This document shows, one piece after another, positions 1 to 64,000 of a DNA stretch of 64,000 bases. Under the pieces are notes generated by a model. It had not been told where the DNA came from. It saw nothing but the letters and a program-made list of their open reading frames with translations, and searched no databases. The position numbers were made by a program, and so were the translations under genes. The stretch spans positions 1,622,814 through 1,686,813 of the forward strand of contig MU004240.1 of NCBI GenBank assembly GCA_010405405.1, written 5' to 3'. Position 1 is the stretch's first letter, and every line of letters begins with the position of its first letter. Source of the stretch: Microthyrium microscopicum (lineage: Eukaryota).

Positions 1-3000
1 TTATATCCTTTCTTAAATATTAATTATTCTCTTATAGCCTAATTTAAGATATAGTATATTATAACTATTATCTTTAGTAGCTTTAAAATAACTACTATCT
101 AGTAAACTTTATCTTTCTTTATTAGAATCTTAAGTAGTACTACTTTTAGTATAGCTTCTAAATAAGTTAAGATATAATATATAATAAGATCTATTATCTA
201 GATATACTTTAATAATTTAGTAAAGAAATCTCTTTAAGTATATAGCATATAGTAAAGCTTCTTTTACTACGTACTAATTATTAGCGTACTACTAATAAAG
301 CTTAAGCTTACCTTAATCTAGGTAGAGATCTAGGCTATAACTATATCTTTAAGTATACTTAATATTAAGTAACGAGAATCCTTAAGTTAGTAGTTAATAA
401 GAAATTCTAGTACTACTTATTTATATGCCTTATTATATATATATACTAATACTAGACTAGTAGAGAGAATTAGTTTTACTTTATTAACTCTTAATAAAGG
501 TTTATAAGATAGGTAAAGCTCCTTATACTAATAGCGCTTTTTTAATAGATTAAGCTACTTCTCTTTCTCTTAATATAAGATCTCTTTTAAAGTTATAGTT
601 TTATCTTTTACTACTATATTAATAAATCTAGACTTTTCTCTACTAATTACTTTATTAAGGTAATATTTCTATATTCCTTATAGCATATTACTAAAATATA
701 GAGGTTTTAGCTATTTAGTTTATTATTTTAATCCTATTCTTATTATATTCCTAGCTATAAGGTTTACTACTATATCTACTAGTAGCGCCTTTACCCTTTA
801 TAATTTAGTTATATTAACTATTAATTAATATTTATTTAGTAAAGGTTTTATTAAAAGTTTATTAAGTAATTAGTATAGTAAGATCTACTTTATTATAGTA
901 AGATCTTAAGAATTTATTCTCTCTAGTACGTAAGTTAATCTATAAATAAAAGAAGCTTCTTCTTAGCTAAGCTTTCCTTCTCCTTAAGAGTAAGTCCTAT
1001 TTAGTATAAAGTTAATTACGTATAAATCTTCTAAGTCTTAGGCAAAGTCTATTTCTAAAGCTACGTTTAAACTAATAAGCGTAGTTAAACTCTTAATTTC
1101 TTTCTTATAGTCCTTTCTTCCTTTAAGTATTTTATTAAAGTCTATAATAATAGCATAGGTTAATATAAGTAATAAGTTCTTACGTCCTAGAGCTAATTTA
1201 TTTTAATACTATTAGGAAATATATAAATTAAATAAGTTTAAATATATAAGAATAGCCTTCTAGGATTTATTCCCTTTTAATACTACTTAAGTTAATCTTT
1301 ATACTAGTATTATTCTATCTTTAAAGTTAATATCTAGTCTAAATTTAAAACTTACCTACTTTCTAAAATCCTATAAAAAATCTTATAAGATCTAAGTTAT
1401 TATTAAAGAAATAAGTATAGTCTAGCTTTCTAAATTAATATTCCCTTCTCTACCTAAGTTACGTTATAATAATAAGTTTTAAAGAGCCTTAATTATTAAA
1501 GATCTCAAAATCTTTATTCTTCCTTAATACTTTAAATAATATATACTTACTACCTATATATAGTCTTATACTAATTTTTTAAGTTCTTTAAAGAGAAACT
1601 ATCCTTTCTCTTATAAGTTCTTTAAGCTAAACTATATAGTTTAAGTAGCCTTAAGCATAAGATATTTTGTATTAAGGTTATTAATTAACCCTAACATTAT
1701 TAGTATAGTAGTATCTATTAGATCTTACTAATCTAATAAGCTTAAATTATTTCTACGATCTATAATAGAAATATTACTTTTATAGTTTTATAATATTTTT
1801 AATTACTCTACTAAATCTATAATAGAATTAAGCAAAGAAGCTTAAGTAATTAAATCCTTTTACTAAGTAGATTTTTCCTTAGCTTCTAAAAATAATACGT
1901 TTAAACTAATAGTAATAAAGAATTACTTATTTTATATATTTAACTCTTCTTCTACTAAAGAAAAGATTAGAATTTATAACTAATCTCCTATCCCTTTTTT
2001 TCCTAATTCTTTAGGTAATAAAAAAAGTATATTTAAACTATTAATAATAAGTTCTAAGTAATATCTATATAAAAATACTTATCTAATAGATAAATACTAT
2101 ATATTACTTAGTCCTAGTATAAAGAGTTCCTAATATACTAAATTCTATAAAAGATTAAATATACTTAAACTTATAAGTAACGCCTCTAATAGATTAATAT
2201 AGAGCTAATCTTCTAGTATATATATAAAGTCTTAATAAGGATTTTATAATAAATCTTTATCTAACTCCTCTATAAGTATATCTTTTTTAGCTACGTTTAA
2301 AGAAATAAGAGTACTCCTAAGCCTAAAATTAATACTACTAAATTCTACTTTATAAAAAGATTCTCTAGTAACTAACTATATATAGCCTTCCTTTACTAGT
2401 TATTTACCCTAATTATAAAAAATAACTATTAGCTAGTTAATACTTAAGCTTTTTAGAAGCTTTATAGTTAAATATATTATAATTAACTTTTCTTATTACC
2501 TTATACGTTATAACTTTCTTTCTTCTTATCTATCTAAGCATATTCTAAGCTATACTAAAGACTCCTCTTTAAATAATAACTTACCTACGTTTAAATATAT
2601 TTTCTTAACTAGGCTTATTCTATTTAATATACTTAAATATATAAATAATAAATATTATTATAATTAGGCTTCCTAGCTAAGTAAAAAGTCTAAAGAAATT
2701 TACACTAAATAACTAAAGATTCCTTACGTTACTAAATTATTAGGGCAGTAGGCTTAAGTTATTATAAAGAAGAGGAATAAGTATAAGTAGTAGTTATATA
2801 AATTTATTAAATATTCTTAGTATACTATTTCTAAATAAGACTTATAATTATATATTTCCTTATAGTTAATATTATTAAGGTTAATATAATCTTTAGAACT
2901 AGTCTTTTACTTAATTTTCTTTTCTCTTCTAAACTTAAGACTACTAACGCCTATATACTTTATAATTATACTATATATTATACCTATAGTAAAAGTATAT

Positions 3001-6000
3001 TTTATAAATAAAGTATATATATAAGGCTCTATATATTTAAATACGCTAATAGTCTTTAAAGTATCTACTAGTAAAGTACTTTTAAAGGCTATTAAATAAC
3101 CTTTATTAGTATATCTTAAGTTAACTCTAAAGCGCTAATTAATAATGTCTTTATAGCTTTATAATCCTCTTTACTTAAGTTTTAGATTAAGACTTATTAA
3201 CAAACTTTATCTATAACTCTTATTAATTTCTTATTATCTACTAAGTAAGTATAATATTTAGTATTTAAGGCTAAGCTAATCTATTAAACTACTAATAAAA
3301 ATTATAAAAAGACTTCCTTTACTAATTTATAAATTAGGAAGATAAGTTTATCTACCTAAGGAAGTAAATCTCTTAAGGCGACTTATATCTTAGGCTTCTC
3401 TCTCTTTATCTTATTATAATAATAAGAATCTAAAATAACTTAATAATTCTTCTTATTAACTACTATAAAAAGCCTATACTTACTCTACTTTAGTATACTT
3501 ATACTTTTAAACTAATAAAAACTTAAAAGAATGCTATAGCAAACTATTTCTAAAATAAGATAGTATTAAACGCTATAAATAGTACTACTAATATTAAGAA
3601 TAACCTTTACTCTTATATTTAGAATAAATTAAGAGCTACTAATAAAAGTAATATATATTAGCTTAAACTTTTACTTCTTAAGACCTATCTTCTTAGCTAT
3701 ATAAATATTAATAAAGTTTATAATAAAGCCTTTATCTAAAAAAACTTTATATAAAATATATTCTTTTCTAACTAGTATAGTAATATATACCTAAGTATAG
3801 AAAATATATCTTAATACGTTAGTATCTAAGACTAAATAACTATATAAAGTATTCTTAGTAATAGCCTTTATTAATTACTTATTAATATCTATAAAGTTTA
3901 CTCTATATACTATATTTAAAGTATCTATCTAATCTTTCTTTACTATTAATATACAATAATTAGTATTAGCTAAGGTTACTTATAGAAAAGTTAAGCTTTA
4001 AATATGTCCCTTAGTAGTAAGAATTACCTTTTTAAGCTAAGTATTATATACTACTATTTACTCCTTTATCTAAGCTTTATTTTCTTATTAAATCTTATCT
4101 TTATAAGACTAAGTTATAAGAGAGATTACCTTATCTTACTATAATATTATACCTAGCTATTAAATAAAGTAAGAAGAGCAATTTATAATATCTTCTACTA
4201 TAATGCTATCTTCTAGGCTAATAAGATGCCTAAGTAAAATCTTAGTAATATTTATAAGGCCCTTCCTCTTTATTCCTTTAAAAGGTTAAAATTTTAAAAT
4301 CTTAGTACCTTTAAAGAACTTAAAATTATTATCTATATCTAAGTCCTAATTATCTAGTTAAGCCTAGGTTTTATAAAGGCGTAGATTTTTATCTTTATTA
4401 TTATTAATATTATATTAAGTATGTTTAACTATATTAGCTAAAGTAGTATTTTTAAATTCTATACCTTCTAACTATAAAGTTAACTTACTAGCTTTATTCT
4501 TATCCTAACTTAGACTAAAAGTATCTATACTATTAACGTACCTACGCTAAGTAAGCTCTTCCTAATCTTTATTATTAGTATTATAAAATCTATTCCTAAT
4601 CTTAGGTCTCTAAATGCTAAGATAATAATCTCTAATAACCTTATTTACTTCCTACTATAATACTTATACTACTACTATTATTAAAAGATTTATAAAAGTA
4701 GAATAGTTTAAAGAAAGTTACTACTATTAGCTATTAGGTTATTCTTTCTAATAGTAAATTAGATAGTTATTCCTTTTTATACCTAGTACGCTATAACTAA
4801 AGTAAGTTAATAATTAGTATTTATTAGTACTATAAGAATTATAATAACTTAATTAGTTCTAATTATCTAAATAGTTATAAGTATTACTAAAAGGTCTTAA
4901 CTAGCTAACTCTCTATAGCGTAAGTAAAGCTAATATTAAAGAATTTAAATCTCCCTAATACTATTATTTATTATTAGCTAGCTATATAGAATAGCTTCTA
5001 AGTCTTTATTAAGAATAAATTAGTTAATACTATTACTAAAGCTATATATATTCCTACTAGCCTCTTATCTAGTTAGGCTAACTACTCTAGTTATATAAAA
5101 GCTAAGAATTATTTATTTAGGTATTCTAATTATTCTAAGGATAATTTTATCTTAGCTATAATTATAAAGCTAAAGTTAATATTATTACTACCTATCTTAA
5201 CAAGTTAGCTAAATCTTAAATCTATAAGTTAGTACGTAATTAGTCTTTAGCCTTAACTTTTTTAAGTAAGTAAGCCTTATTAAAGACGTAAATAACAAAC
5301 TCTATAGCTTTCTTAAAGGTAATATTATAATACTTTACTTAGTTAAAGCAATAATTAACTATAATTATTTCTCTATAGTTATAAATTATATTAAAATAAA
5401 TATTCTAATTATATAACTTCCTAACAATATAAAAGAAATTATAAAACTTATTAATATAATTATTAATAGATATAGCTTCTCTAACTATAGTCTTAGCCTT
5501 CTCTAAGGTATTAAAAATTAGCATTTAATTTCATCTATCTATCTTAATAGTTAAGATTTATATAAAATTATTATATATATAGCCTTAAGCAATATTACGT
5601 ACTTAGTTCTATTCTTAGATAAGTAAAGTAAAGTTAGTAACTATAAGGCCTCTAGTAACCTTATTTTCTAAGTCTTTAATCTCTTTATTAAAACCTTAAT
5701 TAAAACTATTACTATAAAGCAAGATTTTAGCTAATTAATAATAACTACTAACATAAGCCTAAATATCTTAATTATAAAAGCTATTAAATTTATTAATTAG
5801 GATAGATCTAGTAAATAAATAAATTAAAAAATCTAGATTACTATACTAGCTTATAATATAGGCGCTACCTTAATCTCTTATAATAAAAGAAGTAGTAAAA
5901 GATTATTTATTAAATTTACTATCTAAAATAAATAATATAAATAATTATTTCTTCTTCCTAAGAGAAGAAACTAAAGAAGATTTTTTAAAGAATACTAGTA

Positions 6001-7510
6001 CTTTAACTTTAGTTAGTAGGCTAAAGTTCTACTTAAGGTAGTATAAAGTATACTATTAGTATTATTTATAAAAAGTTCTAAGAAAGCAAGTAGCCTTAAT
6101 TACTATAATACTAAAAAATAGAAACTTAAGTATATCTAATAAAATAGATATATAAAAGCCTTAGATTTCTATTAGTAATAATAATAAAATTTATAAAGGC
6201 CTTCTAAGTATAGTTACTAAGAGATTAACGTTTAATAAAGCTAATAATACTCTCTCTTAAATAAGAGTACTAGGTTAGAAGGGTAATAAATCTTATTAAT
6301 AGTTTTTAAACTATAGTTAATAACTTTAATCTAGGCTAAATAACTCTTCCTCTCTATTTATTCCTATATTACTTAGAATAATAAGCTAGCTATAGTAATA
6401 ATAAGAAGTAAGAAGTTTCTTAAGGCTAACTTTAAAAAGTAAAGTAGTATAATATTAAATTAAATTAATAAGTATAAAATAATATATATAAAAGTATAAT
6501 AGATAAAAGTAATAAAGATTAAGAGAAGAAAAAGTCCTTAAGGCCCCCTAATCTTAGCCTAGTAGTTATAGAGTAAAAGTATAAGCTAGTAAATAATCTA
6601 ATCTAAAGAAGTCTTATTTATAAGATGCTTCTAATAAAGAAGTTATAATAGTAGGCCTAAATTATAAAATAATAGCTTAGTAGTTAAACTTATATAAATT
6701 TAAAAATCTTGCCTACTAGCAATCTAATTATAGTATTATCTATAAGTTTAATAGTAACTTTATTCTAGCTAGAAAGTTAACTATAATATTAAAAATTATA
6801 CTACTTACTATAAATAACTAGTATATAGCTATATATCTTTATAGTATATAAGAACTATTATTTTGTATAGTAAGAACTACTCTAAAAGTATATAGTTAAA
6901 CTAATAGTAATAAGGGTACTAATATTTAGCTAGCTTAGTTGCTTTTTACTTTCTTATTATATTTTAATAGTTACTATATTCCTTATAGATAATTACTATC
7001 TATTAATTTAAATTTAATACTTTAAATACGCTTAATAGTTTAATAATACTTATAGCTATTTATTATTTTATATTAGCTACTATAAGCGTACTAGATTATT
7101 TAGATTTACTTTCTATTAGCTTATAGCTAGTATTTATTCTATATTAATTTATTATCTTTTAGATTACTTATTCGTTATTAGAGCTTATTATTTATTATCT
7201 AATTATATTACTTAATTATATAAGGTTTAGAAGGTCTATAGTTTAGCCCCTAATTTAATTATATATAAACCTCTAAACAAGCTAGCGCTTCTACTATATA
7301 TTTAAATATACGTTATAAAATCTAGAGGACAAGAAAATATAAATTAAATATAGAAGACGTACTCAATTTAGCTATATAATATATATCTTAATAATTAAAG
7401 TAAGTTAAGATCTTACCTATTCCTATGCCTTTAGACGTAGTCCGCGCCATTAGGTCTATGCAGTGCTAAGGACCATAGGTTAGTAATCTAGCTATCAGCG
7501 AGAGGTTACA
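1..7510 (-). mobile_element. RIP-inactivated Gypsy/Ty3-like LTR retrotransposon, truncated by the left window edge
   Basis: Very AT-rich, with CpA/TpG almost absent and TpA abundant (RIP signature), and no ORFs in the track. Minus-strand remnants read by hand, in order: a Gln/Asn-rich gag-like frame; a Zn-knuckle-like TYFSYSVLGIKRNNYL (de-RIP about TCFGCGVPGxKRNNCP) at ~4760-4805; a retropepsin-like VFLDKGFIINFINIYIAKKIGL at ~3680-3750; and an RT N-terminus-like segment (de-RIP WRDFF..TDLI.HHI...SNWA....KKG) at ~1-250. The element begins TGTAAC on the minus strand at 7510. Confidence 0.75.
7081..7510 (-). repeat. Putative 5' LTR (~430 bp)
   Basis: Starts TGTAAC (plus-strand gttaca at 7505-7510). 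A candidate RIPed other end reads GCTTATA (from GCTTACA) at 7081. RIP fades over the last ~80 bp. The partner LTR is outside the window, so the inner boundary is tentative. Confidence 0.4.
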
Positions 7511-8459
7511 CCCAGGGTTGCCAACGCTAAGCCTATCTAGGACGTCCCCAGAAGAGTCTCATATGCACATGCCTATTTGGGGTCACGGTGGATAACCTTA
7601 AAGAGCTCTCCATGGTCGTCTTGCTCAAGCCATCATGAAGCTTGGACGACTTCGTGCCAACTACTGCTCTGGGTTGCGTGGCGTGGGCATTGAGCAGGTC
7701 ACTACTTTTCTCTATCCTTTATCGAATCATGTTTAAAAGTGTTGATATGGTAGCGAGTATCAAACTCACAGAACCGCCACAAACCCTTTCAATTTGCCTC
7801 CATATACAGCCTATAGTCATCACTTACTGGCATCGTCTCTTCCAGTTTTGCTTGCTTTTACAGGTATCCTTCGACGAGCCTCCATAGTATCTTTTTCTGG
7901 AACATCCTGCCCACGATATGAATTGCGGGAGTGGCCGGTCGAGTTGCGGAGCTGCCCTATAGGGAACAAAACATACCTGTCGCATTCAGCTGAGTGACAA
8001 TAAGATAGATTAGAATACCAACTACCTGACACCATCTTCCGGATGGTGCCTATCAGAACACATTAGCATGAAAGCATGGTGATGGACAACAAAGCCAATG
8101 GCTGAAACGAAGACGGCTGATCTGCCCCGGCCATCAAAGCTATCTTGAAGGCATTGTATCCAGTTTGGGAAATTTCAAAAGCCATGTTGAGAGAACAGTA
8201 CCAGGATGCTGAAATTACCCTGGCGATCTCGTGAGGCTCAAGACGAGAACCATGATATTGCTCTTTCACTGGATCGAAACGGCAGGGTTATTCATAGTGT
8301 TCAAGTGTGCTTCTGCAGGAGGTAGGCTTGTATTACTATGAGTATGGCGGATATTATCTGTAATCCCCTAAGGTATTATGCCTCAGTAAAAAATGTACAG
8401 TGAGGTGAGTTCAAACGCTAAGACAATGCTCCAACGCCGACCGTAATGATTAATCATGT

Positions 8460-9726
8460 TCATGAAGTCTTTAGGACTTTAGGTTGCTTCGTCAATAGTT
8501 CTGTGCCAAAGACGCGATCCCAGAATGGGCTGGTTACACCAAAGCCATTTTGATAATCGGCAAAATGATGGGCGAGATGGTACTTCTTCAGTTCCCGATA
8601 ATATGCAGGCAGACTTAGTGATCAATGTTAGCAGCTGTCAATAGTTCGAACTAGGATATGCTTACTTTCGGTGATGGAGGAAGTAGTGGGTTAGATCGTA
8701 GCAGACGTAACCGAAAATACCACCACAGAAAACAGCCACAGCTGCATACCAGTTGTATGAGAAAACGGCATGTGCAAGATACCAGAATGGTGTAGCGAGA
8801 ATAACGAATAACGTCGGTGGCATGACTAGACGGTATTTATCCATTGGCAAGTAATGATGGATACCATGCATCAGGAAATGTAACGTAATTCCCACTCGAT
8901 TGTCAGGGAGATAGCTACTACGGTCAGTTTTCCATTCTCATACATGCACTTGGCTAACTTACTCATCAAGGTGAAACAAGAATCTATGCAAGCCATATTC
9001 AACAAGAGTCCAAAGACCCAAGCCAAGAATCCAATAAGAAGCCACCTCCGTCTTGGAAGAGAGTCCTTGTGAAGCGATATATGTGCCGTATGCTATGCAA
9101 GGAAGCCAGACCATAGGTATAATGTACCAAGCGGTTTTGCTCAAAGGCTCTAAAAAGTTTCCGAATAGAGGTGCCGAATCGCCACCCTTGTAGTGCCTTG
9201 GTCGATGAACTTGCTCGAGGTAAAATTCCCTTGAGAAACCACCATTCCAGACTTGCATTAAAAGTGGTTTGTTCAGGTCCAAAAACTTATGAGTTTTGTA
9301 ATCCTGACTGGGGTCGGTTTCCTTTGAAAGATCTTCCGCACAAGATAATCCAGTCGCTTGGTAGACAGTCCTGCCTTCAGCATCTGAGAGCTCCTTCGCC
9401 CCATTAGCGGAAGGAGGTAGAGGGACTATGCCATCAGGATGATCGCTATTTGTGGCAGCGTTTATCACCGATTCGGTGACTAGATATCCGATCAAGTTGT
9501 CTTCTAATATCTCGTAGGCGACCTCAGTGTGTTCATGGGAAATTTCGTCGGCCATGATCGCGGATACATCGGTGCCAGCATGATCAAGTATAAGATCACC
9601 ACCGCCCGGGTGGTCATCGATGAAATCCGTGACATCGTAGACCTTCTTCCCTATAGTTACGTAGCATGATTTGGCGGTAGTATGCGACTGGACGTCGGCC
9701 ACTGATATATTTGGAAGAGACGCCAT
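8460..9726 (-). CDS. SCS7: Sphingolipid (ceramide) fatty-acid alpha-hydroxylase, cytochrome b5 fusion; 3 exons
   Basis: Cyt b5 HPGG motif; hydroxylase His boxes EYGLHRFLFH, HGIHHYLP, THYFLHH and KKYHLAHHF; GT-AG introns near 8915-8961 and 8615-8665. Confidence 0.95.
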
Positions 9727-10576
9727 AGTGTTGATTGTGTGAGCGGAAGCGGGCGGGAGGAGCATTGGGGAAGGTAGGATGTGCGAGGGACCAGAAACTG
9801 GTACTAGATAGGAGAGACAATATACAAAAGTCAGAAAGGGAGAAATGAAGAATAGTTAAGTGTAGAGTCAACCGTTGTGTCTCGTGCTCACCATGAGTTT
9901 GGCCACTGTGGATCGAGAAGCTCCTGACGATTAATTCTACGGATCGCGTTTTGGGGAAAGCGCGTTCGGTTCCGCGATTAGATGGAGTCTGATAAGATCA
10001 AGTCAATTACAAGTGCAAGATTCTGAACTGCAATGATTGGCTATCAGTCAACACTGCCAAGAAACTACCGACTTCATCAGGCTGACTTGCACTCAGCCTT
10101 CCTGTTCGGATGCGGCTGTATTATCTGGGACTTCAATGTCTTGCTATCCAAAGTCAATGCAAATCAGTACTCAAGATTGCGCTTCTAGACTTGAGCATTC
10201 GAGGCAATAATATGGAGGATAACTTGAGGCTTTGAACAATGGCTCCGAACGTTTTTGGAGCAACTCCAAAAGAAAAGCAAAAACATGCCGCAACTAGCGC
10301 GGATGCCAATAAAGTACAGTGCGCATGCATATATTCTACGCCCTGCCTGCCCCTGACAGTTGCTCCCGGCGGCTAGAAGCTTAAGGTTGGCTCCTGAATA
10401 GAAAGCTAGAACTTCCCCGGGTTCCAGGATGGTATTTGCTGAGTTTCCTCAGGAAGCTCATCAATACGGCACTTTCAAGCAGCATTACCCCTTCCAAGGT
10501 CTATTGTCTCCCTCGTTACTGGAGGTCGAATCCTCTCCCTGATTGTTGAATCCTGTGCTCGCACACGAGTACAGTG

Positions 10577-12893
10577 ATGAAGCCGCGATGGTTGCAACGC
10601 TTTTCTAGAAGCGCTTCGAGAGCAAACACAGAAATCCCAGCTTCTACAAACAGTGTTTCAACACCTTCCACTAGCATATCAGCGCCTCCTACGAGTATTT
10701 CGACTCCTGCTACCTTACCAACCGAAACATTCTACCCCTCTGGCATCAAGCTACTCTACGGCGCAGAAAATGCGATAATCGAGTGAGTTTCTACACTCTT
10801 CCGTTCACAAGCGTCTTCTCATTTGAGTGGTAATGGTAATCAACATATGTCAATTTGCTGATTTCTGGGATTTTTGTACACAGCATTCTATTCATTCACG
10901 GCCTCACCGGAGATCGCGAGAAGTCATGGACGACGCAAGGGAGCGTAGCTACATTGTGGCCTCAGTCTTTGCTACCGGCCAGAATCCCAAATGCTCGAGT
11001 TCTCACTTTCGGCTATGATGCGCATGTGGCAGATTGGCGAGGGATGGTGTCGAAGAATAGGATTGGAAACCATGCAATGAACCTTCTTACCACCCTTGCA
11101 ACGTACAGAGAGGACGATGACAGCGTACGATTCAGGTAATAATGTAGTTTTCGTGAAGGAAAGACTGACTATCGCAGGATCAACGACCAATAATATTTGT
11201 CTGCCATAGTTTAGGTGGTCTCGTATGCGAAGATGTAAGTTTCCGCGAAAGTTTTGCCAGAAAATCACGTCAATAACAATACTAGGCTCTTCTGTTGGCC
11301 AGGCAGCGACCAGAGCAGCATCTTCAAAGAATCCTCGAATGCACTCGTGGCATTGTCTTCTTTGGCACCCCACATCATGGCTCAGGTCTTGCAAACTGGG
11401 CAGATAAGTTGGCTGTTGCGATTGGTCTTCTTAAGCAAACCAACCCAGAAATCCTAGCAGTACTCAAAAGCGATTCTGAGGTTCTTGCTCGCATCCAAGA
11501 GGGCTTTCATGCTATGATGAGGCAACTCAATCAGACGGGCCGCATACCGATTGATATCACTTGTTTTTATGAAGAGCTACCATTACCAGGCATTGGTGTC
11601 GTAAGTTGAGAACATACTCTTCTCCCCATCCTCTGGGTCACTAACTCTTGCTTTTCAGGTGGTTCCTTCTCATTCGGCTGTTTTGCCTGGCTACACGCCT
11701 ATTGGCATACGGCGAAATCATATGGATATGATTAGATTCGGAAGTATGGACGATCCAGGCTTCACCGCTGTAGCTGGCGAGCTTCGTCGCTGGGTGAAGA
11801 GACTTGATTTATCTACCACTGCTCGGCAACCTGAGCCTCCATTGATCGAGGTGCCAATGAACAATAGTGCTGAAAGGACGGATAGTCCGCCACATCAAAC
11901 ATTACCGGGCAGCGTTCCATCTACAAGCAGTACGCCAGCTGTGCCGCCAACTCCTGATCCTACTTTTAGAGGCGGTCAAAGCCCAATAGCCGCGGGAGGT
12001 GACGTCAAAATCGGCAACTCTGAGCAGAACCTGTCTGGTAACTTTTATGGCAGTGTTCAAATATCCCAGTATGCAAAGCCTCTCAAAATTATCTGAAAAG
12101 TAATGCTGACTTTAGGACTTGCAGATCACATCCATTCGCTGCGCACTTACCACAAGCAAATATGGGCCCGAATGAACGTCAATTGTTAAAAATAGCCGGT
12201 AAAGGAGATGTTGTTGAGGGTCTCAGGCTCATAGAGACCAAGGCCAATATAGATTCAATCAATGAGGAAGGCCAATCTGCTCTGACAATGGCTATCAGAG
12301 GGCAGCACATGGAATTTGTTCAACTCCTCCTAGACCGCGGAGCCACGACAGAGCGTAGCGGATTCCTCGTACATAAGCCACTACACGTCGCAGTTAGGAG
12401 CCGGAACGTAAAGATATCGGAACTTCTACTCAACCACGGCGCAGATATCGATGAAACCACAGCCCGCGGTACCGTCCTTGGTATCGCAAGCAGTCAGGGC
12501 GATGAGCCCATGATGGACTTGCTTCTTAACAGGCACGCGGATCCTGACATGGAGCCGCCCCTCTCGCCAATGTATAGCGCTATCATCGCTAGGAAAGAGT
12601 CTGTTATCCGGAAGTTACTAAAGTACGGGGCTGGAGCACACGACTTGCAGAAAGCGGCTGTCATGACCATCCGGAGGTTGACGCCGGCCTGTCAAAACCT
12701 CCTACGAGCCTGGGCGTTGCAACACTATGAACAATACGTTAAGACGCTGCGAAAAGTATCTTCGGACGGGGAGCAGAAAAAAGCTGCACTTGTCTCGGCA
12801 TTGAGGTGTGCAAATCAACATGGCCACAAAGAAGTCGAATCTCTTTTCTTGGAAATAGCAAGGGACGTAGGGATATCCGTTGGTCAAGAGTAA
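10577..12893 (+). CDS. SesB-like alpha/beta hydrolase + Pro-rich linker + G/N/Q amyloid-like motif + ankyrin repeats (NLR-related, no NACHT); about 6 exons
   Basis: Spliced exons give DILFIHGLTG, ARVLTFGYDA, RPIIFVCHSLGGLV (nucleophile elbow), GIVFFGTPHHGS, CFYEELP and NHMDM. The intron gtatgc(12069)...gctgac...ag (12115 or 12124) joins in frame to the ankyrin ORF 12162-12893 (GQSALTMA, KPLHVAV, LLLNHGADID). Confidence 0.8.
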
Positions 12894-13240
12894 TGTTTGA
12901 TGAGTGAGGCCGGGAGATCAAAACAATATGGTCGCAAATCAGCTAATATTTCTGACTTTGGCTCTTAATCTGGACCTTTTTTAGTCCATATTCTTTCTTT
13001 GAGCAATGTTTCATGCTTTTTTCACGCGTAAGGTACCTGAAATTTCCAGAATGTATACTTCTCCTCGTCAGGAAGTCATTAGGTAAGAGATATCTTGGTT
13101 CAAGAAGACAAGCTCTCTGGCACTAGTTGTGCCCCTCCTCTCATATCCGGCAATATCAGTAGCATTGTAAAGATACTCTATCATCTGCTTTGGCTACCAA
13201 ATGCTTTGCGGTATTTCCAAAGTAACTATTCTTTGCCAAG

Positions 13241-14022
13241 ATGTCATTGAACGAAACTACGTCCTCAAATCTGCGTGTTCGCGAAGCCACTCTCGATGAT
13301 GTTGACGGCTGGGTAACCGCGATGCTCGCAGGCTATGAAATCGACCATCAATTCGTTTACAGATATCCGTTCCGCAAACAATATCCCGAGGATGCGCGTA
13401 GCGCGTCCGCTGCTGTGTTTAAAAACTTCATTGCGAACCCAAACACCGTACCTCTTGTCGCAGAAGCACCCATCGAGAGACCGGATGGCTCGTCGACCGG
13501 AAAGTGGACAATAGCCGCCATAGCTTGTTGGGAATGGAGAAGCATTGATGATGTAGAAAATGAAGCTCGTGGGTCCAAGTCTAATAACAAAGTCTCCACA
13601 ACCATTAACGAGTTAATATAGATCCGTCTAGTTTTTCTGCCCCAGGCACGACACGCCGTGATATGGATCCACAAAGACAAAAGGTTTTCATCGATGCTAT
13701 AGTTGCATCAGAGAAACGTCACTTTGGTCCCGAATGGGGGAGATCACGCATAGAGCTTCAGGATTTGGCTTGTGATCCCAGATTCTCACGGAGAGGAGCC
13801 GGTACTGCTCTGACACGATGGGGACTACGGAAGGCCCAAGATCAAGGCCTGCCAGTTATGCTCACAGCTAGTCCACTAGGGAGACTGATATACAAGAAAC
13901 TGGGCTTCCAGGATTTGGAGTATGTAGAATGTGGGATTGAAGGCGAGGAAGAGAAGGTTGGCACATGGGTTATGGTCTGGACACCTCAAGGGTGGGAAAA
14001 GCCTGAACAGCATGCACAATGA
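13241..14022 (+). CDS. GNAT acetyltransferase; 2 exons
   Basis: The intron gtgggt...atatag (~13569-13621) joins two track ORFs; motif A LACDPRFSRRGAGTALTRWG and the C-terminal LTASPLGRLIYKKLGF are present. Confidence 0.9.
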
Positions 14023-14593
14023 GTCCACAAGTATTTCGTAGACTACTGATCTCTTCGGAACTGAAACAAACCTTCAGATTTGCTGGCTCCCGCCTACAGA
14101 ATTTTGTATTTCACCTGTCTACGTGGCGACTAGGCTGAACTCAAAGGTAGCCATGCACTTACAAGTTACCAATTGAACCAATGATGTACCTGATGGATAA
14201 ATGAGCTAATGGTATCCTGCAGCACCAAGTAAGCCTCATCTTTTGGAGGCTCACCGGCCTCGAAGGGTCCGGAGGTTGCGAATTAGATTTACCGTCGTGA
14301 GCCGTCATAGTGAGGCTGTCAGGCTGAGCAACAGTTCAAGAGTCCAATGATATTCCTGCCTGCCAATCATTTCCACGCATCAGAACTTATCCTGCATAAT
14401 CATCCGCTCTGGGTCTGAATTGCTTTTTCTAAAGAGAAATGAAGACATACCTACCACTCATAGGATGCTCGAGTCTTGCCATTATTCAAATTCGTCCTAC
14501 TACTACCTAGGTACTTAAGGTGCCGACATCTGGACATAGGAGGAGAAAACTTGTTATTATACTTCCAACTAACTTTGATAGCTTCCACCTATC

Positions 14594-15655
14594 ATGGCAG
14601 ACGCGGCCGGAATAATTTTAAGTGTTATTGGACTCGTCCTAGATGGTATTCTGGGCATAATACAAATATTGCCTATCATCAGCGTCGTCCCCCAAGGCGC
14701 GCAATCAATCGTTCGCATAGCTGCGGGACTCCATGAAGAAGAAAAACTAGGAGGTGATATTCCAGGTATTACGGTATGGAACGAGAATGGAAAGAGACTT
14801 GGGAGTGTTAAACAATCGGGACAAATTGAGGCCGGGTCCTTTGCAGACATCGCAGTACCACAGACCCCTCCCGGACAACAGCCAACTTATCTCAGGATCG
14901 AGGGTGGTAAGAAGTCAATCTGCGTGGCATATATTGGACATGCCTGGTCGGATGGAACCCAACTTGGGTGGCTTGGTGATATGGGAAGCCAGTGTGGCAA
15001 GCAATTCTATTACTCAGATGTCATTGTTCACCGCTCGAATGGTACCCAATATAAGGTAAGCCGAGACCGTCTTATAGAGACAGTAGCTAATTCATCACTA
15101 TAGCCCCAATGCACCTGGATTGGTGGCACAGGGAGTTCAGCAGACTGGACAACTCAGATGACCATTCATACACCACATTTCAGCGCAATGAGTGCAGACA
15201 ACGGGTTCTCAGTCCCCGCTGACACTTCTACTCTGTGTAACCAGCCTGCTACAATTTGGAGCAATGATCCAGTAGTCAGTTCTGGAGCTAACAAAAGACT
15301 TGGATTGTTTGGTTTCTTCAGTATAGCAAGCTTGCTCACTGCCGCCACCGACTTCAAGCTACCAGCGCTAACATACTCATTGCGGGCTCCACAGATACCC
15401 TTTGAAGGAACCATAATCGGTAGTCATCACTCTCAACATAATAGCACGGCACTTTGCTCTAATCGGTTATCATATGGACCAGACTTTGTTTCGTTTCACG
15501 AAGGGATTTTTTGCGATATGCATAACCGACGCACATTGCCTCTTTGTGATTCAACGATACAAAGCGATTGCTATGATTGGAACAGTCATACCATCATAGG
15601 TCGCAGGCTTAAGAAGCGAAAGATGAGATATTACACAGTGACAGAATGGACATAG
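14594..15655 (+). CDS. Uncharacterised Cys-rich fungal protein with an N-terminal hydrophobic helix; 2 exons
   Basis: The intron gtaagc...ctatag (~15056-15103) joins the ORFs in frame (YK|PQCTWI). Conserved-looking motifs CVAYI, WLGDMG..CG and GPDFVSFHEGIFCDM. Confidence 0.75.
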
Positions 15656-16574
15656 GACATCGCCAGATAGATAGCCAGATAGTTCCGCACAACAAAAGCC
15701 TTGCGTCTGGATTTTGGCTCAACAGATCCAGACCAATCTCAGGCTTCTGGGATTTCTCAAAGACCGTTATGGAGCATCATACTGCTATAAAGCCATTGAA
15801 TCTTGTTGATAACATAACACAAATGATCAGATTTAATGTAGAAAAACTGACGCCAAGCTTAGGCTTCTTGACTTGATTGAAAAAGATGTCCGATGTTATT
15901 GTTCATTTTCCGCTCACGCATTTATCTACTGTCCTTAAGTCGTGATATCACAATTGGAATGTCGCTGTTCCTACCTGGTACTTAGTCATATTTTGGTCCG
16001 TGAATCTACTTTACTAATGATAATACAGCCTTCCTATCAGAATCAAGGCTATAACCATGTCTCATCTTGCATATCCCATGATAGTTCGACAAGATGAAGT
16101 CTTGTTCTAGGTTGAGCTCACTGTGGCCATGAAGTGAAATCATCAAATTTATAATCATATACAGCAAATTGAATGCTGGTCACCTCGTCAAACTCGGATT
16201 ACAACCAAACTGGAATTGGAGGTGTCAGCAGTGTCACTTTCGCGAAATCGAAGTACCTTAGGTAGGTAGAACTTGTTCATGGTCAGTGCCTTTCAGATAC
16301 GTATCAAAGCATTGTGCCGCGACAAGGCCATTGTTCAGGTAGTTTGTCTCTCTATAGCACTATGGTGCTCTGTATAGAATACCTTACCTTTCACCTCTCG
16401 GAGTCCAACTTGCAAAAGAATCTCGAGCCACATTTATACTCTTCAGTGGCTGTATCTAAGATATCTCCTCCCCATCCTCAACCACATACACGCTCAAACC
16501 TACAAACCCAACACCTGAACCAAAAAAACAACAAAACTACACTTTGGTAGCTATTCAGTCACACCCACGCTTCA

Positions 16575-16883
16575 ATGGCTTCCAAGGATTTTGATACATC
16601 CAAGCCTGTCAATGAAGAAGAGCTAAAAGCTTTCATTAAGCATTGGCTGAACAAGGCGCCGCTGGATGCAACAGGACTCGAAGAACTTCGCCTGCGGCGC
16701 CTTGAGGGCGAGCTTGAGTGCGAGCCCAACGGAAGCGGTCCACCTTCGGGAAAGTCAACTGGAACTGGCCCTGCGGCTGGCCAAACCCAGTTTCCAGGCG
16801 CCTCTCTTGCTCCCCAGGTGTCGTATTACGACCCTGAGGACGAAGACGAAGGGCAGCCAGCACGTAAACGTACTCGCAACTAG
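16575..16883 (+). CDS. Small orphan hypothetical protein (102 aa) with a C-terminal NLS-like PARKRTR
   Basis: ATG in good context (ttcaATGG) after a CA-rich leader; GC-richer coding-like composition; no recognisable domain. Confidence 0.5.
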   Translation: MASKDFDTSKPVNEEELKAFIKHWLNKAPLDATGLEELRLRRLEGELECEPNGSGPPSGKSTGTGPAAGQTQFPGASLAPQVSYYDPEDEDEGQPARKRTRN

Positions 16884-17200
16884 TACGACCATTTCTCAAT
16901 GTAATAATTGGTTGAGGCTTCAATAGATCGGGTCAAGTACGTCGATACTTCATGTCGGAGGATTGTCATGTAAACCAATTATCTTGTGCGATCCAAGCTC
17001 TCGATTCAATTTTTCAATTCAATTTTTCAATTCAACTTTTCCTTCAAATTTTTGTCTTTGCTTATGTGTATCTTCATCTAGATTATCTCAGTAGGGTCGG
17101 CTTCCATCTGTAAATCTAAACATAGATCAGTCATAGTGGTTCGAAATTTCACGTAATATGTAACGGTGATTGTACACAAGAAATAGAATTCTCATGTAAT

Positions 17201-18253
17201 TTATATATGTCCAACTCCGGCTTTGGCACTGAGAAGTTCACAAATTGTCGCTGCTGGATCAGTACTAGAAGTGTAATCAGTACAGAGTTCAACCGCAGTG
17301 CAATTCAAATACTGACGTGTACTTGTACGGAATGGATAGAGCTGCGGGTTTTGTTATACGCGCCTCGCCGTTCTCGAATATGTTATTTTTTGATGTGGCA
17401 AGCCCTTCCACTTTGGACGAAAGATTGGTAACGATGGGAAGAGTAACGTTCCGGAAATGACTCTCCTCAACCAGAACTTGAGCCCCCATTCGGGCGTTGA
17501 TGCCAGATGTTGGCGTGTTCTCGAAGCAGCTACTGAACATGTGGCCTGTGCCGAATCTAATGGACGGCAGACGAGAATTGACGTTATTCCAGTGATTGTG
17601 GTGAAATGTGACATGTAATTTGCCAGTGTCTTCTTCGCTGTTCTTATCGGAGTGTCCAACCAATGATCCCTTCCAGTGGTCGGAGAATTTCGACCAAGAC
17701 ACGGTGACTTGGTCACATCCATGCGTAATGTCGAGGAGGCCATCGTAATAGTCTTTGTTAACAGCTTTACCCTTGCTCTTAAATTCACAATGATCGATCC
17801 AAACTTTGGTTGCCCTGTCGAGTGAAAGAGCATCTCCTTTTTCTGTTGGTGTATCGAACTTTATATTACGTATGATGACATTCGACACCCGTTTGATGAT
17901 GAGACCACCATCTTTCAGTCCTGCATGTTCATTAGCAATTCTCGCAGCGCGTATGTTTTCTGGGAAAGGCATCTACCGGAGTTTGCGCCTACTCCTTGGA
18001 TCGTGGTACTACCGCCAACTTTGATGACACCACAACCGGGCAACACTCCTTGGATCTTGATGACATTTCCGCCCTTACCAGCGGCAGCGCTCAGTGCAGA
18101 ACAAGAGGTGACTGTGATACCTCCACCATTGCCGCCGCCGGTAGTGCTAGCGCCATAACCGATAGGTCCTTCTGATACAGCTCCGCGCTGAGGAATTGGA
18201 TCGGCAACTACCAAGGAGATAATCAGTATTGCGACGAGTGTGGATAAAAACAT
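17201..18253 (-). CDS. Secreted pectate lyase, polysaccharide lyase family 1; 3 exons
   Basis: Signal peptide MFLSTLVAILIISLVVA; TTGGGNG, NVIIRNIKF, VWIDH, YYDGLLDI, DHWKGSLVGHSD and RLPSIRFG (RxPxxR) motifs. Confidence 0.95.
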
Positions 18254-19228
18254 GGTTGTTATATCATCGCTAGTATGAGCTCCTGTTTCCTAGTAGGATT
18301 ATGGTTTTCAAGCAGAGTGAGGATCAACGGGTACTAATGTCTCGGTTGTAGGATGTTACCTTATTTTCTGAAAGAAGATGTCTTGATGTCCTCGCGGCTC
18401 GCCCATAGCGACTGGGACTAAATCACATTTGATTATATTACCTGAACATCATACAGCCTATAAGATTTAAAGCCAAGGCGAACTTGACGGGTGTGTGTGT
18501 GAAATAGGCGACGCGGACGATCTTCATGTCACAGCCCTATTGCAATATGAAAGGCCACCAATTTCTAGCATCACCATATCTCTTTTCAATCGTTGATTTT
18601 AATTCGGTTGATGCTTACTTGCCTTACCTAGGTACACGTATCTTCCGCTTTGGTAGACATTCCGGCCTTTAAGTCAAGTTGTTCAGGCACAAGAAATATG
18701 GCTTGCAATGCAGGAAAAATGAAATGCTCATCGAAGAACTGTTGGAGACAGGCAATAATGACATAGTATAAAAAGCATGTGGTCGAAAGTTCTCTCTGTT
18801 CTATATCTTCATTATCCTCAAAGACATGATGCCCTCAATCATCTTCCCTAAAGCATTCTCCTAACAGTATACTTTCTCTACAGCAATCTCCATTATGTAT
18901 CTGCTCTTTATACTTTACTCAAAATTCCATAGGCCATTGTTGTTGTTGGACATGCACAAAGAGATTGTATTTCAACAAAGTCTTTGTCGCTTCGTTGGAT
19001 TTGATTCGATTTGAATTAGTCCTAATCCGGCGCAGTGAAGTTCCTTTATGATGCCTTTGTGTCATCCAGCTAACTTGCAAATCTCATATATTTATACTCC
19101 TTGATACCTGTACTTGAGTTTCTTCCTGTTCATTCCAAACGCGCTCCTCAAACCGCACTCCAAAACACTTCCACATCCACAATTTCTACCAGCAAAACAA
19201 CCCGCTTCAAACCCTCGAACCACCACTA

Positions 19229-20044
19229 ATGTCTGGCGGATACAACTATTTCGGTCAAGGAGGCGGTCCTCCTGGTTATCCAGGCTCTGGCCAGGGCGGC
19301 GCTCCTCCCGGCTATCCAGGTGCCCCATCTGGTTATCCAGGTGCGCCTTCTGGCTATCCAGGTGGCCCTTCAGGTTATCCAGGTGCTCCTTCAGGTTACC
19401 CAGGTGCTGCCCCTTCAGGTTATCCAGGTGCTGCTCCTTCAGGTTATCCAGGTGCTGCTCCTTCTGGTTATCCAGGTGCCCCTTCTGGTTATCCTGGCTC
19501 CACTTCAGGTTATCCTGGCGCCACTTCAGGTTATCCAGGTGCACCATCTGGTTATCCAGGTGCTCCTTCTGGTTATCCAGCTGGCCCCTCTGGTTATCCA
19601 GGTGCTCTTTCTGGTTACCCAGGTGCTGCTCCTCCTGGTTATCCAGGTGCTGCTCCTCCTGGTTATCCAGGCTATGGGGGTGCTCCTCGCGCTTCTCAAG
19701 CTCCTCGTTCCTCTCGCCGTGCGCCAACCTCCAACTATGCTCAAGATGACTCTGACTCTGATGAGGATGACTTCAGCATGGATCGCATCCAAGCCCAACT
19801 TCATGCTCCACTGCCACCTGGCGTCATCGGCCGGGTCGTTACTCACTTGGAGAACGGCCAGGTCGTAGGAGAGTGGTCTTCATCTGAGCGGGCTGGTCAA
19901 ATCCACGCAAATGAACGCAACAACCCCAACTATCGGTTCATCAGCCGAGATGGCAGTGGTCGTTCAGGTCGACAAGGCTCCCGTCAAGCTCGCCGTAGTG
20001 AGTACCCATCAGGTCCTCGTCCACCAACTCGCTACTACGAGTAG
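19229..20044 (+). CDS. Low-complexity Gly/Pro/Tyr (SGYPGAP) repeat protein, 271 aa
   Basis: ATG-initiated intronless ORF with 18 GYP units followed by an acidic patch and an Arg-rich tail. Many differences between repeat units are synonymous in this frame (tca/tct, tat/tac, cca/cct). Confidence 0.8.
19268..19672 (+). repeat. Coding minisatellite of 21/24-nt units (core ggttatccaggtgc)
   Basis: Directly visible tandem array. Confidence 0.95.
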
Positions 20045-20698
20045 GTTCTCCCACCTCACTTTGCCAAATTGGCTACTCGGCCGGTTCTAGTCTTTGCTAG
20101 ATTGGTCTAAAACAGTACTTATTCTTAAGGGGGGTTATAACTCCAACATAGATATCTTGTGCGATTTTCTCGGCTAAATATTCAATACATATACTTATCC
20201 CCAAGCTTTCTCTTTTTGTTCAAACTTTCATATGTGACACGCATTAATCAATCAGCGACTGTATCAAACTCTGATGAACAGGTTATGAATTTGAAATAGA
20301 ACTATATCTGCTCGTTCTTGCTTCTTGTCTTTGTATTCAACGACTTGGTTTGGCTCCAGATACTATGCACCGACGACGCATAGTGCTGAAAGTGTGATTT
20401 TGATCGTGAATAGCACGGATCAGGATCCAATCAATCCGATCTTCTTTTCCCTTCTAGGCATTAATGTCGAAAGTATCTTAGGCAAATTGAAGGTAGCATT
20501 GTTGCGCGACTTCATCGATATGTCTCGGGCGTCGTCAATCAGTTGTACATCTTCAAGTAGCGCTTTTATGGGCATTCCACGGTGGCTCAAAAAACCAAGT
20601 AGGTTGATTATGTCATCGCAGTAAATGAAATTGAAGCAGCGTGAATGCAACAGCGGGCAGTGCTGAGCGTGAAATTATGACACCGCGATATTTGCATT

Positions 20699-21229
20699 TC
20701 ATTCGGGTAGCTTCTTATGAGGGTATGGAACGCCTTCAACAATAACACAACCTTGAGCTTTCAGGCTATCCAAGGCTGTGGTTTCGTGCTCAAGAACATC
20801 CGGTGCCAGACTCGGAGGATCAGCTGCAGTGAATAAGTCTACGACATCCAATCCCGCTAGACACTCGAAGATAAATTGGCAACGAGTCATATGGAACTTC
20901 GAAGTCAAGACCCCAAATCTTTCCACATGGTGAGAAGATGAAAATTCCAATATCATCGTAGCATCTTCCACAGTGTTCGAGCTCAGTAAATCTTTCGGAC
21001 TTGCAGCGTCAATCACTGCCCCATTTCGGAGTAAACACTGGTGAAGTAGTTCTCGATGTGGTGTCGGAGATGTGTTGAAGTGACTTCCAAAGCCCCCAGT
21101 GGCCATGATAATCATCTCAGGGTACTTTGTCTGGATTTCAATGGCCCTTGTGATTCTATTTTCTGATGTCGGAGAGAGTATTCCATCAGGGCTATTTGGA
21201 GATCCAAGGATAAATAAAATATAAGGCAT
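20699..21229 (-). CDS. DUF218/YdcF/ElyC-family protein (176 aa), intronless
   Basis: From the ATG at 21229: ILGSPN..G.LS....R...A, ATGGFG, SSNTVEDA and VLTSKFHMTR (the family NT.E and TS.FH..R motifs). Confidence 0.85.
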   Translation of the reverse strand: MPYILFILGSPNSPDGILSPTSENRITRAIEIQTKYPEMIIMATGGFGSHFNTSPTPHRELLHQCLLRNGAVIDAASPKDLLSSNTVEDATMILEFSSSHHVERFGVLTSKFHMTRCQFIFECLAGLDVVDLFTAADPPSLAPDVLEHETTALDSLKAQGCVIVEGVPYPHKKLPE

Positions 21230-21677
21230 CCAAGAAGCTATTGTCCTGAATAAAAGACCAAGTATTATGAGTCGCGTAGTAGACAAAAAAGATAAGGATT
21301 TCACAAGATAGAGCAGGACGAGGGAGAATATAAGAACTGGTCGCCTAACTTTAATCTAAGTAAGACTTCTTAGAACTAATTAGAAGATTGAAATAAGCAC
21401 TACACTAGTGCTCACAGGCGAACTGTAGTTCCGGTTGGTACGGTACACCTCAAGGATCAGTAACCTAAATTTATTTCTAGAACTAATGCTATAGCCAAGC
21501 CTAATATGCCTGCTATCTCTTACTTTTGATGACATTGGTGTAGAAATTGAACAAGATTACATTGAGAATTTAAAGACTATCTACTAAATCGAGTAAAAGT
21601 TCAACGAGCATGAGTATAAGGCAAAGTTCTTTATGCTGTACAACAGCAATTGTTGCTTTGATAGAATGGTCGCTCCT

Positions 21678-23713
21678 CTACGTAGTGCGGCTCGTGGCTG
21701 GAGGTGGGAAGCGTGCACGCCAACTGGCACCCTTAAGCTGGGTGATGACAATGGAGAGAACAAAGAATGCTACGATAGCAGCTTGGCAACCGAATGTGAC
21801 TGCCGGACCGTTGTTTGCAACCCACTTGATCTGGAAGTATGTCACAGTAAATCCACCTAGTCAATACAATTAGCACAATGTTTTCACAAGCTGTTCTTGG
21901 GTACACTTACCAACTGTGCGGAATGCATTCAACCATGCAGCCGTCAATGCAGCATGTTGAGGCATAACATCAAGGAAGTAAGCCGATACGGCAGTTGCAC
22001 TACCAAGAGTTGAGAAACAGTTGAGGCCCCAGCCGAACGCAATGGAAACCCAGTGAAGGTGATGTTGTAGCCCTTGGCCAAAGAGAACCAGACCGCAGAC
22101 ACCAAAAATCCATGGGATGTAGACACCAAATAGTCGAGCTTCTGGTTTGAAGACGCCGTTGTGGCTTTTGATGTAGCGTGTAGCAATGAAATCGTTGAAC
22201 CAATGTCCCCATAACTCTGCAAGAATCGTGCCGATCATTGGAGCCAAGAAAATGAGGGCAGTGGCAGTATTGCTGAACAGATATGGTGGTGGTTTGACAA
22301 ATTGACTGATGGTAGACACCAATCCAATTGTCCACATAGTCTGGAAAGTGATGAAAAGTAGCCCTGGGATTAGAATGTAAGGACGAGCGAATATTCCGAA
22401 AAGATCTTTGGCGACTTCAAAGACACCGGGCTTGTCTCCTGATTGCTGATAGCCAGTGATTCCTACCAAGCGCTTGATCTTTCCTGCGATACCGGGTTGT
22501 CGAGCATATCGGACTGCTGCGACGTCCCGGTTGTACAATGTTTCGTCTCCCAAAAGGATAACCATGAGCACAGACAGGCCATAGAGGCCACATAGAACAC
22601 CAAAGTTGTTGCGCCAGTCAAGGCCTTCGGCAATGAACCCAGATAGGAACTGTTTGATGTTAGCTTTTGCTCTTTTGCAGAATGTTGTGGAACTAAATAG
22701 GACATATTTGATGCAGGTACGGACGAGGCTGAATCTCAGCCTTATTCGTAGTGGACTAATCAAAAGCCACGAGTGGTACGCTTAGTAACCGAGACTTTCC
22801 AGCTCCGACTGCCATTGGCTGAATGCTCAGTCACATCCACTTGGCGTTCCAGAGCACAAGATACGGGAAACACAAATAAATAAGAGGAACTTACCGGTCC
22901 CAAATAAGGCCCAATCAAGAAACTGAAAGCCCAAATATTGATCTTCCGAGCTCGCTCATGGAAGAAGAACATATCATGGACAATAGAGAGCCCGATGACC
23001 TGTGGAGGCGCACCAAAGAACCCCTGGAGTGTGCGACATGCGGTAAAACCTGCGTAGCCCTTGGCGTATGTTGCACCAATTGAGGAAATCAGTGTTGCAA
23101 ACTGACACCAGAAAAGCACCGGAAGACTAGACGATGATCAGTCGAGATTTGTGTACGATTTGCGGCTGAACTTACCGGCCATATCTCTGAGCAAGCGGAA
23201 CCGCTAGCAAACCTCCTGGGCCTTGCCTGTTGAATTTGGTAAGTTTCGAGGATGGAGAAAACCGAGGTTACTTACATGAAAATGGCACCGGAAATGGAGT
23301 TGGCGACATCAGGGACCTGGGTTTTATGAGTATCAATTGAACACGAAGGTCTAATTGCAACTTACGATCATGTGGAATTCTGGAGCCTGTTGTTCAAAGA
23401 GCGTCGTACCCCAAGTGATGACAAAGTCTGTCAAAATACAACCAGGAATCAAAGCAAGCAAGACGGAGTGCTTCTTCGTCCACGACCAGTTCAATGGATC
23501 GCTGGGGTCATCAGAAGGCTGTGGAATCAAGACAACACTGCCGTCAGCAGTTGTCTTGAGTCCGCTGGCATCAGAACCACTGTCACTACCAGCGCGCTCT
23601 CTTACATGATGGCCAACGACATATTGACCGTCTTCGAGCTCTTCCAGATGTCGAGAATGACGTTGATGAACCTTTTCGCTAGCACCTTTTTCGGGTAGTT
23701 GATTGTCTGCCAT
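21678..23713 (-). CDS. MFS transporter, HOL1-like; multi-exon
   Basis: LIPQPSDDPSDPLNWSW.KK, FTACRTLQGFF and DMFFFHERARKINIW motifs; many TM segments; several short introns at 22650-23370. Confidence 0.9.
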
Positions 23714-25260
23714 TTTGAAGAATTGGAATGAAAGAGGTTGGAAACTACAAGTCAAAATGATATGAGAGACAAGACACGCTATAAAGCATACAAACTCAAT
23801 GCGAGTTACAGCCCCCGATAAAATAAGCACCAAAAGGCCAAAACATTCCCGGTGCTAGAGATAACAACGATATTTATACATAAGGTGCTACATTATCACC
23901 TCAGACGGCCGACGCACGGCGATCCGTACCAGTCAAAATTCAAGTGTCCCATGTCGTACGAGGGAGGACCCATGCAGCTGCTGACTTGAGAAGTGGTGCC
24001 GGTCGATGGGCTGTGCATGCCAAAACGTTTAAAGAAACTAACACACGGCATGGGATCCAGCACTATGGGTCAGCCTTTTGGTAGAGTTTAAACATTGATT
24101 CTAAACAATGGCCGACATGGTGGGTTGTTTCATCGGCGCTCCTAGGGGTCAATCGATGTTGGATCGTCCAGAGAACTCGATTTGATAGACTGCGGCTGGC
24201 TGACTCGCGGCATGGTACCCCAACTTCTTGAGCTCGTGCAGTCTTTCTAACAGATTTGTCGAGGCCTGCATTGCTGAGGTTGTTGTGTCCTAGTCAGGCC
24301 TCATCTTGTGATGCTCTTGTAGAATGCAGGGACATTTTTCATTGCCATCAAAATCAAAGTTCGATTAGTCGGGTTGGTAGACATGGAAACCTTTGCTGTG
24401 TCACAGCCATATCATGTGGCTAAGCCTTCCAACAAATGGATATTTCTGTATCAAGATTAGAATTGTGGATTGCGCGGCCATCATTACGAGTTGATTCAAA
24501 ACCGCTGTTTTTAAGCTTTGAATGTGTCTCCTATGTTTTGTGTTAGCGGCTTGTGCCTTTTGCGCTACTTGGCAAAGAAACACAAGATATGCAAGAGAGG
24601 ATGAAATAGAAAGGCCGCGCATGGGAATGCGTTAAAAAAGTGGATTCTTCAAATGCTTACAGTTATTTTGGTTGTCTCTCCGACAATCGATTTGAGTGGT
24701 GACACGAAACCCACAATCAATGCGGCAAAGCGGGATGATCTGAAAACTAGAATTTTCGTGCTGCGCATTCAGTATTGGGGACTGCGAAAGTCAGGATTCA
24801 GGAAGGATGCATGAGAGCCAAGTCCCCACGATCTGACAGGCTGAGGACGGCATCTGCAGGTGTCAGTGTCAAATGAAAAGTATATATTCTCATGCATCAT
24901 GTCTGCACCAACTCAAGAGCAAATATAGCAAGGGCTATTGGCTAAGGTCACCAACAGAGAAACTAAGTCGACCCTATCATCATAAATGGCGTTAAAGGTC
25001 AAAGTCAGGGTAAAAGTATGTGGTTCTTTGGAAATGGATTGAGCTTTGAAGTTAGTCAGGCCAGGCTGCTGGGAAACGGAATACAAACTCTGACGCACTG
25101 GACTGCCGTGGAATTGAATTGTTCATAGTACCAGGCCAGCATCACACGCAAATGCCAATACGAAAACATGTTCCAACAAGCGCTGTCTATATTAAGTGTA
25201 TGGAAGTCTGATGCTTATGATACAATGGATAATCACGGCCTGCTGGGTGTCCACGAACAA

Positions 25261-26792
25261 TTAGGCGTAGAAGTTGGCTAATCATAGTTAGTGAATGTTG
25301 GAAAAGTTGGAATATTCGTGACGTACCTGTCTCCTTCTTCTTGGCTTGTACCTCCGCTATAGCATCAACGTAATGTTCGTGGCTAATCTTGGTCTGGCCC
25401 AAACGCAAGGCGATCATACCAGCTTCAACACAGACAGCCTTCAGCTGAGCCCCACCAAACTCATCCGTACTTCTTGCCAATTCCTGCCAGTTGACGCCTT
25501 CGTCAACGGTCATCTTCCGACTATGAATTCGCATGATCTGAGCTCTAGCCTCCTCATTGGGAAGTGGAAACTCAATCTTCCGATCTAGACGACCAGATCG
25601 AAGAAGTGCAGGATCGAGTACGTCGACACGATTTGTGGCTGCGAGCACTTTGACGCGATCATCAGAGGCGAAACCATCCAATTGGTTTAGGAGTTCCAAC
25701 ATGGTTCGTTGTACTTCACGATCACCAGATTTATCGGAATCGAAACGTTTTGTGCCCACTGCATCCAACTCGTCAATGAAGATGATTGAAGGCGCCTTTT
25801 CTTTGGCGAGGGCGAAGCAATCGCGGACTAGTTTAGCACCGTCTCCAATGAACATTTGCACAAGTTGTGGTCCAGCAAGCTTGAGAAATGTTGCGTCTGT
25901 TTGAGCGGCGCAAGCTCTTGCGAGCAGAGTCTTTCCAGTTCCGGGAGGTCCATACATGAGAGCACCTATATTCATCAGCATGTTTTTATACCTGCCAGCA
26001 CTTGACAAAGCTTACCTTTGGGAGCTTTGATGCCAATCTTCTTGAATCGTTCAGCTTCCTTCATTGGCCATACAATTGCCTCAACGAGCTCTTCGATTTG
26101 CTTGTCTAGACCACCAACATCTGTGTACTTTTCTGTAGGTTTCTCGTCAACCTCCATGGCCTTTACTCTGCTGTCGTATTCTGCGGGGAGGGTATCAAGT
26201 ATAAGATAGGAATCCTTGTTCACACCGATAAGATCGCCGGGCTTGAGCTTCTCGTGGTCAACAAGTCCAATAAGCGGAAGAAAGATAGTCTGGCGGGTAG
26301 AGGTTTTGATGACAGCGGATTTGCCAATGCGTGTGGCATCGAGATCGATATTGGCACCTTCTTCGGCGGCTTCTTCGTCTACGTCAAGGTCGAGGATTTC
26401 GACAACGTTGCCGACGAGGTAAGGAAGCTGTCTGTGTTTTGTGAGCAATAATCCAGGCTACAGAAGGTGGGGGCATACCGGTTGTTTTCAATCTTATCCA
26501 TGTTGTCCTTGATCTTCTCATTCATTGTCGACTTTTCATGGCTAAGTCGCTGGAACTCGCTCTTCATTATTCTCAGCTCATTCTCCAGTAACCTACGCCG
26601 CGCTACGATGTCTCGTGTGCTGAGGGTCAGAATCTCGTCATCCAGAATTTCCTCTTCCTTTTCTTCGGGTGCATCTTTCATTTCATCATCACCACCTACT
26701 CCTTCTTTCTTTTCGCCATCGTCTTTCTTGTCGTCTTTCTTCTCCTCGCGTTGTTCTTGCTCAATATCATCGAGGTCTTCAAGGGTGGACAT
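25261..26792 (-). CDS. RPT5: 26S proteasome AAA-ATPase subunit 6A; 4 exons
   Basis: [27 protein letters not shown] and [22 protein letters not shown]; the last micro-exon encodes the C-terminal HbYX motif ..NFYA*. Confidence 0.97.
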
Positions 26793-26958
26793 GGTGGCGC
26801 GGCTATGGAAATGGAATTGATGGTGGATTGCTGGACGGGATTGAAGTGCTCAAAAGGCACTAAGTGGAATGGTATCGAGGGAAGTCGTATTAAAATGACG
26901 GGAAGTGTGAGCAAGTGAGGGAGATGAATGTTTTGGTCTTTCACCTTCCACCAAGCAC

Positions 26959-26964
26959 GGAGCT
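26959..26964. promoter_or_regulatory. Candidate proteasome-regulon (Rpn4-type) GGAGCT element in the RPT5/UBC6 divergent promoter
   Basis: GGAGCT lies ~170 bp upstream of RPT5. As I recall, this hexamer was reported upstream of proteasome genes in filamentous ascomycetes; a 6-mer can also occur by chance. Confidence 0.3.
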
Positions 26965-27346
26965 TTGAGCTTACGAACTGTGAGAGCCTGGCCAAGAGAT
27001 TGATGCCAAGGGCTACTAGCCAGTGGGAGCGGGGCGGAGAGAGCGGATCGGAACCAGCCAACGTTCTTTCCAGATCTAGGAGTTGTCACCCGAGAGTACT
27101 GTAGAAAGAGGCTTCGGCCCGAAACCCTGTGCCGACTTCCAGGTTACTACCAAATCCATTTCCCTCCACCTGTTGTCATCCATCAAATCCAGCGCATTGT
27201 CACAGACCTGTCCATTATTCACCAATCCATCAACCCCTCATAACCCTACATAACACTGTTGCCTGCGCTCTCGCTCTGTATACATCTTGTCGCCCATCTC
27301 CGTTCTCTCAGTATTCTCAGTTCCGTTCTATCTTCAGCTCTCCAAC

Positions 27347-28180
27347 ATGGCCTCCAACGCCGCCATCAAGCGCTTGACTAGAGAGTACGCCGCCATCCAA
27401 CAAAACCCTCCAGAGTACATCGTCGCCCACCCCTCTGAATCAAACATACTCGAATGGCACTATATCCTCACCGGCCCTCCCAACACTCCATACGAAGGCG
27501 GCCAATATTGGGGAACCCTCACATTCCCACCAGATTATCCATTCAATCCGCCCGCCATTCGAATGCTCACAGCCAGCGGCCGATTCCAGAGCAATACACG
27601 GTTATGTCTAAGCATAAGCGATTTCCACCCAAAGAGCTTCAATCCAGCCTGGAGCGTGTCCACAATCCTCATTGGCCTGATGAGTTTCATGACGGGCGAA
27701 GAGATGACGACAGGAAGCATCCGCGCTTCGGAAATGGAGAGACGAATCACGGCCGCGAAAACCCGATGGTTCAACTCAACTGGCAACGGTTCATCACTGC
27801 GAAAGATTCCCGGTGTGTCTGGAACCCAGGGCCCTTCTAGTACATCGCTGAGAACGGGAGATGGTGGAGCGAGATTTCGCGCAGAGTGGCCTGAAATAGA
27901 TGCGGAGAACTGGAAATGGATGGAAGAGCGACGAGTCGACCCTGCTACCGGAAACGTTGTCAAACCTAGCAGCACGCAAACTTGTGCACCTGGTGCTCGC
28001 GCTTTACCCATACTCAATTCGACGCCAGGCGCAGTGGTAGAAGGGGCGCAAGTAGCTCGCAATGCTGGGCAAGGGTTCATACGTCGCAATATCGGTCTGG
28101 TCATTTTCTTTGGCTTCATGGTATACGCAGTAGCCTCACGATTGTTGAGCGAAGGACGGTCAATGCATCAGGAGCTCTGA
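27347..28180 (+). CDS. UBC6: ER-anchored ubiquitin-conjugating enzyme E2 (Ubc6/UBE2J2)
   Basis: MASNAAIKRLTREY, NILEWHY, active site RLCLSISDFHP, NPAWSVSTIL and a C-terminal TM anchor. Confidence 0.96.
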   Translation: MASNAAIKRLTREYAAIQQNPPEYIVAHPSESNILEWHYILTGPPNTPYEGGQYWGTLTFPPDYPFNPPAIRMLTASGRFQSNTRLCLSISDFHPKSFNPAWSVSTILIGLMSFMTGEEMTTGSIRASEMERRITAAKTRWFNSTGNGSSLRKIPGVSGTQGPSSTSLRTGDGGARFRAEWPEIDAENWKWMEERRVDPATGNVVKPSSTQTCAPGARALPILNSTPGAVVEGAQVARNAGQGFIRRNIGLVIFFGFMVYAVASRLLSEGRSMHQEL

Positions 28181-28675
28181 TGATCTAGATGATGATAGAA
28201 GCGGATTGGTCTGGTGCGGATACAAGACATAGAACACATGATACCCCAACCACTCTTGTATTTCTCGTTTTTTTCTTTCATCTGTTCGACTTCATGTAGC
28301 ATTACAGCGCTAGACGGTACTTTTTGGCAAGGCCTGATGTATGATATACTGGAAAGCATTTTGGTTCTCTGGATATTGTAGGCCAATATAGACACCAAGG
28401 AAAAGCATTCATAAATGAGACCATCGTTATCAAACTGCTTATGTGGCTGCCTTGATGTGTGCAAGTTTGCAACCATCGTGCCCAGTGTCCACTTCTTACA
28501 TTCAGGTGGGGAAGCTGTTTACTGACTACTATCTGAAAAAATAGACAAATAGGCAGCTATTGAGGTTACATCTTACTAGTACAAGAAGAGTAATGAGTCA
28601 CGACAATAATAAAAACTCGAGTATCCCAACCTTCGCTAGCTTCGCCCAACTACACCATTTATTTTCATCTTCAGA

Positions 28676-29312
28676 ATGTCTATAACCACCTCCCGATTTA
28701 CTCTCGAGCCTTTGACCTTGGATCACAAAGAAGCATTCTTCCAATTTCGCAGCGATCCAAGAACATACAAATGGACGTAAGTCCTTCCTCCCGCCTCCAG
28801 TCCCTTTCAACTTTGTAACCACCATCAGTACGTCCGGCAAATGGACGTCAATGGACCAATGCACCACCTGGCTGAACGAGCGAATGGCCCGCCCAAAATG
28901 CGACCAATATGTCATCTGTCTATCCCCAGACTCACCGCTGGCCAAATCCTTGGACGCAAGTGCCCTTGCTGAAGTTCCCACACTGCCAAATGGGAACTAC
29001 TTCATCGGCTCCCTAGGTTTCCCGCGCAAAGACGAAATAGGCTATCTAGTCCATCCCGCAGTCTGGGGCAAAGGCGTGGCACCGGAAGCTATCAAGGCAG
29101 CGTTGACTGTGTACTTTGACAAGTATAAGGATGTGATGGAGGCGTCTGCGCATACGGACGAGGAGAATGGGCAGAGTAGGAGGGTGGTGGAGAAGTTGGG
29201 GTTCAAGTTGACGGATTATAAGGGGAGTTATGAGACCAGTTATTTGGGGAAGAGGACGGAGGTTGTTTATGTTATTGAGAGGGAGGTGGTTGAAGGTTGG
29301 AGTAAGAATTAA
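28676..29312 (+). CDS. GNAT acetyltransferase, RimJ/RimL-like; 2 exons
   Basis: Exon 1 MSITTSRFTLEPL; intron gtaagt...cag; EIGYLVHPAVWGKGVAPEA and N.QSRRVVEKLGF motifs. Confidence 0.9.
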
Positions 29313-29983
29313 CTCATATGTGTTAGAAATAGATCGTTGACGAGATAGTTGAATGTCTGATAGAGATACGTTTTGTTAAATTACGAATTTTAGCATTCTT
29401 TGCAATGGCCCCATTTCTTTCTGTAGGGGGTTTTATTGAGCCTAAAATGTGCTGCAGAGTTGACATTCACGGGGGATCAAGTTCTAGAGGCTCTTTCATT
29501 TCGACTCAACTTCTCGACTGCCACCGTTATGTGTAAAGATTTCCAGAACGCATATGCCAGCTGCAGGCGCAATGAAAGCATACGACAGCTACCTAGGTAC
29601 CTGAGAGCAGAGAGATGTCATTTGGTCTGAATTTCATCATAACGAGTGAAGCCATTCTCAGTGTAGATTGAATAGTAGAGTACTTCGATCCTAGATCTCA
29701 ATTTCATGACATGATATATACCAGTGACTATCTGCCCGAGACTACAGCTCATAACCTACTACGATGACAAACGGCCAGTTGATATTGACGCTCAGTATCC
29801 CGCAAGTCACCTCTCCTGCGTCTCCCGAATCTCAAAGTGACGAAACACCAGGAGTCACTCAACACTCCTCGAACTTACAATGTGTCCCCACCTACAAATA
29901 TACCTCCGACTCTTCTATCCACATTCTTCAACCCTCTACCAAATCCATCACAATCATCGATTATCAAAACATCGAATATCAGA

Positions 29984-30613
29984 ATGTGCGCCATAACAAT
30001 GATCGAGTACAGCTGCCTCTGGGCCCACCGAGTCCACACTCGCACCGACCTATGCCCAAATGCCCGCTCTCCCAGCTCCGAATGCAACGCCTGTGACAAA
30101 TGTTTCCGCGAACCCAAGGAAGCCAAGCGAGTTGGCCTTCATTTCCCCTCCCGCCACCGCGTCGGCTGCCGCTACCGACAACGGTATGGACGTCCTTGTG
30201 CTACGGGCAACACATTCTGGTTCATCCGCAAAGGCGGAGAGGGATGTCCAGTGTGTTACTGGGAAGGTGAAGAAGAGGCCAGTGAGATTGAGGGATATTG
30301 TCATTCCAAGTGGATATGCCATAATTTGTTGAAGCTATATGGGGCTGGTCATAAGGGTCGGTGTGCGTTCAGAGACGTTGTTGGATTGCAGGATGGTACG
30401 CCGACAGGGGTTTATAGCGAGGCAGATAGTCTGGAGCTAGAAGAGTGGTGGGATGTTGAGGCGCAGGTGACGAATTTGGGGACGGTGATGGGGCTTTTTG
30501 ATCGTGAGGGTACGGAGAGACAAACTTCTGAGTTGCCGGAGGTGCATACCGGCTTTACGGATGCTGAGGATGCTGTGGTTGAGGATATAGTCCACGAGGT
30601 CCATCTTGACTAA
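29984..30613 (+). CDS. Cys/His-rich hypothetical protein with an acidic C-terminus, possibly Zn-binding
   Basis: Starts MC.....YSC...H; CxxCxxC, CPVC and CHxxxxCH motifs; no signal peptide. Confidence 0.6.
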   Translation: MCAITMIEYSCLWAHRVHTRTDLCPNARSPSSECNACDKCFREPKEAKRVGLHFPSRHRVGCRYRQRYGRPCATGNTFWFIRKGGEGCPVCYWEGEEEASEIEGYCHSKWICHNLLKLYGAGHKGRCAFRDVVGLQDGTPTGVYSEADSLELEEWWDVEAQVTNLGTVMGLFDREGTERQTSELPEVHTGFTDAEDAVVEDIVHEVHLD

Positions 30614-30666
30614 TTGAACAAAGGTCTGGTCCAGTAGGTGGTCCGGTATGAGGCAGTCATGACAGT

Positions 30667-31731
30667 TCATTCCTTTGGATACTTACCAAGCCCATCACAC
30701 AAACTCTGAATAAGTTGTTGATTATGAGCTTCTTCAGAAAAGCTCACTCGATCGGTCACCCATTGCAGCCATTCTTCAGCTCGAGCACCACTTTCAGCAT
30801 CTAGGAGACCTATAGCGACATCAAGCAACGTTGGTCGTTGGCTCCCTTCCCAGAATACATCAGCACCACAATCTCCACAGAAATGTCTAGTCGTTCCAGG
30901 TGAACTCTCATATGTCTTTGCAGTACCCAGTCTCATTCCTTGCTCATACTTTCGGCCATCTGGCAGTTCAATATTATCAGTTGGAACAAAAGTCCACTGT
31001 ACAATATCAAATCCAGAGATTAATCGACAACTCTTGCAAGCACAATGGCCAGCCAGATATCGTTTGCGGTCCTCTGACAGCCACCAAGAAACATTGCTAG
31101 GGTTTTCGGCGGATTTGCCAGAATTATATGGGACGAGGAGGTCAGGGAAGGGAGACTCAGCCAGGAGAGATTGCTCGTTAGGTCTGGTTATGCAGAACTC
31201 AACACCACGGCAGTGACAGTGGACATGTAGTTTGTTGTCAGTCGACTGGCAGCCTCGTTCTGAGGCTGAAGGACTGTCTCTCCAATCAAAAGGCGCAAGT
31301 TCGCTACCTATGTCCTTGAGATATTGCTTTGTCCGGTGTGCTCCGATCTCCTTGATCCAGATACTTGCCCCGCCGTCGACGGTTTCCGCGAGCCAGATAT
31401 GCCCCTGATGAGTAACGATGCCATTGGAGGATTGCAAAGTGCCGGTGGAGACTTCAAAGTGGCCATCATCGTTATGTTCTAGAAATAAATGCGCTCCACA
31501 ATTCGAGCAAAAGTGCCGTTTGATAGCCTCGGAGGATTTGTATGTGGATACACATTCTAGATTGGGAGAAGGGTTCTCGGGTGGAATTGGAACGTAGGAA
31601 GTTAGCAGCACACCAGAGATCCGTCGACAAGTATTGCAAGAGCAGAGATAGGCTTGAAGCGGCAGAGATTCTTTGGGCACAGTGAAGGAGTACTTGGATC
31701 CCCCGCAATGGCATGAGCATGTGAGGATCAT
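30667..31731 (-). CDS. Tandem GFA/CENP-V (Mss4-like) domain protein
   Basis: Two copies of CxCG...CxCxxCR...RxFCxxCG. Confidence 0.9.
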   Translation of the reverse strand: MILTCSCHCGGSKYSFTVPKESLPLQAYLCSCNTCRRISGVLLTSYVPIPPENPSPNLECVSTYKSSEAIKRHFCSNCGAHLFLEHNDDGHFEVSTGTLQSSNGIVTHQGHIWLAETVDGGASIWIKEIGAHRTKQYLKDIGSELAPFDWRDSPSASERGCQSTDNKLHVHCHCRGVEFCITRPNEQSLLAESPFPDLLVPYNSGKSAENPSNVSWWLSEDRKRYLAGHCACKSCRLISGFDIVQWTFVPTDNIELPDGRKYEQGMRLGTAKTYESSPGTTRHFCGDCGADVFWEGSQRPTLLDVAIGLLDAESGARAEEWLQWVTDRVSFSEEAHNQQLIQSLCDGLGKYPKE

Positions 31732-31829
31732 GTTGATGTGTTGCTGGGTTGATGCTCTGGTGATGTGTGTATGATTCGTTAAGAGCTCCAGACTGGAAGG
31801 AGGCAGCTACAGCATTGTAACATTGATCG

Positions 31830-31865
31830 CTTCAACACTTCAACACTTCAACACTTCAACACTTC
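31830..31865. repeat. Short tandem repeat (CTTCAACA)x4
   Basis: Directly visible upstream of the GFA gene. Confidence 0.9.
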
Positions 31866-32369
31866 CCGTTTGCTTGAGCAATTTGTGAAATAATACAATT
31901 TGATATGAGATTCATACAAACAACAGACAAAGGGTCATGTTTGGAGAAAACGTCCAGTGAAGCTTCCTTCTTTCTCATGAAATGCGGGGTCGATGTTTAC
32001 GAGCTTCAATCATTACACCCATAATCGAAAAGTGATGGTCGGCGACCCTCCCCCATGTATGTTGTGCTTTACATAATTCCACCAATCACACGTAAAATAG
32101 CCTGTGGCTTTGGGTGGTAGAAAATTAGGCTATTTCGTGCTATCTTATGAAGCGTTCTAAATATTAAAGTGGTATTCTATAATTAGTGTGCCAGAATTAG
32201 TGTTTTAGCTACTGTTTGAAAGCTCTTGATCTGAATATGTCCATTTGGACATCTCTTGACATTCTCTTACCTGTTTTGTATGCAAATCAATTGTTCTTAT
32301 CCCGTACTCTTATTATGGACCCTATTTAGTTAGAAATAGCTTAAATTGAAGTGGGATTAATCCTATCTC

Positions 32370-33400
32370 GACATAGACGCCATATTACGAACTATAGATA
32401 ATAAGCTATTATTAGAATACTTTAAATAAGCGAACCTATCTCTAGAATTGCTAAATCCATTAGTATTAGTAAATCTACTATACGTCTCTATTGCGCTCAT
32501 CTTAATTAAGTAACTGGCAAGTATATTAAGCGCCCTTATTATACCTTTAGTTACATTTTAGAGATATCTAACTCTATACGTAATTTTATACTAGAAATAC
32601 TAGTATAGAAGGGGACTCTCTACCTAGACGAAATGTCGTTATTACTATAGTAAGAGCTTAATGTAAGCTATGGTAACTAAGTAATTTAAAGAGAACTATA
32701 ACGCGTAAACTAGACGAAGAAGTAAGTACGTTAACTATATTACCTTATAATTCCTATACTAATCTAGCTTCTTCTAGGTTAAAGAGATTACTTAATAACG
32801 CTATAGCCTTTAACGAGACGTATATTTTGAACGTATAAGTATCTATACTTCTAAATAGCTAGTTTTTATAGATAAGAATAGTAGTAGTAAACTAAATACT
32901 TGCCATTAAATAGGATAAAGCCTATAGAGTATTATTATAGAGTCGTTTAAGCGATTAAATTACTTTAAAAGGAAGAACTTGCTGCTAGCTTATACTAGTA
33001 ATAGCCTTCTTACTAAGCTAATTTATAAGGTAAATATGAATTAAGATGGCTTTAAATAGTTCTTAAAGTATACTCTTCTACCTATTTATAGTGTTTACTC
33101 TACTTTGCATAGTGTTATTATTATAAATAACGCTTCTTTTTATTATAATAGACGAATTTAAGAGATTTACGACTTATAAAAAGTTAGATTAGAATATTTA
33201 CTACTATATTCCCTAGATCTTAATCTAATTAAAGCCTTTTTTAGTAATCTAAAGTCCTAACTAAAGTAGTATCGTCTTAACTTTAATAGAGGTTAAACCT
33301 ATAAAGAAAGGTTTTAACTTTTTATTAATATTTTTAAAGAAGAAGTTTATATGCTAGGAGAGGATAAATAGCGCGTAAAAGTATATTTTAGATATATTAA
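32370..33400 (+). pseudogene. RIPed DD34E transposase
   Basis: HTH-like EPISRIAKSISISKSTIR; LYLDEM; LVFID at 32859-32873; SVIIINNASF (de-RIP SVIIMDNASF, D at 33126); YLLLYSLDLNLIK (de-RIP YLPPYSPDLNPIE, E at 33231), giving 34 residues between D and E. Probable intron gtacgt...ctaat...tag at ~32726-32778. Confidence 0.9.
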
Positions 33401-33609
33401 ATAGCTATACTAAATACTTATATTTTTTTTAGAATTAAATTCCGTTATTTTATTATAGTAATCTTATAGTAATAAAGTTAAGTTTTGATAGTAGTTTTCT
33501 AGATTAGCTACTTTGTAGAATCTTAAGTTATATTTTGTTAGATTAAGATTATTTAGATAAGATAATATCCTATTTAGGTTTAGTGCTTACCTATCTAGGT
33601 TTAGCCTAT

Positions 33610-35370
33610 GTATAATCTTAAATTATAAGAGTAAGATTTACTTACACCTTATAATATTATCTCTTTAGACTTTAATTATTAACTATTTTAAACGCTATTT
33701 ATTATAAAAATAACTTAAAAGAACTAAATTATATCTTAAGGAAACCCGCAATATGTCTATCTATTAAAGAAGAGTATTCTTCTTATATTTAAACCTTATG
33801 CTACTACTCTTTAATAGTATCTTGTATTTTAATTAAAATAAATTTATTTATTATTAAATCCTAAGTATAAAACTAAATAATCTCTCTTTCTTAAAGATAA
33901 ATAGGGCATATAAAATGAATATATATAACAAAAATTACCTTTTTAATCGTAACTTTAAAAGGGTTAGTTCCTTAAACTTTACTACTAGTAAGCTTCTTTA
34001 CGATTTAAGGCTTAAATCTACTTAGCTCGTTAAAGATATTAGTATTAAGGTAGATCTTTAGATATAGGTAATTAATTATATCTATTATTAAAGTTAAAGT
34101 AGTATTAGATACCTCTATATAGTTATAAATTATAACTCTAGCTTTAGAACTAATAGAATTAATAGGTCCTAGTTAATAAACTTATTATTGTTAAATAATA
34201 TTATAAATAGCTATAAAGGAATGCGCGATATTAATATTTAGAGTTTAGCTAGCCTATTCTAAAGCCTAAAGAATAAGTAATTCCTTATCTATAAAGTAGT
34301 AGTAATGCGTATTATTAGTCTAGTAAGCCTTCTTTTTGTAATAAGGATAAGTATCGTATTTATAAGCGTACTTTATTATTAATTATTTGTATTTATTAAG
34401 CGCGTTATTATCTAGCTAATTATCTTCGTTAGTAGTGTTTTAGGAGGCATTTTGATTGCTAAGTAGGTTATTTTGGCTCGCTTTAATATTCTGATCCTAT
34501 AGTTCTCGCATTATTGTAGATACTAAAGTTCTAATAACGTTATTAGTTCTAATAGTAGTACTAGAAGCTTTAAAGGAAAGGATTAATATAAATATTAGCT
34601 TCTAATTCTAATAAGAAGTAAATTAGGAGTTAATCTTATTATTAAGAGGCCTGAATTAATTAAGTTCTTCTTCGTCGTCTTGTTATAGAGAGTATTTAAG
34701 TAAAGGGTAAGTAAATTCTAGTATAATCTTCCTTAAAATTGTTAACGTTAAAGAATATAGGATTAGGTCTAAAAAGATAGTATATATATACTATAGACGT
34801 CTCTTAATGGCAAAATGCTAATCTTAAAGGCGTATAATCTTCTTATAGGCTAAAAGGATAGTATTAAGGTTGTGAAAGAAGATGTAATTAAATTTACTCT
34901 TTAAGATAATGCCCTTTTCTTAATACTTTATAAAATATTTAACGATAATATTAAAGTCTTTAGGAATCTTAACTTTATCGTTTGCAGCGTTTTTAGCCTC
35001 TAATTAGTCTAATTCTATCTTATTAGATTTTATAGATTATAGTAGTAGGGACGTAGGTATTTAAGATTATAGAGGATTAATTTAAAGGCTTAAAGAACTT
35101 GACGGTAAGGGTAGAATATAATTATAGTTTAAGGGTGCTAACGTTACTAGTGTAGAAGATATAAAAGAGCTAATAGTAGTATTTGCTTTGGCTTTAGCTA
35201 AAGGCTTTTGAACGCGTCTACTAGCACGTTTTTAGAGGGCAGAATAAATAGAAGATTTAGCTTTATAACCTATATTAAGCGACGGTAAGGTTGAATTATA
35301 ATTAAATTTAATAAAGGAACGAGAAAGTTAAAGTAATAATAAAGTAGTAAGAATACGTACTTTACCATTA
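33610..35370 (-). pseudogene. RIPed second ORF of the transposon (~560 codons), function unknown
   Basis: One minus-strand frame reads as protein apart from TAA/TAG codons that RIP can explain: Ser/Pro-rich N-terminus, QDDEEEL, and a de-RIP Cys/His/Trp motif (C....C......CW.....H......L..WA) at ~34250-34375. Confidence 0.55.
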
Positions 35371-36338
35371 AGATAAATCATATATTTAGTATATTTAGCT
35401 TTAGTAAGAGCTGATATAACTTAGAAACAGCTGAGATAACTTAGAATAAGCATAGTAGAAGAGTAGATATTAATTATTTAGTAGACTAGAAGAAGCTAAC
35501 TATTATGGTTATTATAACATAACATAAATACCAAGATCTAGCATACTAACGCCTAAAACTAGCACTAAAAGATCTAGCGCCAAAAATAACCAGAGTTCTA
35601 TAGATTCTAGTTCTATAGGCTATTTTACGTGTGATTGGTGGAATCTGTGAAAATCTAGCAATTACTACATACAAGGGGGTGTCTGAGCGACCATCACTTT
35701 TCGATTATGGGTGTAATGCCCAGACCTTTTGACAGCTGCCAATCTGTGACAAAGATATTCTAGAAGCGATCGCCCAAAGCGCTTGTAACTCGTCTTCTTC
35801 CGCGGGATAATCAACTGTGGATCTTTTCTCTACCTCTCAGCTGATGTCCTCTCATGCAGTAGAGGCACCCAACGCCGCAAAGATTGATCCCAGAACCTCT
35901 TGAGCAAGTGAAAAAACAAGCAAGAATGCTAGACCAATCCTGTCCTTACGTACATCCCCTGTGGGGGATTGCGGACGTTTCAGTCAAGCAAGCAGGTCAT
36001 ATCTGCACCCCGCCAGCCAGGCTTTGACAGAGACGTCCTAGGGAAATATACTGGCCCCGGCGGCCCGTCGATCCTGGAGCAAGATTTCTTACGACGCCAA
36101 AGTTGCTCATGGGCTAGATGGAGGGCCTTACGCGGCTATAGCCGGGGCAATAGACCTCATCATTGGATCTTGGGAGGAGAATCCCAGGCCGTAACCGGCG
36201 AGCTGCAGACTCTAGGTGGGATAGTGGCCGAAGCTAGGGATATCGGATAGGCAGTTGGAAGCATTGGTCCAACAGAATGAGGGGCAAGTGTGGACGGGGG
36301 AGCGTTTGGAGTGGAGTGTTTGGAGGGAAAAGTAGTGG

Positions 36339-36345
36339 TATAAAA
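36339..36345 (+). promoter_or_regulatory. TATA box of the metallothionein gene
   Basis: TATAAAA ~125 bp upstream of the ATG, followed by a CAA-rich 5' leader. Confidence 0.6.
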
Positions 36346-36464
36346 GGGTTGATAGGGAAGCGTATCACCTTTGATCCTCTTCTTTCAACCAACTACTATC
36401 AGAAACTCAAACAAACAACATCAACACTTATCAACCTACCAAACAACAATCTTCAATCATCAAC

Positions 36465-36590
36465 ATGGCTGAATGCACTTCCTGCAGCTGCGCTACCTGC
36501 CAATGCCCCGAGGGAGCATGCAAGTGCGACGTACGTTGACATGACGCTTCCTATGCAGTGATTATGTGCTCACATACCATACAGAAGTAA
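36465..36590 (+). CDS. Metallothionein, 23 aa (MAECTSCSCATCQCPEGACKCDK), likely Cu-binding; 2 exons
   Basis: caacATGG context; 7 Cys with three CxC pairs and no aromatic residues; intron 36531-36584 (gtacgt..gctcac..acag); last exon AAG TAA. Absent from the ORF track because it is too short. Confidence 0.88.
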
Positions 36591-37732
36591 ATCATACCCC
36601 AATGTCTTGAAGACCAACCTACACCTTTCAGAGGGGCAATGCGATAAGGATGACTGTGGATTCCTTATCTTGACTGGGAGGAATGGCGACGGCTTCACTT
36701 TCTTCGGGGACGATGGCTTGTGGAACTTTATAGGTGTATATATCAATTGAAAATTGGTTGACAAACCTAACAATATACTATCCCTTTGCTGTGAGACGTC
36801 AGTGACTAATGGACTCCAGACACTTCATGAGCCAAGATAGTAGGGTCAGGAATTGCAGCTTTATATGATACTGATTGGAAAGTGATTGGAAAAGAGAGCC
36901 ATGGGATCTTGTATTGCTGCTTGAATGTTCTCAAACTTGCTCTCTGTCCAAAAGGTCGGGAAACGATATGAAAGCCCTAGCCAGTCGAAGTATACGGCAA
37001 TCATTGAACACGATCGCCAAGTACTACTCTTCTGAAAGGGCATACTCGGCGTGAGGACCAAAGTGTTGGGCGATATTGGGAACCAACCTTGGTAAGTAAG
37101 TACGTTCTATATCTAATTCGCTTATTCGCGTAGTGCCCTCCGAGAGTTGAGATCTCGCAAGATGCTTTAAGAGCATCTCATCGCGCTGCGAGCCTGTAGC
37201 GCAAACTGCAAGATCTTCCATCGACCCTCAGCGTGCTGATGACTTTGACAGCGTCGTCCTTGCTGTATTTGTACCAGCAGGCTCATATTGCCGTTGTTGT
37301 CTAGGCCCACGCTCGTGATGGCTCGATTCTTACTTTTTCCAAGCCTCACTCCATCCAGTCGTAGAACCGCAACAGGCCTAAGTTTGCAAGATCGCTCGTC
37401 AAGTAGGCAACAAGTCTCTAAAAGGTAATTATCGAGTGACATAATGAGGTTTCAAAAGCGTGAGGCGATGTATTTCTTCGGTTTTCTGAGTTCTCACTGT
37501 ATGTTTCACACACTTATCTAAGTAGTGTCTCAGCATTTTGAGACCTCAGATCCTCAGTTGAGATCATATCTTGGGTTATAAGGTACATAAGTTATTCAAC
37601 TTGAGCATTCACTTGATCATTGCGACTATAGTCGGCATCTGCATTGAAAGCCACCCCTTTCAAGTACAACATATCCTGCGACAAGACCTTGCAGTACTCA
37701 TAGGCTCCCTTCTCAATCCAACAGCCGCCCAT

Positions 37733-38940
37733 ATGAACTCATTCGGGCGTTTCCAGTGCGCAATTTGCGCCGAGGAAAAGTATCTCAGCGAATTTCCATC
37801 GCAAACGCCTACGAGTGCCTGTAAACATGGCACAACAACATGTGTTCAGTGTTTGCAGACCCACATCAAAACACAATTGGACAATAGTATCTTCCATGAG
37901 AATCTGGTCAAATGTCCCGAGTGTTCAAACTCCCTGGATGTCGCGGATGTCCAAAAACATGCAACGGCAGACATATTCGAGCTGTAGGTCAACATGGGAC
38001 GGAGCCTCTGTAAAAAAGTGACTAATTTTTATCCTTAGATACTCTGAACGCGCCACAGCCAGCTTTCTAGATCTGTCTACAGATCTGTTTCGTTGTCCAC
38101 GGCCCTCATGCGGCTCGGCGCAGGCTCACGAGAACGGCGCCAGTGAGCCGATTGTGACATGTATTGGATGCAAGCAGAAGTATTGCTTCTCTCACAAGAT
38201 CTTATGGCACCAGGACCTGAGTTGTGAGGAGTATGATCGGTTCATGGAAGATCCTCATAACTTCAAGAGTCAGCTGGAAATAGCAAATGAGATGAATGAA
38301 AAGCGTCTAACTAGAGAACTATACCGAAAGCGCAAGGCGGAGACAAAGACCGAGCAGTTTCTCCAAAGCCGCATGAGCAACTGGGAGCGGGAAGCAGCCC
38401 AGCGAAGGTTCCAGCAGAAACGGGATGAAGAAACCAAAGAGCGTCGGGTGGAAAGTAAAAAGCGAAAGCTCGAAGAAAGTAAGACAGGAACTGGCAAGTT
38501 GAGGGCTGAGGTGAAAGCGGTGGAGAAAAGACTTGAACAAGCTACTCTCTCCACGATCTCTGAGACCACGAAGAGATGTCCCAAATGCAGCGTGCGGATT
38601 GAGAAAAATGATGGTTGGTAAGTGAAGAACCTGCTCTGTTATTCGCGAAACACCTTTACTGACTTAGATAGCAACCATATGACATGTAAGTTGATTGTCG
38701 CCACAAGTTCTGTTGAATGTGTCTGAGACGAATGCATACACCGAATGTTTCTGTTACTGACCAGCAATGTCATTTTATGTCCTAAAAAATGCGTGCTAAT
38801 ATATTTCCCTGTCTACAGGCTCGCAGTGTCGCCACGAATTCTGCTGGACTTGTCTCGCTTGCTATCGAACAATACTACGAGATGGAAACGAGGTGCATCG
38901 GACAACCTGCCGATTCCACTCAAGAAGGTTGCCACAGTGA
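37733..38940 (+). CDS. RBR (RING1-IBR-RING2) E3 ubiquitin ligase; 4 exons
   Basis: RING1 CAIC..CKH..CVQC..KCPEC; IBR RCPRPSC..CIGCKQKYCFSH..WH..LSC; RING2 KRCPKC..IEKNDG|CNHMT|CSQCRHEFCWTC. Confidence 0.9.
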
Positions 38941-40040
38941 AGACATTCAAATTCTACCAGTGTAGGTTAGGTCAATTTGGAATCAAGGGGCGTTGGAAGT
39001 AATGTCTTTTGAATGGGCGGATGGGCTGATAGAAAGTTTAACCCTGAATAGAAAGTTTCTTTGCACTGTGAATCTCCTCGTCTGCCAGCGTCCCTTGGAA
39101 CGTGATGATATGGCATGCTCTCAAACCTGATCTCTATTCAAGAGCTTCTGGAAAGCATATCAATGCCCCAGCAAGTTGAATCATATCATCACATTTGAAC
39201 AACACAACAACCATATCAGTAAGCAATGTAAGACAAATCCAATTTCATCGACTCTTCATAGCTTTACTGAGGACATGTTAATATAAGACCACCCCATGGT
39301 GTCGCAGAAAACAAAAGGTATGGTACCTTTGAGCAACTATCGCATTTGCATCCTTCGGCACATCCTCCTCCACTTCCGCAGTTGGTACAGTTGCTATCAG
39401 AAGAGTTAGCTTATAGTGTTACTGCTAATATCATGATGCCTACCAGTCGCCCATGGTATCGAAATTCGAGAGGTGCAAATAGTATCGCTTGGGGTAAACT
39501 TCAATGTCTTGGGATATATCTGCTGTGGAGTTCAAAGACAATAAAGGATTAGAAGATTTGAAGGGGATGGCCATTTATATAGCTCTTGTAGCCGGTAAAA
39601 GAAAAGTTGCCTTTCTCGCACGCGTCAATTGTGGATAGATCGGCTGTCAAGTATCCCTTGATGAGAAAAGGATCGAAGGGGCGCAAACACTGGCACTTAC
39701 ATCAGCAGTACGGCAAATCTGCCGGATTAAGCTTCGATATCTGGTTTGCCTACACCCGCCGGCCAATAAACGGGGCTGTGAAAGCAGAAGCGATAACATG
39801 GCAGGATCAGGCACGGTCGAGAGGTGCCAGGTGTTCAGGATACTGCCGTCGAGCGCATAAATCCGTCAAGAAGTATGCCCTTCTATCCACTTGACGAGAC
39901 AATATGCAAACCTGAGGCTGAATGAGCGCATTAAGAACATCCATGCGACCAGCATCATACTCACAATGTTCGAACCTCGATAAAAAGACGTAGGATAGCG
40001 TAGATTATGATTATCATTACCGTCTAGGACAAATCATTCC

Positions 40041-41883
40041 TCAGCTCAAATTCATCTGAGCATCATCGCCGACACCCCAGCTCGAATGATTATCCACCTC
40101 CTTAATGCTCAGCGGCATATGCACATCATCATCGTCATCATCATACGAGCGGCAACTGTTCGCGCTTCTGCCGCTCAAACCTGAGATTGCGCTACCTTTT
40201 TCGCTCGTAGGCTGACTATTCTTGCGAGAGAACCATCCCTTTTTCCTCCGTACAGAGTGGCTTCCAGCATCTAACATGTCCTCTTTTGCGGAAGTGACTG
40301 CTGTGTCTATGCTTCTGTTGTCGATACTACGGGTGTCGATGCTTTGGGTGTCGTCAGCGGGTCTGTCCACGAGGGTAGTAGTTTCGCTGGCATCGTCTTG
40401 CTTGCGGGAAGGTAATGGGGAAGGCGGAGTAGATGTACTTTCTTGTTTTTCGGGGGTTACTTCGACCAGCTCTGCGTCTCTTGCCCAGCGTCTCCGGCGT
40501 GTGTATTTTCCCCATCCGTCGCGTCCTTTACGGCCATTCTGCCACTGTTTCATGTTAGAATGACAAGCTCACGCAGAGCTTATGAACTTACTTTGTTGTC
40601 ATAGAACATCCAGCCGCCGTCTGACGTTGGACCATCCGGATCTGCAACTACATCGCCTTCAGTATCCAGGACATGCCAGCTACTGCCTGTAACCCATTGC
40701 CATTTCGCATGTCCACCCTCGACCTCAGGTAAAGTAAATCGTTCCTTAGTTGCTGTGCTGTTCAAATGTTCGTCCGTCCAGGACGATCGCTCATACGCCA
40801 GCATTGACGAGGTCCATCCTATTCCCAGCCATCGCCGCTGATTCTCGTATAGAGTGAACGTAAGATGTATTCTAGCATCACGACCGCTCTTTGCTGCCAA
40901 AGCCGCAGCGATATCATGAGGGTTCTTGCTCTTGCTACCTCCTCTCGGTCTTCCAGGAATAGGATCCATGAGATTTAGGCCTGTCAAAACAGATGATACC
41001 TGTCGACATAACTTGTTTCTCCAGAATAGAGCTCGCGTAACCCGTGCTGGTTGAGAATGCCATGTCAAGACGGTTGTCCCAACAGCGAGAATAACACGTT
41101 TTGTGGTGATGACACCAACAAAGTGGAGACTGAGGACAATCCATACTGGCGTCACCAATACTATTCTTATGAATAAAGCAGTAAGCGCTGGACGGGTGGT
41201 GGCGGCAGTTGCAGATGTTTGAGTGGACAAGAAGTCAGTCATCCGAAGGAAAGGGTCTAATAGGATGTTGCATCGAGATGTAAAGAGGCGTAGCGTTTCC
41301 ACAATATCCTCCAAGCTCTTATGCCGAGAAAGATTGGCCTCTGATGGCCCGCGTTTGTGGCTCTTCTTTTCACCCATCCATCCCGTAGATGACAGATGTG
41401 AGAACCTGCGAATGTACATGGCAAGAATCAAAGTCATTACAACAAACAAAGGTCCCGCGAATCGAGTTATTATGTCCCCGTATAGACATGTTGCCCAAAA
41501 CGCGGCCACCAATAAAAAGCTTTCCCAAGGATCTCCAGTAGTCCACGATAGTAATCCGACAAGCTTGTTAAGAGGTATTATGAAAGGGTGCGAATATGCT
41601 AAGACTCTTGTGATTTCGGGAGGGGTGGCTACGAGTAACGGAGATTTCTGTTGAACAAGTATTGTAGCTCTTTGTGTACCTGTGACTTCGGGGGAGTGTG
41701 ATGCGCTTGGAGGAGAGAAGGTCGCTACCGCTGGAGGATCATGGTCGGTGGCATAGGATCCATCACGACGATGCGATTTCTTTGGCGGGGATGACATGAG
41801 GTCTAGCAAGGGTGTGTCTACACGACAGTTAGTGGTGGTTGTGAGATGAACAATGTGCGAGGGAGCTTGCCGAAAGCTGCCAT
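40041..41883 (-). CDS. PEX23: Pex23/Pex30-family peroxin (reticulon-like + dysferlin domain); 3 exons
   Basis: LLSWTTGDPWESFLLV, YENQRRWLGIGWTSSML.YER..WTD and GW.FYDNK|W...YTRRRRWAR. The first exon MAAF is joined through a GC-AG intron at 41818-41870. Confidence 0.88.
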
Positions 41884-42463
41884 GAACAGCGCGTTGGCTA
41901 GGAGGATTGCGCAGACATCAATATGATATGTCTCGGGGTGTATTGGGATAGAGGATGAGGTGGTGCAGCTTGAAGCTCAAGAAACATACCGTGAGATCAA
42001 GAGATTGTAAATTGTAAGAGGAACAGCATGTGATAGTTGACCAGGCAGCTCTGGGATTTGGAGGTGGGACTTGGAAGGCTGGGCCCGGAATTCAATGGTT
42101 GATCGCCTGATCTGGGTGTCAACAGTTGCTTTTGTGATATTGATATCGTGGAATTTGAATGTAGAACCACATTGTAGCTACACGTAAGGTATGAATAGGA
42201 AGAAGAATTATATGGAGGGTATATCAAGCTTCATACGGGTTCCGCTTAGAAAAGCAATGACGACGGATTTCATGATCTTGATTGTGATTGGCTATTGCTC
42301 GCATGCTTGTATCGTGGCTTCAACCCTAGCCCTCAAATTCAAATTCAAAAAAATTTGGTCCCGGACTTTGCCATCCGCTACATCGCGATCCTTCGACAAG
42401 TACATCGTGTGCATACGGGAAGATTCATTGATCTTCACCGACTTCTTCTTGGACTTTTCTACC

Positions 42464-42925
42464 ATGGTACGGTTTGCTATAGTCTAGCTATGACCCAGCA
42501 ATGCTAACATAGACCAGGCGCATCGTATCATCACCCAAGTCATCTTTTCCGGCACCCGCATTATCGGCCGAGCCGTCACCGAAGCCTACAAACAAGCTCA
42601 GGCATCGCAAAAGTATGCCGCCGCCGCTGGCAAAACTCCCGGTTCCTCTCGGACGTATGAGTCTGCCGGTCTATCCCTCGAAGAAGCCTGCAAGATCCTC
42701 GACGTTGCGCCTCCCAAGCAGGGCAAAACCGACATGGAGAAAGTCTTGGAACGCTTCAAACGCTTATTTGATACAAATGAACCAAAGAATGGCGGCAGTT
42801 TTTACCTACAAAGCAAGATATTACGAGCCCGGCAACGTATAGAACTCGAAATCAAGGGAGCCGAGGAAGCAGCAGCCAAAGCAAAGGACGCCGAAGGATG
42901 GAAACCGAAAGTATACAAGGATTGA
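42464..42925 (+). CDS. PAM16: Mitochondrial import motor subunit Pam16/Tim16; first exon is the ATG only
   Basis: ATG|gtacgg...cag|AHRIITQV..G.RIIGRA..EAYKQA; LSLEEACKILDV; GGSFYLQSKILRARQRI. Confidence 0.95.
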
Positions 42926-45900
42926 ACCACTTGATACCGACTATTCTTCCGTAGGCTCGGACTATGCCTCCTCGCACAGTTTTGAGGTCGAAGAGGATCT
43001 GGATCAAACCTACCTGTACAATTGGATGGGACGGCATTTTCAATATCGCATAGCATGGAGTTTGGCGTTTCGAGCATAGCCATTATCAGCATTCTCGTGG
43101 GAATTGATTTTGGATTTCAATTGTAAATCACCTCTCTTATAAATGTATTATCACCAATATCCATCACCAGGAGCAGCAAATGGCTGTCCATATTCCGCAG
43201 TATACCATGTGGGAGGAAAGGAGGAGCCAAGGGCATCTAGCGAGAGACGCGAGTATCAGAACGAATCAGGGGCATCATGGGATTGCACCAGTCTCTTCAT
43301 CTTGGGACTGGAGGCTGGGCTACGCTTTATCAGATGCCTTCGATAGCTTGATATGAATGCCAGGTGGTGACTTACTACAATCACACCAGATCGACCCGGT
43401 AGCTGGCATAGAAAATCAAATGGAGAAGATAGCTTCAATTGCACCACTAGCCTAGTGCAATTCAATGCCCCCAATGGGAAACTTCTGTACTTTGTCCCCT
43501 ATTTGTATACAATATAACTTCGGTACCTACTATCACCAACATCATGCTGAGAGACGGGGTGCGTTACCTCAAGCAATACCAGCAAACGACAGTACTCCCG
43601 TCCCTTGTCAAATATAACGGCACTTATATGACGTGATCCTCCACGTCAAGTATCACACCGCGTTTTGTCCCACTAGTTCACCCTGATATAATAACAGTAA
43701 ACAACGAACCTACCGGCAGACTATTGGTCCTGCTCACACGACACTCACCTACACGCTCATCTTGAATACAGATGTGGTGCTGTACGAGGATCAAATATGC
43801 CTATAGCTAGTGCTACTCCGGCAGTAATCGAACACGAGATAACATAACCAAGCCCACCCGTTGGGAATTGCTGAATAGTATAACAAGTCCGCTGTTTTAC
43901 TTGCTCGCACAGCGCACGAGGCCTTTTGACCCTCAATACAATCATCCAACCAGCTTTCTTATACCCTGTGTTGCAGCCGTTGATGCAATGAAGCGCTGTG
44001 TGACTTCTGCACTGATGTCAAACGTTGCGCATCGTACAGAACGGATGGGCTACGAAAGGGCCATGAACAAAGACACAGCAACCTACCTGCCGATTCCCTC
44101 TTGCCAACACACAAGAAGGAGTATGCCAAGAAGCTTGAGTGTGAAATGTTAAGGCAGCCTATGTAGGTTTTAGACGCTGTGGTTGTGCGGTTTCTGTGGG
44201 CCAGGCTGATGGGTTGGGCGTCGTAAGCTGTCCGCAGTTCCCATGCGGCTCGGCGGGAACACGAACAACAAGTGTTTCTGTTAGGATGATGTGGTGATCA
44301 TGATTCGTAAGAGTTGCTGTATAGAGGATCAATACCATGGCTGTTTAGATCTGAGTGGTCAATATGATGCAGCTCAAGCTCTGGTTTGGCATGCGAGCGT
44401 TTCGACACGATATGGTGTGATATTGAAGTCTAGACAATTGAAGATGAGCAATACGAGCCACCCAGCCTCATCCTCAGCCTGATCTCGAGATTTCTTACAA
44501 ATCAACAGATCTTTTCTAGGCTCGGGTCCACCTGCGTGGTCTCTGCAAACCAAGAGGAGGCTGGAGATATTTGTACCGAGCCATGTATGCTTGAACTCCT
44601 ACAGATGCGAACTATCAAAGCAATAGTACACATAAAGAATGGAGATTCAATTCAATATCAAGCACGTTGAGAAACAACAGGCCACAAAGAGACGATAGCC
44701 AAGAACAAGTGAGAAAAATTCCGCATATTGAGGCATAACATTATGCAGCTCCCAGCCTTTCCAATATCAAAAGTTTCAACAAGCAAGCAAAATTTGCGAG
44801 TTGTTCAGCGCAAATGTCACTGCGTAGGCGCTCGCATAAAGCAGTGTAACGCATCACCGCGAGCATCACCGAAATGCAAGTCTCCGCCAGCCACGATCTG
44901 CTATCAAGGAATCATTTCCGATGTCCGAATCTAAGATCTCACCATTTTTACTTTGCTTAGAGATAAACTAAGAGTTTAGTGCACGATGGAAGCGAGGAGG
45001 TGTAGAAAATGGTGTTTAAATTTGCACGCCGAATTCACCAGTAAATTACAAAACCGAGACAGCGTGTGCTGGCAATGGCGTTGAGCACGGCTTGCGTGGA
45101 ATTCTTGGTGGCTTGCGGAGAAGGTTAGATCTACAGTACATTGATATTTCCGAACACGCCATCTCGAATGGTTGAGGAAGGTTGTAATTTTTAATAAATC
45201 GAAAAGGGATTCTACCGTAACAACAGTTCTTCGTCCAAAGGAAGATTTTGTAGGCTCGCTTGTTAAGAGTCAAGTAAGGTTTCATGTTTTAGCATCTCGA
45301 ATCTTCTCGATTGTCTCCAGAGCTATTTTAAAATTTGACGTCTCCACTCTCTGATTTGTGACTCGCTCAGGCACATCTTGCATGCACATCATCAGTCAAG
45401 AAATTGACTTGTCCCGAAACAGTCAAGGCTCATCTCAATTTTGTAGAACGCCTTCACGCTTTTCGATTCTTAAAGTTGAGATGAAAGATATCTTGGATGA
45501 CACTATCCCTAATTTGTACGTGATTATTTTTACATCAAGTGGTAACCACCATACTGAGTTCTTGCAAATATCGTATCGTAAAGAATAACCGTTAACATGC
45601 AATGGTCGATGTGTCCTCGGCACCGCGATAATCTCAATTGGTAGTCGAAGATAGAAAGCGAATATTTAACTAATATTGTGCCACTATCCTCATTCGATAC
45701 CACGTGCGAGTCTCGTTACTGCCATGACAGGGACTCCAGATAGAAGATTGGACAACAATAGTAGTAGTCATTGAAATCTAACCAGTTCCATATTATGCCT
45801 AACCTATATATGGAGTTATATGCATTTGGATATGCTCAAGGGTGCGGGTGAGAAATGTCTAACGAATGCTAAGATAAGTTTGATACCGCTCTAGTTGACT

Positions 45901-48900
45901 TATATGAATTCTTGAAACATAATAATGTCCAGCTTAAGTATCTCTTTCTAATGAAGCAAACTACAGTTTCTGAACCTGCAGCTATACAACAATTGGGCTA
46001 CTACTGAACCTACCACGAAAGATATAACAGTTTGGAAGTTTGGAATCCTGTTGTACAACTTCTTATAGATCTAAATAAGCCAAAAGTCAATTACAACTAT
46101 AACTGTAATTGTGGTGGCAACAACTTTCTGTTTACATATCGAAATTAGGTACGCTTGAGATTTGGTGTTGCAGTTTATGATTCATTATGCTTTTCTGAAT
46201 GCGTGGACCAAACGAATGCTAGTCAGGGACTTTGATAGTGGCAAAAAAAATGAAAGAGTCTTGAATTCTTGCCGAGAGTCGAATTCAGAAGCAAGCAATA
46301 AAGCAATCGAGGTTTGCATCTTGAGAAACCGCTATTATTGAAGATTGAAGTTCAGAAGATATGAGTGACGGAAATCTCCATTGCGAATCTCAATAATCCT
46401 GAAGCGCGTTCAAACTTCAGAACAACGGTACCCTAAAGTGTAATTGCGTGGAGTATGGAAGCGTGCGAAGATGTATAAAAATCTCCGAGAACTTTCAATA
46501 ATGGAACTCAAGACCCTTGAACCCAGACCCAGACCCAGATCCACAGATGCCACACGCACGATGCAAGCACTAGTCGTCCGTCTGCAGAACAGTTGCAGAA
46601 CAGTTGCAGCTTTCGTGCAGTGCATTTCATAAAGTGCGGTGACACAGGACGCGACAACCGTCCGCAACCGTTCGGACACAGAATCGAATTGATTCAGAGG
46701 AGGAACTGGTGGCTTCGCTGGCTTGTGTCTCTTTTGCGCGGCTCAAAGTCCAGTGGGTCGCGAGCACGATTGGCTGGTCGAGAAAGCCAAGAGGCTCGGA
46801 TTCAACATCAACCGGGCGAGAAGAGGCGCTATGCATCCTTGTTGTGAACGGGATTCTCCCCGGATTTATTGAACTATCGTGCGGCGATTGCCGCATTATA
46901 TTTCTAATATTGAATGTGTGCCAACTGTAGAACCACAAAAGCAGGATGGCTTACTGGCTTGGAATATTTTGATAATCGTTTATTGCGAAAGAATTCGTTG
47001 TCGGAAGCTTGGAAATGGCCGACTGGCTGGGCTGGCTGGCCTCATCCCGTTCATGCAGCTATTTATTGCCGAACCGAGATCTTAATTGCAGATGAGTGAT
47101 AGACTAATCTGGCCCTGCATAGGAGCTTGAATCTTGGCTAAGGAGGTTTACATTCTAAATCCGTACTCCGTTCTGAATCTTCAATAATGAACTGATGTTG
47201 TTTCGGCTGCTCGAGCTGGAATGTGTTTCAGCATGATGATACAACAACATGATTTTGAAGGTTCCGCCTGACCAAAGAAAATAGTCACATGGAATATCTA
47301 ACTGCGCTACAACAAAGGAAAACTATACTCATAACAACCGTCAAAAGGTTTAGAATAATAATACAACTCGTCTTGAGCTAAAGTATCAGACGGCAGGACA
47401 AGAAATTGATACCTGGCAGATGATAGTAGACTCGAATCAACATTTGAGAAGATGATGATTTGATAAATGAACTTCCCTCGAATTTTATAGACGACCAGGG
47501 TATTCGGATTTCCTAATAGAACAACCACAGAACATCAATTGATTCACAAGCGCGGAGAACGCGTTTTCTAGAATTACTATGATTTCGACTAGGGCAGTAC
47601 GGCAGTCGTAGATCAAGTCGTCATTTAACATTGCTATATAGATGAGCACCCTGTTCCTAGTTCCTTGATTGAATCCTGGTTGTGAATCCCTGGTGAGAAT
47701 CAATTTGGTTGTTGAACCAGGGAGAGTGAAATGAACTCTGAAAGTAAAGTGCGGGACGGGAAGACATCTTTGATATTCTCCATGGCACAAACCAGAGGAA
47801 TATGTGAAGGAAGAATTTGGAGTTGAAGAAGAAGAAGAAGAAGTTAAGGAATACCCCACTCGGAGAAGTACTAGTTACTTTATACCATATTGAATCGGGC
47901 CTACTTCCATGTAGTGTTTCCTGCAGTAGCTGTGATAGCTAGCTAGTTGTTTACCTATGGGAAAGATTATATTAATTAGCTATCAATACCCCGACCTTAG
48001 TTCTGGTAGCATCGAGATTCTCTACTACCAATGCTCCATCTGCGGCCGAAACACAAAGATTGAATATGGAATATACCTTATAGGTGAGGCGGTCAGTTTG
48101 GAGATGATATTCTCATCCTTATTCCTTTCTTTTTCGAGATTCGGAAGTTAGCTAGCGACTATAAAACGAATGCGGGATTGGAAATAGTTTGATAGATTCG
48201 TCATGCCGACGAGGATGGTAGCTTGACAAGAGTTGCATGCAGTGGACGAATGCAGCAAAGCGTTCTGGACTTGACCATTGATATGTGAGGCGAAAAAAAG
48301 GCGCTACGGATCTCGCAGATATCACGGCAGGCTGGAGATGAAGGCTTCAACCATGGTATGATGGTATCGGATAGAGAATGTTTGCTGTACTAATTAAACC
48401 AGCGCTCAGTTGTTGAAAGTCAAGATTGATGAAGAAGTCAAGATATATATCAGTCAAACTGAACTTACTCAAGGCTTTTGTTGGGCAATGTTTCATGCGG
48501 CGAATGGACAAACCCGAGATTGTTGAAGAAACAGTAGCGTAAACTGGCGTGTTAAAGGTGTGGGACGGGACCGTGCTTGGGAGGTCGCTTCCACTTTGAG
48601 TCTTTGAGGGTGTTGGGCTTGCGGCTGACAAGGGTGGTCTCTTGCAACACACTCCACTGGACATGGAGATATTGGTGCCGTGCGCGTAGCCCTTGAATCC
48701 ACAATTGGTAAATCTAAACCGAGAGAGTGGAAGCCTTCCACCACCTTCAGTGCCTCTCCAAATGTTGAAGCGACAAGAGGCCCGCTGTGAACAAAGCCAA
48801 CGATCAACACCAACTTCTTCAATCTCTAGAGTCTTGAAGAACTCACTCCAGTCTCCAGGAATCTAGAAAGAGTAGGAGCAACTAAAGTCCAGAGTCAACC

Positions 48901-49955
48901 GTACCTTCCACGCCTAGAGGAAATACCCACTCGCTCCTGCATCAGTAAAGTCTGAGCACTTGGACTTTGTAGAGAGAGAGAGACCACTCAGACCAGGCTA
49001 GGCAAGCACTAACTGAGCAACACCCCTGCTTTACTCGTCGTTCATCGGTCGCTCCTGCCCCAGACTCCCCTGTGCCTGTGGCCTGTGGCCTGTGGTCTTT
49101 CCTCTCTTTGCCAGTGCCAGTGCCAGTCGCTCCTGCCAATTCTACCAATTCCTCTTGCACCACCAACACTACCGCCATACACCACCATTTCCCCATTGCA
49201 TCTGGTCTTCACTTTTTCACTCTTTCTTCACTCTCTTCTATTCTTCATCCGCCATCCCTTTTCATCAAGATCCCATCAAGCACCAACCGCCATTTCTTAG
49301 GCATTCCCGTAGCTCGTCCGTGAGCTGCCTGATCCGCCCTTTCCCTCCTCCTGATTCTCGATACCGAATCCACGTTTCATCAACCAGTACATTCTTCGTC
49401 GCTGCGATATCGTCAACGAAGACCTCATCTACCCATTGTCTCCCTTCTTCTACGCAATCACACGTGGAAGAACTCTCTCCTCCCATAAACAAGCGTCGTG
49501 TGCTCTCGATGTTGGCTTGACATACTTCTCTCTGTCCGCCCTCCGGCTGGACCTTGTCCCAACTTTTTTCCATTCCTGCATACATCAACGTCCCCAGAAG
49601 CATCCACCTGGTTAGGTGTTGATAGAGCCCGTCTTTTTCTTCATTGTTGGCTAGCATTTTGCTTTATACCCATTGGTAGTCAATCGGGCTCAATTCTTCT
49701 TTTCTTGGTGCTCTGCTCTTCTGACGACTTTGCCGCCGCCTGCATCCTTCAAGGGGTCAGTACATTCAACCAACCCCAGTCTCTCTCCCATTGAAACCTT
49801 GCTTCGCTCTGGTTATCCGACCATTAAATTGATCAACACTTCTTGTGTCATTGTACGCCTGATTGAACTCACTCATACTCACCGTTTCTTGGACAGACCC
49901 TTCTTACCAAACCACCATCGTTTGCATCCCTCCCCCATATCCTCCAGTAATCTCC

Positions 49956-52384
49956 ATGGCGGAAGTTCTGAGTCCTATTGTCAGCTCTACAAGCACCATG
50001 ACAATACTTCGATCGCCTCAAGATGCTTTCCAATCACCTAGTCCCAATCAAGCCCATATGACCGCTCCTCGTCCTGGTCAACAAACTCGCAATTCGATGT
50101 ACAATCCTCAGTTGGCACAGATGGCCTATCGGGCTACTCCTCCTGTTGGATCTTCGCCATATACATTCAACAATACTCCAGTGTCGAGACAGGACCGACG
50201 GAAAAGTGCTGGACCAGTATTGAAGCATCAGGGCAATCTATCACAGAGACCTCTATATACAGACTCATCAAGCTCTTCAAATGTATCTTCGGCATCCTCA
50301 TCGTCACAGCGATCTAATCACTACACACTATCCAAGGATGATTCCATGATAGCCTATCAACAAAAGCAGAACATGGTACAAAATCGTCTTTCTGTGGCAT
50401 CTTTATCTACGCCAGATTTGTCTCTTGCAAGTCAAGTCAAGCCATCCCCAGATCGATACCGTCGTCAGTCTCGCCTCGTTGAAAATACACCATTGGCTCA
50501 AGACTCTCGGCAGCACTTTAACGATACTCAACGCCCTGTTCAGCCCATAACTGCCCCCATTCCTCCATTCAGTGTCAAGCCTCAACAAGAACTTAACCCG
50601 GCCCCTATACTTGTTGCTCCAACTGCCAGGCAATCAAACGGCGAGGAAACGAATAGCCCAGCTGCCAGATACAAACGAAGATCTACTGCCAACATGGATT
50701 CAAGCCCAGTACTGCGCCCGGTATCGTCACCCGTGAACGCCGTGCCAGTTACATCGGCTCCAAGCTGGTCTCAGGTAGCTTCAGGAAAGCACAATATTCA
50801 AGGACCTCTTCCCCCACCAGCTCCTTACAGCAGACCTGTGCACATGCGAAGCAATAGTAGTGGAGATAACCGTCCACAAGTAGCTAGACCTACCCAAGTA
50901 AGTTACCCCCACCACCCTCATCCTACCGCAATTACTCGAATTGCGGCATCTTATCAATGCCAAACACCACCACACATGATCTTTTAAAATGTCTTGTACT
51001 TATTTATTTCTTCTAGGCAAGGAGTTCCACTTATAGCGCTAGACAGTCGAGTGAGATTCGACCAGGCACTGCACCAAGCATGCCTGTTGCTCGGCCGCGA
51101 TCCAATCTAGCCACTCCCGTCAACTCATCTGCACTACCCGAGCGACCATCCACGGCTATTGCAGCTCCTCGAGCTGCGGAGCAACAACGACCAAGCACTT
51201 CAGGGGGTAGAATGGTCCAAAACAATCAAGATAACTCCAGCCCAGCCTTTCAAAAACTCTCCGCGATAAATGATAAACCTGGTAACAAAGGCGTTAAATC
51301 ACGACTTCGGCGAGCATTCTCATTTAGCAGCTCTCATGAACTTAGAAAGGCAACAGCTGAAAATCATCTGGCTGCTGAACAAGCCAGACTACGGAAGGAA
51401 AAGTTTGAATCTGGCAATGGTAATGGAGATGATGCTGTTGCGGCTCAACAAGAGGCCAGTGGCCTTGGTAACAACATATATTCACATCAAGGAAAATTCG
51501 CTACCTCTACGGATAATATTTCCATGTCATCGACCGCGTCATCGGCGTCTATCATGCTTCGAAACATCGGTCGTGGAATGAAAAAGTCCACTCGCAATCT
51601 AAGAAGTCTCTTTCGACCAAAATCAGTCATCGGAGTACCAGCCGCAGACAATGCAACTGCAGAGGCTGCTTCCGGTGTCAGCCTAGTCACCATTGAAGCT
51701 GAGCGGGAGAATGTCAACATCAACGTGGATCCCCATGATGTTCCTGGCGGTGGTACAAACTATCCAAAGCTTGAACGCAATTCTGTTGATCTTGCAACTG
51801 AGCTGCCCTCATCTTCTCAGATCAACCGCAAGAGCATTGTTGGTGGGGACCGGGAACGCTCTGAAGTACTTGCTGCTGTTCGCAAGGGTATATTGAAGCG
51901 TAAGGAGACCAAGTTACTTCCCAATCGCATATTGCTGACGACTTTTCAAGGATCTGTCAACTCTTCCACATCTTCTTCTCCTTCGGTCGCTCAGGAAGAA
52001 ATACCCACCCCAACCTTTGCCGGGGACAATAGCCTTCCCCCATCACCAATCGTTCGTGCCTCGACAGAGGTCGAAAAGGACTTTTTCCAAGCCAACCAAA
52101 ACGCTTCTGCGAGCACTAGAAGCTTACCTGCTCCCATTATGAGAAACATTTCCTTCAACTCGAGGGTGCAATTTTTCGACGTGTTCTCCGCTAGCGAATA
52201 CGATCGACGGGGAGATATTGCAACATGCAACCGCCTAACACCCATGCTTGCTCAGCAGATCAAAGAAGAGCTCAATTCTTTCAAAATGGTATGTGCTTGA
52301 AAATCTTCACATGACATGAACTAACTGCTCTCGTAGGAAATGGAAGTCCATGAAGAATCCAAACCACATACTCACTTCTTCTAA
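49956..52384 (+). CDS. BNI4: Bni4-like PP1(Glc7)-targeting protein; 4 exons
   Basis: Long S/P/Q-rich disordered region; KGILK; C-terminal RNISF...EYDRRGDIATCNRLTPMLAQQIKEELNSFKM|EMEVHEESK.HTHFF. Confidence 0.85.
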
Positions 52385-54056
52385 TCGCAACACCACCACT
52401 CTCACACTTCTCAGGCAAATGCCAAAATCACACTAACATCGTTCATACACAAGGCGTTTATACCCGGAGTTCCATCTCCATTTGGCACCATTGCGACAAA
52501 GAGTACTGATTCTAATCGGTTTATGATAGATTGGACCTGCAATCTTTGAATTCCTTTGATTTCTTTTTTTTCTGGTTGTTTTGGGCGGTACCATTGAATT
52601 GAGCAAATGACCCGAATCAACGTGTTGCAGGGCCTTTTTTTGTCTGTTGTTCGTCTTGGTTAGCAAAATCTCGTCATACTGTATACATTTTCCATGCTGC
52701 CCTCTCACTTTGGAACGAAACTTGTGCGTGTTATTGCTTTTCAGTTGCATATGTTCTGCTTTTTCTATCATGACCTGGCTTGTACGATCTGTTCGTGTCA
52801 TGGTCTTTTATCCAGAAATATTTCTTGTGCTTTTCCAAATGGCGCAAAATCTTAATTCGAGATCCAACAAAGCAATCGAAATCGGCGAGAAGGAAGATGG
52901 AAGAAACCGGCGCGCACTAATACTTTGACAAAAGGGAATATATCAAAGGGAAAGCTGCTCTCTAGAATAGAAGCTGGCGTGTGGAGTAGGAGGGATGGAA
53001 CACGAATGGAGCTCCGGTCATGGTTATGTCTTTGTTTTTTTCTTCGATAGAGATTTGCGGGAGCTTTTGTCGCTGTGTTTTCGTGCAAGATCTACTCATT
53101 GAGCGGAGTTCAAACATTACTTCTTGAAGATTAGCATGTTGTTTGGATGCTAGCTATAGTTTTATCAGACCAATCATTCAATTACGATTTGCTCGAAACT
53201 CGTGTTCAACGCGGTACTTGAGGATGAATGTGACTTGCTCAATGGCTCGGTGTGTTTGCAAGATCCAATCATTTGAAGCTTCTCAAAACAGCAGTTGGTC
53301 CATGTCTTTCATCGCGGCTTCTATATTTTTCGACCATTCAATCATTGGTCTTAAAGAAAAGAGGTAAATCATTCAAACTCCGAATGGCGGAACAGGGTCG
53401 GTAACTGTAAGTTAGAAACTTCCTCAAGAGCCAAGTTCCGTCTCGTTCAAATCTACAGGCTCGGACAACTCTGATTATAATATCTACTTTCAAATACAGC
53501 AGATAGTTCCAAGTTCGCCGAACCTGTCCGCAGTCAGGCCAAGTACCTATCCGATTTTGGATGAGTAACACTTGGCAATCGTGTCCAGCATCGCGGCGAA
53601 GTCGTGGCGTCAATGACTGCCAGTGCATTACAACAGAACACATCTTCAATTCATAAACAAATTGCTTTCAATCAAGTCCAAGAATAACTCATTCAGCCTA
53701 CTATGTAAATTTTCAGCTCAAACTATAAAAAGCGGCCTGGATGAACCAAGACGGCCAATTTTGCTAAGCGAGTACCTGGCGCCCAACACCACATCTCAAG
53801 TTCGTATAAAAATCATTGTTCCGGTTGTTGCCTAGATCTCCCTATCTGGACTCGGAACAGAGAATCTCAATCATTTCAAGGCTCCAGGAATTATTATATC
53901 GATTGAACTTTCGCCTGGTTCTTTATTTCTCTTGTCTCATTAATTGCGGTTTTCTGATTTGCGCTGTTGTGGTGTGAGACCTAATGTTTATCGCGACTCG
54001 TTGACCCCTGATTAGACTTGCAAGCGCCTACCAAACTCAATATCGCAGCAAACGAG

Positions 54057-57000
54057 ATGTCTGACGGCTCAAATGTGTCACAAGATGTCATAAAAGGCAT
54101 ACAGGAGTCGGATATTTCTATCAAAGCTCAGCATACTGCTCCTGGAGATGTTTTGGTTCCGATCAATGATGCCAAGGATGAACAGGCTGGCGCGCAGGAG
54201 AGGAAGCTTCAACCGGAGCGCGAAGCTACATTCAAGGACTATGTGGTTAGTAGTAATTTCTCCAACCATTTTATATGCTGCTAATTGAGGTGGAAATGTA
54301 GCGTGTCTTCTCCTACGCTAGAAAATGGGATGCTGTGTTGATGGTTATCGCCGCCGTTGCGGCTATCAGCTCTGGAGTGGTGAGTTGTTCTCCAACAGTG
54401 ATAAATAACCTGAAGACTAAGAATATCCTAGACGATGCCTATAATGAACGTCGTGTTTGGTAAACTTGTCAATGGCTTTAACAATTACTTCACTCCCGGC
54501 GCAGCATCATCCAAAGATGACTTCACTCGCCTTCTCAACAGGCAAGCACTGTACATCTTCATCCTCTTCCTAGCACGCTTTGCCTTGAACTACATGGCCA
54601 AGTTCAGCTTTCGTATCATCGGTATCCGCATGTCAGCTGCCATACGTCTTGACTATCTACGCTGTCTATTCGGCCAAACCATTCACGTCCTCGACTCCAT
54701 GCCGTCCGGCGCTGCGGCAGGCGTCATCACGACATCTGCCAATACGCTACAAATCGGCATCTCCGACAAACTCAGCACGTTCATCGAATACACATCGACC
54801 GTGATCTCGGCCACCATCATCGCCTACACGTACTCATGGCGGTTAGCACTGGCTACTAGCAGTCTGTTGCTCTTCATCTTATTGACAGTGGGCATGTTAT
54901 TGCCTGCGATCATGAAAGTGCACTCAAAGATGACCGTCGCTGAAGAAAAAGCTTCTTCTGTAGCCAACGAGACCTTTGGCAGCATTCGTATGGTCACTGC
55001 GTGTGGAGCAGAGGGTCGTGTGTATCAGCGATTTGAAAAGTGGGCAAAAGAAGTTGAGCGCAGAGGAGTGTTTCTGGCGCCGATGATTGCGTTGCAATTT
55101 GGCATCATTTTCTTTGCGCTTTATGCTACGTTCGCGCTGGCATTTTGGTTTGGATCGAAGTTGTTCATTGAAGGGCATATTGATAACGTTGGGACTATTA
55201 TCATGTAAGTCTGAGAATCTTGACTAATATGGGTAGTTGCTAATGTCTGACTAGTGTGCTAATGTCCACGTTTTTGATGGTCATGTCGTTCGAACGCATT
55301 GCGAATCCTATGGTTGATATTGCGAAGGCTTCAGTGGCAGCTGGACAATTTTTGGCTGTGATTGATGCGCCGCGCCCAGCAAACGGCACTCTTCAGAACC
55401 CAGATATCACTGCTGCAGACGACATCGTCTTCTCTGACGTTCACTTTGCTTACCCTGGACGACCACATATCAAGATTCTCGATGGGCTGAATCTACGTGT
55501 TGAGACTGGCAAGGTCACTGCGATTGTTGGGCCCTCAGGGTCTGGCAAGAGTACTATCATTGGCCTTATTGAAAGATGGTATACCTTGCACGATCAACAT
55601 ATCATTGCAAAGACGATCGAAAAGGACAAAATGAAGAAAAAGAAGAAAAAGGCCAAGAAGGGCGAGAAGGATGAAGATGAAGAGATAAATTTTGAGGAAG
55701 ATAAAGGGCCAGTGATTGAACTCAAAGGTCAAATCACTACTAACGGCCACTCTCTTGACGAAGTTGATGTGAAATGGTGGAGAGCACAAATTGGTCTTGT
55801 CCAGCAAGAGCCGTTTTTGTTCAACGATACCATTGAGAATAATGTTCGGTATGGTCTTGTTGGCACAGAGTACGAAAAGGCTAGTGATGAGGTACAGCGA
55901 GAGCTGGTCATATCTGCTTGTAAAGAGGCGTTTGCGGATGAATTCATTGATCGGCTTCCGGAGGTATGTTTGCGGATGTCTCCAATCTCCTTCAACAGCT
56001 AACCGCTCACAGAAATATGACACCCAAGTGGGAGAAAGCGGTCTAAAACTGTCTGGTGGCCAACGTCAACGCCTCAGTATCGCCCGAAGCATTGTCAAGA
56101 AACCCAAAATCCTCATTCTCGACGAAGCTACAAGCGCAATTGACGTCCGCGGTGAAAGGATCGTTCAAGCAGCCCTTGATAAGGTTTCCAAGAACCGAAC
56201 TACCATTACTATAGCTCATCGACTGTCTACCATCATGCGCGCTGACAAGATCGTCGTACTACAAAAAGGTCGCGTTGTCGAAGAAGGCACACATGAAACT
56301 TTGCTAGAGAGAAATGGCGCTTATGCCGGTCTTGTATATGCCCAGCAGCTATCTCTGGGTGATCAGACTGAGCAAGCAGAGGCGGTAGAAGGCGTCGATA
56401 CAGTTCTGTCGCGGACAAAGAGCATTTCCAAATCCGATACTGAAGCTACCAAGCACGAGGAGTATCAAAAGAAGAGTCTGATTCATAGCTTCGGCTTACT
56501 GCTGTTCGAGCTCAAAGCTAAATGGCCTTCTTTCTTCGCTATGATTCTCATCTCTATGTGTGTCGCTGGTAAGTTTTCACGTCCCGTCTGGCTGAGATAC
56601 TTTCTGACTGGTTCACAGTGTCGCTGCCGTTGCAAGCATGGCTCTTTGCGAAGGTTATCACCATCTTCCAAGATCCGTTCAATCTTGGTCACAATAGTCG
56701 CTTCTGGTCTCTCATGTGGACAGTGCTGGCTATCGGCACTGGAATTTCATACTTTTCACTTGGGTTTGTCGCAATGCGCACATCTGTGGTAAGTCTTAGC
56801 CTTGATATCCATGTTCACCCACTGATATTGCATATGTAGTATGTGACTGCCGTCTATCAGAAGCAGTATTTCAGCACGATGCTCCACCAAAAGATAGCCT
56901 TCTTTGACGATGATGAGAATTCTACCGGCTCTCTTACCGCTCGCCTAGCCAGTGATGTCAAACAACTCGAGGAATTGATGGGCATGAATGCGGGCATGGT

Positions 57001-58630
57001 ACTAGTTTCGTAAGCTGATCTGTTTCCTAGAATAACACCGCGCATCTAACCTTCTACAGTCTATTCACCGTCATTGGCGGACTGGCCATCGCCTACTCCT
57101 TCGGCTGGAAACTCGCCCTAGTAGCAACTTGTGTAACGCTACCTATCGGTCTCGGCGCTGGCTACTTTCGCATCAAGTACGAAATTGAGTTCGATGAGAT
57201 GAACGCAGCTGTCTTCTCGGAAAGCTCAAAGTTTGCGGCTGAATCTATTGGAGCCTTCCGAACTGTTTGCTCGTTTTCTCTGGAAGATAAGATTTGTGAT
57301 CGATACAACAATCTATTACGGAATCATGTCCTGCAGGCATTCAAGAAGGCTAGGTTTTCGACGCTCATCTTTGCGCTGGCGGATAGTCTGAGCTTAGCTT
57401 GTCAAGCCTTGATATTCTGGTACGGAGGCCAATTATTAGCGTCGCGCGAATATAATGCCATGCAGTTCTTCGTGTGCTTTATGGCAGTTATCTTTGTAAG
57501 TTGTCATGCCCATTGGTAACGCATATCCTAACTTTACGTTAGGGTGCCGAATCTGCCGGTCAAGGATTGAGCTTTGGTCCCAGTAAGTCAAAGGGTATAG
57601 AAAGTTATCGGGCAGCCAGCTAATGATATTAGATGCGGCACAAGTAACAGGAGCTTCGAATCGTATCCTAAAAGCTCGCGAGAGCCAGATTCATGACACC
57701 ATATCAAATTCGGAAGTCATTCCAGACACTGAAGGCGGAATCGCTCTTGAGCTGAGGGACGTTCACTTCAAGTATCCCACTCGGGACATATCCATTTTCA
57801 AGGGGCTTAATCTTCAGGTCATAATGTCAATCTCGCCATGTGTACTGCGCGTACTGACACTTAATAGATCGAAAAGGGGCAATTCGCAGCTCTTGTCGGC
57901 GCCTCGGGTTGTGGCAAAACAAGCATAATTTCTATGCTGGAAAGGTACTGTACCAATTCTCTTACTCCACCAGACAATTTTGACAATTCTCTAGATTCTA
58001 TGATCCCCAGAGCGGTACAATCCTCGCCAACGGCAAAGACATCACCGACATCAACGTCTACGAATACCGCAAATACCTCTCCCTGGTAGCCCAAGAAGCC
58101 ATGCTCTTTCAAGGCACCATCCGCGAAAACGTTCTCCTCGGCGTCGACCCAGAAGGCATTACGGACGACCAATTGCATCAAGCATGCCGCGACGCGTACC
58201 TCCATGATTTCATCACCAGCTTGTCTCACGGATACGAGACGCCAGTTGGCAACAAAGGAGTTTCGCTGTCTGGTGGCCAGAAGCAGAGGTTGTCCATCGC
58301 GAGAGCGCTGATACGCAACCCGAAAGTCTTGCTGCTGGACGAGGCGACGAGCTCGCTGGATAGTGAAAGTGAGAAACAGGTTCAAGCGGCGTTTGAGAGG
58401 GCTGGAAAGGGGAGAACGATGGTGGTTGTTGCGCATCGACTAGCGACTGTTCAGAACGCTGATGTGATCTTTGTGCTGGGGGAGGGCAAGTTACTTGAGA
58501 AGGGGAATCATGCGGAATTGCTCAAGAAAAAGGGTGTGTATTGGCATATGGTAAGTCATACAATCCGAATTTCCGGGACAAGATGGCTAAGATGGTTCTT
58601 CAGTGTGTTAATCAAGCTTTGGATCGATGA
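54057..58630 (+). CDS. Full-size ABCB/MDR (P-glycoprotein-like) transporter; multi-exon
   Basis: TMD-NBD-TMD-NBD layout; Walker A GPSGSGKS and [13 protein letters not shown] signature twice; LLDEATS-type Walker B twice. Confidence 0.95.
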
Positions 58631-59256
58631 AGCGATCAGGGGAGAGAGCTATGTTTTCTTTATTAAATTCTTTTTGTTTATAAAAATTCTACTCAGGTAG
58701 GATTAGGATTGCCATATGGTATATTATATCATGTACATTAGCTAGTTTGATACCCCTCTCTCATATATGAATTGTAATGATAGTGTCTGGGACAAGGCAG
58801 GATTTGGTCTGCTTGGTGTCCAAAGTCAACTCCGATGTTTTCCTGAGCCATTGCAGATCGTGAGAACCCTTGGAGATTTTGTGGGTTATTCTAGACAATG
58901 GATCGTAAGAACACATCTTTGGCATCGAAGCTTTTGGTCGAATAATAATGACTGCTTACCCAGCTCAGAGCCGTTACTCCATCAACTCCATCGACTCCAT
59001 CCTGAACATCCTTGACGAGGAATTCTAGAGTAACAAGCTGAAATGGGCTTCAAAACTGACGATTCGGCTCTTTTAACCTTCTCATATGAGATCTCACACG
59101 CGCTCAACATTCTGATGCACATGCTCTTAATATTCAGAGAGCTCAGTGGAAGTAAATAAACATGGCGATGCTCTCTGCAGAAGAGGTCCAAGCTTCTTTG
59201 GTGTTTTCATTCGACGTCACTATCCTCCACGTCTTGACTCTTCCAACACATCGCCA

Positions 59257-60438
59257 ATGGCTTCCAGAATACCAATACTGCCTTGCCGAACCTTACGGCG
59301 GCATCTTAGGTTGCCAATCACTCTACCAGCTCTCACACAAACCCGTCCTATCTCAGCCTTTGGCTATGAGCAAGCCAAAGCACTCGTCTTCTCGAAACAT
59401 GGCGATCCTCCCAATGAAGTCCTCAAACTACACACCCATTCCATTTCTCCTGCTCACTCGAATCTCCTGACGATCCGCTTCCTCGCTGCGCCTATAAATC
59501 CTGCCGATATCAACCAAATCCAAGGCGTATACCCCTCCAAACCTGTCTTCACAACCGGTCTAGGCACCGCAGAGCCGGTAGCTGTCGGCGGAAATGAGGG
59601 TGTCGCTGAGGTTATATCAGTAGGCGACAAGGTCAGCAGTCTCAAGCGTGGAGATTGGGTGATCATGCGCAGTCCAAGTTTTGGGACCTGGCGGACACAT
59701 GCGCAGACAAGCGAGGACCAGCTACTCAAGATTGACAAGACGGGCATCACACCGGTGCAGGCGGGCACAGTGTCTGTGAATCCTATAACAGCATGGCGTA
59801 TGCTGAAAGATTTTGTGTCACTACAAGAAGGCGACTGGTTCATACAGAATGGTGCAAACTCAGCAGTGGGTATGGCAGCAATTCAGCTGGCCAAAACATG
59901 GGGCTACAAGAGCATCAATGTGGTTCGAGATCGTACACATGGCTTGGACGAGCTCAAACAGAAGCTTAAAGATCTGGGTGCTACAGAAGTCATCACAGAC
60001 ACTGAGCTCAAGGACGTTGACTTTAAGTCGCGGGTCAAAAAGTGGACGCAAGGAAACCCCATCAAATTAGGACTGAACTGCGTAGGCGGAAACCAAGCGT
60101 TTACAATGGCCAAGTCCTTGGGAGACGATGCGCATTTCGTGACATATGGAGCGATGAGCAAAAAGCCATTCTCGCTACCAGCCGGTCTACTAATATTCAA
60201 AAACATACGTTTTGATGGCTTTTGGGTCAGCAGATGGGGAGCGCAGAATCCAGAGGAAAAAGCACAAACCGTTCAAAATGTCTTGGAACTATATAAACAA
60301 GGCAAATTTGAACTTGGTCCTCTCAATGAGATTCCATGGGATTGGGAGACGAAGGAGAAGGATCTTGTTGATGCCGTTAGCGGGACATTCCAGGATTATA
60401 GACCTGGAAAGGGTATATTTGTTTTTGGTAAGACATAG
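59257..60438 (+). CDS. ETR1: Mitochondrial trans-2-enoyl-thioester reductase (mtFAS)
   Basis: Arg-rich presequence; PINPADINQIQGVYP, GGNEG, FGTWRTHA, VNPITAWRML, IQNGANSAVG and VTYGAMS. Confidence 0.95.
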   Translation: MASRIPILPCRTLRRHLRLPITLPALTQTRPISAFGYEQAKALVFSKHGDPPNEVLKLHTHSISPAHSNLLTIRFLAAPINPADINQIQGVYPSKPVFTTGLGTAEPVAVGGNEGVAEVISVGDKVSSLKRGDWVIMRSPSFGTWRTHAQTSEDQLLKIDKTGITPVQAGTVSVNPITAWRMLKDFVSLQEGDWFIQNGANSAVGMAAIQLAKTWGYKSINVVRDRTHGLDELKQKLKDLGATEVITDTELKDVDFKSRVKKWTQGNPIKLGLNCVGGNQAFTMAKSLGDDAHFVTYGAMSKKPFSLPAGLLIFKNIRFDGFWVSRWGAQNPEEKAQTVQNVLELYKQGKFELGPLNEIPWDWETKEKDLVDAVSGTFQDYRPGKGIFVFGKT

Positions 60439-61236
60439 GGGTCCACGTATTATTATTAGGAATCTTGAATCCAGTTGTACAGTACACATGGAAGGGATAA
60501 GCTTTTTTTTGGTCTACATTAGTTTCAATCTTTCCGGGGAACTCAAGGTACCGGTATCTGCATGTCGAGAGGTTGATCCACACTTGGGTAGAAACTCTGT
60601 CTTGGTACACTACAGTATCACGTATCCTCTTAAACGTTACTTCATCTCCTTCTTGTTGAGTAATGATGACGCCTGCAGAACTGGTATTTGTAGCATACTT
60701 CAAGGCTAGCAGGTATTTTACTTCAACACCAGTATACAGTATACTCAGATCGAGGGTTTCAACTTTCAACCCCACAAGATAGAAGAATGGGTACGTACCC
60801 GGTCATGCGGAATATTTTCCATGCAGGTGGCACCAAAATCTTTTACAGGAAGTACATGCAAGCCAACTTGAAAGCTGATTAGCACCAAAGCATTTAGCCA
60901 ACCACATCTCTTTATCCTCCAAAGCGTCACGATATCCACATATCGGATCGACATCATGCTTTCTCTTTTCTGTCTTCCCGGAATAAGAACCGATGCACTG
61001 GTGAGTAGAGGCTTTAAGCTAACTACTCCCCATGCCCGAGTACATTTGCCCATGTCGCTGGAAACAAAGAGAACAGCAGCTCCACTCTTAAAATAGTCTA
61101 TATATGTAAAGCCAAGCATTGCCGAGGACAATTTCAATCAATTGGAGAAGTCTAAATCTGAGCACACTGTAAAAGACGCCTCAAGGAAGTACGAAAACAC
61201 CTACTTCAAACCTCATGATAGCGATATACAACTCCC

Positions 61237-63003
61237 ATGGCCCCCAGCATGATAGGCCTCTTCTCCATGCCCCCCAGCGCTGCTGGCTCAACCACCAATC
61301 TACCAAGCAACACACAACATAGCATCAACCTAACAGAAACACTCTCCTCCACCACCACCACACCATCCCGCCCAACAGCCCAGCACAAACGACAAGCCTC
61401 CTTCATCCACACAATCAATGACTTCCTCACCCAAGCCCAAGACGATGACACCCCCCACAGTCCAAAAGAACCACCCAACCCAATCTCCCGTAATCCCGCC
61501 AAACTCCCCACACGCCATCGCGTTCGCCATTTCACATGGAGTTTCTTCACCATGACCATGGCGACGGGCGGCATCGCCAACGTCATCTACGCCGTACCCA
61601 CCGCCATGCGTTTCCAGCACCTTGATGCGTTGGGACTGACATACTATCTTCTCAACATCGTGTTATTCATTACCGCGATAACTCTGATTAGTATGCGTTT
61701 CTGGATGTTTCCACATACGTTCCGCGCCTCCTTCCTACATCCAACGGAAAGTCTATTCGTGCCTGCTGCGACGATATCCCTGGGCACGATCCTGATCAAT
61801 ACGACGCAATATGGAGTTGGGCGCACGGGGGATTGGCTGACGCAGACAATGGTGGTGCTATACTGGTTCTATGCGGCTCTAGCGTTGACGCTGAGTAGTA
61901 GTATCTATCTGATTCTGTGGAGTACGCAGACGTTTACGATTTCTCAGATGACGCCGGTGTGGATTTTCCCTGCGTATCCATTGCTCATCGTTGGACCGTT
62001 TGCTGGGCAGTTGGCGGCCAAGGTAGGCGGGAAGCAGGCACTGGAGATTATTATAGGTGGTTTTGTGTTGCAGGGCATTGGCTTTATGGTCAGCTTGATG
62101 ATATACAGCGCTTTTTTATATCGGCTGATGACGCATAAATTGCCGAGGGAGAATGTTAGGCCGGGCATGTTTGTCAGTGTTGGACCCAGTGGGTTTACGA
62201 TTGCGGGAATTGTGACAATGGGGCAGAGATTACCGGCAGTGGTGTCGAGTGATTTTATGATCAAGGGAGAGGGGGCGTTGGTTGCGAAGATCAGTTTGGT
62301 AGCGGCGAACTGGGCGGGCCTGTGGTTATGGGGGTATGTATGCTGTGGTGGTCCAAGGGATGACTTTGCTAATGGTGGTATCAGGCTCGCTTTCTGGTTT
62401 TTTATCGTTTCCGTGGGATCGCACGTGTCGTCAGCGTACAAGGGACGTATTCATTTTGCAATGACGTGGTATAGTTTCGTCTTTCCAAATACGGCGTTGA
62501 CCACGGCGACTTTTGCGATTGATCGGGCGTTGGATGGTAACCGTGCCATTCAGATCCTCGGATGTACGTTGGCAATGGGTGTCGTACTGACGTGGTTTTT
62601 CGTTACTGCTATGATGATTCGAGCTATCATCCTACGTCAGATTCTGTGGCCACAAAAGGGTGAAGATCGTAATGAAGGTGGTTGGGTCGAGGGAGACGAA
62701 CGTATGAGGAGCGTGGATCGCGAACGGGAATTCAGATTGAGACGAGCAACCTTGATGCAGCGTAGGATGAATGGACAAGCAAAACTCTCGCAGACAGGAA
62801 TCGAGCCCGATACAATCCCAGAAGAGCCAAAACCTGAGCGTAAGAAGAGAGGGAGTAGAAATCAAGGCGGAAGGGAAGATGATGAGGAGAAAGTGCTCGA
62901 GTTCGACAGGGCGGACTTTGCGATTAAAGAAGCTCGAAGAGAGAGCGGCTTTGGCCCGATGCGCGGCAGAAGAGGCAGAAGTGCTACAGACAACGTTGTG
63001 TAA
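61237..63003 (+). CDS. MAE1: SLAC1/TDT-family C4-dicarboxylate (malate) transporter
   Basis: RVRHFTWSFFTMTMATGG, SFLHPTESLF, WIFPAYP, RPGMFVSVGPSGFT and WYSFVFPN; in-frame 51-nt intron at 62334-62384. Confidence 0.9.
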   Translation: MAPSMIGLFSMPPSAAGSTTNLPSNTQHSINLTETLSSTTTTPSRPTAQHKRQASFIHTINDFLTQAQDDDTPHSPKEPPNPISRNPAKLPTRHRVRHFTWSFFTMTMATGGIANVIYAVPTAMRFQHLDALGLTYYLLNIVLFITAITLISMRFWMFPHTFRASFLHPTESLFVPAATISLGTILINTTQYGVGRTGDWLTQTMVVLYWFYAALALTLSSSIYLILWSTQTFTISQMTPVWIFPAYPLLIVGPFAGQLAAKVGGKQALEIIIGGFVLQGIGFMVSLMIYSAFLYRLMTHKLPRENVRPGMFVSVGPSGFTIAGIVTMGQRLPAVVSSDFMIKGEGALVAKISLVAANWAGLWLWGYVCCGGPRDDFANGGIRLAFWFFIVSVGSHVSSAYKGRIHFAMTWYSFVFPNTALTTATFAIDRALDGNRAIQILGCTLAMGVVLTWFFVTAMMIRAIILRQILWPQKGEDRNEGGWVEGDERMRSVDREREFRLRRATLMQRRMNGQAKLSQTGIEPDTIPEEPKPERKKRGSRNQGGREDDEEKVLEFDRADFAIKEARRESGFGPMRGRRGRSATDNVV

Positions 63004-63091
63004 ATGCAAGGCGCTGGAAGAGAATTCGGCATTAATCGTTCTGCATATTATATCATATGAACATACTGCTTGTTGTTCAAATACATACCTT

Positions 63092-64000
63092 TCAAACTTC
63101 TTCTGGCTCATTCTCGTCCTCATCCATGGCATCGACGCCTTTCGCGCGCGCATTCTCCCATTGGTCCAAGTCAGATAGCATATCTTCATCAAAGTTGTCG
63201 AGATCGTCCTCATCGTCATCTTCCTCGCCCTTGGTTGACTTCTTCTCCTTTCTCTTCTTCTCAATATTTTCTCGCTGCTGCTTCTTCCGTGACTCCTTCT
63301 GTTTCTTTCGATTGCTCCATATCTCGTCAAGCTCCATTTGCTCCTCCTCACTCTTTTCAATCCACTCATGCCACATGACTTTGCCGTCACATAGTCCATC
63401 TTGGATCTTGACAAGTCGTAACCTTAGTCGGGGTCCAATCTCCTTCAACTTGACAGCTCGCTTTTCGACATCAGGTCCTGTCGATGCTCCAGCGGCTTCA
63501 GCTGCTCTTCTCTTCTTTTCGAGCTTATCTCTGTAATGTAGCTTTCGCGTCTGGGCGGCCAGCACTTCCACTTCGGCGTCGGTATCTGCCTCGCTATCAC
63601 TAGCGCTAGTGTAATTGCCTGCTTCAGCATCGAGGATATAGTCGGCCACATCCTCTAGTTGACCGAGATTCGGTATGCCTTTGCCCTTTCGATGACTCTT
63701 GTGGACCTTTTCAGCAGCGTTTAGTCGTTTGATGGGCTTGGGAACGCCAGTTGATTTGGTGGTGATTGCGTAGTGTCGTAGGGTGATTGTATAGGCGCCA
63801 TTGGCTTCATCGGTAGGAGGTTCGCGGTTAAGGAGGAGCACACGCTTTACGGAGGAGAGCGGCATGGTTTGTGGAGAAACTGGTGGAAAGAGGGATTGGA
63901 AGATGGTAGTCACCAGAGACTCTAGATGCTTAGGTACGGCGGGAGTTTTCGATTCGGTAGTGTCGGTATCTTTGGCTGCGGCGGTCATGAAATTGTTCAT
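63092..64000 (-). CDS. SSF1: Brix-domain ribosome biogenesis protein Ssf1/Peter Pan; 5' part outside the window
   Basis: TTIFQSLFPP, VKRVLLLNR, LRHYAIT, IPNLGQLEDVADY and KRAVKLKEIGPRLRLRLVKIQDGLCDGKVMWH; Lys-rich and acidic tail. Confidence 0.92.
   Translation of the reverse strand: MNNFMTAAAKDTDTTESKTPAVPKHLESLVTTIFQSLFPPVSPQTMPLSSVKRVLLLNREPPTDEANGAYTITLRHYAITTKSTGVPKPIKRLNAAEKVHKSHRKGKGIPNLGQLEDVADYILDAEAGNYTSASDSEADTDAEVEVLAAQTRKLHYRDKLEKKRRAAEAAGASTGPDVEKRAVKLKEIGPRLRLRLVKIQDGLCDGKVMWHEWIEKSEEEQMELDEIWSNRKKQKESRKKQQRENIEKKRKEKKSTKGEEDDDEDDLDNFDEDMLSDLDQWENARAKGVDAMDEDENEPEEV

Follow-up and report, generated by a model that had tools for sequence, protein, structure and literature searches.

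The gene examined here lies on the forward strand of contig MU004240.1 of Microthyrium microscopicum, in a window of 64,000 nucleotides (the whole stretch of DNA that was analysed), and occupies positions 10577-12893 (+). A single 665-codon frame, opening with an ATG at 10577, encodes a hydrolase, a linker, a G/N-rich segment and ankyrin (ANK) repeats; after splicing, the six coding exons add up to 1998 nt, encoding 665 aa followed by TAA and free of internal stops. A transcript contig of 2467 nt from the public run X1 spans 10433 to past 13100 with no mismatches, and its five GT..AG gaps are exactly the five introns of the model, including the 56-nt intron at 12069-12124. The RNA support is one assembled contig from one run (RNA type guessed; spliced), possibly produced together with the genome in one project, and the contig carries no information on expression level or isoforms. 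All of the elements listed by an earlier, sequence-only reading of this DNA (CHSLGG, GTPHHGS, linker, G/N/Q/S segment and ankyrins) were found where it had placed them, and the spliced contig shows the joint at which, as that reading had claimed, a normal intron connects hydrolase and ANK in frame. The two parts are not separate transcripts, an outcome that the reading had named as fatal to its proposal; they lie on one spliced RNA. The public gene model (P0001) is 425 aa long and is cut off after the G/N-rich motif, and is corrected here to 665 aa. The full-length 665-aa protein is missing from the protein collections searched, and surveys built on public protein models would therefore miss this architecture. 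The features of the gene are collected in Table 1.

Table 1. Features of the hydrolase-ankyrin gene, with positions in the window and the support for each (X1, transcript contig of run X1).
Feature	Position	Strand	Support
5' UTR covered by X1 contig	10433..10576	+	Contig start 10433; first ATG of the frame at 10577
Exon 1: S/T/P-rich N-terminus and hydrolase start (FYPSGIKLL)	10577..10782	+	Contig; aligns with N-termini of P0002, P0003, P0009
Intron 1, 101 nt, GT..AG	10783..10883	+	Absent from transcript contig
Exon 2: hydrolase (FIHGLTGDREKSW, FGYDA)	10884..11124	+	Contig; tblastn 57-77% identity to NLR heads and P0002 head
Intron 2, 53 nt	11125..11177	+	X1 contig
Exon 3: nucleophile elbow CHSLGG, Ser160 at 11208-11210	11178..11234	+	X1 contig; elbow kept in relatives
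Intron 3, 51 nt	11235..11285	+	X1 contig
Exon 4: hydrolase core, GTPHHGS at 11364-11384	11286..11600	+	Contig; 73% identity to NB-ARC/TPR protein P0004
Intron 4, 58 nt	11601..11658	+	X1 contig
Exon 5 (whole)	11659..12068	+	X1 contig
Exon 5, first part: hydrolase C-terminal end (VVPSHSAVLPGY, NHMDM, GELRRWVK)	11659..11805	+	71-80% identity to NLR heads P0004, P0006, P0013, P0018
Exon 5, middle: P/S/T-rich linker, ~residues 323-385, predicted disordered	11806..11994	+	Alignment; P0002 pLDDT
Exon 5, end: conserved G/N-rich segment GGDVKIGNSEQNLSGNFYGSVQIS, residues 386-409	11995..12066	+	Alignment; profile search
Intron 5, 56 nt, phase 2, joins motif to ANK exon	12069..12124	+	Gap in contig, 255 nt on shorter side
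Exon 6 (whole): ankyrin tail	12125..12893	+	X1 contig
Exon 6, start: conserved junction peptide (SHPFAAHLPQANMG), upstream of first ANK helix	12125..12167	+	Kept in P0002, P0020, P0141, P0142
Five ankyrin repeats	12168..12629 (approximate, transferred from P0002 via alignment)	+	Pfam; AF2 of P0002; Foldseek
Helical C-terminal cap, ~5 helices, family-specific	12630..12890 (approximate)	+	AF2 of P0002; 13 tail sequences
Stop codon TAA	12891..12893	+	Spliced CDS
3' UTR covered by X1 contig	12894..13100	+	Contig position 2350 of 2467 = 13100; ~117 nt extend beyond

Open reading frame fragments of relatives stop or start at the place equivalent to the intron 5 boundary. Read-through of this intron would reach a stop at 12094-12096, nine codons past the G/N-rich segment, and would yield a 418-aa product; no intron-5-retaining contig was seen in X1, a weak negative given that contigs drop rare forms. 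Two other structures were rejected: the ANK exon as a gene of its own that begins at the internal Met (12163), since the upstream peptide is conserved in relatives and the splice joint is observed, and an in-frame alternative acceptor TAG at 12113-12115, a site that the contig does not use.

In the hydrolase head, CHSLGG occupies residues 158-163 and GTPHHGS residues 195-201, and CHSLG (residues 158-162) is a nucleophile elbow of the GxSxG type that is kept in relatives whose models include exon 3. The alignment of relatives shows conservation of Ser160 and of the His in NHMDM; at the VVPSHSA position, where this protein has H, D or E is found in 10 of 19 aligned relatives, and the same H is also present in the heads of bona fide NLRs. 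Abhydrolase_6 matched P0001 at 27.8 bits (cut-off, 26.3), an alpha/beta-hydrolase match; DUF676 and PGAP1 fell below their Pfam cut-offs on P0001, and the single hydrolase exons, which are short pieces, gave no Pfam matches. A sequence search of the PDB with P0001 returned one weak match, the esterase BlEst2 (E 0.33), around GTPHHGS, and the AlphaFold2 (AF2) model of the head of the orthologue P0002 is poor (pLDDT below 50, 14 aligned rows). The head exons are 57-80% identical to the heads of NB-ARC+TPR or NACHT+ANK proteins (P0004, P0005, P0006, P0008, P0013, P0018 and P0019). Judged by these relationships, the head belongs to a recognised class of N-terminal NLR effector domains, and it is predicted to be a SesB-like serine esterase/lipase of the clade usual at the N-terminus of fungal NLRs; the SesB-like label derives from relatives, among them P0012, which its source names 'sesB-related regulatory protein'.

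No Walker A pattern ([GA]xxxxGK[ST]) occurs in the 665 aa, Pfam scans at E values up to 10 matched no NACHT or NB-ARC in P0001, P0002 or the translated exons, and the linker contains no NOD remnant. These pattern and Pfam scans bear out the claim that neither a Walker A motif nor a NACHT remnant separates hydrolase and ankyrins. The 64-kb window also contains no NLR, as tblastn of seven NLR proteins matched the head exons only, plus one weak ANK match. The protein has the N-terminal effector and the C-terminal repeats of an NLR but not the NOD that defines an NLR (STAND receptor).

A search of other fungi for hydrolase-ANK proteins without NACHT, which the sequence-only reading had recommended, yielded the Scytalidium lignicola protein P0002 (726 aa), which has the same architecture at full length and aligns end to end. 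In Lindgomyces ingoldianus, the protein P0020 carries a HeLo-like head (PF17111; 33.2 bits against a cut-off of 27.2), not a hydrolase, on the same linker-motif-ANK tail, which is 56% identical to that of P0002 over 382 columns; PF17111 is the HeLo-like family (PMC9815663). In a further relative, P0150, one unbroken open reading frame runs from the end of the hydrolase through the linker to the tail, with no G/N-rich segment. P0002, P0020 and P0150 are likewise without NACHT, and the possibility raised beforehand that orthologues all retain this domain does not hold. The family is small, with three full-length members, the others being fragments (13 tail and 2 head-plus-motif fragments, mostly metagenomic), and its distribution is patchy, covering few species in two classes, with NOD-less orthologues in other orders and in another class. 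The same order of parts in other fungi, together with a motif about twice as conserved as the linker, argues for more than chance, and by these comparisons the architecture is conserved and not a strain-specific, one-off deletion. That one tail also serves a second, structurally unrelated cell-death head suggests an undescribed control of fungal death effectors. No SesB-ANK or HeLo-like-ANK protein without a NOD is described in the relevant passages of the fungal NLR and amyloid-signalling literature examined (PMC9815663, PMC4986451, PMC12258605, PMC12881547, PMC12261475, PMC5485727 and PMC4518210), the supplements of which could list such proteins, and a literature phrase search for NOD-less fungal NLR-like proteins matched no publication.

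The ankyrin tail was recognised by sequence and by structure prediction. Exon 6 matched five ANK families above their Pfam cut-offs (Ank_2, 2e-18; Ank, 1.9e-17), and the AF2 model of P0002 contains five ANK helix pairs followed by cap helices at residues 635-709, both with pLDDT of ~90. The best Foldseek matches of the P0002 tail were DARPins and ankyrins, with TM up to 0.91 by target. Mean pairwise identity of the tail is 54% (78 pairs among 13 tail sequences); the tail is conserved between species, and its repeats are internally unlike one another. Many fungal NLR sensors, by contrast, have hypervariable repeats. Among the best 120 of 516 matches, those other than P0002 and P0020 are only 22-40% identical to the tail, which argues against recent copying from the repeat domain of an NLR. 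When the tail (P0002 residues 425-726) was modelled as a trimer, the complex prediction scored 0.00, which is no evidence either way.

Between head and tail, the linker shows a mean pairwise identity of 33% (six sequences), and its equivalent in P0002 has AF2 pLDDT of 23-38. The adjoining G/N/S/Q segment has a mean pairwise identity of 65% (six sequences, 15 pairs), with 14 invariant columns in four sequences, and is predicted, from the AF2 model of P0002, to be disordered as a monomer, like the linker. It is short and G/N-rich with alternating hydrophobic residues, is conserved across both head types, and is internal in all three full-length members. The segment is missing from the tail-bearing P0150 and from the more distant head-plus-ANK protein P0009, and is thus dispensable for the fusion of head and tail.

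The segment was compared with the defined amyloid signalling motifs. The HRAM spans 21 residues, with position 19 occupied by G, positions 5, 8, 10, 16 and 18 by hydrophobic residues and position 15 preferably by R/K (Daskalov et al. 2015, PMC4518210). The segment resembles it in a V/I-x-I-G-N stretch, G-rich arcs and alternating hydrophobic residues; however, the best register places hydrophobic residues at three of the five core positions and D or N, not R/K, at position 15 in all six sequences, and PF11558 gave no match in Pfam scans of the exon translations, the public model or the orthologue. The pseudo-palindromic PP core (NxGxQxGxN / GxQxG) and the PUASM pattern (FxGxGxQxxGxGxF), as defined in PMC9815663, are absent from the same six sequences, and PF17046 was not matched. 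The sigma motif, a stretch of ~40 residues matched by Pfam NACHT_sigma (PF17106), found no match at E up to 10 in P0001, P0002, P0003 or the 42-aa motif stretch. A motif profile searched against the PDB gave no matches at E<=10, and thus no solved HET-s-type chain, and the ESM Atlas returned no usable feature match for the motif stretch of P0002, the structure rows being unrelated and all with TM below 0.36. Against 1.84 billion representative proteins, the segment profile gave two matches at E<=0.001, both of them head-plus-motif fragments of this family and neither an NLR. The label 'amyloid-like', which the sequence-only reading had attached to the segment, is therefore not established by any HRAM, PP or PUASM pattern, Pfam amyloid family, HET-s chain or NLR match; amyloid behaviour is a candidate property of the segment and the label is unproven.

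The protein shares parts of its design with several known systems. SesB-NACHT-ANK is a common fungal architecture, and true NLRs are reported to exchange HeLo-like and SesB-like heads while their NODs stay nearly identical (Table 2 of Dyrka et al. 2014, PMC4986451). Fungal NLRs thus have the same hydrolase-head clade, C-terminal repeats and exchangeable SesB-like and HeLo-like heads (PMC4986451), but they possess a NOD, whereas this gene has none and its tail is short (five ANK plus cap) and conserved between species; moreover, no repeats of fungal NLRs are closely related to the tail among the best 120 of 516 matches. Stand-alone SesB/SBP effectors (Daskalov 2012; Loquet and Saupe 2017, PMC5485727) likewise combine a lipase, a disordered stretch and a short G/N-rich segment. 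In both known dual-effector amyloid systems, a HeLo-like-type and a lipase effector share one motif, the PP motif pairing HELLP with SBP and the sigma motif pairing SESA with SESB (PMC5485727), and in the present family, too, the two kinds of effector carry one same segment. In the SesB/SBP effectors, however, the motif is C-terminal and a neighbouring NLR exerts control; here the segment is internal and followed by ANK, has no PP core and no PF17046 or PF17106 match, and has no NLR beside it in the 64-kb window. NLR N-termini with a HeLo-like domain and an internal sigma or PP motif are also in print (Wojciechowski et al. 2022, PMC9815663) and show the same order of head, short motif and remainder, but they continue with a NOD, whereas the protein described here goes straight to ankyrin repeats.

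Taken together, the favoured explanation, to which we give a rough probability of 0.45, is that the gene encodes a NOD-less, head-swappable, two-module executioner of death or defence that is controlled by its tail. The head, a SesB-like esterase/lipase, would be tethered by the disordered linker to a head-independent control tail made up of the G/N-rich segment, the junction peptide, the five ankyrin repeats and the helical cap. The tail would be indifferent to head type, so docking on a specific head is most likely not its mode, and it would more probably recruit or cluster heads. The activating signal may arrive through binding of a conserved partner by the ANK surface, through self-association of the segment, or through both, and would gather heads at a membrane-lipid target by the induced-proximity logic of NLRs and amyloid-signalling effectors. 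A conserved rather than hypervariable tail makes an upstream component of the fungus itself the likelier partner, in preference to a foreign ligand that varies. Cell death, defence, lipase activity, binding and oligomerisation are all predicted roles. The sequence-only reading had proposed an immune or cell-death module; the occurrence of the same tail on a HeLo-like head strengthens that link, and the function itself remains a candidate.

Two routes for activating fungal death effectors are known: a NOD in the same protein, or an amyloid motif templated by a separate NLR. Here, two classes of NLR-type heads are wired to a repeat tail without a NOD, and, if functional, this arrangement would add a third mode of control over these executioners. 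With 665 aa, two modules and one candidate switch of 24-34 residues, the protein would also offer a small, tractable system for the induced proximity of SesB-type lipases.

Four alternatives were weighed against the tail-controlled executioner, and each appears improbable. The first is a self-contained minimal receptor, in which ANK senses a ligand, the freed segment stacks with other copies and the heads are activated by proximity. The segment occupies exactly the place of a NOD, separating head from repeats, has the general look of amyloid signalling motifs (short, G/N-rich, with a disordered flank) and is kept across two head types, and a head-motif order is already known in NLR N-termini (PMC9815663); nevertheless, we consider this reading unlikely, as the segment fits no defined motif family, P0150 and P0009 do without it, and the tail is not diversified in the manner of sensors. 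A more far-reaching form, to which we likewise assign a low probability, is an innate-immune-type receptor in which a self-stacking, beta-arch or amyloid-type segment replaces the NOD as oligomerisation switch between a small ANK sensor and interchangeable executioner heads, either a lipase or a HeLo-like pore-former, and in which retention of intron 5 could add a form consisting of the head and a terminal motif.

The second alternative, also held to be doubtful, is a classical amyloid-signalling effector, the segment of which is templated in trans by an NLR encoded elsewhere, with ANK as a brake or localiser. It is consistent with the stand-alone relatives of the hydrolase (P0007, P0012 and P0014-P0017; 319-361 aa), which have G/N/Q/Y-rich tails that end shortly past the domain, with the known PP and sigma pattern of HeLo-like and lipase effectors on one motif, and with the proposal of signalling between non-adjacent genes (PMC9815663); furthermore, retention of intron 5 would put the segment near the terminus, its classical position. 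However, the segment profile recovered only the two fragments of its own family and no NLR, the window holds no NLR, the segment is internal in every full-length member, and the contigs offered no intron-retaining form, this last being a weak point. The sequence-only reading had framed its proposal as either a minimal receptor or an ANK-braked amyloid effector; the architecture underlying that proposal stood, and the data do not choose between the two mechanisms.

The third alternative is an ordinary lipid-metabolic esterase that ANK localises or regulates and that has no immune or cell-death role, a reading that we regard as having little probability. Lipase and ANK occur together outside immunity, as in the ANK-bearing phospholipase iPLA2-beta, which is similarly a lipid esterase with protein-interaction repeats and differs in its patatin lipase fold, its order of domains and its want of any counterpart to the HeLo-like swap or the G/N-rich segment. 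The neighbours of the gene are of housekeeping type (a cyt-b5 domain protein, a GNAT and a proteasome ATPase), the tail is not diversifying, and the sesB-type domain has human SERAC1, which is a phospholipid esterase, among its relatives (PMC4986451). A metabolic role, however, does not predict that a HeLo-like head in L. ingoldianus should carry this tail, and the nearest relatives of the head are NLR heads (57-80% identity) and the distribution is patchy. Finally, a decaying, functionless remnant of a SesB-NACHT-ANK NLR after NOD loss, to which the frequency of that architecture in fungi (PMC4986451) and an AT-rich, ORF-poor block ~2.5 kb from the gene might point, is very improbable and already largely refuted by the low identity of the tail to its other listed matches (22-40%; best 120 of 516), by the linker free of any NOD trace, by the NOD-less orthologues in other orders and another class, and by a 665-codon frame that is intact over five introns, transcribed and correctly spliced.

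Stop-to-stop frames over 10000-13600 gave a plus-strand gene of six exons starting at ATG 10577, whose joined exons (1998 nt) comprise 665 codons and a TAA with no internal stops. All elements described in the sequence-only reading (CHSLGG, GTPHHGS, a proline-rich linker, a G/N segment and ankyrins) were found in their places in the 665-aa product, and exon 6 encodes the ankyrin repeats (Pfam: Ank_2, 2e-18; Ank, 1.9e-17). One 2467-nt contig of the only public run found for the stretch covers the gene within 10400-13100 with no mismatches and omits exactly five GT..AG intervals (101, 53, 51, 58 and 56 nt); because five introns are precisely deleted, the contig represents spliced RNA. This evidence is a single assembled contig of a single run, whose type was guessed as RNA and which possibly stems from the genome's own project, and such contigs carry no abundance or minor-isoform information. 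The fifth omitted interval is 12069-12124 (shorter side of the joint, 255 nt), and the joint 12068/12125 leaves the reading frame continuous from the motif exon into the ANK exon. The proposed normal in-frame intron is thus spliced out, and hydrolase and ANK lie in one spliced RNA, not in separate transcripts. An alternative in-frame acceptor, TAG at 12113-12115, lies 9 nt before the used CAG and would add three residues; the contig uses 12125 instead.

Features of the gene and of its neighbourhood (nucleotide positions in the window)
Feature	Nucleotides	Strand	Residues	Remark
Exon 1	10577-10782	+		
Exon 2	10884-11124	+		
Exon 3	11178-11234	+		
Exon 4	11286-11600	+		
Exon 5	11659-12068	+		
Exon 6	12125-12893	+		
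CHSLGG			158-163	
GTPHHGS			195-201	
P/S/T-rich linker			~323-385	
G/N-rich segment GGDVKIGNSEQNLSGNFYGSVQIS	11995-12066	+	386-409	
Cytochrome-b5-domain protein	8959-9855	-		flanking gene
GNAT acetyltransferase	13226-14022	+		flanking gene
Pectate lyase	17289-17972	-		further neighbour, Pfam scan
Proteasomal AAA ATPase	25187-26457	-		further neighbour, Pfam scan
ABC transporter	54432-58700	+		further neighbour, Pfam scan

The full-length orthologue of Scytalidium lignicola (P0002) continues across the same junction, and its alignment with the 665-aa product extends over the full length of both. Furthermore, the peptide that exon 6 encodes ahead of its internal Met is kept in P0002, in a Lindgomyces protein with the same tail (P0020) and in the related sequences P0141 and P0142, and in another relative, P0150, the hydrolase end, linker and ANK tail form a single unbroken ORF. 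These relatives back the hydrolase-ANK fusion independently of the contig. Exon 5 is 99% identical to P0001, a public 425-aa model of M. microscopicum (Dothideomycetes, Microthyriales) that tracks the transcript to the end of the motif, then enters intron 5 and ends 15 residues on, without ANK. No M. microscopicum protein with the tail was found by tail searches among proteins of 399-1271 aa (best 120 of 516 matches) or of 140-447 aa; the full-length product is therefore absent from the searched protein collections. Retention of intron 5 would introduce a stop 9 codons past the motif (TGA 12094-12096) and give a 418-aa product of hydrolase and near-terminal motif, the classical effector layout, and a public Leptodontidium model (P0003, 443 aa) likewise terminates just past the motif. 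Among the assembled contigs of the one run, none retaining intron 5 was seen.

That no Walker A or NACHT remnant lies between hydrolase and ankyrins was borne out: the Walker A pattern is absent from the 665-aa protein, and neither the gene pieces nor the full-length orthologue gave a Pfam match to NACHT or NB-ARC at E up to 10. P0002 is accordingly a full-length SesB-ANK protein without a NACHT match in another fungus. NLR proteins searched against the window (tblastn) gave no match beyond 10583-12887. Pfam detected no NACHT or NB-ARC elsewhere in the window among 39 of its 57 stop-to-stop ORFs of at least 130 aa, the other 18 being overlapping antisense or alternative frames and frames inside the gene. 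The sole STAND-like match, nSTAND3 (22.1 against a cut-off of 27.2), falls within the proteasomal AAA ATPase, and none of the further neighbours is of immune type. GC content is 20-29% at 1-8000 and 27-31% at 32000-36000, compared to 43-50% elsewhere; neither block holds a stop-to-stop ORF of at least 130 aa, and both have the appearance of RIP-degraded repeat islands. The first block lies ~2.5 kb from the start of the gene.

P0001 passes Pfam Abhydrolase_6 (27.8 bits against 26.3), and its matches to DUF676 and PGAP1 are under the cut-offs. Exon 5 retrieved 19 proteins, several of them NLRs; four rescanned relatives carry NB-ARC and TPR (P0004, P0006, P0008) or NPHP3_N/NACHT and ANK (P0005). 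Because the head exons share 57-80% identity with seven NLR-type proteins (tblastn against the window), the head belongs to the hydrolase clade that Dyrka et al. name "sesB-like" (PMC4986451), an assignment made through relatives rather than with their profile. The aligned relatives keep both Ser160 and the NHMDM histidine. VVPSHSA (11668-11682) has H at a possible catalytic-acid position where 10 of 19 of them have D or E; P0002, P0003 and several genuine NLR heads share this H, and one relative has N. The AF2 model of the head (pLDDT below 50) is too poor for reading triad geometry. Six stand-alone hydrolase relatives of 319-361 aa from Aspergillus and Monosporascus (P0007, P0012, P0014-P0017) terminate in G/N/Q/Y-rich tails soon after the domain; the tails resemble terminal signalling motifs of a different type and gave no match to Pfam amyloid families at E<=1 (E<=10 for P0007). 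In P0010, a relative from an assembled contig, a PNP_UDP_1 phosphorylase domain (2.4e-11) is joined to the C-terminal half of the hydrolase, which places two NLR-type heads within one ORF.

The G/N-rich segment has 14 invariant columns in four sequences, and its mean pairwise identity among six sequences is 65% versus 33% for the linker and 80% for the hydrolase end; it is therefore under constraint. A 34-position profile run against 1,835,955,588 representative proteins gave 2 matches at E<=0.001, P0139 and P0140, both fragments of hydrolase end, linker and motif ending at the exon border. No NLR carrying the segment was among these matches, which is weak evidence, as the library (one representative per 50% cluster) missed P0002 and P0020 too. 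Of the "amyloid-like motif" proposed earlier, the conserved G/N-rich segment stands, but the label "amyloid-like" is not established: the segment fails the HRAM definition, having 3 of 5 core positions and either D or N as residue 15, the printed PP and PUASM cores are absent in 6 of 6 sequences, and Pfam amyloid families gave no match. Segment and linker are disordered in the AF2 model of P0002 (pLDDT 23-30); P0150 has the tail but lacks the segment, and the more distant P0009 combines head and ANK without it. The segment may act as a switch of amyloid type or serve a distant NLR as its receiver, or it may be no more than a conserved neck to the tail.

The tail is modelled confidently (pLDDT ~90), with five helix pairs for the ANK repeats and five further helices for the cap, and its Foldseek matches are DARPins and ankyrins. 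With the motif and tail of P0002 as query, 516 of 7728 candidates matched at E<=0.001; among the best 120, the only close relative besides P0002 was P0020 of Lindgomyces ingoldianus (Pleosporales), the rest being generic ankyrin proteins (22-40% identity). P0020 and P0002 share 56% identity over 382 columns that run from the linker through motif and junction peptide to ANK and cap; the N-terminus of P0020 is not a hydrolase but PF17111 (33.2 bits against 27.2, residues 1-152), described as HeLo-like (PMC9815663). One tail thus serves two unrelated executioner heads. Exon 6 retrieved 13 tail sequences among shorter proteins (42-56% identity), nearly all metagenomic and apparently exon-level ORFs (11 of 13 inspected). 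The family combining a hydrolase or HeLo-like head with this tail is small, and its named species belong to Dothideomycetes and Leotiomycetes. The Lindgomyces tail (Dothideomycete) is 56-62% identical to that of Scytalidium (Leotiomycete) versus ~51% to that of Microthyrium (Dothideomycete), an order that hints at old paralogy or transfer.

Two points are firm: the gene is expressed and its NOD-less joining of an NLR-type head to an ANK tail is conserved, and the tail is indifferent to head type. The second point argues against a tail acting by fit to a particular head and favours recruitment or clustering, the principle on which NLRs and amyloid-signalling effectors switch on these heads. The observation is thus confirmed, and the suggestion of an immune or cell-death module is partly supported, the gene being a candidate for one. 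Pairing of HeLo-like and lipase heads with one element resembles the PP (HELLP and SBP) and sigma (SESA and SESB) systems, in which a HeLo-like-type and a lipase effector share one element (PMC5485727). A head followed by a motif also occurs within some NLR N-termini (PMC9815663, section 23); new relative to these, the ankyrin repeats come straight after the motif here.

Follow-up and report, generated by a model that had tools for sequence, protein, structure and literature searches.

The window analyzed here, a 64,000-nucleotide stretch of contig MU004240.1 from Microthyrium microscopicum (assembly GCA_010405405.1, positions 1,622,814 to 1,686,813), contains a 3,698-bp element at 32016-35713 that is flanked by TA duplications and holds the relics of a transposase gene and of a second gene, ORF2. 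The features, in positions of the window, are these:

32014..32015, no strand: left TA target-site duplication; the TA/CAC start is common to the sister copy and other subfamilies
32016..32103, plus strand: left terminal inverted repeat (TIR); its outer 26 bp equal the right end
32315..32725, plus strand: transposase exon 1, putative helix-turn-helix (HTH) part, a RIP relic of 137 codons; all eight genomic copies align
32726..32777, plus strand: putative 52-nt intron, GT...CTAAT...TTCTAG, proposed from a frame change and conserved ends in the eight-copy alignment
32778..33404, plus strand: transposase exon 2, DDE_3 domain; triad positions 32871, 33126 and 33231 (D-D-34-E)
33729..35381, minus strand: ORF2 relic, 550 codons plus stop; possible start at in-frame ATG 35453 (574 codons)
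33732..34079, minus strand: conserved C-terminal part of ORF2, at the same place as the SAM-like domain of intact relatives
34215..34370, minus strand: Cys/His/Trp motif of ORF2, a putative zinc-binding domain; C-x4-C-x7-C-W-x5-H ... W ... P in the sister copy
35617..35713, minus strand: right TIR
35714..35715, no strand: right TA target-site duplication

The TIRs are imperfect and 88-97 bp long, with an inner 28-bp block that is 100% complementary between the two ends (32076-32103 and 35617-35644), and the outermost bases read TA/CACCC at 32014-32016 and GGGTG/TA at 35713-35715. A TA target-site duplication and TIRs, as in the Tc1-like DD34E members of the IS630-Tc1-mariner (ITm) group, are both present, and the inverted arms around approximately 3.7 kb that had been proposed from the sequence alone were confirmed. 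A sister copy, L002, lies on a different contig; its gapless alignment with the window copy runs for 3,702 bases, TA to TA, with 90.4% identity, and the flanks of the two differ. The original prediction had set the limits at 32011 and 35718; its arms (32011-32091 and 35638-35718) are real, but three flank bases were included on each side, because the sister copy has in common with the window copy only the TA and the element. The CAT and ATG flanks, absent from the sister copy, were ruled out as part of the TIRs.

The GC content is 0.21-0.35 in the element versus approximately 0.47 in its surroundings, and the RIP index TpA/ApT is 1.4-2.0 within the element and 0.5-0.9 beyond it, the inner values being typical of mutated repeats. 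Between the window copy and the sister copy there are 354 transitions and 2 transversions; 197 of the 354 transitions lie in a CpA context, and the T or A is on the window-copy side in 259. The window copy is dead, inactivated by RIP. Contigs from sequencing runs showed mostly transitions and nothing spanning the element, and no intact copy of the window family was found.

The transposase relic is intron-split and comprises approximately 346 codons. The intron-like 52-nt segment has conserved GT...AG ends and lies at the identical place in all eight copies, which is consistent with its being spliced. Exon 2, whose 3′ end is uncertain because the stop is possibly RIP-made, scores 29.9 bits against DDE_3 in the window copy and 48.1 bits in the sister copy (cut-off 28.6). 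The D...D-34-E triad is readable only by comparing copies, the second and third triad residues of the window copy being N and K. In exon 1, HTH_23 was matched in L002 with an E value of 2.4e-4, under the curated cut-off, and was not matched in the window copy. With DDE_3 above the cut-off in both copies and D-D-34-E across copies, the earlier assignment of a DD34E transposase of approximately 1 kb holds.

A DNA search of the genome returned 57 matches, which resolve into eight long elements in six subfamilies at approximately 70% identity and short derivatives of approximately 230 and 440 bp in which both ends, but neither gene, are present; these copy counts are lower bounds. The short derivatives are presumably mobilized by the transposase as well. 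A protein search of the genome with ORF2 matched exactly the eight long elements, and no transposase-bearing copy of the window family without ORF2 was found in the genome. The six full-length copies have a near-constant length of 3,687-3,785 bp with the position of ORF2 unchanged. The two-gene proposal was to be checked against copies devoid of the second segment and against an independent nested transposon: there was no such copy among the eight that bear a transposase, and no TIR pair was found around ORF2 itself. Relative to L002, ORF2 is 38-47% identical and the DDE exon 48-61%, ORF2 diverging faster, and one copy, L032, joins the transposase of one subfamily to the ORF2 N-terminus of another. 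Searches of limited sensitivity found no host paralogue of ORF2 in this genome, and the ORF2 proteins of two intact relatives from metagenomes (P0083 and P0085) had no match there.

ORF2 is convergent with the transposase gene, as the original prediction had it, and the opposite-strand relic put at approximately 560 codons measures 550 codons, or 574 from ATG 35453, on the minus strand. A single alignment of 495-550 codons covers ORF2 in the eight transposase-bearing copies, with 37-43% identity between subfamilies, and although the frame holds 37 stops in the window copy, it has the lowest stop count of the six frames in every copy. RIP is similar over both genes, with 18-44 differences per 250 bp relative to the sister copy spread evenly over both halves; together with the occurrence of ORF2 in all eight copies, this bears out the earlier view that ORF2 was part of the repeated unit. 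In a DNA-only alignment of six subfamily representatives, codon phase was kept by 91-100% of aligned bases in all 15 pairs. RIP does not produce transversions, and the transversions in ORF2 occur at codon positions 3, 1 and 2 with frequencies of 0.252, 0.207 and 0.167 (7,746 codon pairs), codons with a single transversion numbering 1084, 726 and 486 at the same positions; the 15 subfamily pairs share ancestry, and these figures are descriptive and carry no P value. The pattern indicates that ORF2 was under coding constraint during the divergence of the subfamilies, which we infer would not be expected of passive cargo. One frame and a coding pattern recur in all eight copies, which rules out both a nested insertion and recently acquired cargo as the nature of ORF2. 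Between the accessory gene and the captured cargo that had been offered as alternatives, frame conservation and the coding substitution pattern favor a dedicated accessory gene, and ORF2 very probably serves a fungal DD34E lineage in that capacity and is not cargo acquired by chance.

De-RIPed readings of ORF2 have a basic N-terminus rich in Pro, Ser and Thr. The Cys/His/Trp motif noticed in the original prediction is visible in the less mutated copies L002, L033 and L003; the window copy itself no longer displays it, its three motif cysteines all being Tyr and its tryptophans all stops. Pfam searches with the eight ORF2 relics, in which RIP lowers sensitivity, gave three weak families, all under the cut-off, and no HTH or DDE match.

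Related elements were sought in metagenomes. A transposase search yielded 77 proteins, the best 13 of which were aligned with two relics to give a query that retrieved 80 metagenome loci in order of their similarity to protein P0002, not to the window element. Inverted repeats were scanned in 45 of the 80 loci, the 35 omitted having mostly short flanks. Among the 45, ten TIR pairs enclose the transposase and 3.2-3.6 kb, three enclose 1.4-1.6 kb, and two longer ones (L112 and L141) are DD34E elements with other contents; one locus is complex and 29 have no enclosing TIR pair at the threshold used. In each of the ten TIR-bounded DD34E elements of 3.2-3.6 kb, a convergent ORF2 or fragments of one are present, in some cases as a long open frame; the tail-to-tail arrangement of ORF2 and a DDE_3 transposase inside TIRs, for which the original prediction proposed to look in other fungi, does recur elsewhere. 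L168, L144 and L150 have long open ORF2 frames and near-perfect TIRs, L184 and L183 have pieces, and L159, L162, L148, L167 and L176 (the last by an upstream piece only) have a RIP-damaged ORF2 of one type. Two related datasets account for six of the ten, which leaves approximately seven independent lineages. In the three elements of 1.4-1.6 kb, whose TIRs are 95-100% alike, there is not enough space for ORF2, which shows that a DD34E element need not include it.

The metagenome ORF2 proteins are only 20-30% identical to one another and were grouped by a C-x3-4-C-x-N-x2-4-C-[WYF]...H...W...P block and a C-terminal helical block; the overall form of the motif is C-x3-4-C-x4-7-C-[WYF]...H...W...P, and P0085-P0088 are without the motif His. 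A profile of the motif matched ten database proteins, none named and none with a Pfam family, which are largely relatives of the profile's own rows. Pfam found no family above the cut-off in the ORF2 of intact relatives, SAM, HTH, DDE and Myb/SANT included. Their predicted layout comprises a basic disordered N-terminus, an alpha/beta domain, a Cys/His domain, a Pro/Ser linker and a SAM-like helical domain. Cys/His clusters bind zinc, and on the pattern of residues the Cys/His block is putatively zinc-binding. The region of L168 covering the alpha/beta and Cys/His domains was modeled with a mean pLDDT of 57 (approximately 80 over the motif), and structural comparison gave no usable fold match (best Z 5.2). 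The C-terminal 90 residues of L168 gave a confident model of five helices (pLDDT 85), for which the top seven Foldseek matches were all SAM domains, with E values of 1.3-2.5 that are below significance. The tankyrase SAM domain aligned with this model over 62 of 63 residues (rmsd 2.4) with Z 6.3, short of 8, a score also reached by three helical proteins unrelated to it (Z 6.4-6.7). Sequence searches of the PDB found nothing significant, with the ASK3 SAM domain at E 0.79. These weak, consistent hits suggest that the C-terminal domain of the intact relatives is SAM-like, and position alone suggests the same for the C terminus of the window ORF2.

We compared the ORF2 of the window family with the metagenome proteins. 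The best of the pairwise comparisons, with L168, covered 58 columns exactly on the motif at 34% identity (E 5.9e-4, hhalign probability 29%), several others being not significant. Motif profile against motif profile gave E 0.0035, and the same region was found more weakly with P0085 (E 0.02), a larger profile (E 0.055) and a three-sequence profile (E 0.2); comparisons of L150, P0084 and L183 with the window-family ORF2 missed the motif. A Cys/His-rich host protein used as a control gave E 0.58. Visual inspection of L002 places its three cysteines, aromatic residue, histidine, tryptophan helix and proline in register with the motif. The sequence scores are lowered because RIP turns Cys and His into Tyr and Trp into stop, removing the scoring residues. 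The C-terminal parts of the window family and the relatives gave no significant match (E 0.085 and 0.18). From the motif-centered matches, the window ORF2 and the ORF2s of the intact metagenome elements are probably members of one protein family. A HMMER search of 1.84 billion proteins with the RIP-damaged ORF2 profile gave 0 matches, which is weak evidence of absence because RIP biases that profile, and a metagenome scan with four ORF2 relics gave 591 pattern matches and 0 relatives.

Tc1/mariner elements are textbook one-gene transposons. In the available text of the sources, ITm elements typically encode one transposase (PMC13469147), fungal Tc1-mariner copies reach 3.9 kb with a single ORF only (PMC4112212), and Tc1/mariner elements are the commonest fungal DNA transposons (PMC5751038). 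The window element resembles fungal Tc1-like DD34E elements (Pfam DDE_3, PF13358) in its TA duplication, its TIRs, its DDE_3 transposase, with a putative HTH part, and its D-D-34-E spacing, and differs from the canonical one-gene Tc1 in having a second conserved, convergent gene. Compared by description only, its transposase of approximately 346 codons is close to the 981-bp Ant1-like ORF (Ant1, Aspergillus niger), as given in the accessible part of PMC3111232. Closest in other respects are Dici1 and Dici2 of Diutina catenulata, which, in the portions available, are described as fungal DD34E elements of approximately 4 kb with a TA duplication and extra coding sequences under selection (PMC13469147). 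According to the same portions, Dici elements have three CDSs, the central one encoding a transposase (432-478 aa overall, 473-477 aa in Dici1 and Dici2), a CDS3 that is a homeodomain-bearing transposase relic, a CDS1 of 143-146 aa, and TIRs starting CAGTCGGT (PMC13469147). In contrast, the window element has two genes, a shorter, intron-split transposase, a TIR start of CACCC and an ORF2 with a Cys/His motif. Membership of Dici was ruled out on the number of genes, two against three, and on the lack of an HTH or DDE match in the ORF2 relics and in the intact relatives. The ciliate TBE and Tec elements likewise combine a DD34E transposase with extra ORFs under purifying selection, TBE with a zinc-finger protein; compared by description in the available text, they differ in having three ORFs, ciliate hosts and, in Tec, a tyrosine recombinase, and the TIRs of the window element are neither telomere-like as in TBE nor approximately 700 bp long as in Tec (PMC7325037). 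Multigene ITm elements are already known in Dici, TBE and Tec, none with the layout of the window element. The full-text literature, most subscription papers, supplements and Repbase aside, gave no description of a convergent two-gene DD34E layout, and the accessible parts of PMC5751038, PMC2836289, PMC3111232, PMC3441728 and PMC13004909 do not mention a second gene; supplements or Repbase may already contain a consensus for elements of this kind. Within that scope, ORF2 represents an undescribed accessory protein family.

The window element is best explained as a copy, inactivated by RIP, of an autonomous DNA transposon of the Tc1/IS630 (DD34E) type with two genes. This anatomy combined with ORF2 as a dedicated helper of transposition or of element survival is, on balance, the reading that we consider likely. 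Tc1-type transposases bind TIRs, cut, and paste into TA, and the transposase of the window family would carry out ordinary cut-and-paste of this kind. ORF2 would be transcribed from the opposite end of the element, toward the transposase gene, to give a nuclear protein that contacts the element's DNA or chromatin through its basic, low-complexity N-terminus and its zinc-binding part. SAM domains commonly polymerize head to tail; ORF2 may self-assemble through a SAM-like domain, and the assembly would maintain transcription of the element or the access of the transposase to it. We put forward this sequence of binding, self-assembly and continued transcription or accessibility as tentative, with somewhat less than even confidence. 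More doubtful is the broader version, in which a widespread two-gene lineage of fungal Tc1/IS630 transposons has as ORF2 a new protein family, with Cys/His zinc and SAM-like parts, that binds the element, polymerizes along it and so escapes silencing or steers the transposase; ORF2 would then be a counter-defense or targeting factor dedicated to elements of the ITm group. Two systems of other superfamilies offer a functional analogy: VANC of the Arabidopsis VANDAL elements is an anti-silencing protein and PIF/Harbinger encodes a Myb/SANT protein, each a second element-encoded protein serving its element, although neither ORF2 nor its relatives have a Myb/SANT match. A role in context (silencing, timing or spread) is favored over one in catalysis because the short elements without ORF2 suggest that it is dispensable for cutting. 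Among the regulator, anti-silencing and targeting functions named in the original prediction, any choice is a matter of interpretation.

The main rival has ORF2 acting directly in transposition, as a partner of the transposase, a selector of target sites or a regulator that limits transposition. Its tight linkage to the transposase in all eight copies would fit, as would a SAM-like domain suited to protein-protein contact, and there is precedent in two-protein cut-and-paste systems such as that involving the second protein of PIF/Harbinger. However, ORF2 would not fit into the short DD34E elements, whose TIRs match well, the identities to L002 given above show it diverging faster than the DDE exon, and L032 mixes a transposase and an ORF2 N-terminus of different subfamilies, so that we regard a direct role as unlikely, if still the strongest competitor. 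Drive genes can travel in mobile elements of fungi, and ORF2, fast-diverging yet under coding constraint and with no known domain, could be a selfish gene that ensures its own maintenance by a poison-antidote system, spore killing or host manipulation, spreading with the element but unrelated to the cutting reaction; against this, no enzyme or toxin fold was found, there is a single extra gene only, and elements bearing ORF2 occur in many separate samples, and we consider the idea improbable. Just as improbable is an origin of ORF2 as a host gene that an ancestor captured a single time and that has since been a mere passenger, any resemblance to the ORF2 of other elements being due to chance. 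DD34E elements with other contents do exist, and the cross-family match is statistically modest, but the coding constraint was gained as the subfamilies diverged, the limited search of this genome revealed no host paralogue, and position, strand and motif are the same in unrelated samples. A second half consisting of an independent nested transposon or noncoding filler, favored by nothing beyond the chance frames that AT-rich RIP relics can give, is refuted by the lack of an inner TIR pair, the fixed position and length in the six full-length copies, and the codon-phase and transversion tests of ORF2.

With ORF2 read as a dedicated accessory gene, a second gene selected across many lineages would mean that these elements need or profit from an undescribed function, and the two-gene layout would explain the 3.2-4 kb length of many fungal Tc1 elements. 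The dead window copy contributes evolutionary evidence and no working system, and the function of ORF2 is directly testable with L144, L150 and L168, which have long open frames and near-perfect TIRs.

Among the long copies of the two-gene Tc1/IS630-type (DD34E) family that carry ORF2, the gene convergent to the DDE_3 transposase, L032 (G000:C12:980444-984818) is a mosaic. Its transposase is nearest to those of L034 and L035 (77-78%), and the 5′ part of its ORF2 is nearest to that of L033 (73% over 1.1 kb); the mosaic structure suggests recombination between subfamilies. L032 also carries an insertion of ~800 bp close to the 3′ end of ORF2.

The same genome contains two further long DDE_3 families. 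Members of the second (L044, L045, L084, L085, L089, L092, L097, L100, and L101) are ~4.0 kb long, end in TA|CAGTG, and are 74-89% alike, and their length leaves space for a second gene; no match to ORF2 of the element in the window was detected in L044 and L045 at an E-value of 1e-3. The third family (L046, L086, L090, L095, and L098) has TA|CCTCTG termini and a length of ~3.3 kb, with L090 reaching 4.4 kb, and its second half holds a low-stop frame. Longer DD34E elements with different contents were found at two metagenome loci, L141 (4345-9918), enclosing frames that we take to resemble oleate hydratase, and L112 (1-5310), whose arms overlap a presumably nucleoside-phosphorylase-like frame.

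Short elements are also present in the genome that carries the window. A 1.6-kb element (L103:2593-4221, G000:C5) with 37-bp, 100% identical TIRs, normal GC, and a DDE_3 match without an internal stop is perhaps a one-gene Tc1 copy spared by RIP. At L037 (168-5366) and L043, derivatives of 230-440 bp with related TA|CAC ends are grouped beside or around full elements, some of them inserted exactly at the end of another element.

Within the window, the termini of the two-gene element (32016-32300 and 35450-35713) have far fewer RIP mutations than its interior and retain CpA. A further AT-rich block (1-7500; GC ~0.21) probably consists of RIP-mutated repeats. Two features flank the element:

30667-31806, minus strand, intact gene with two Cys/His-rich repeats
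~36465-36539, plus strand, small Cys-rich reading frame

The likely start of the intact gene lies ~280 bp from the left end of the element, and its repeats presumably resemble GFA/CENP-V domains; the small frame presumably resembles a fungal metallothionein.
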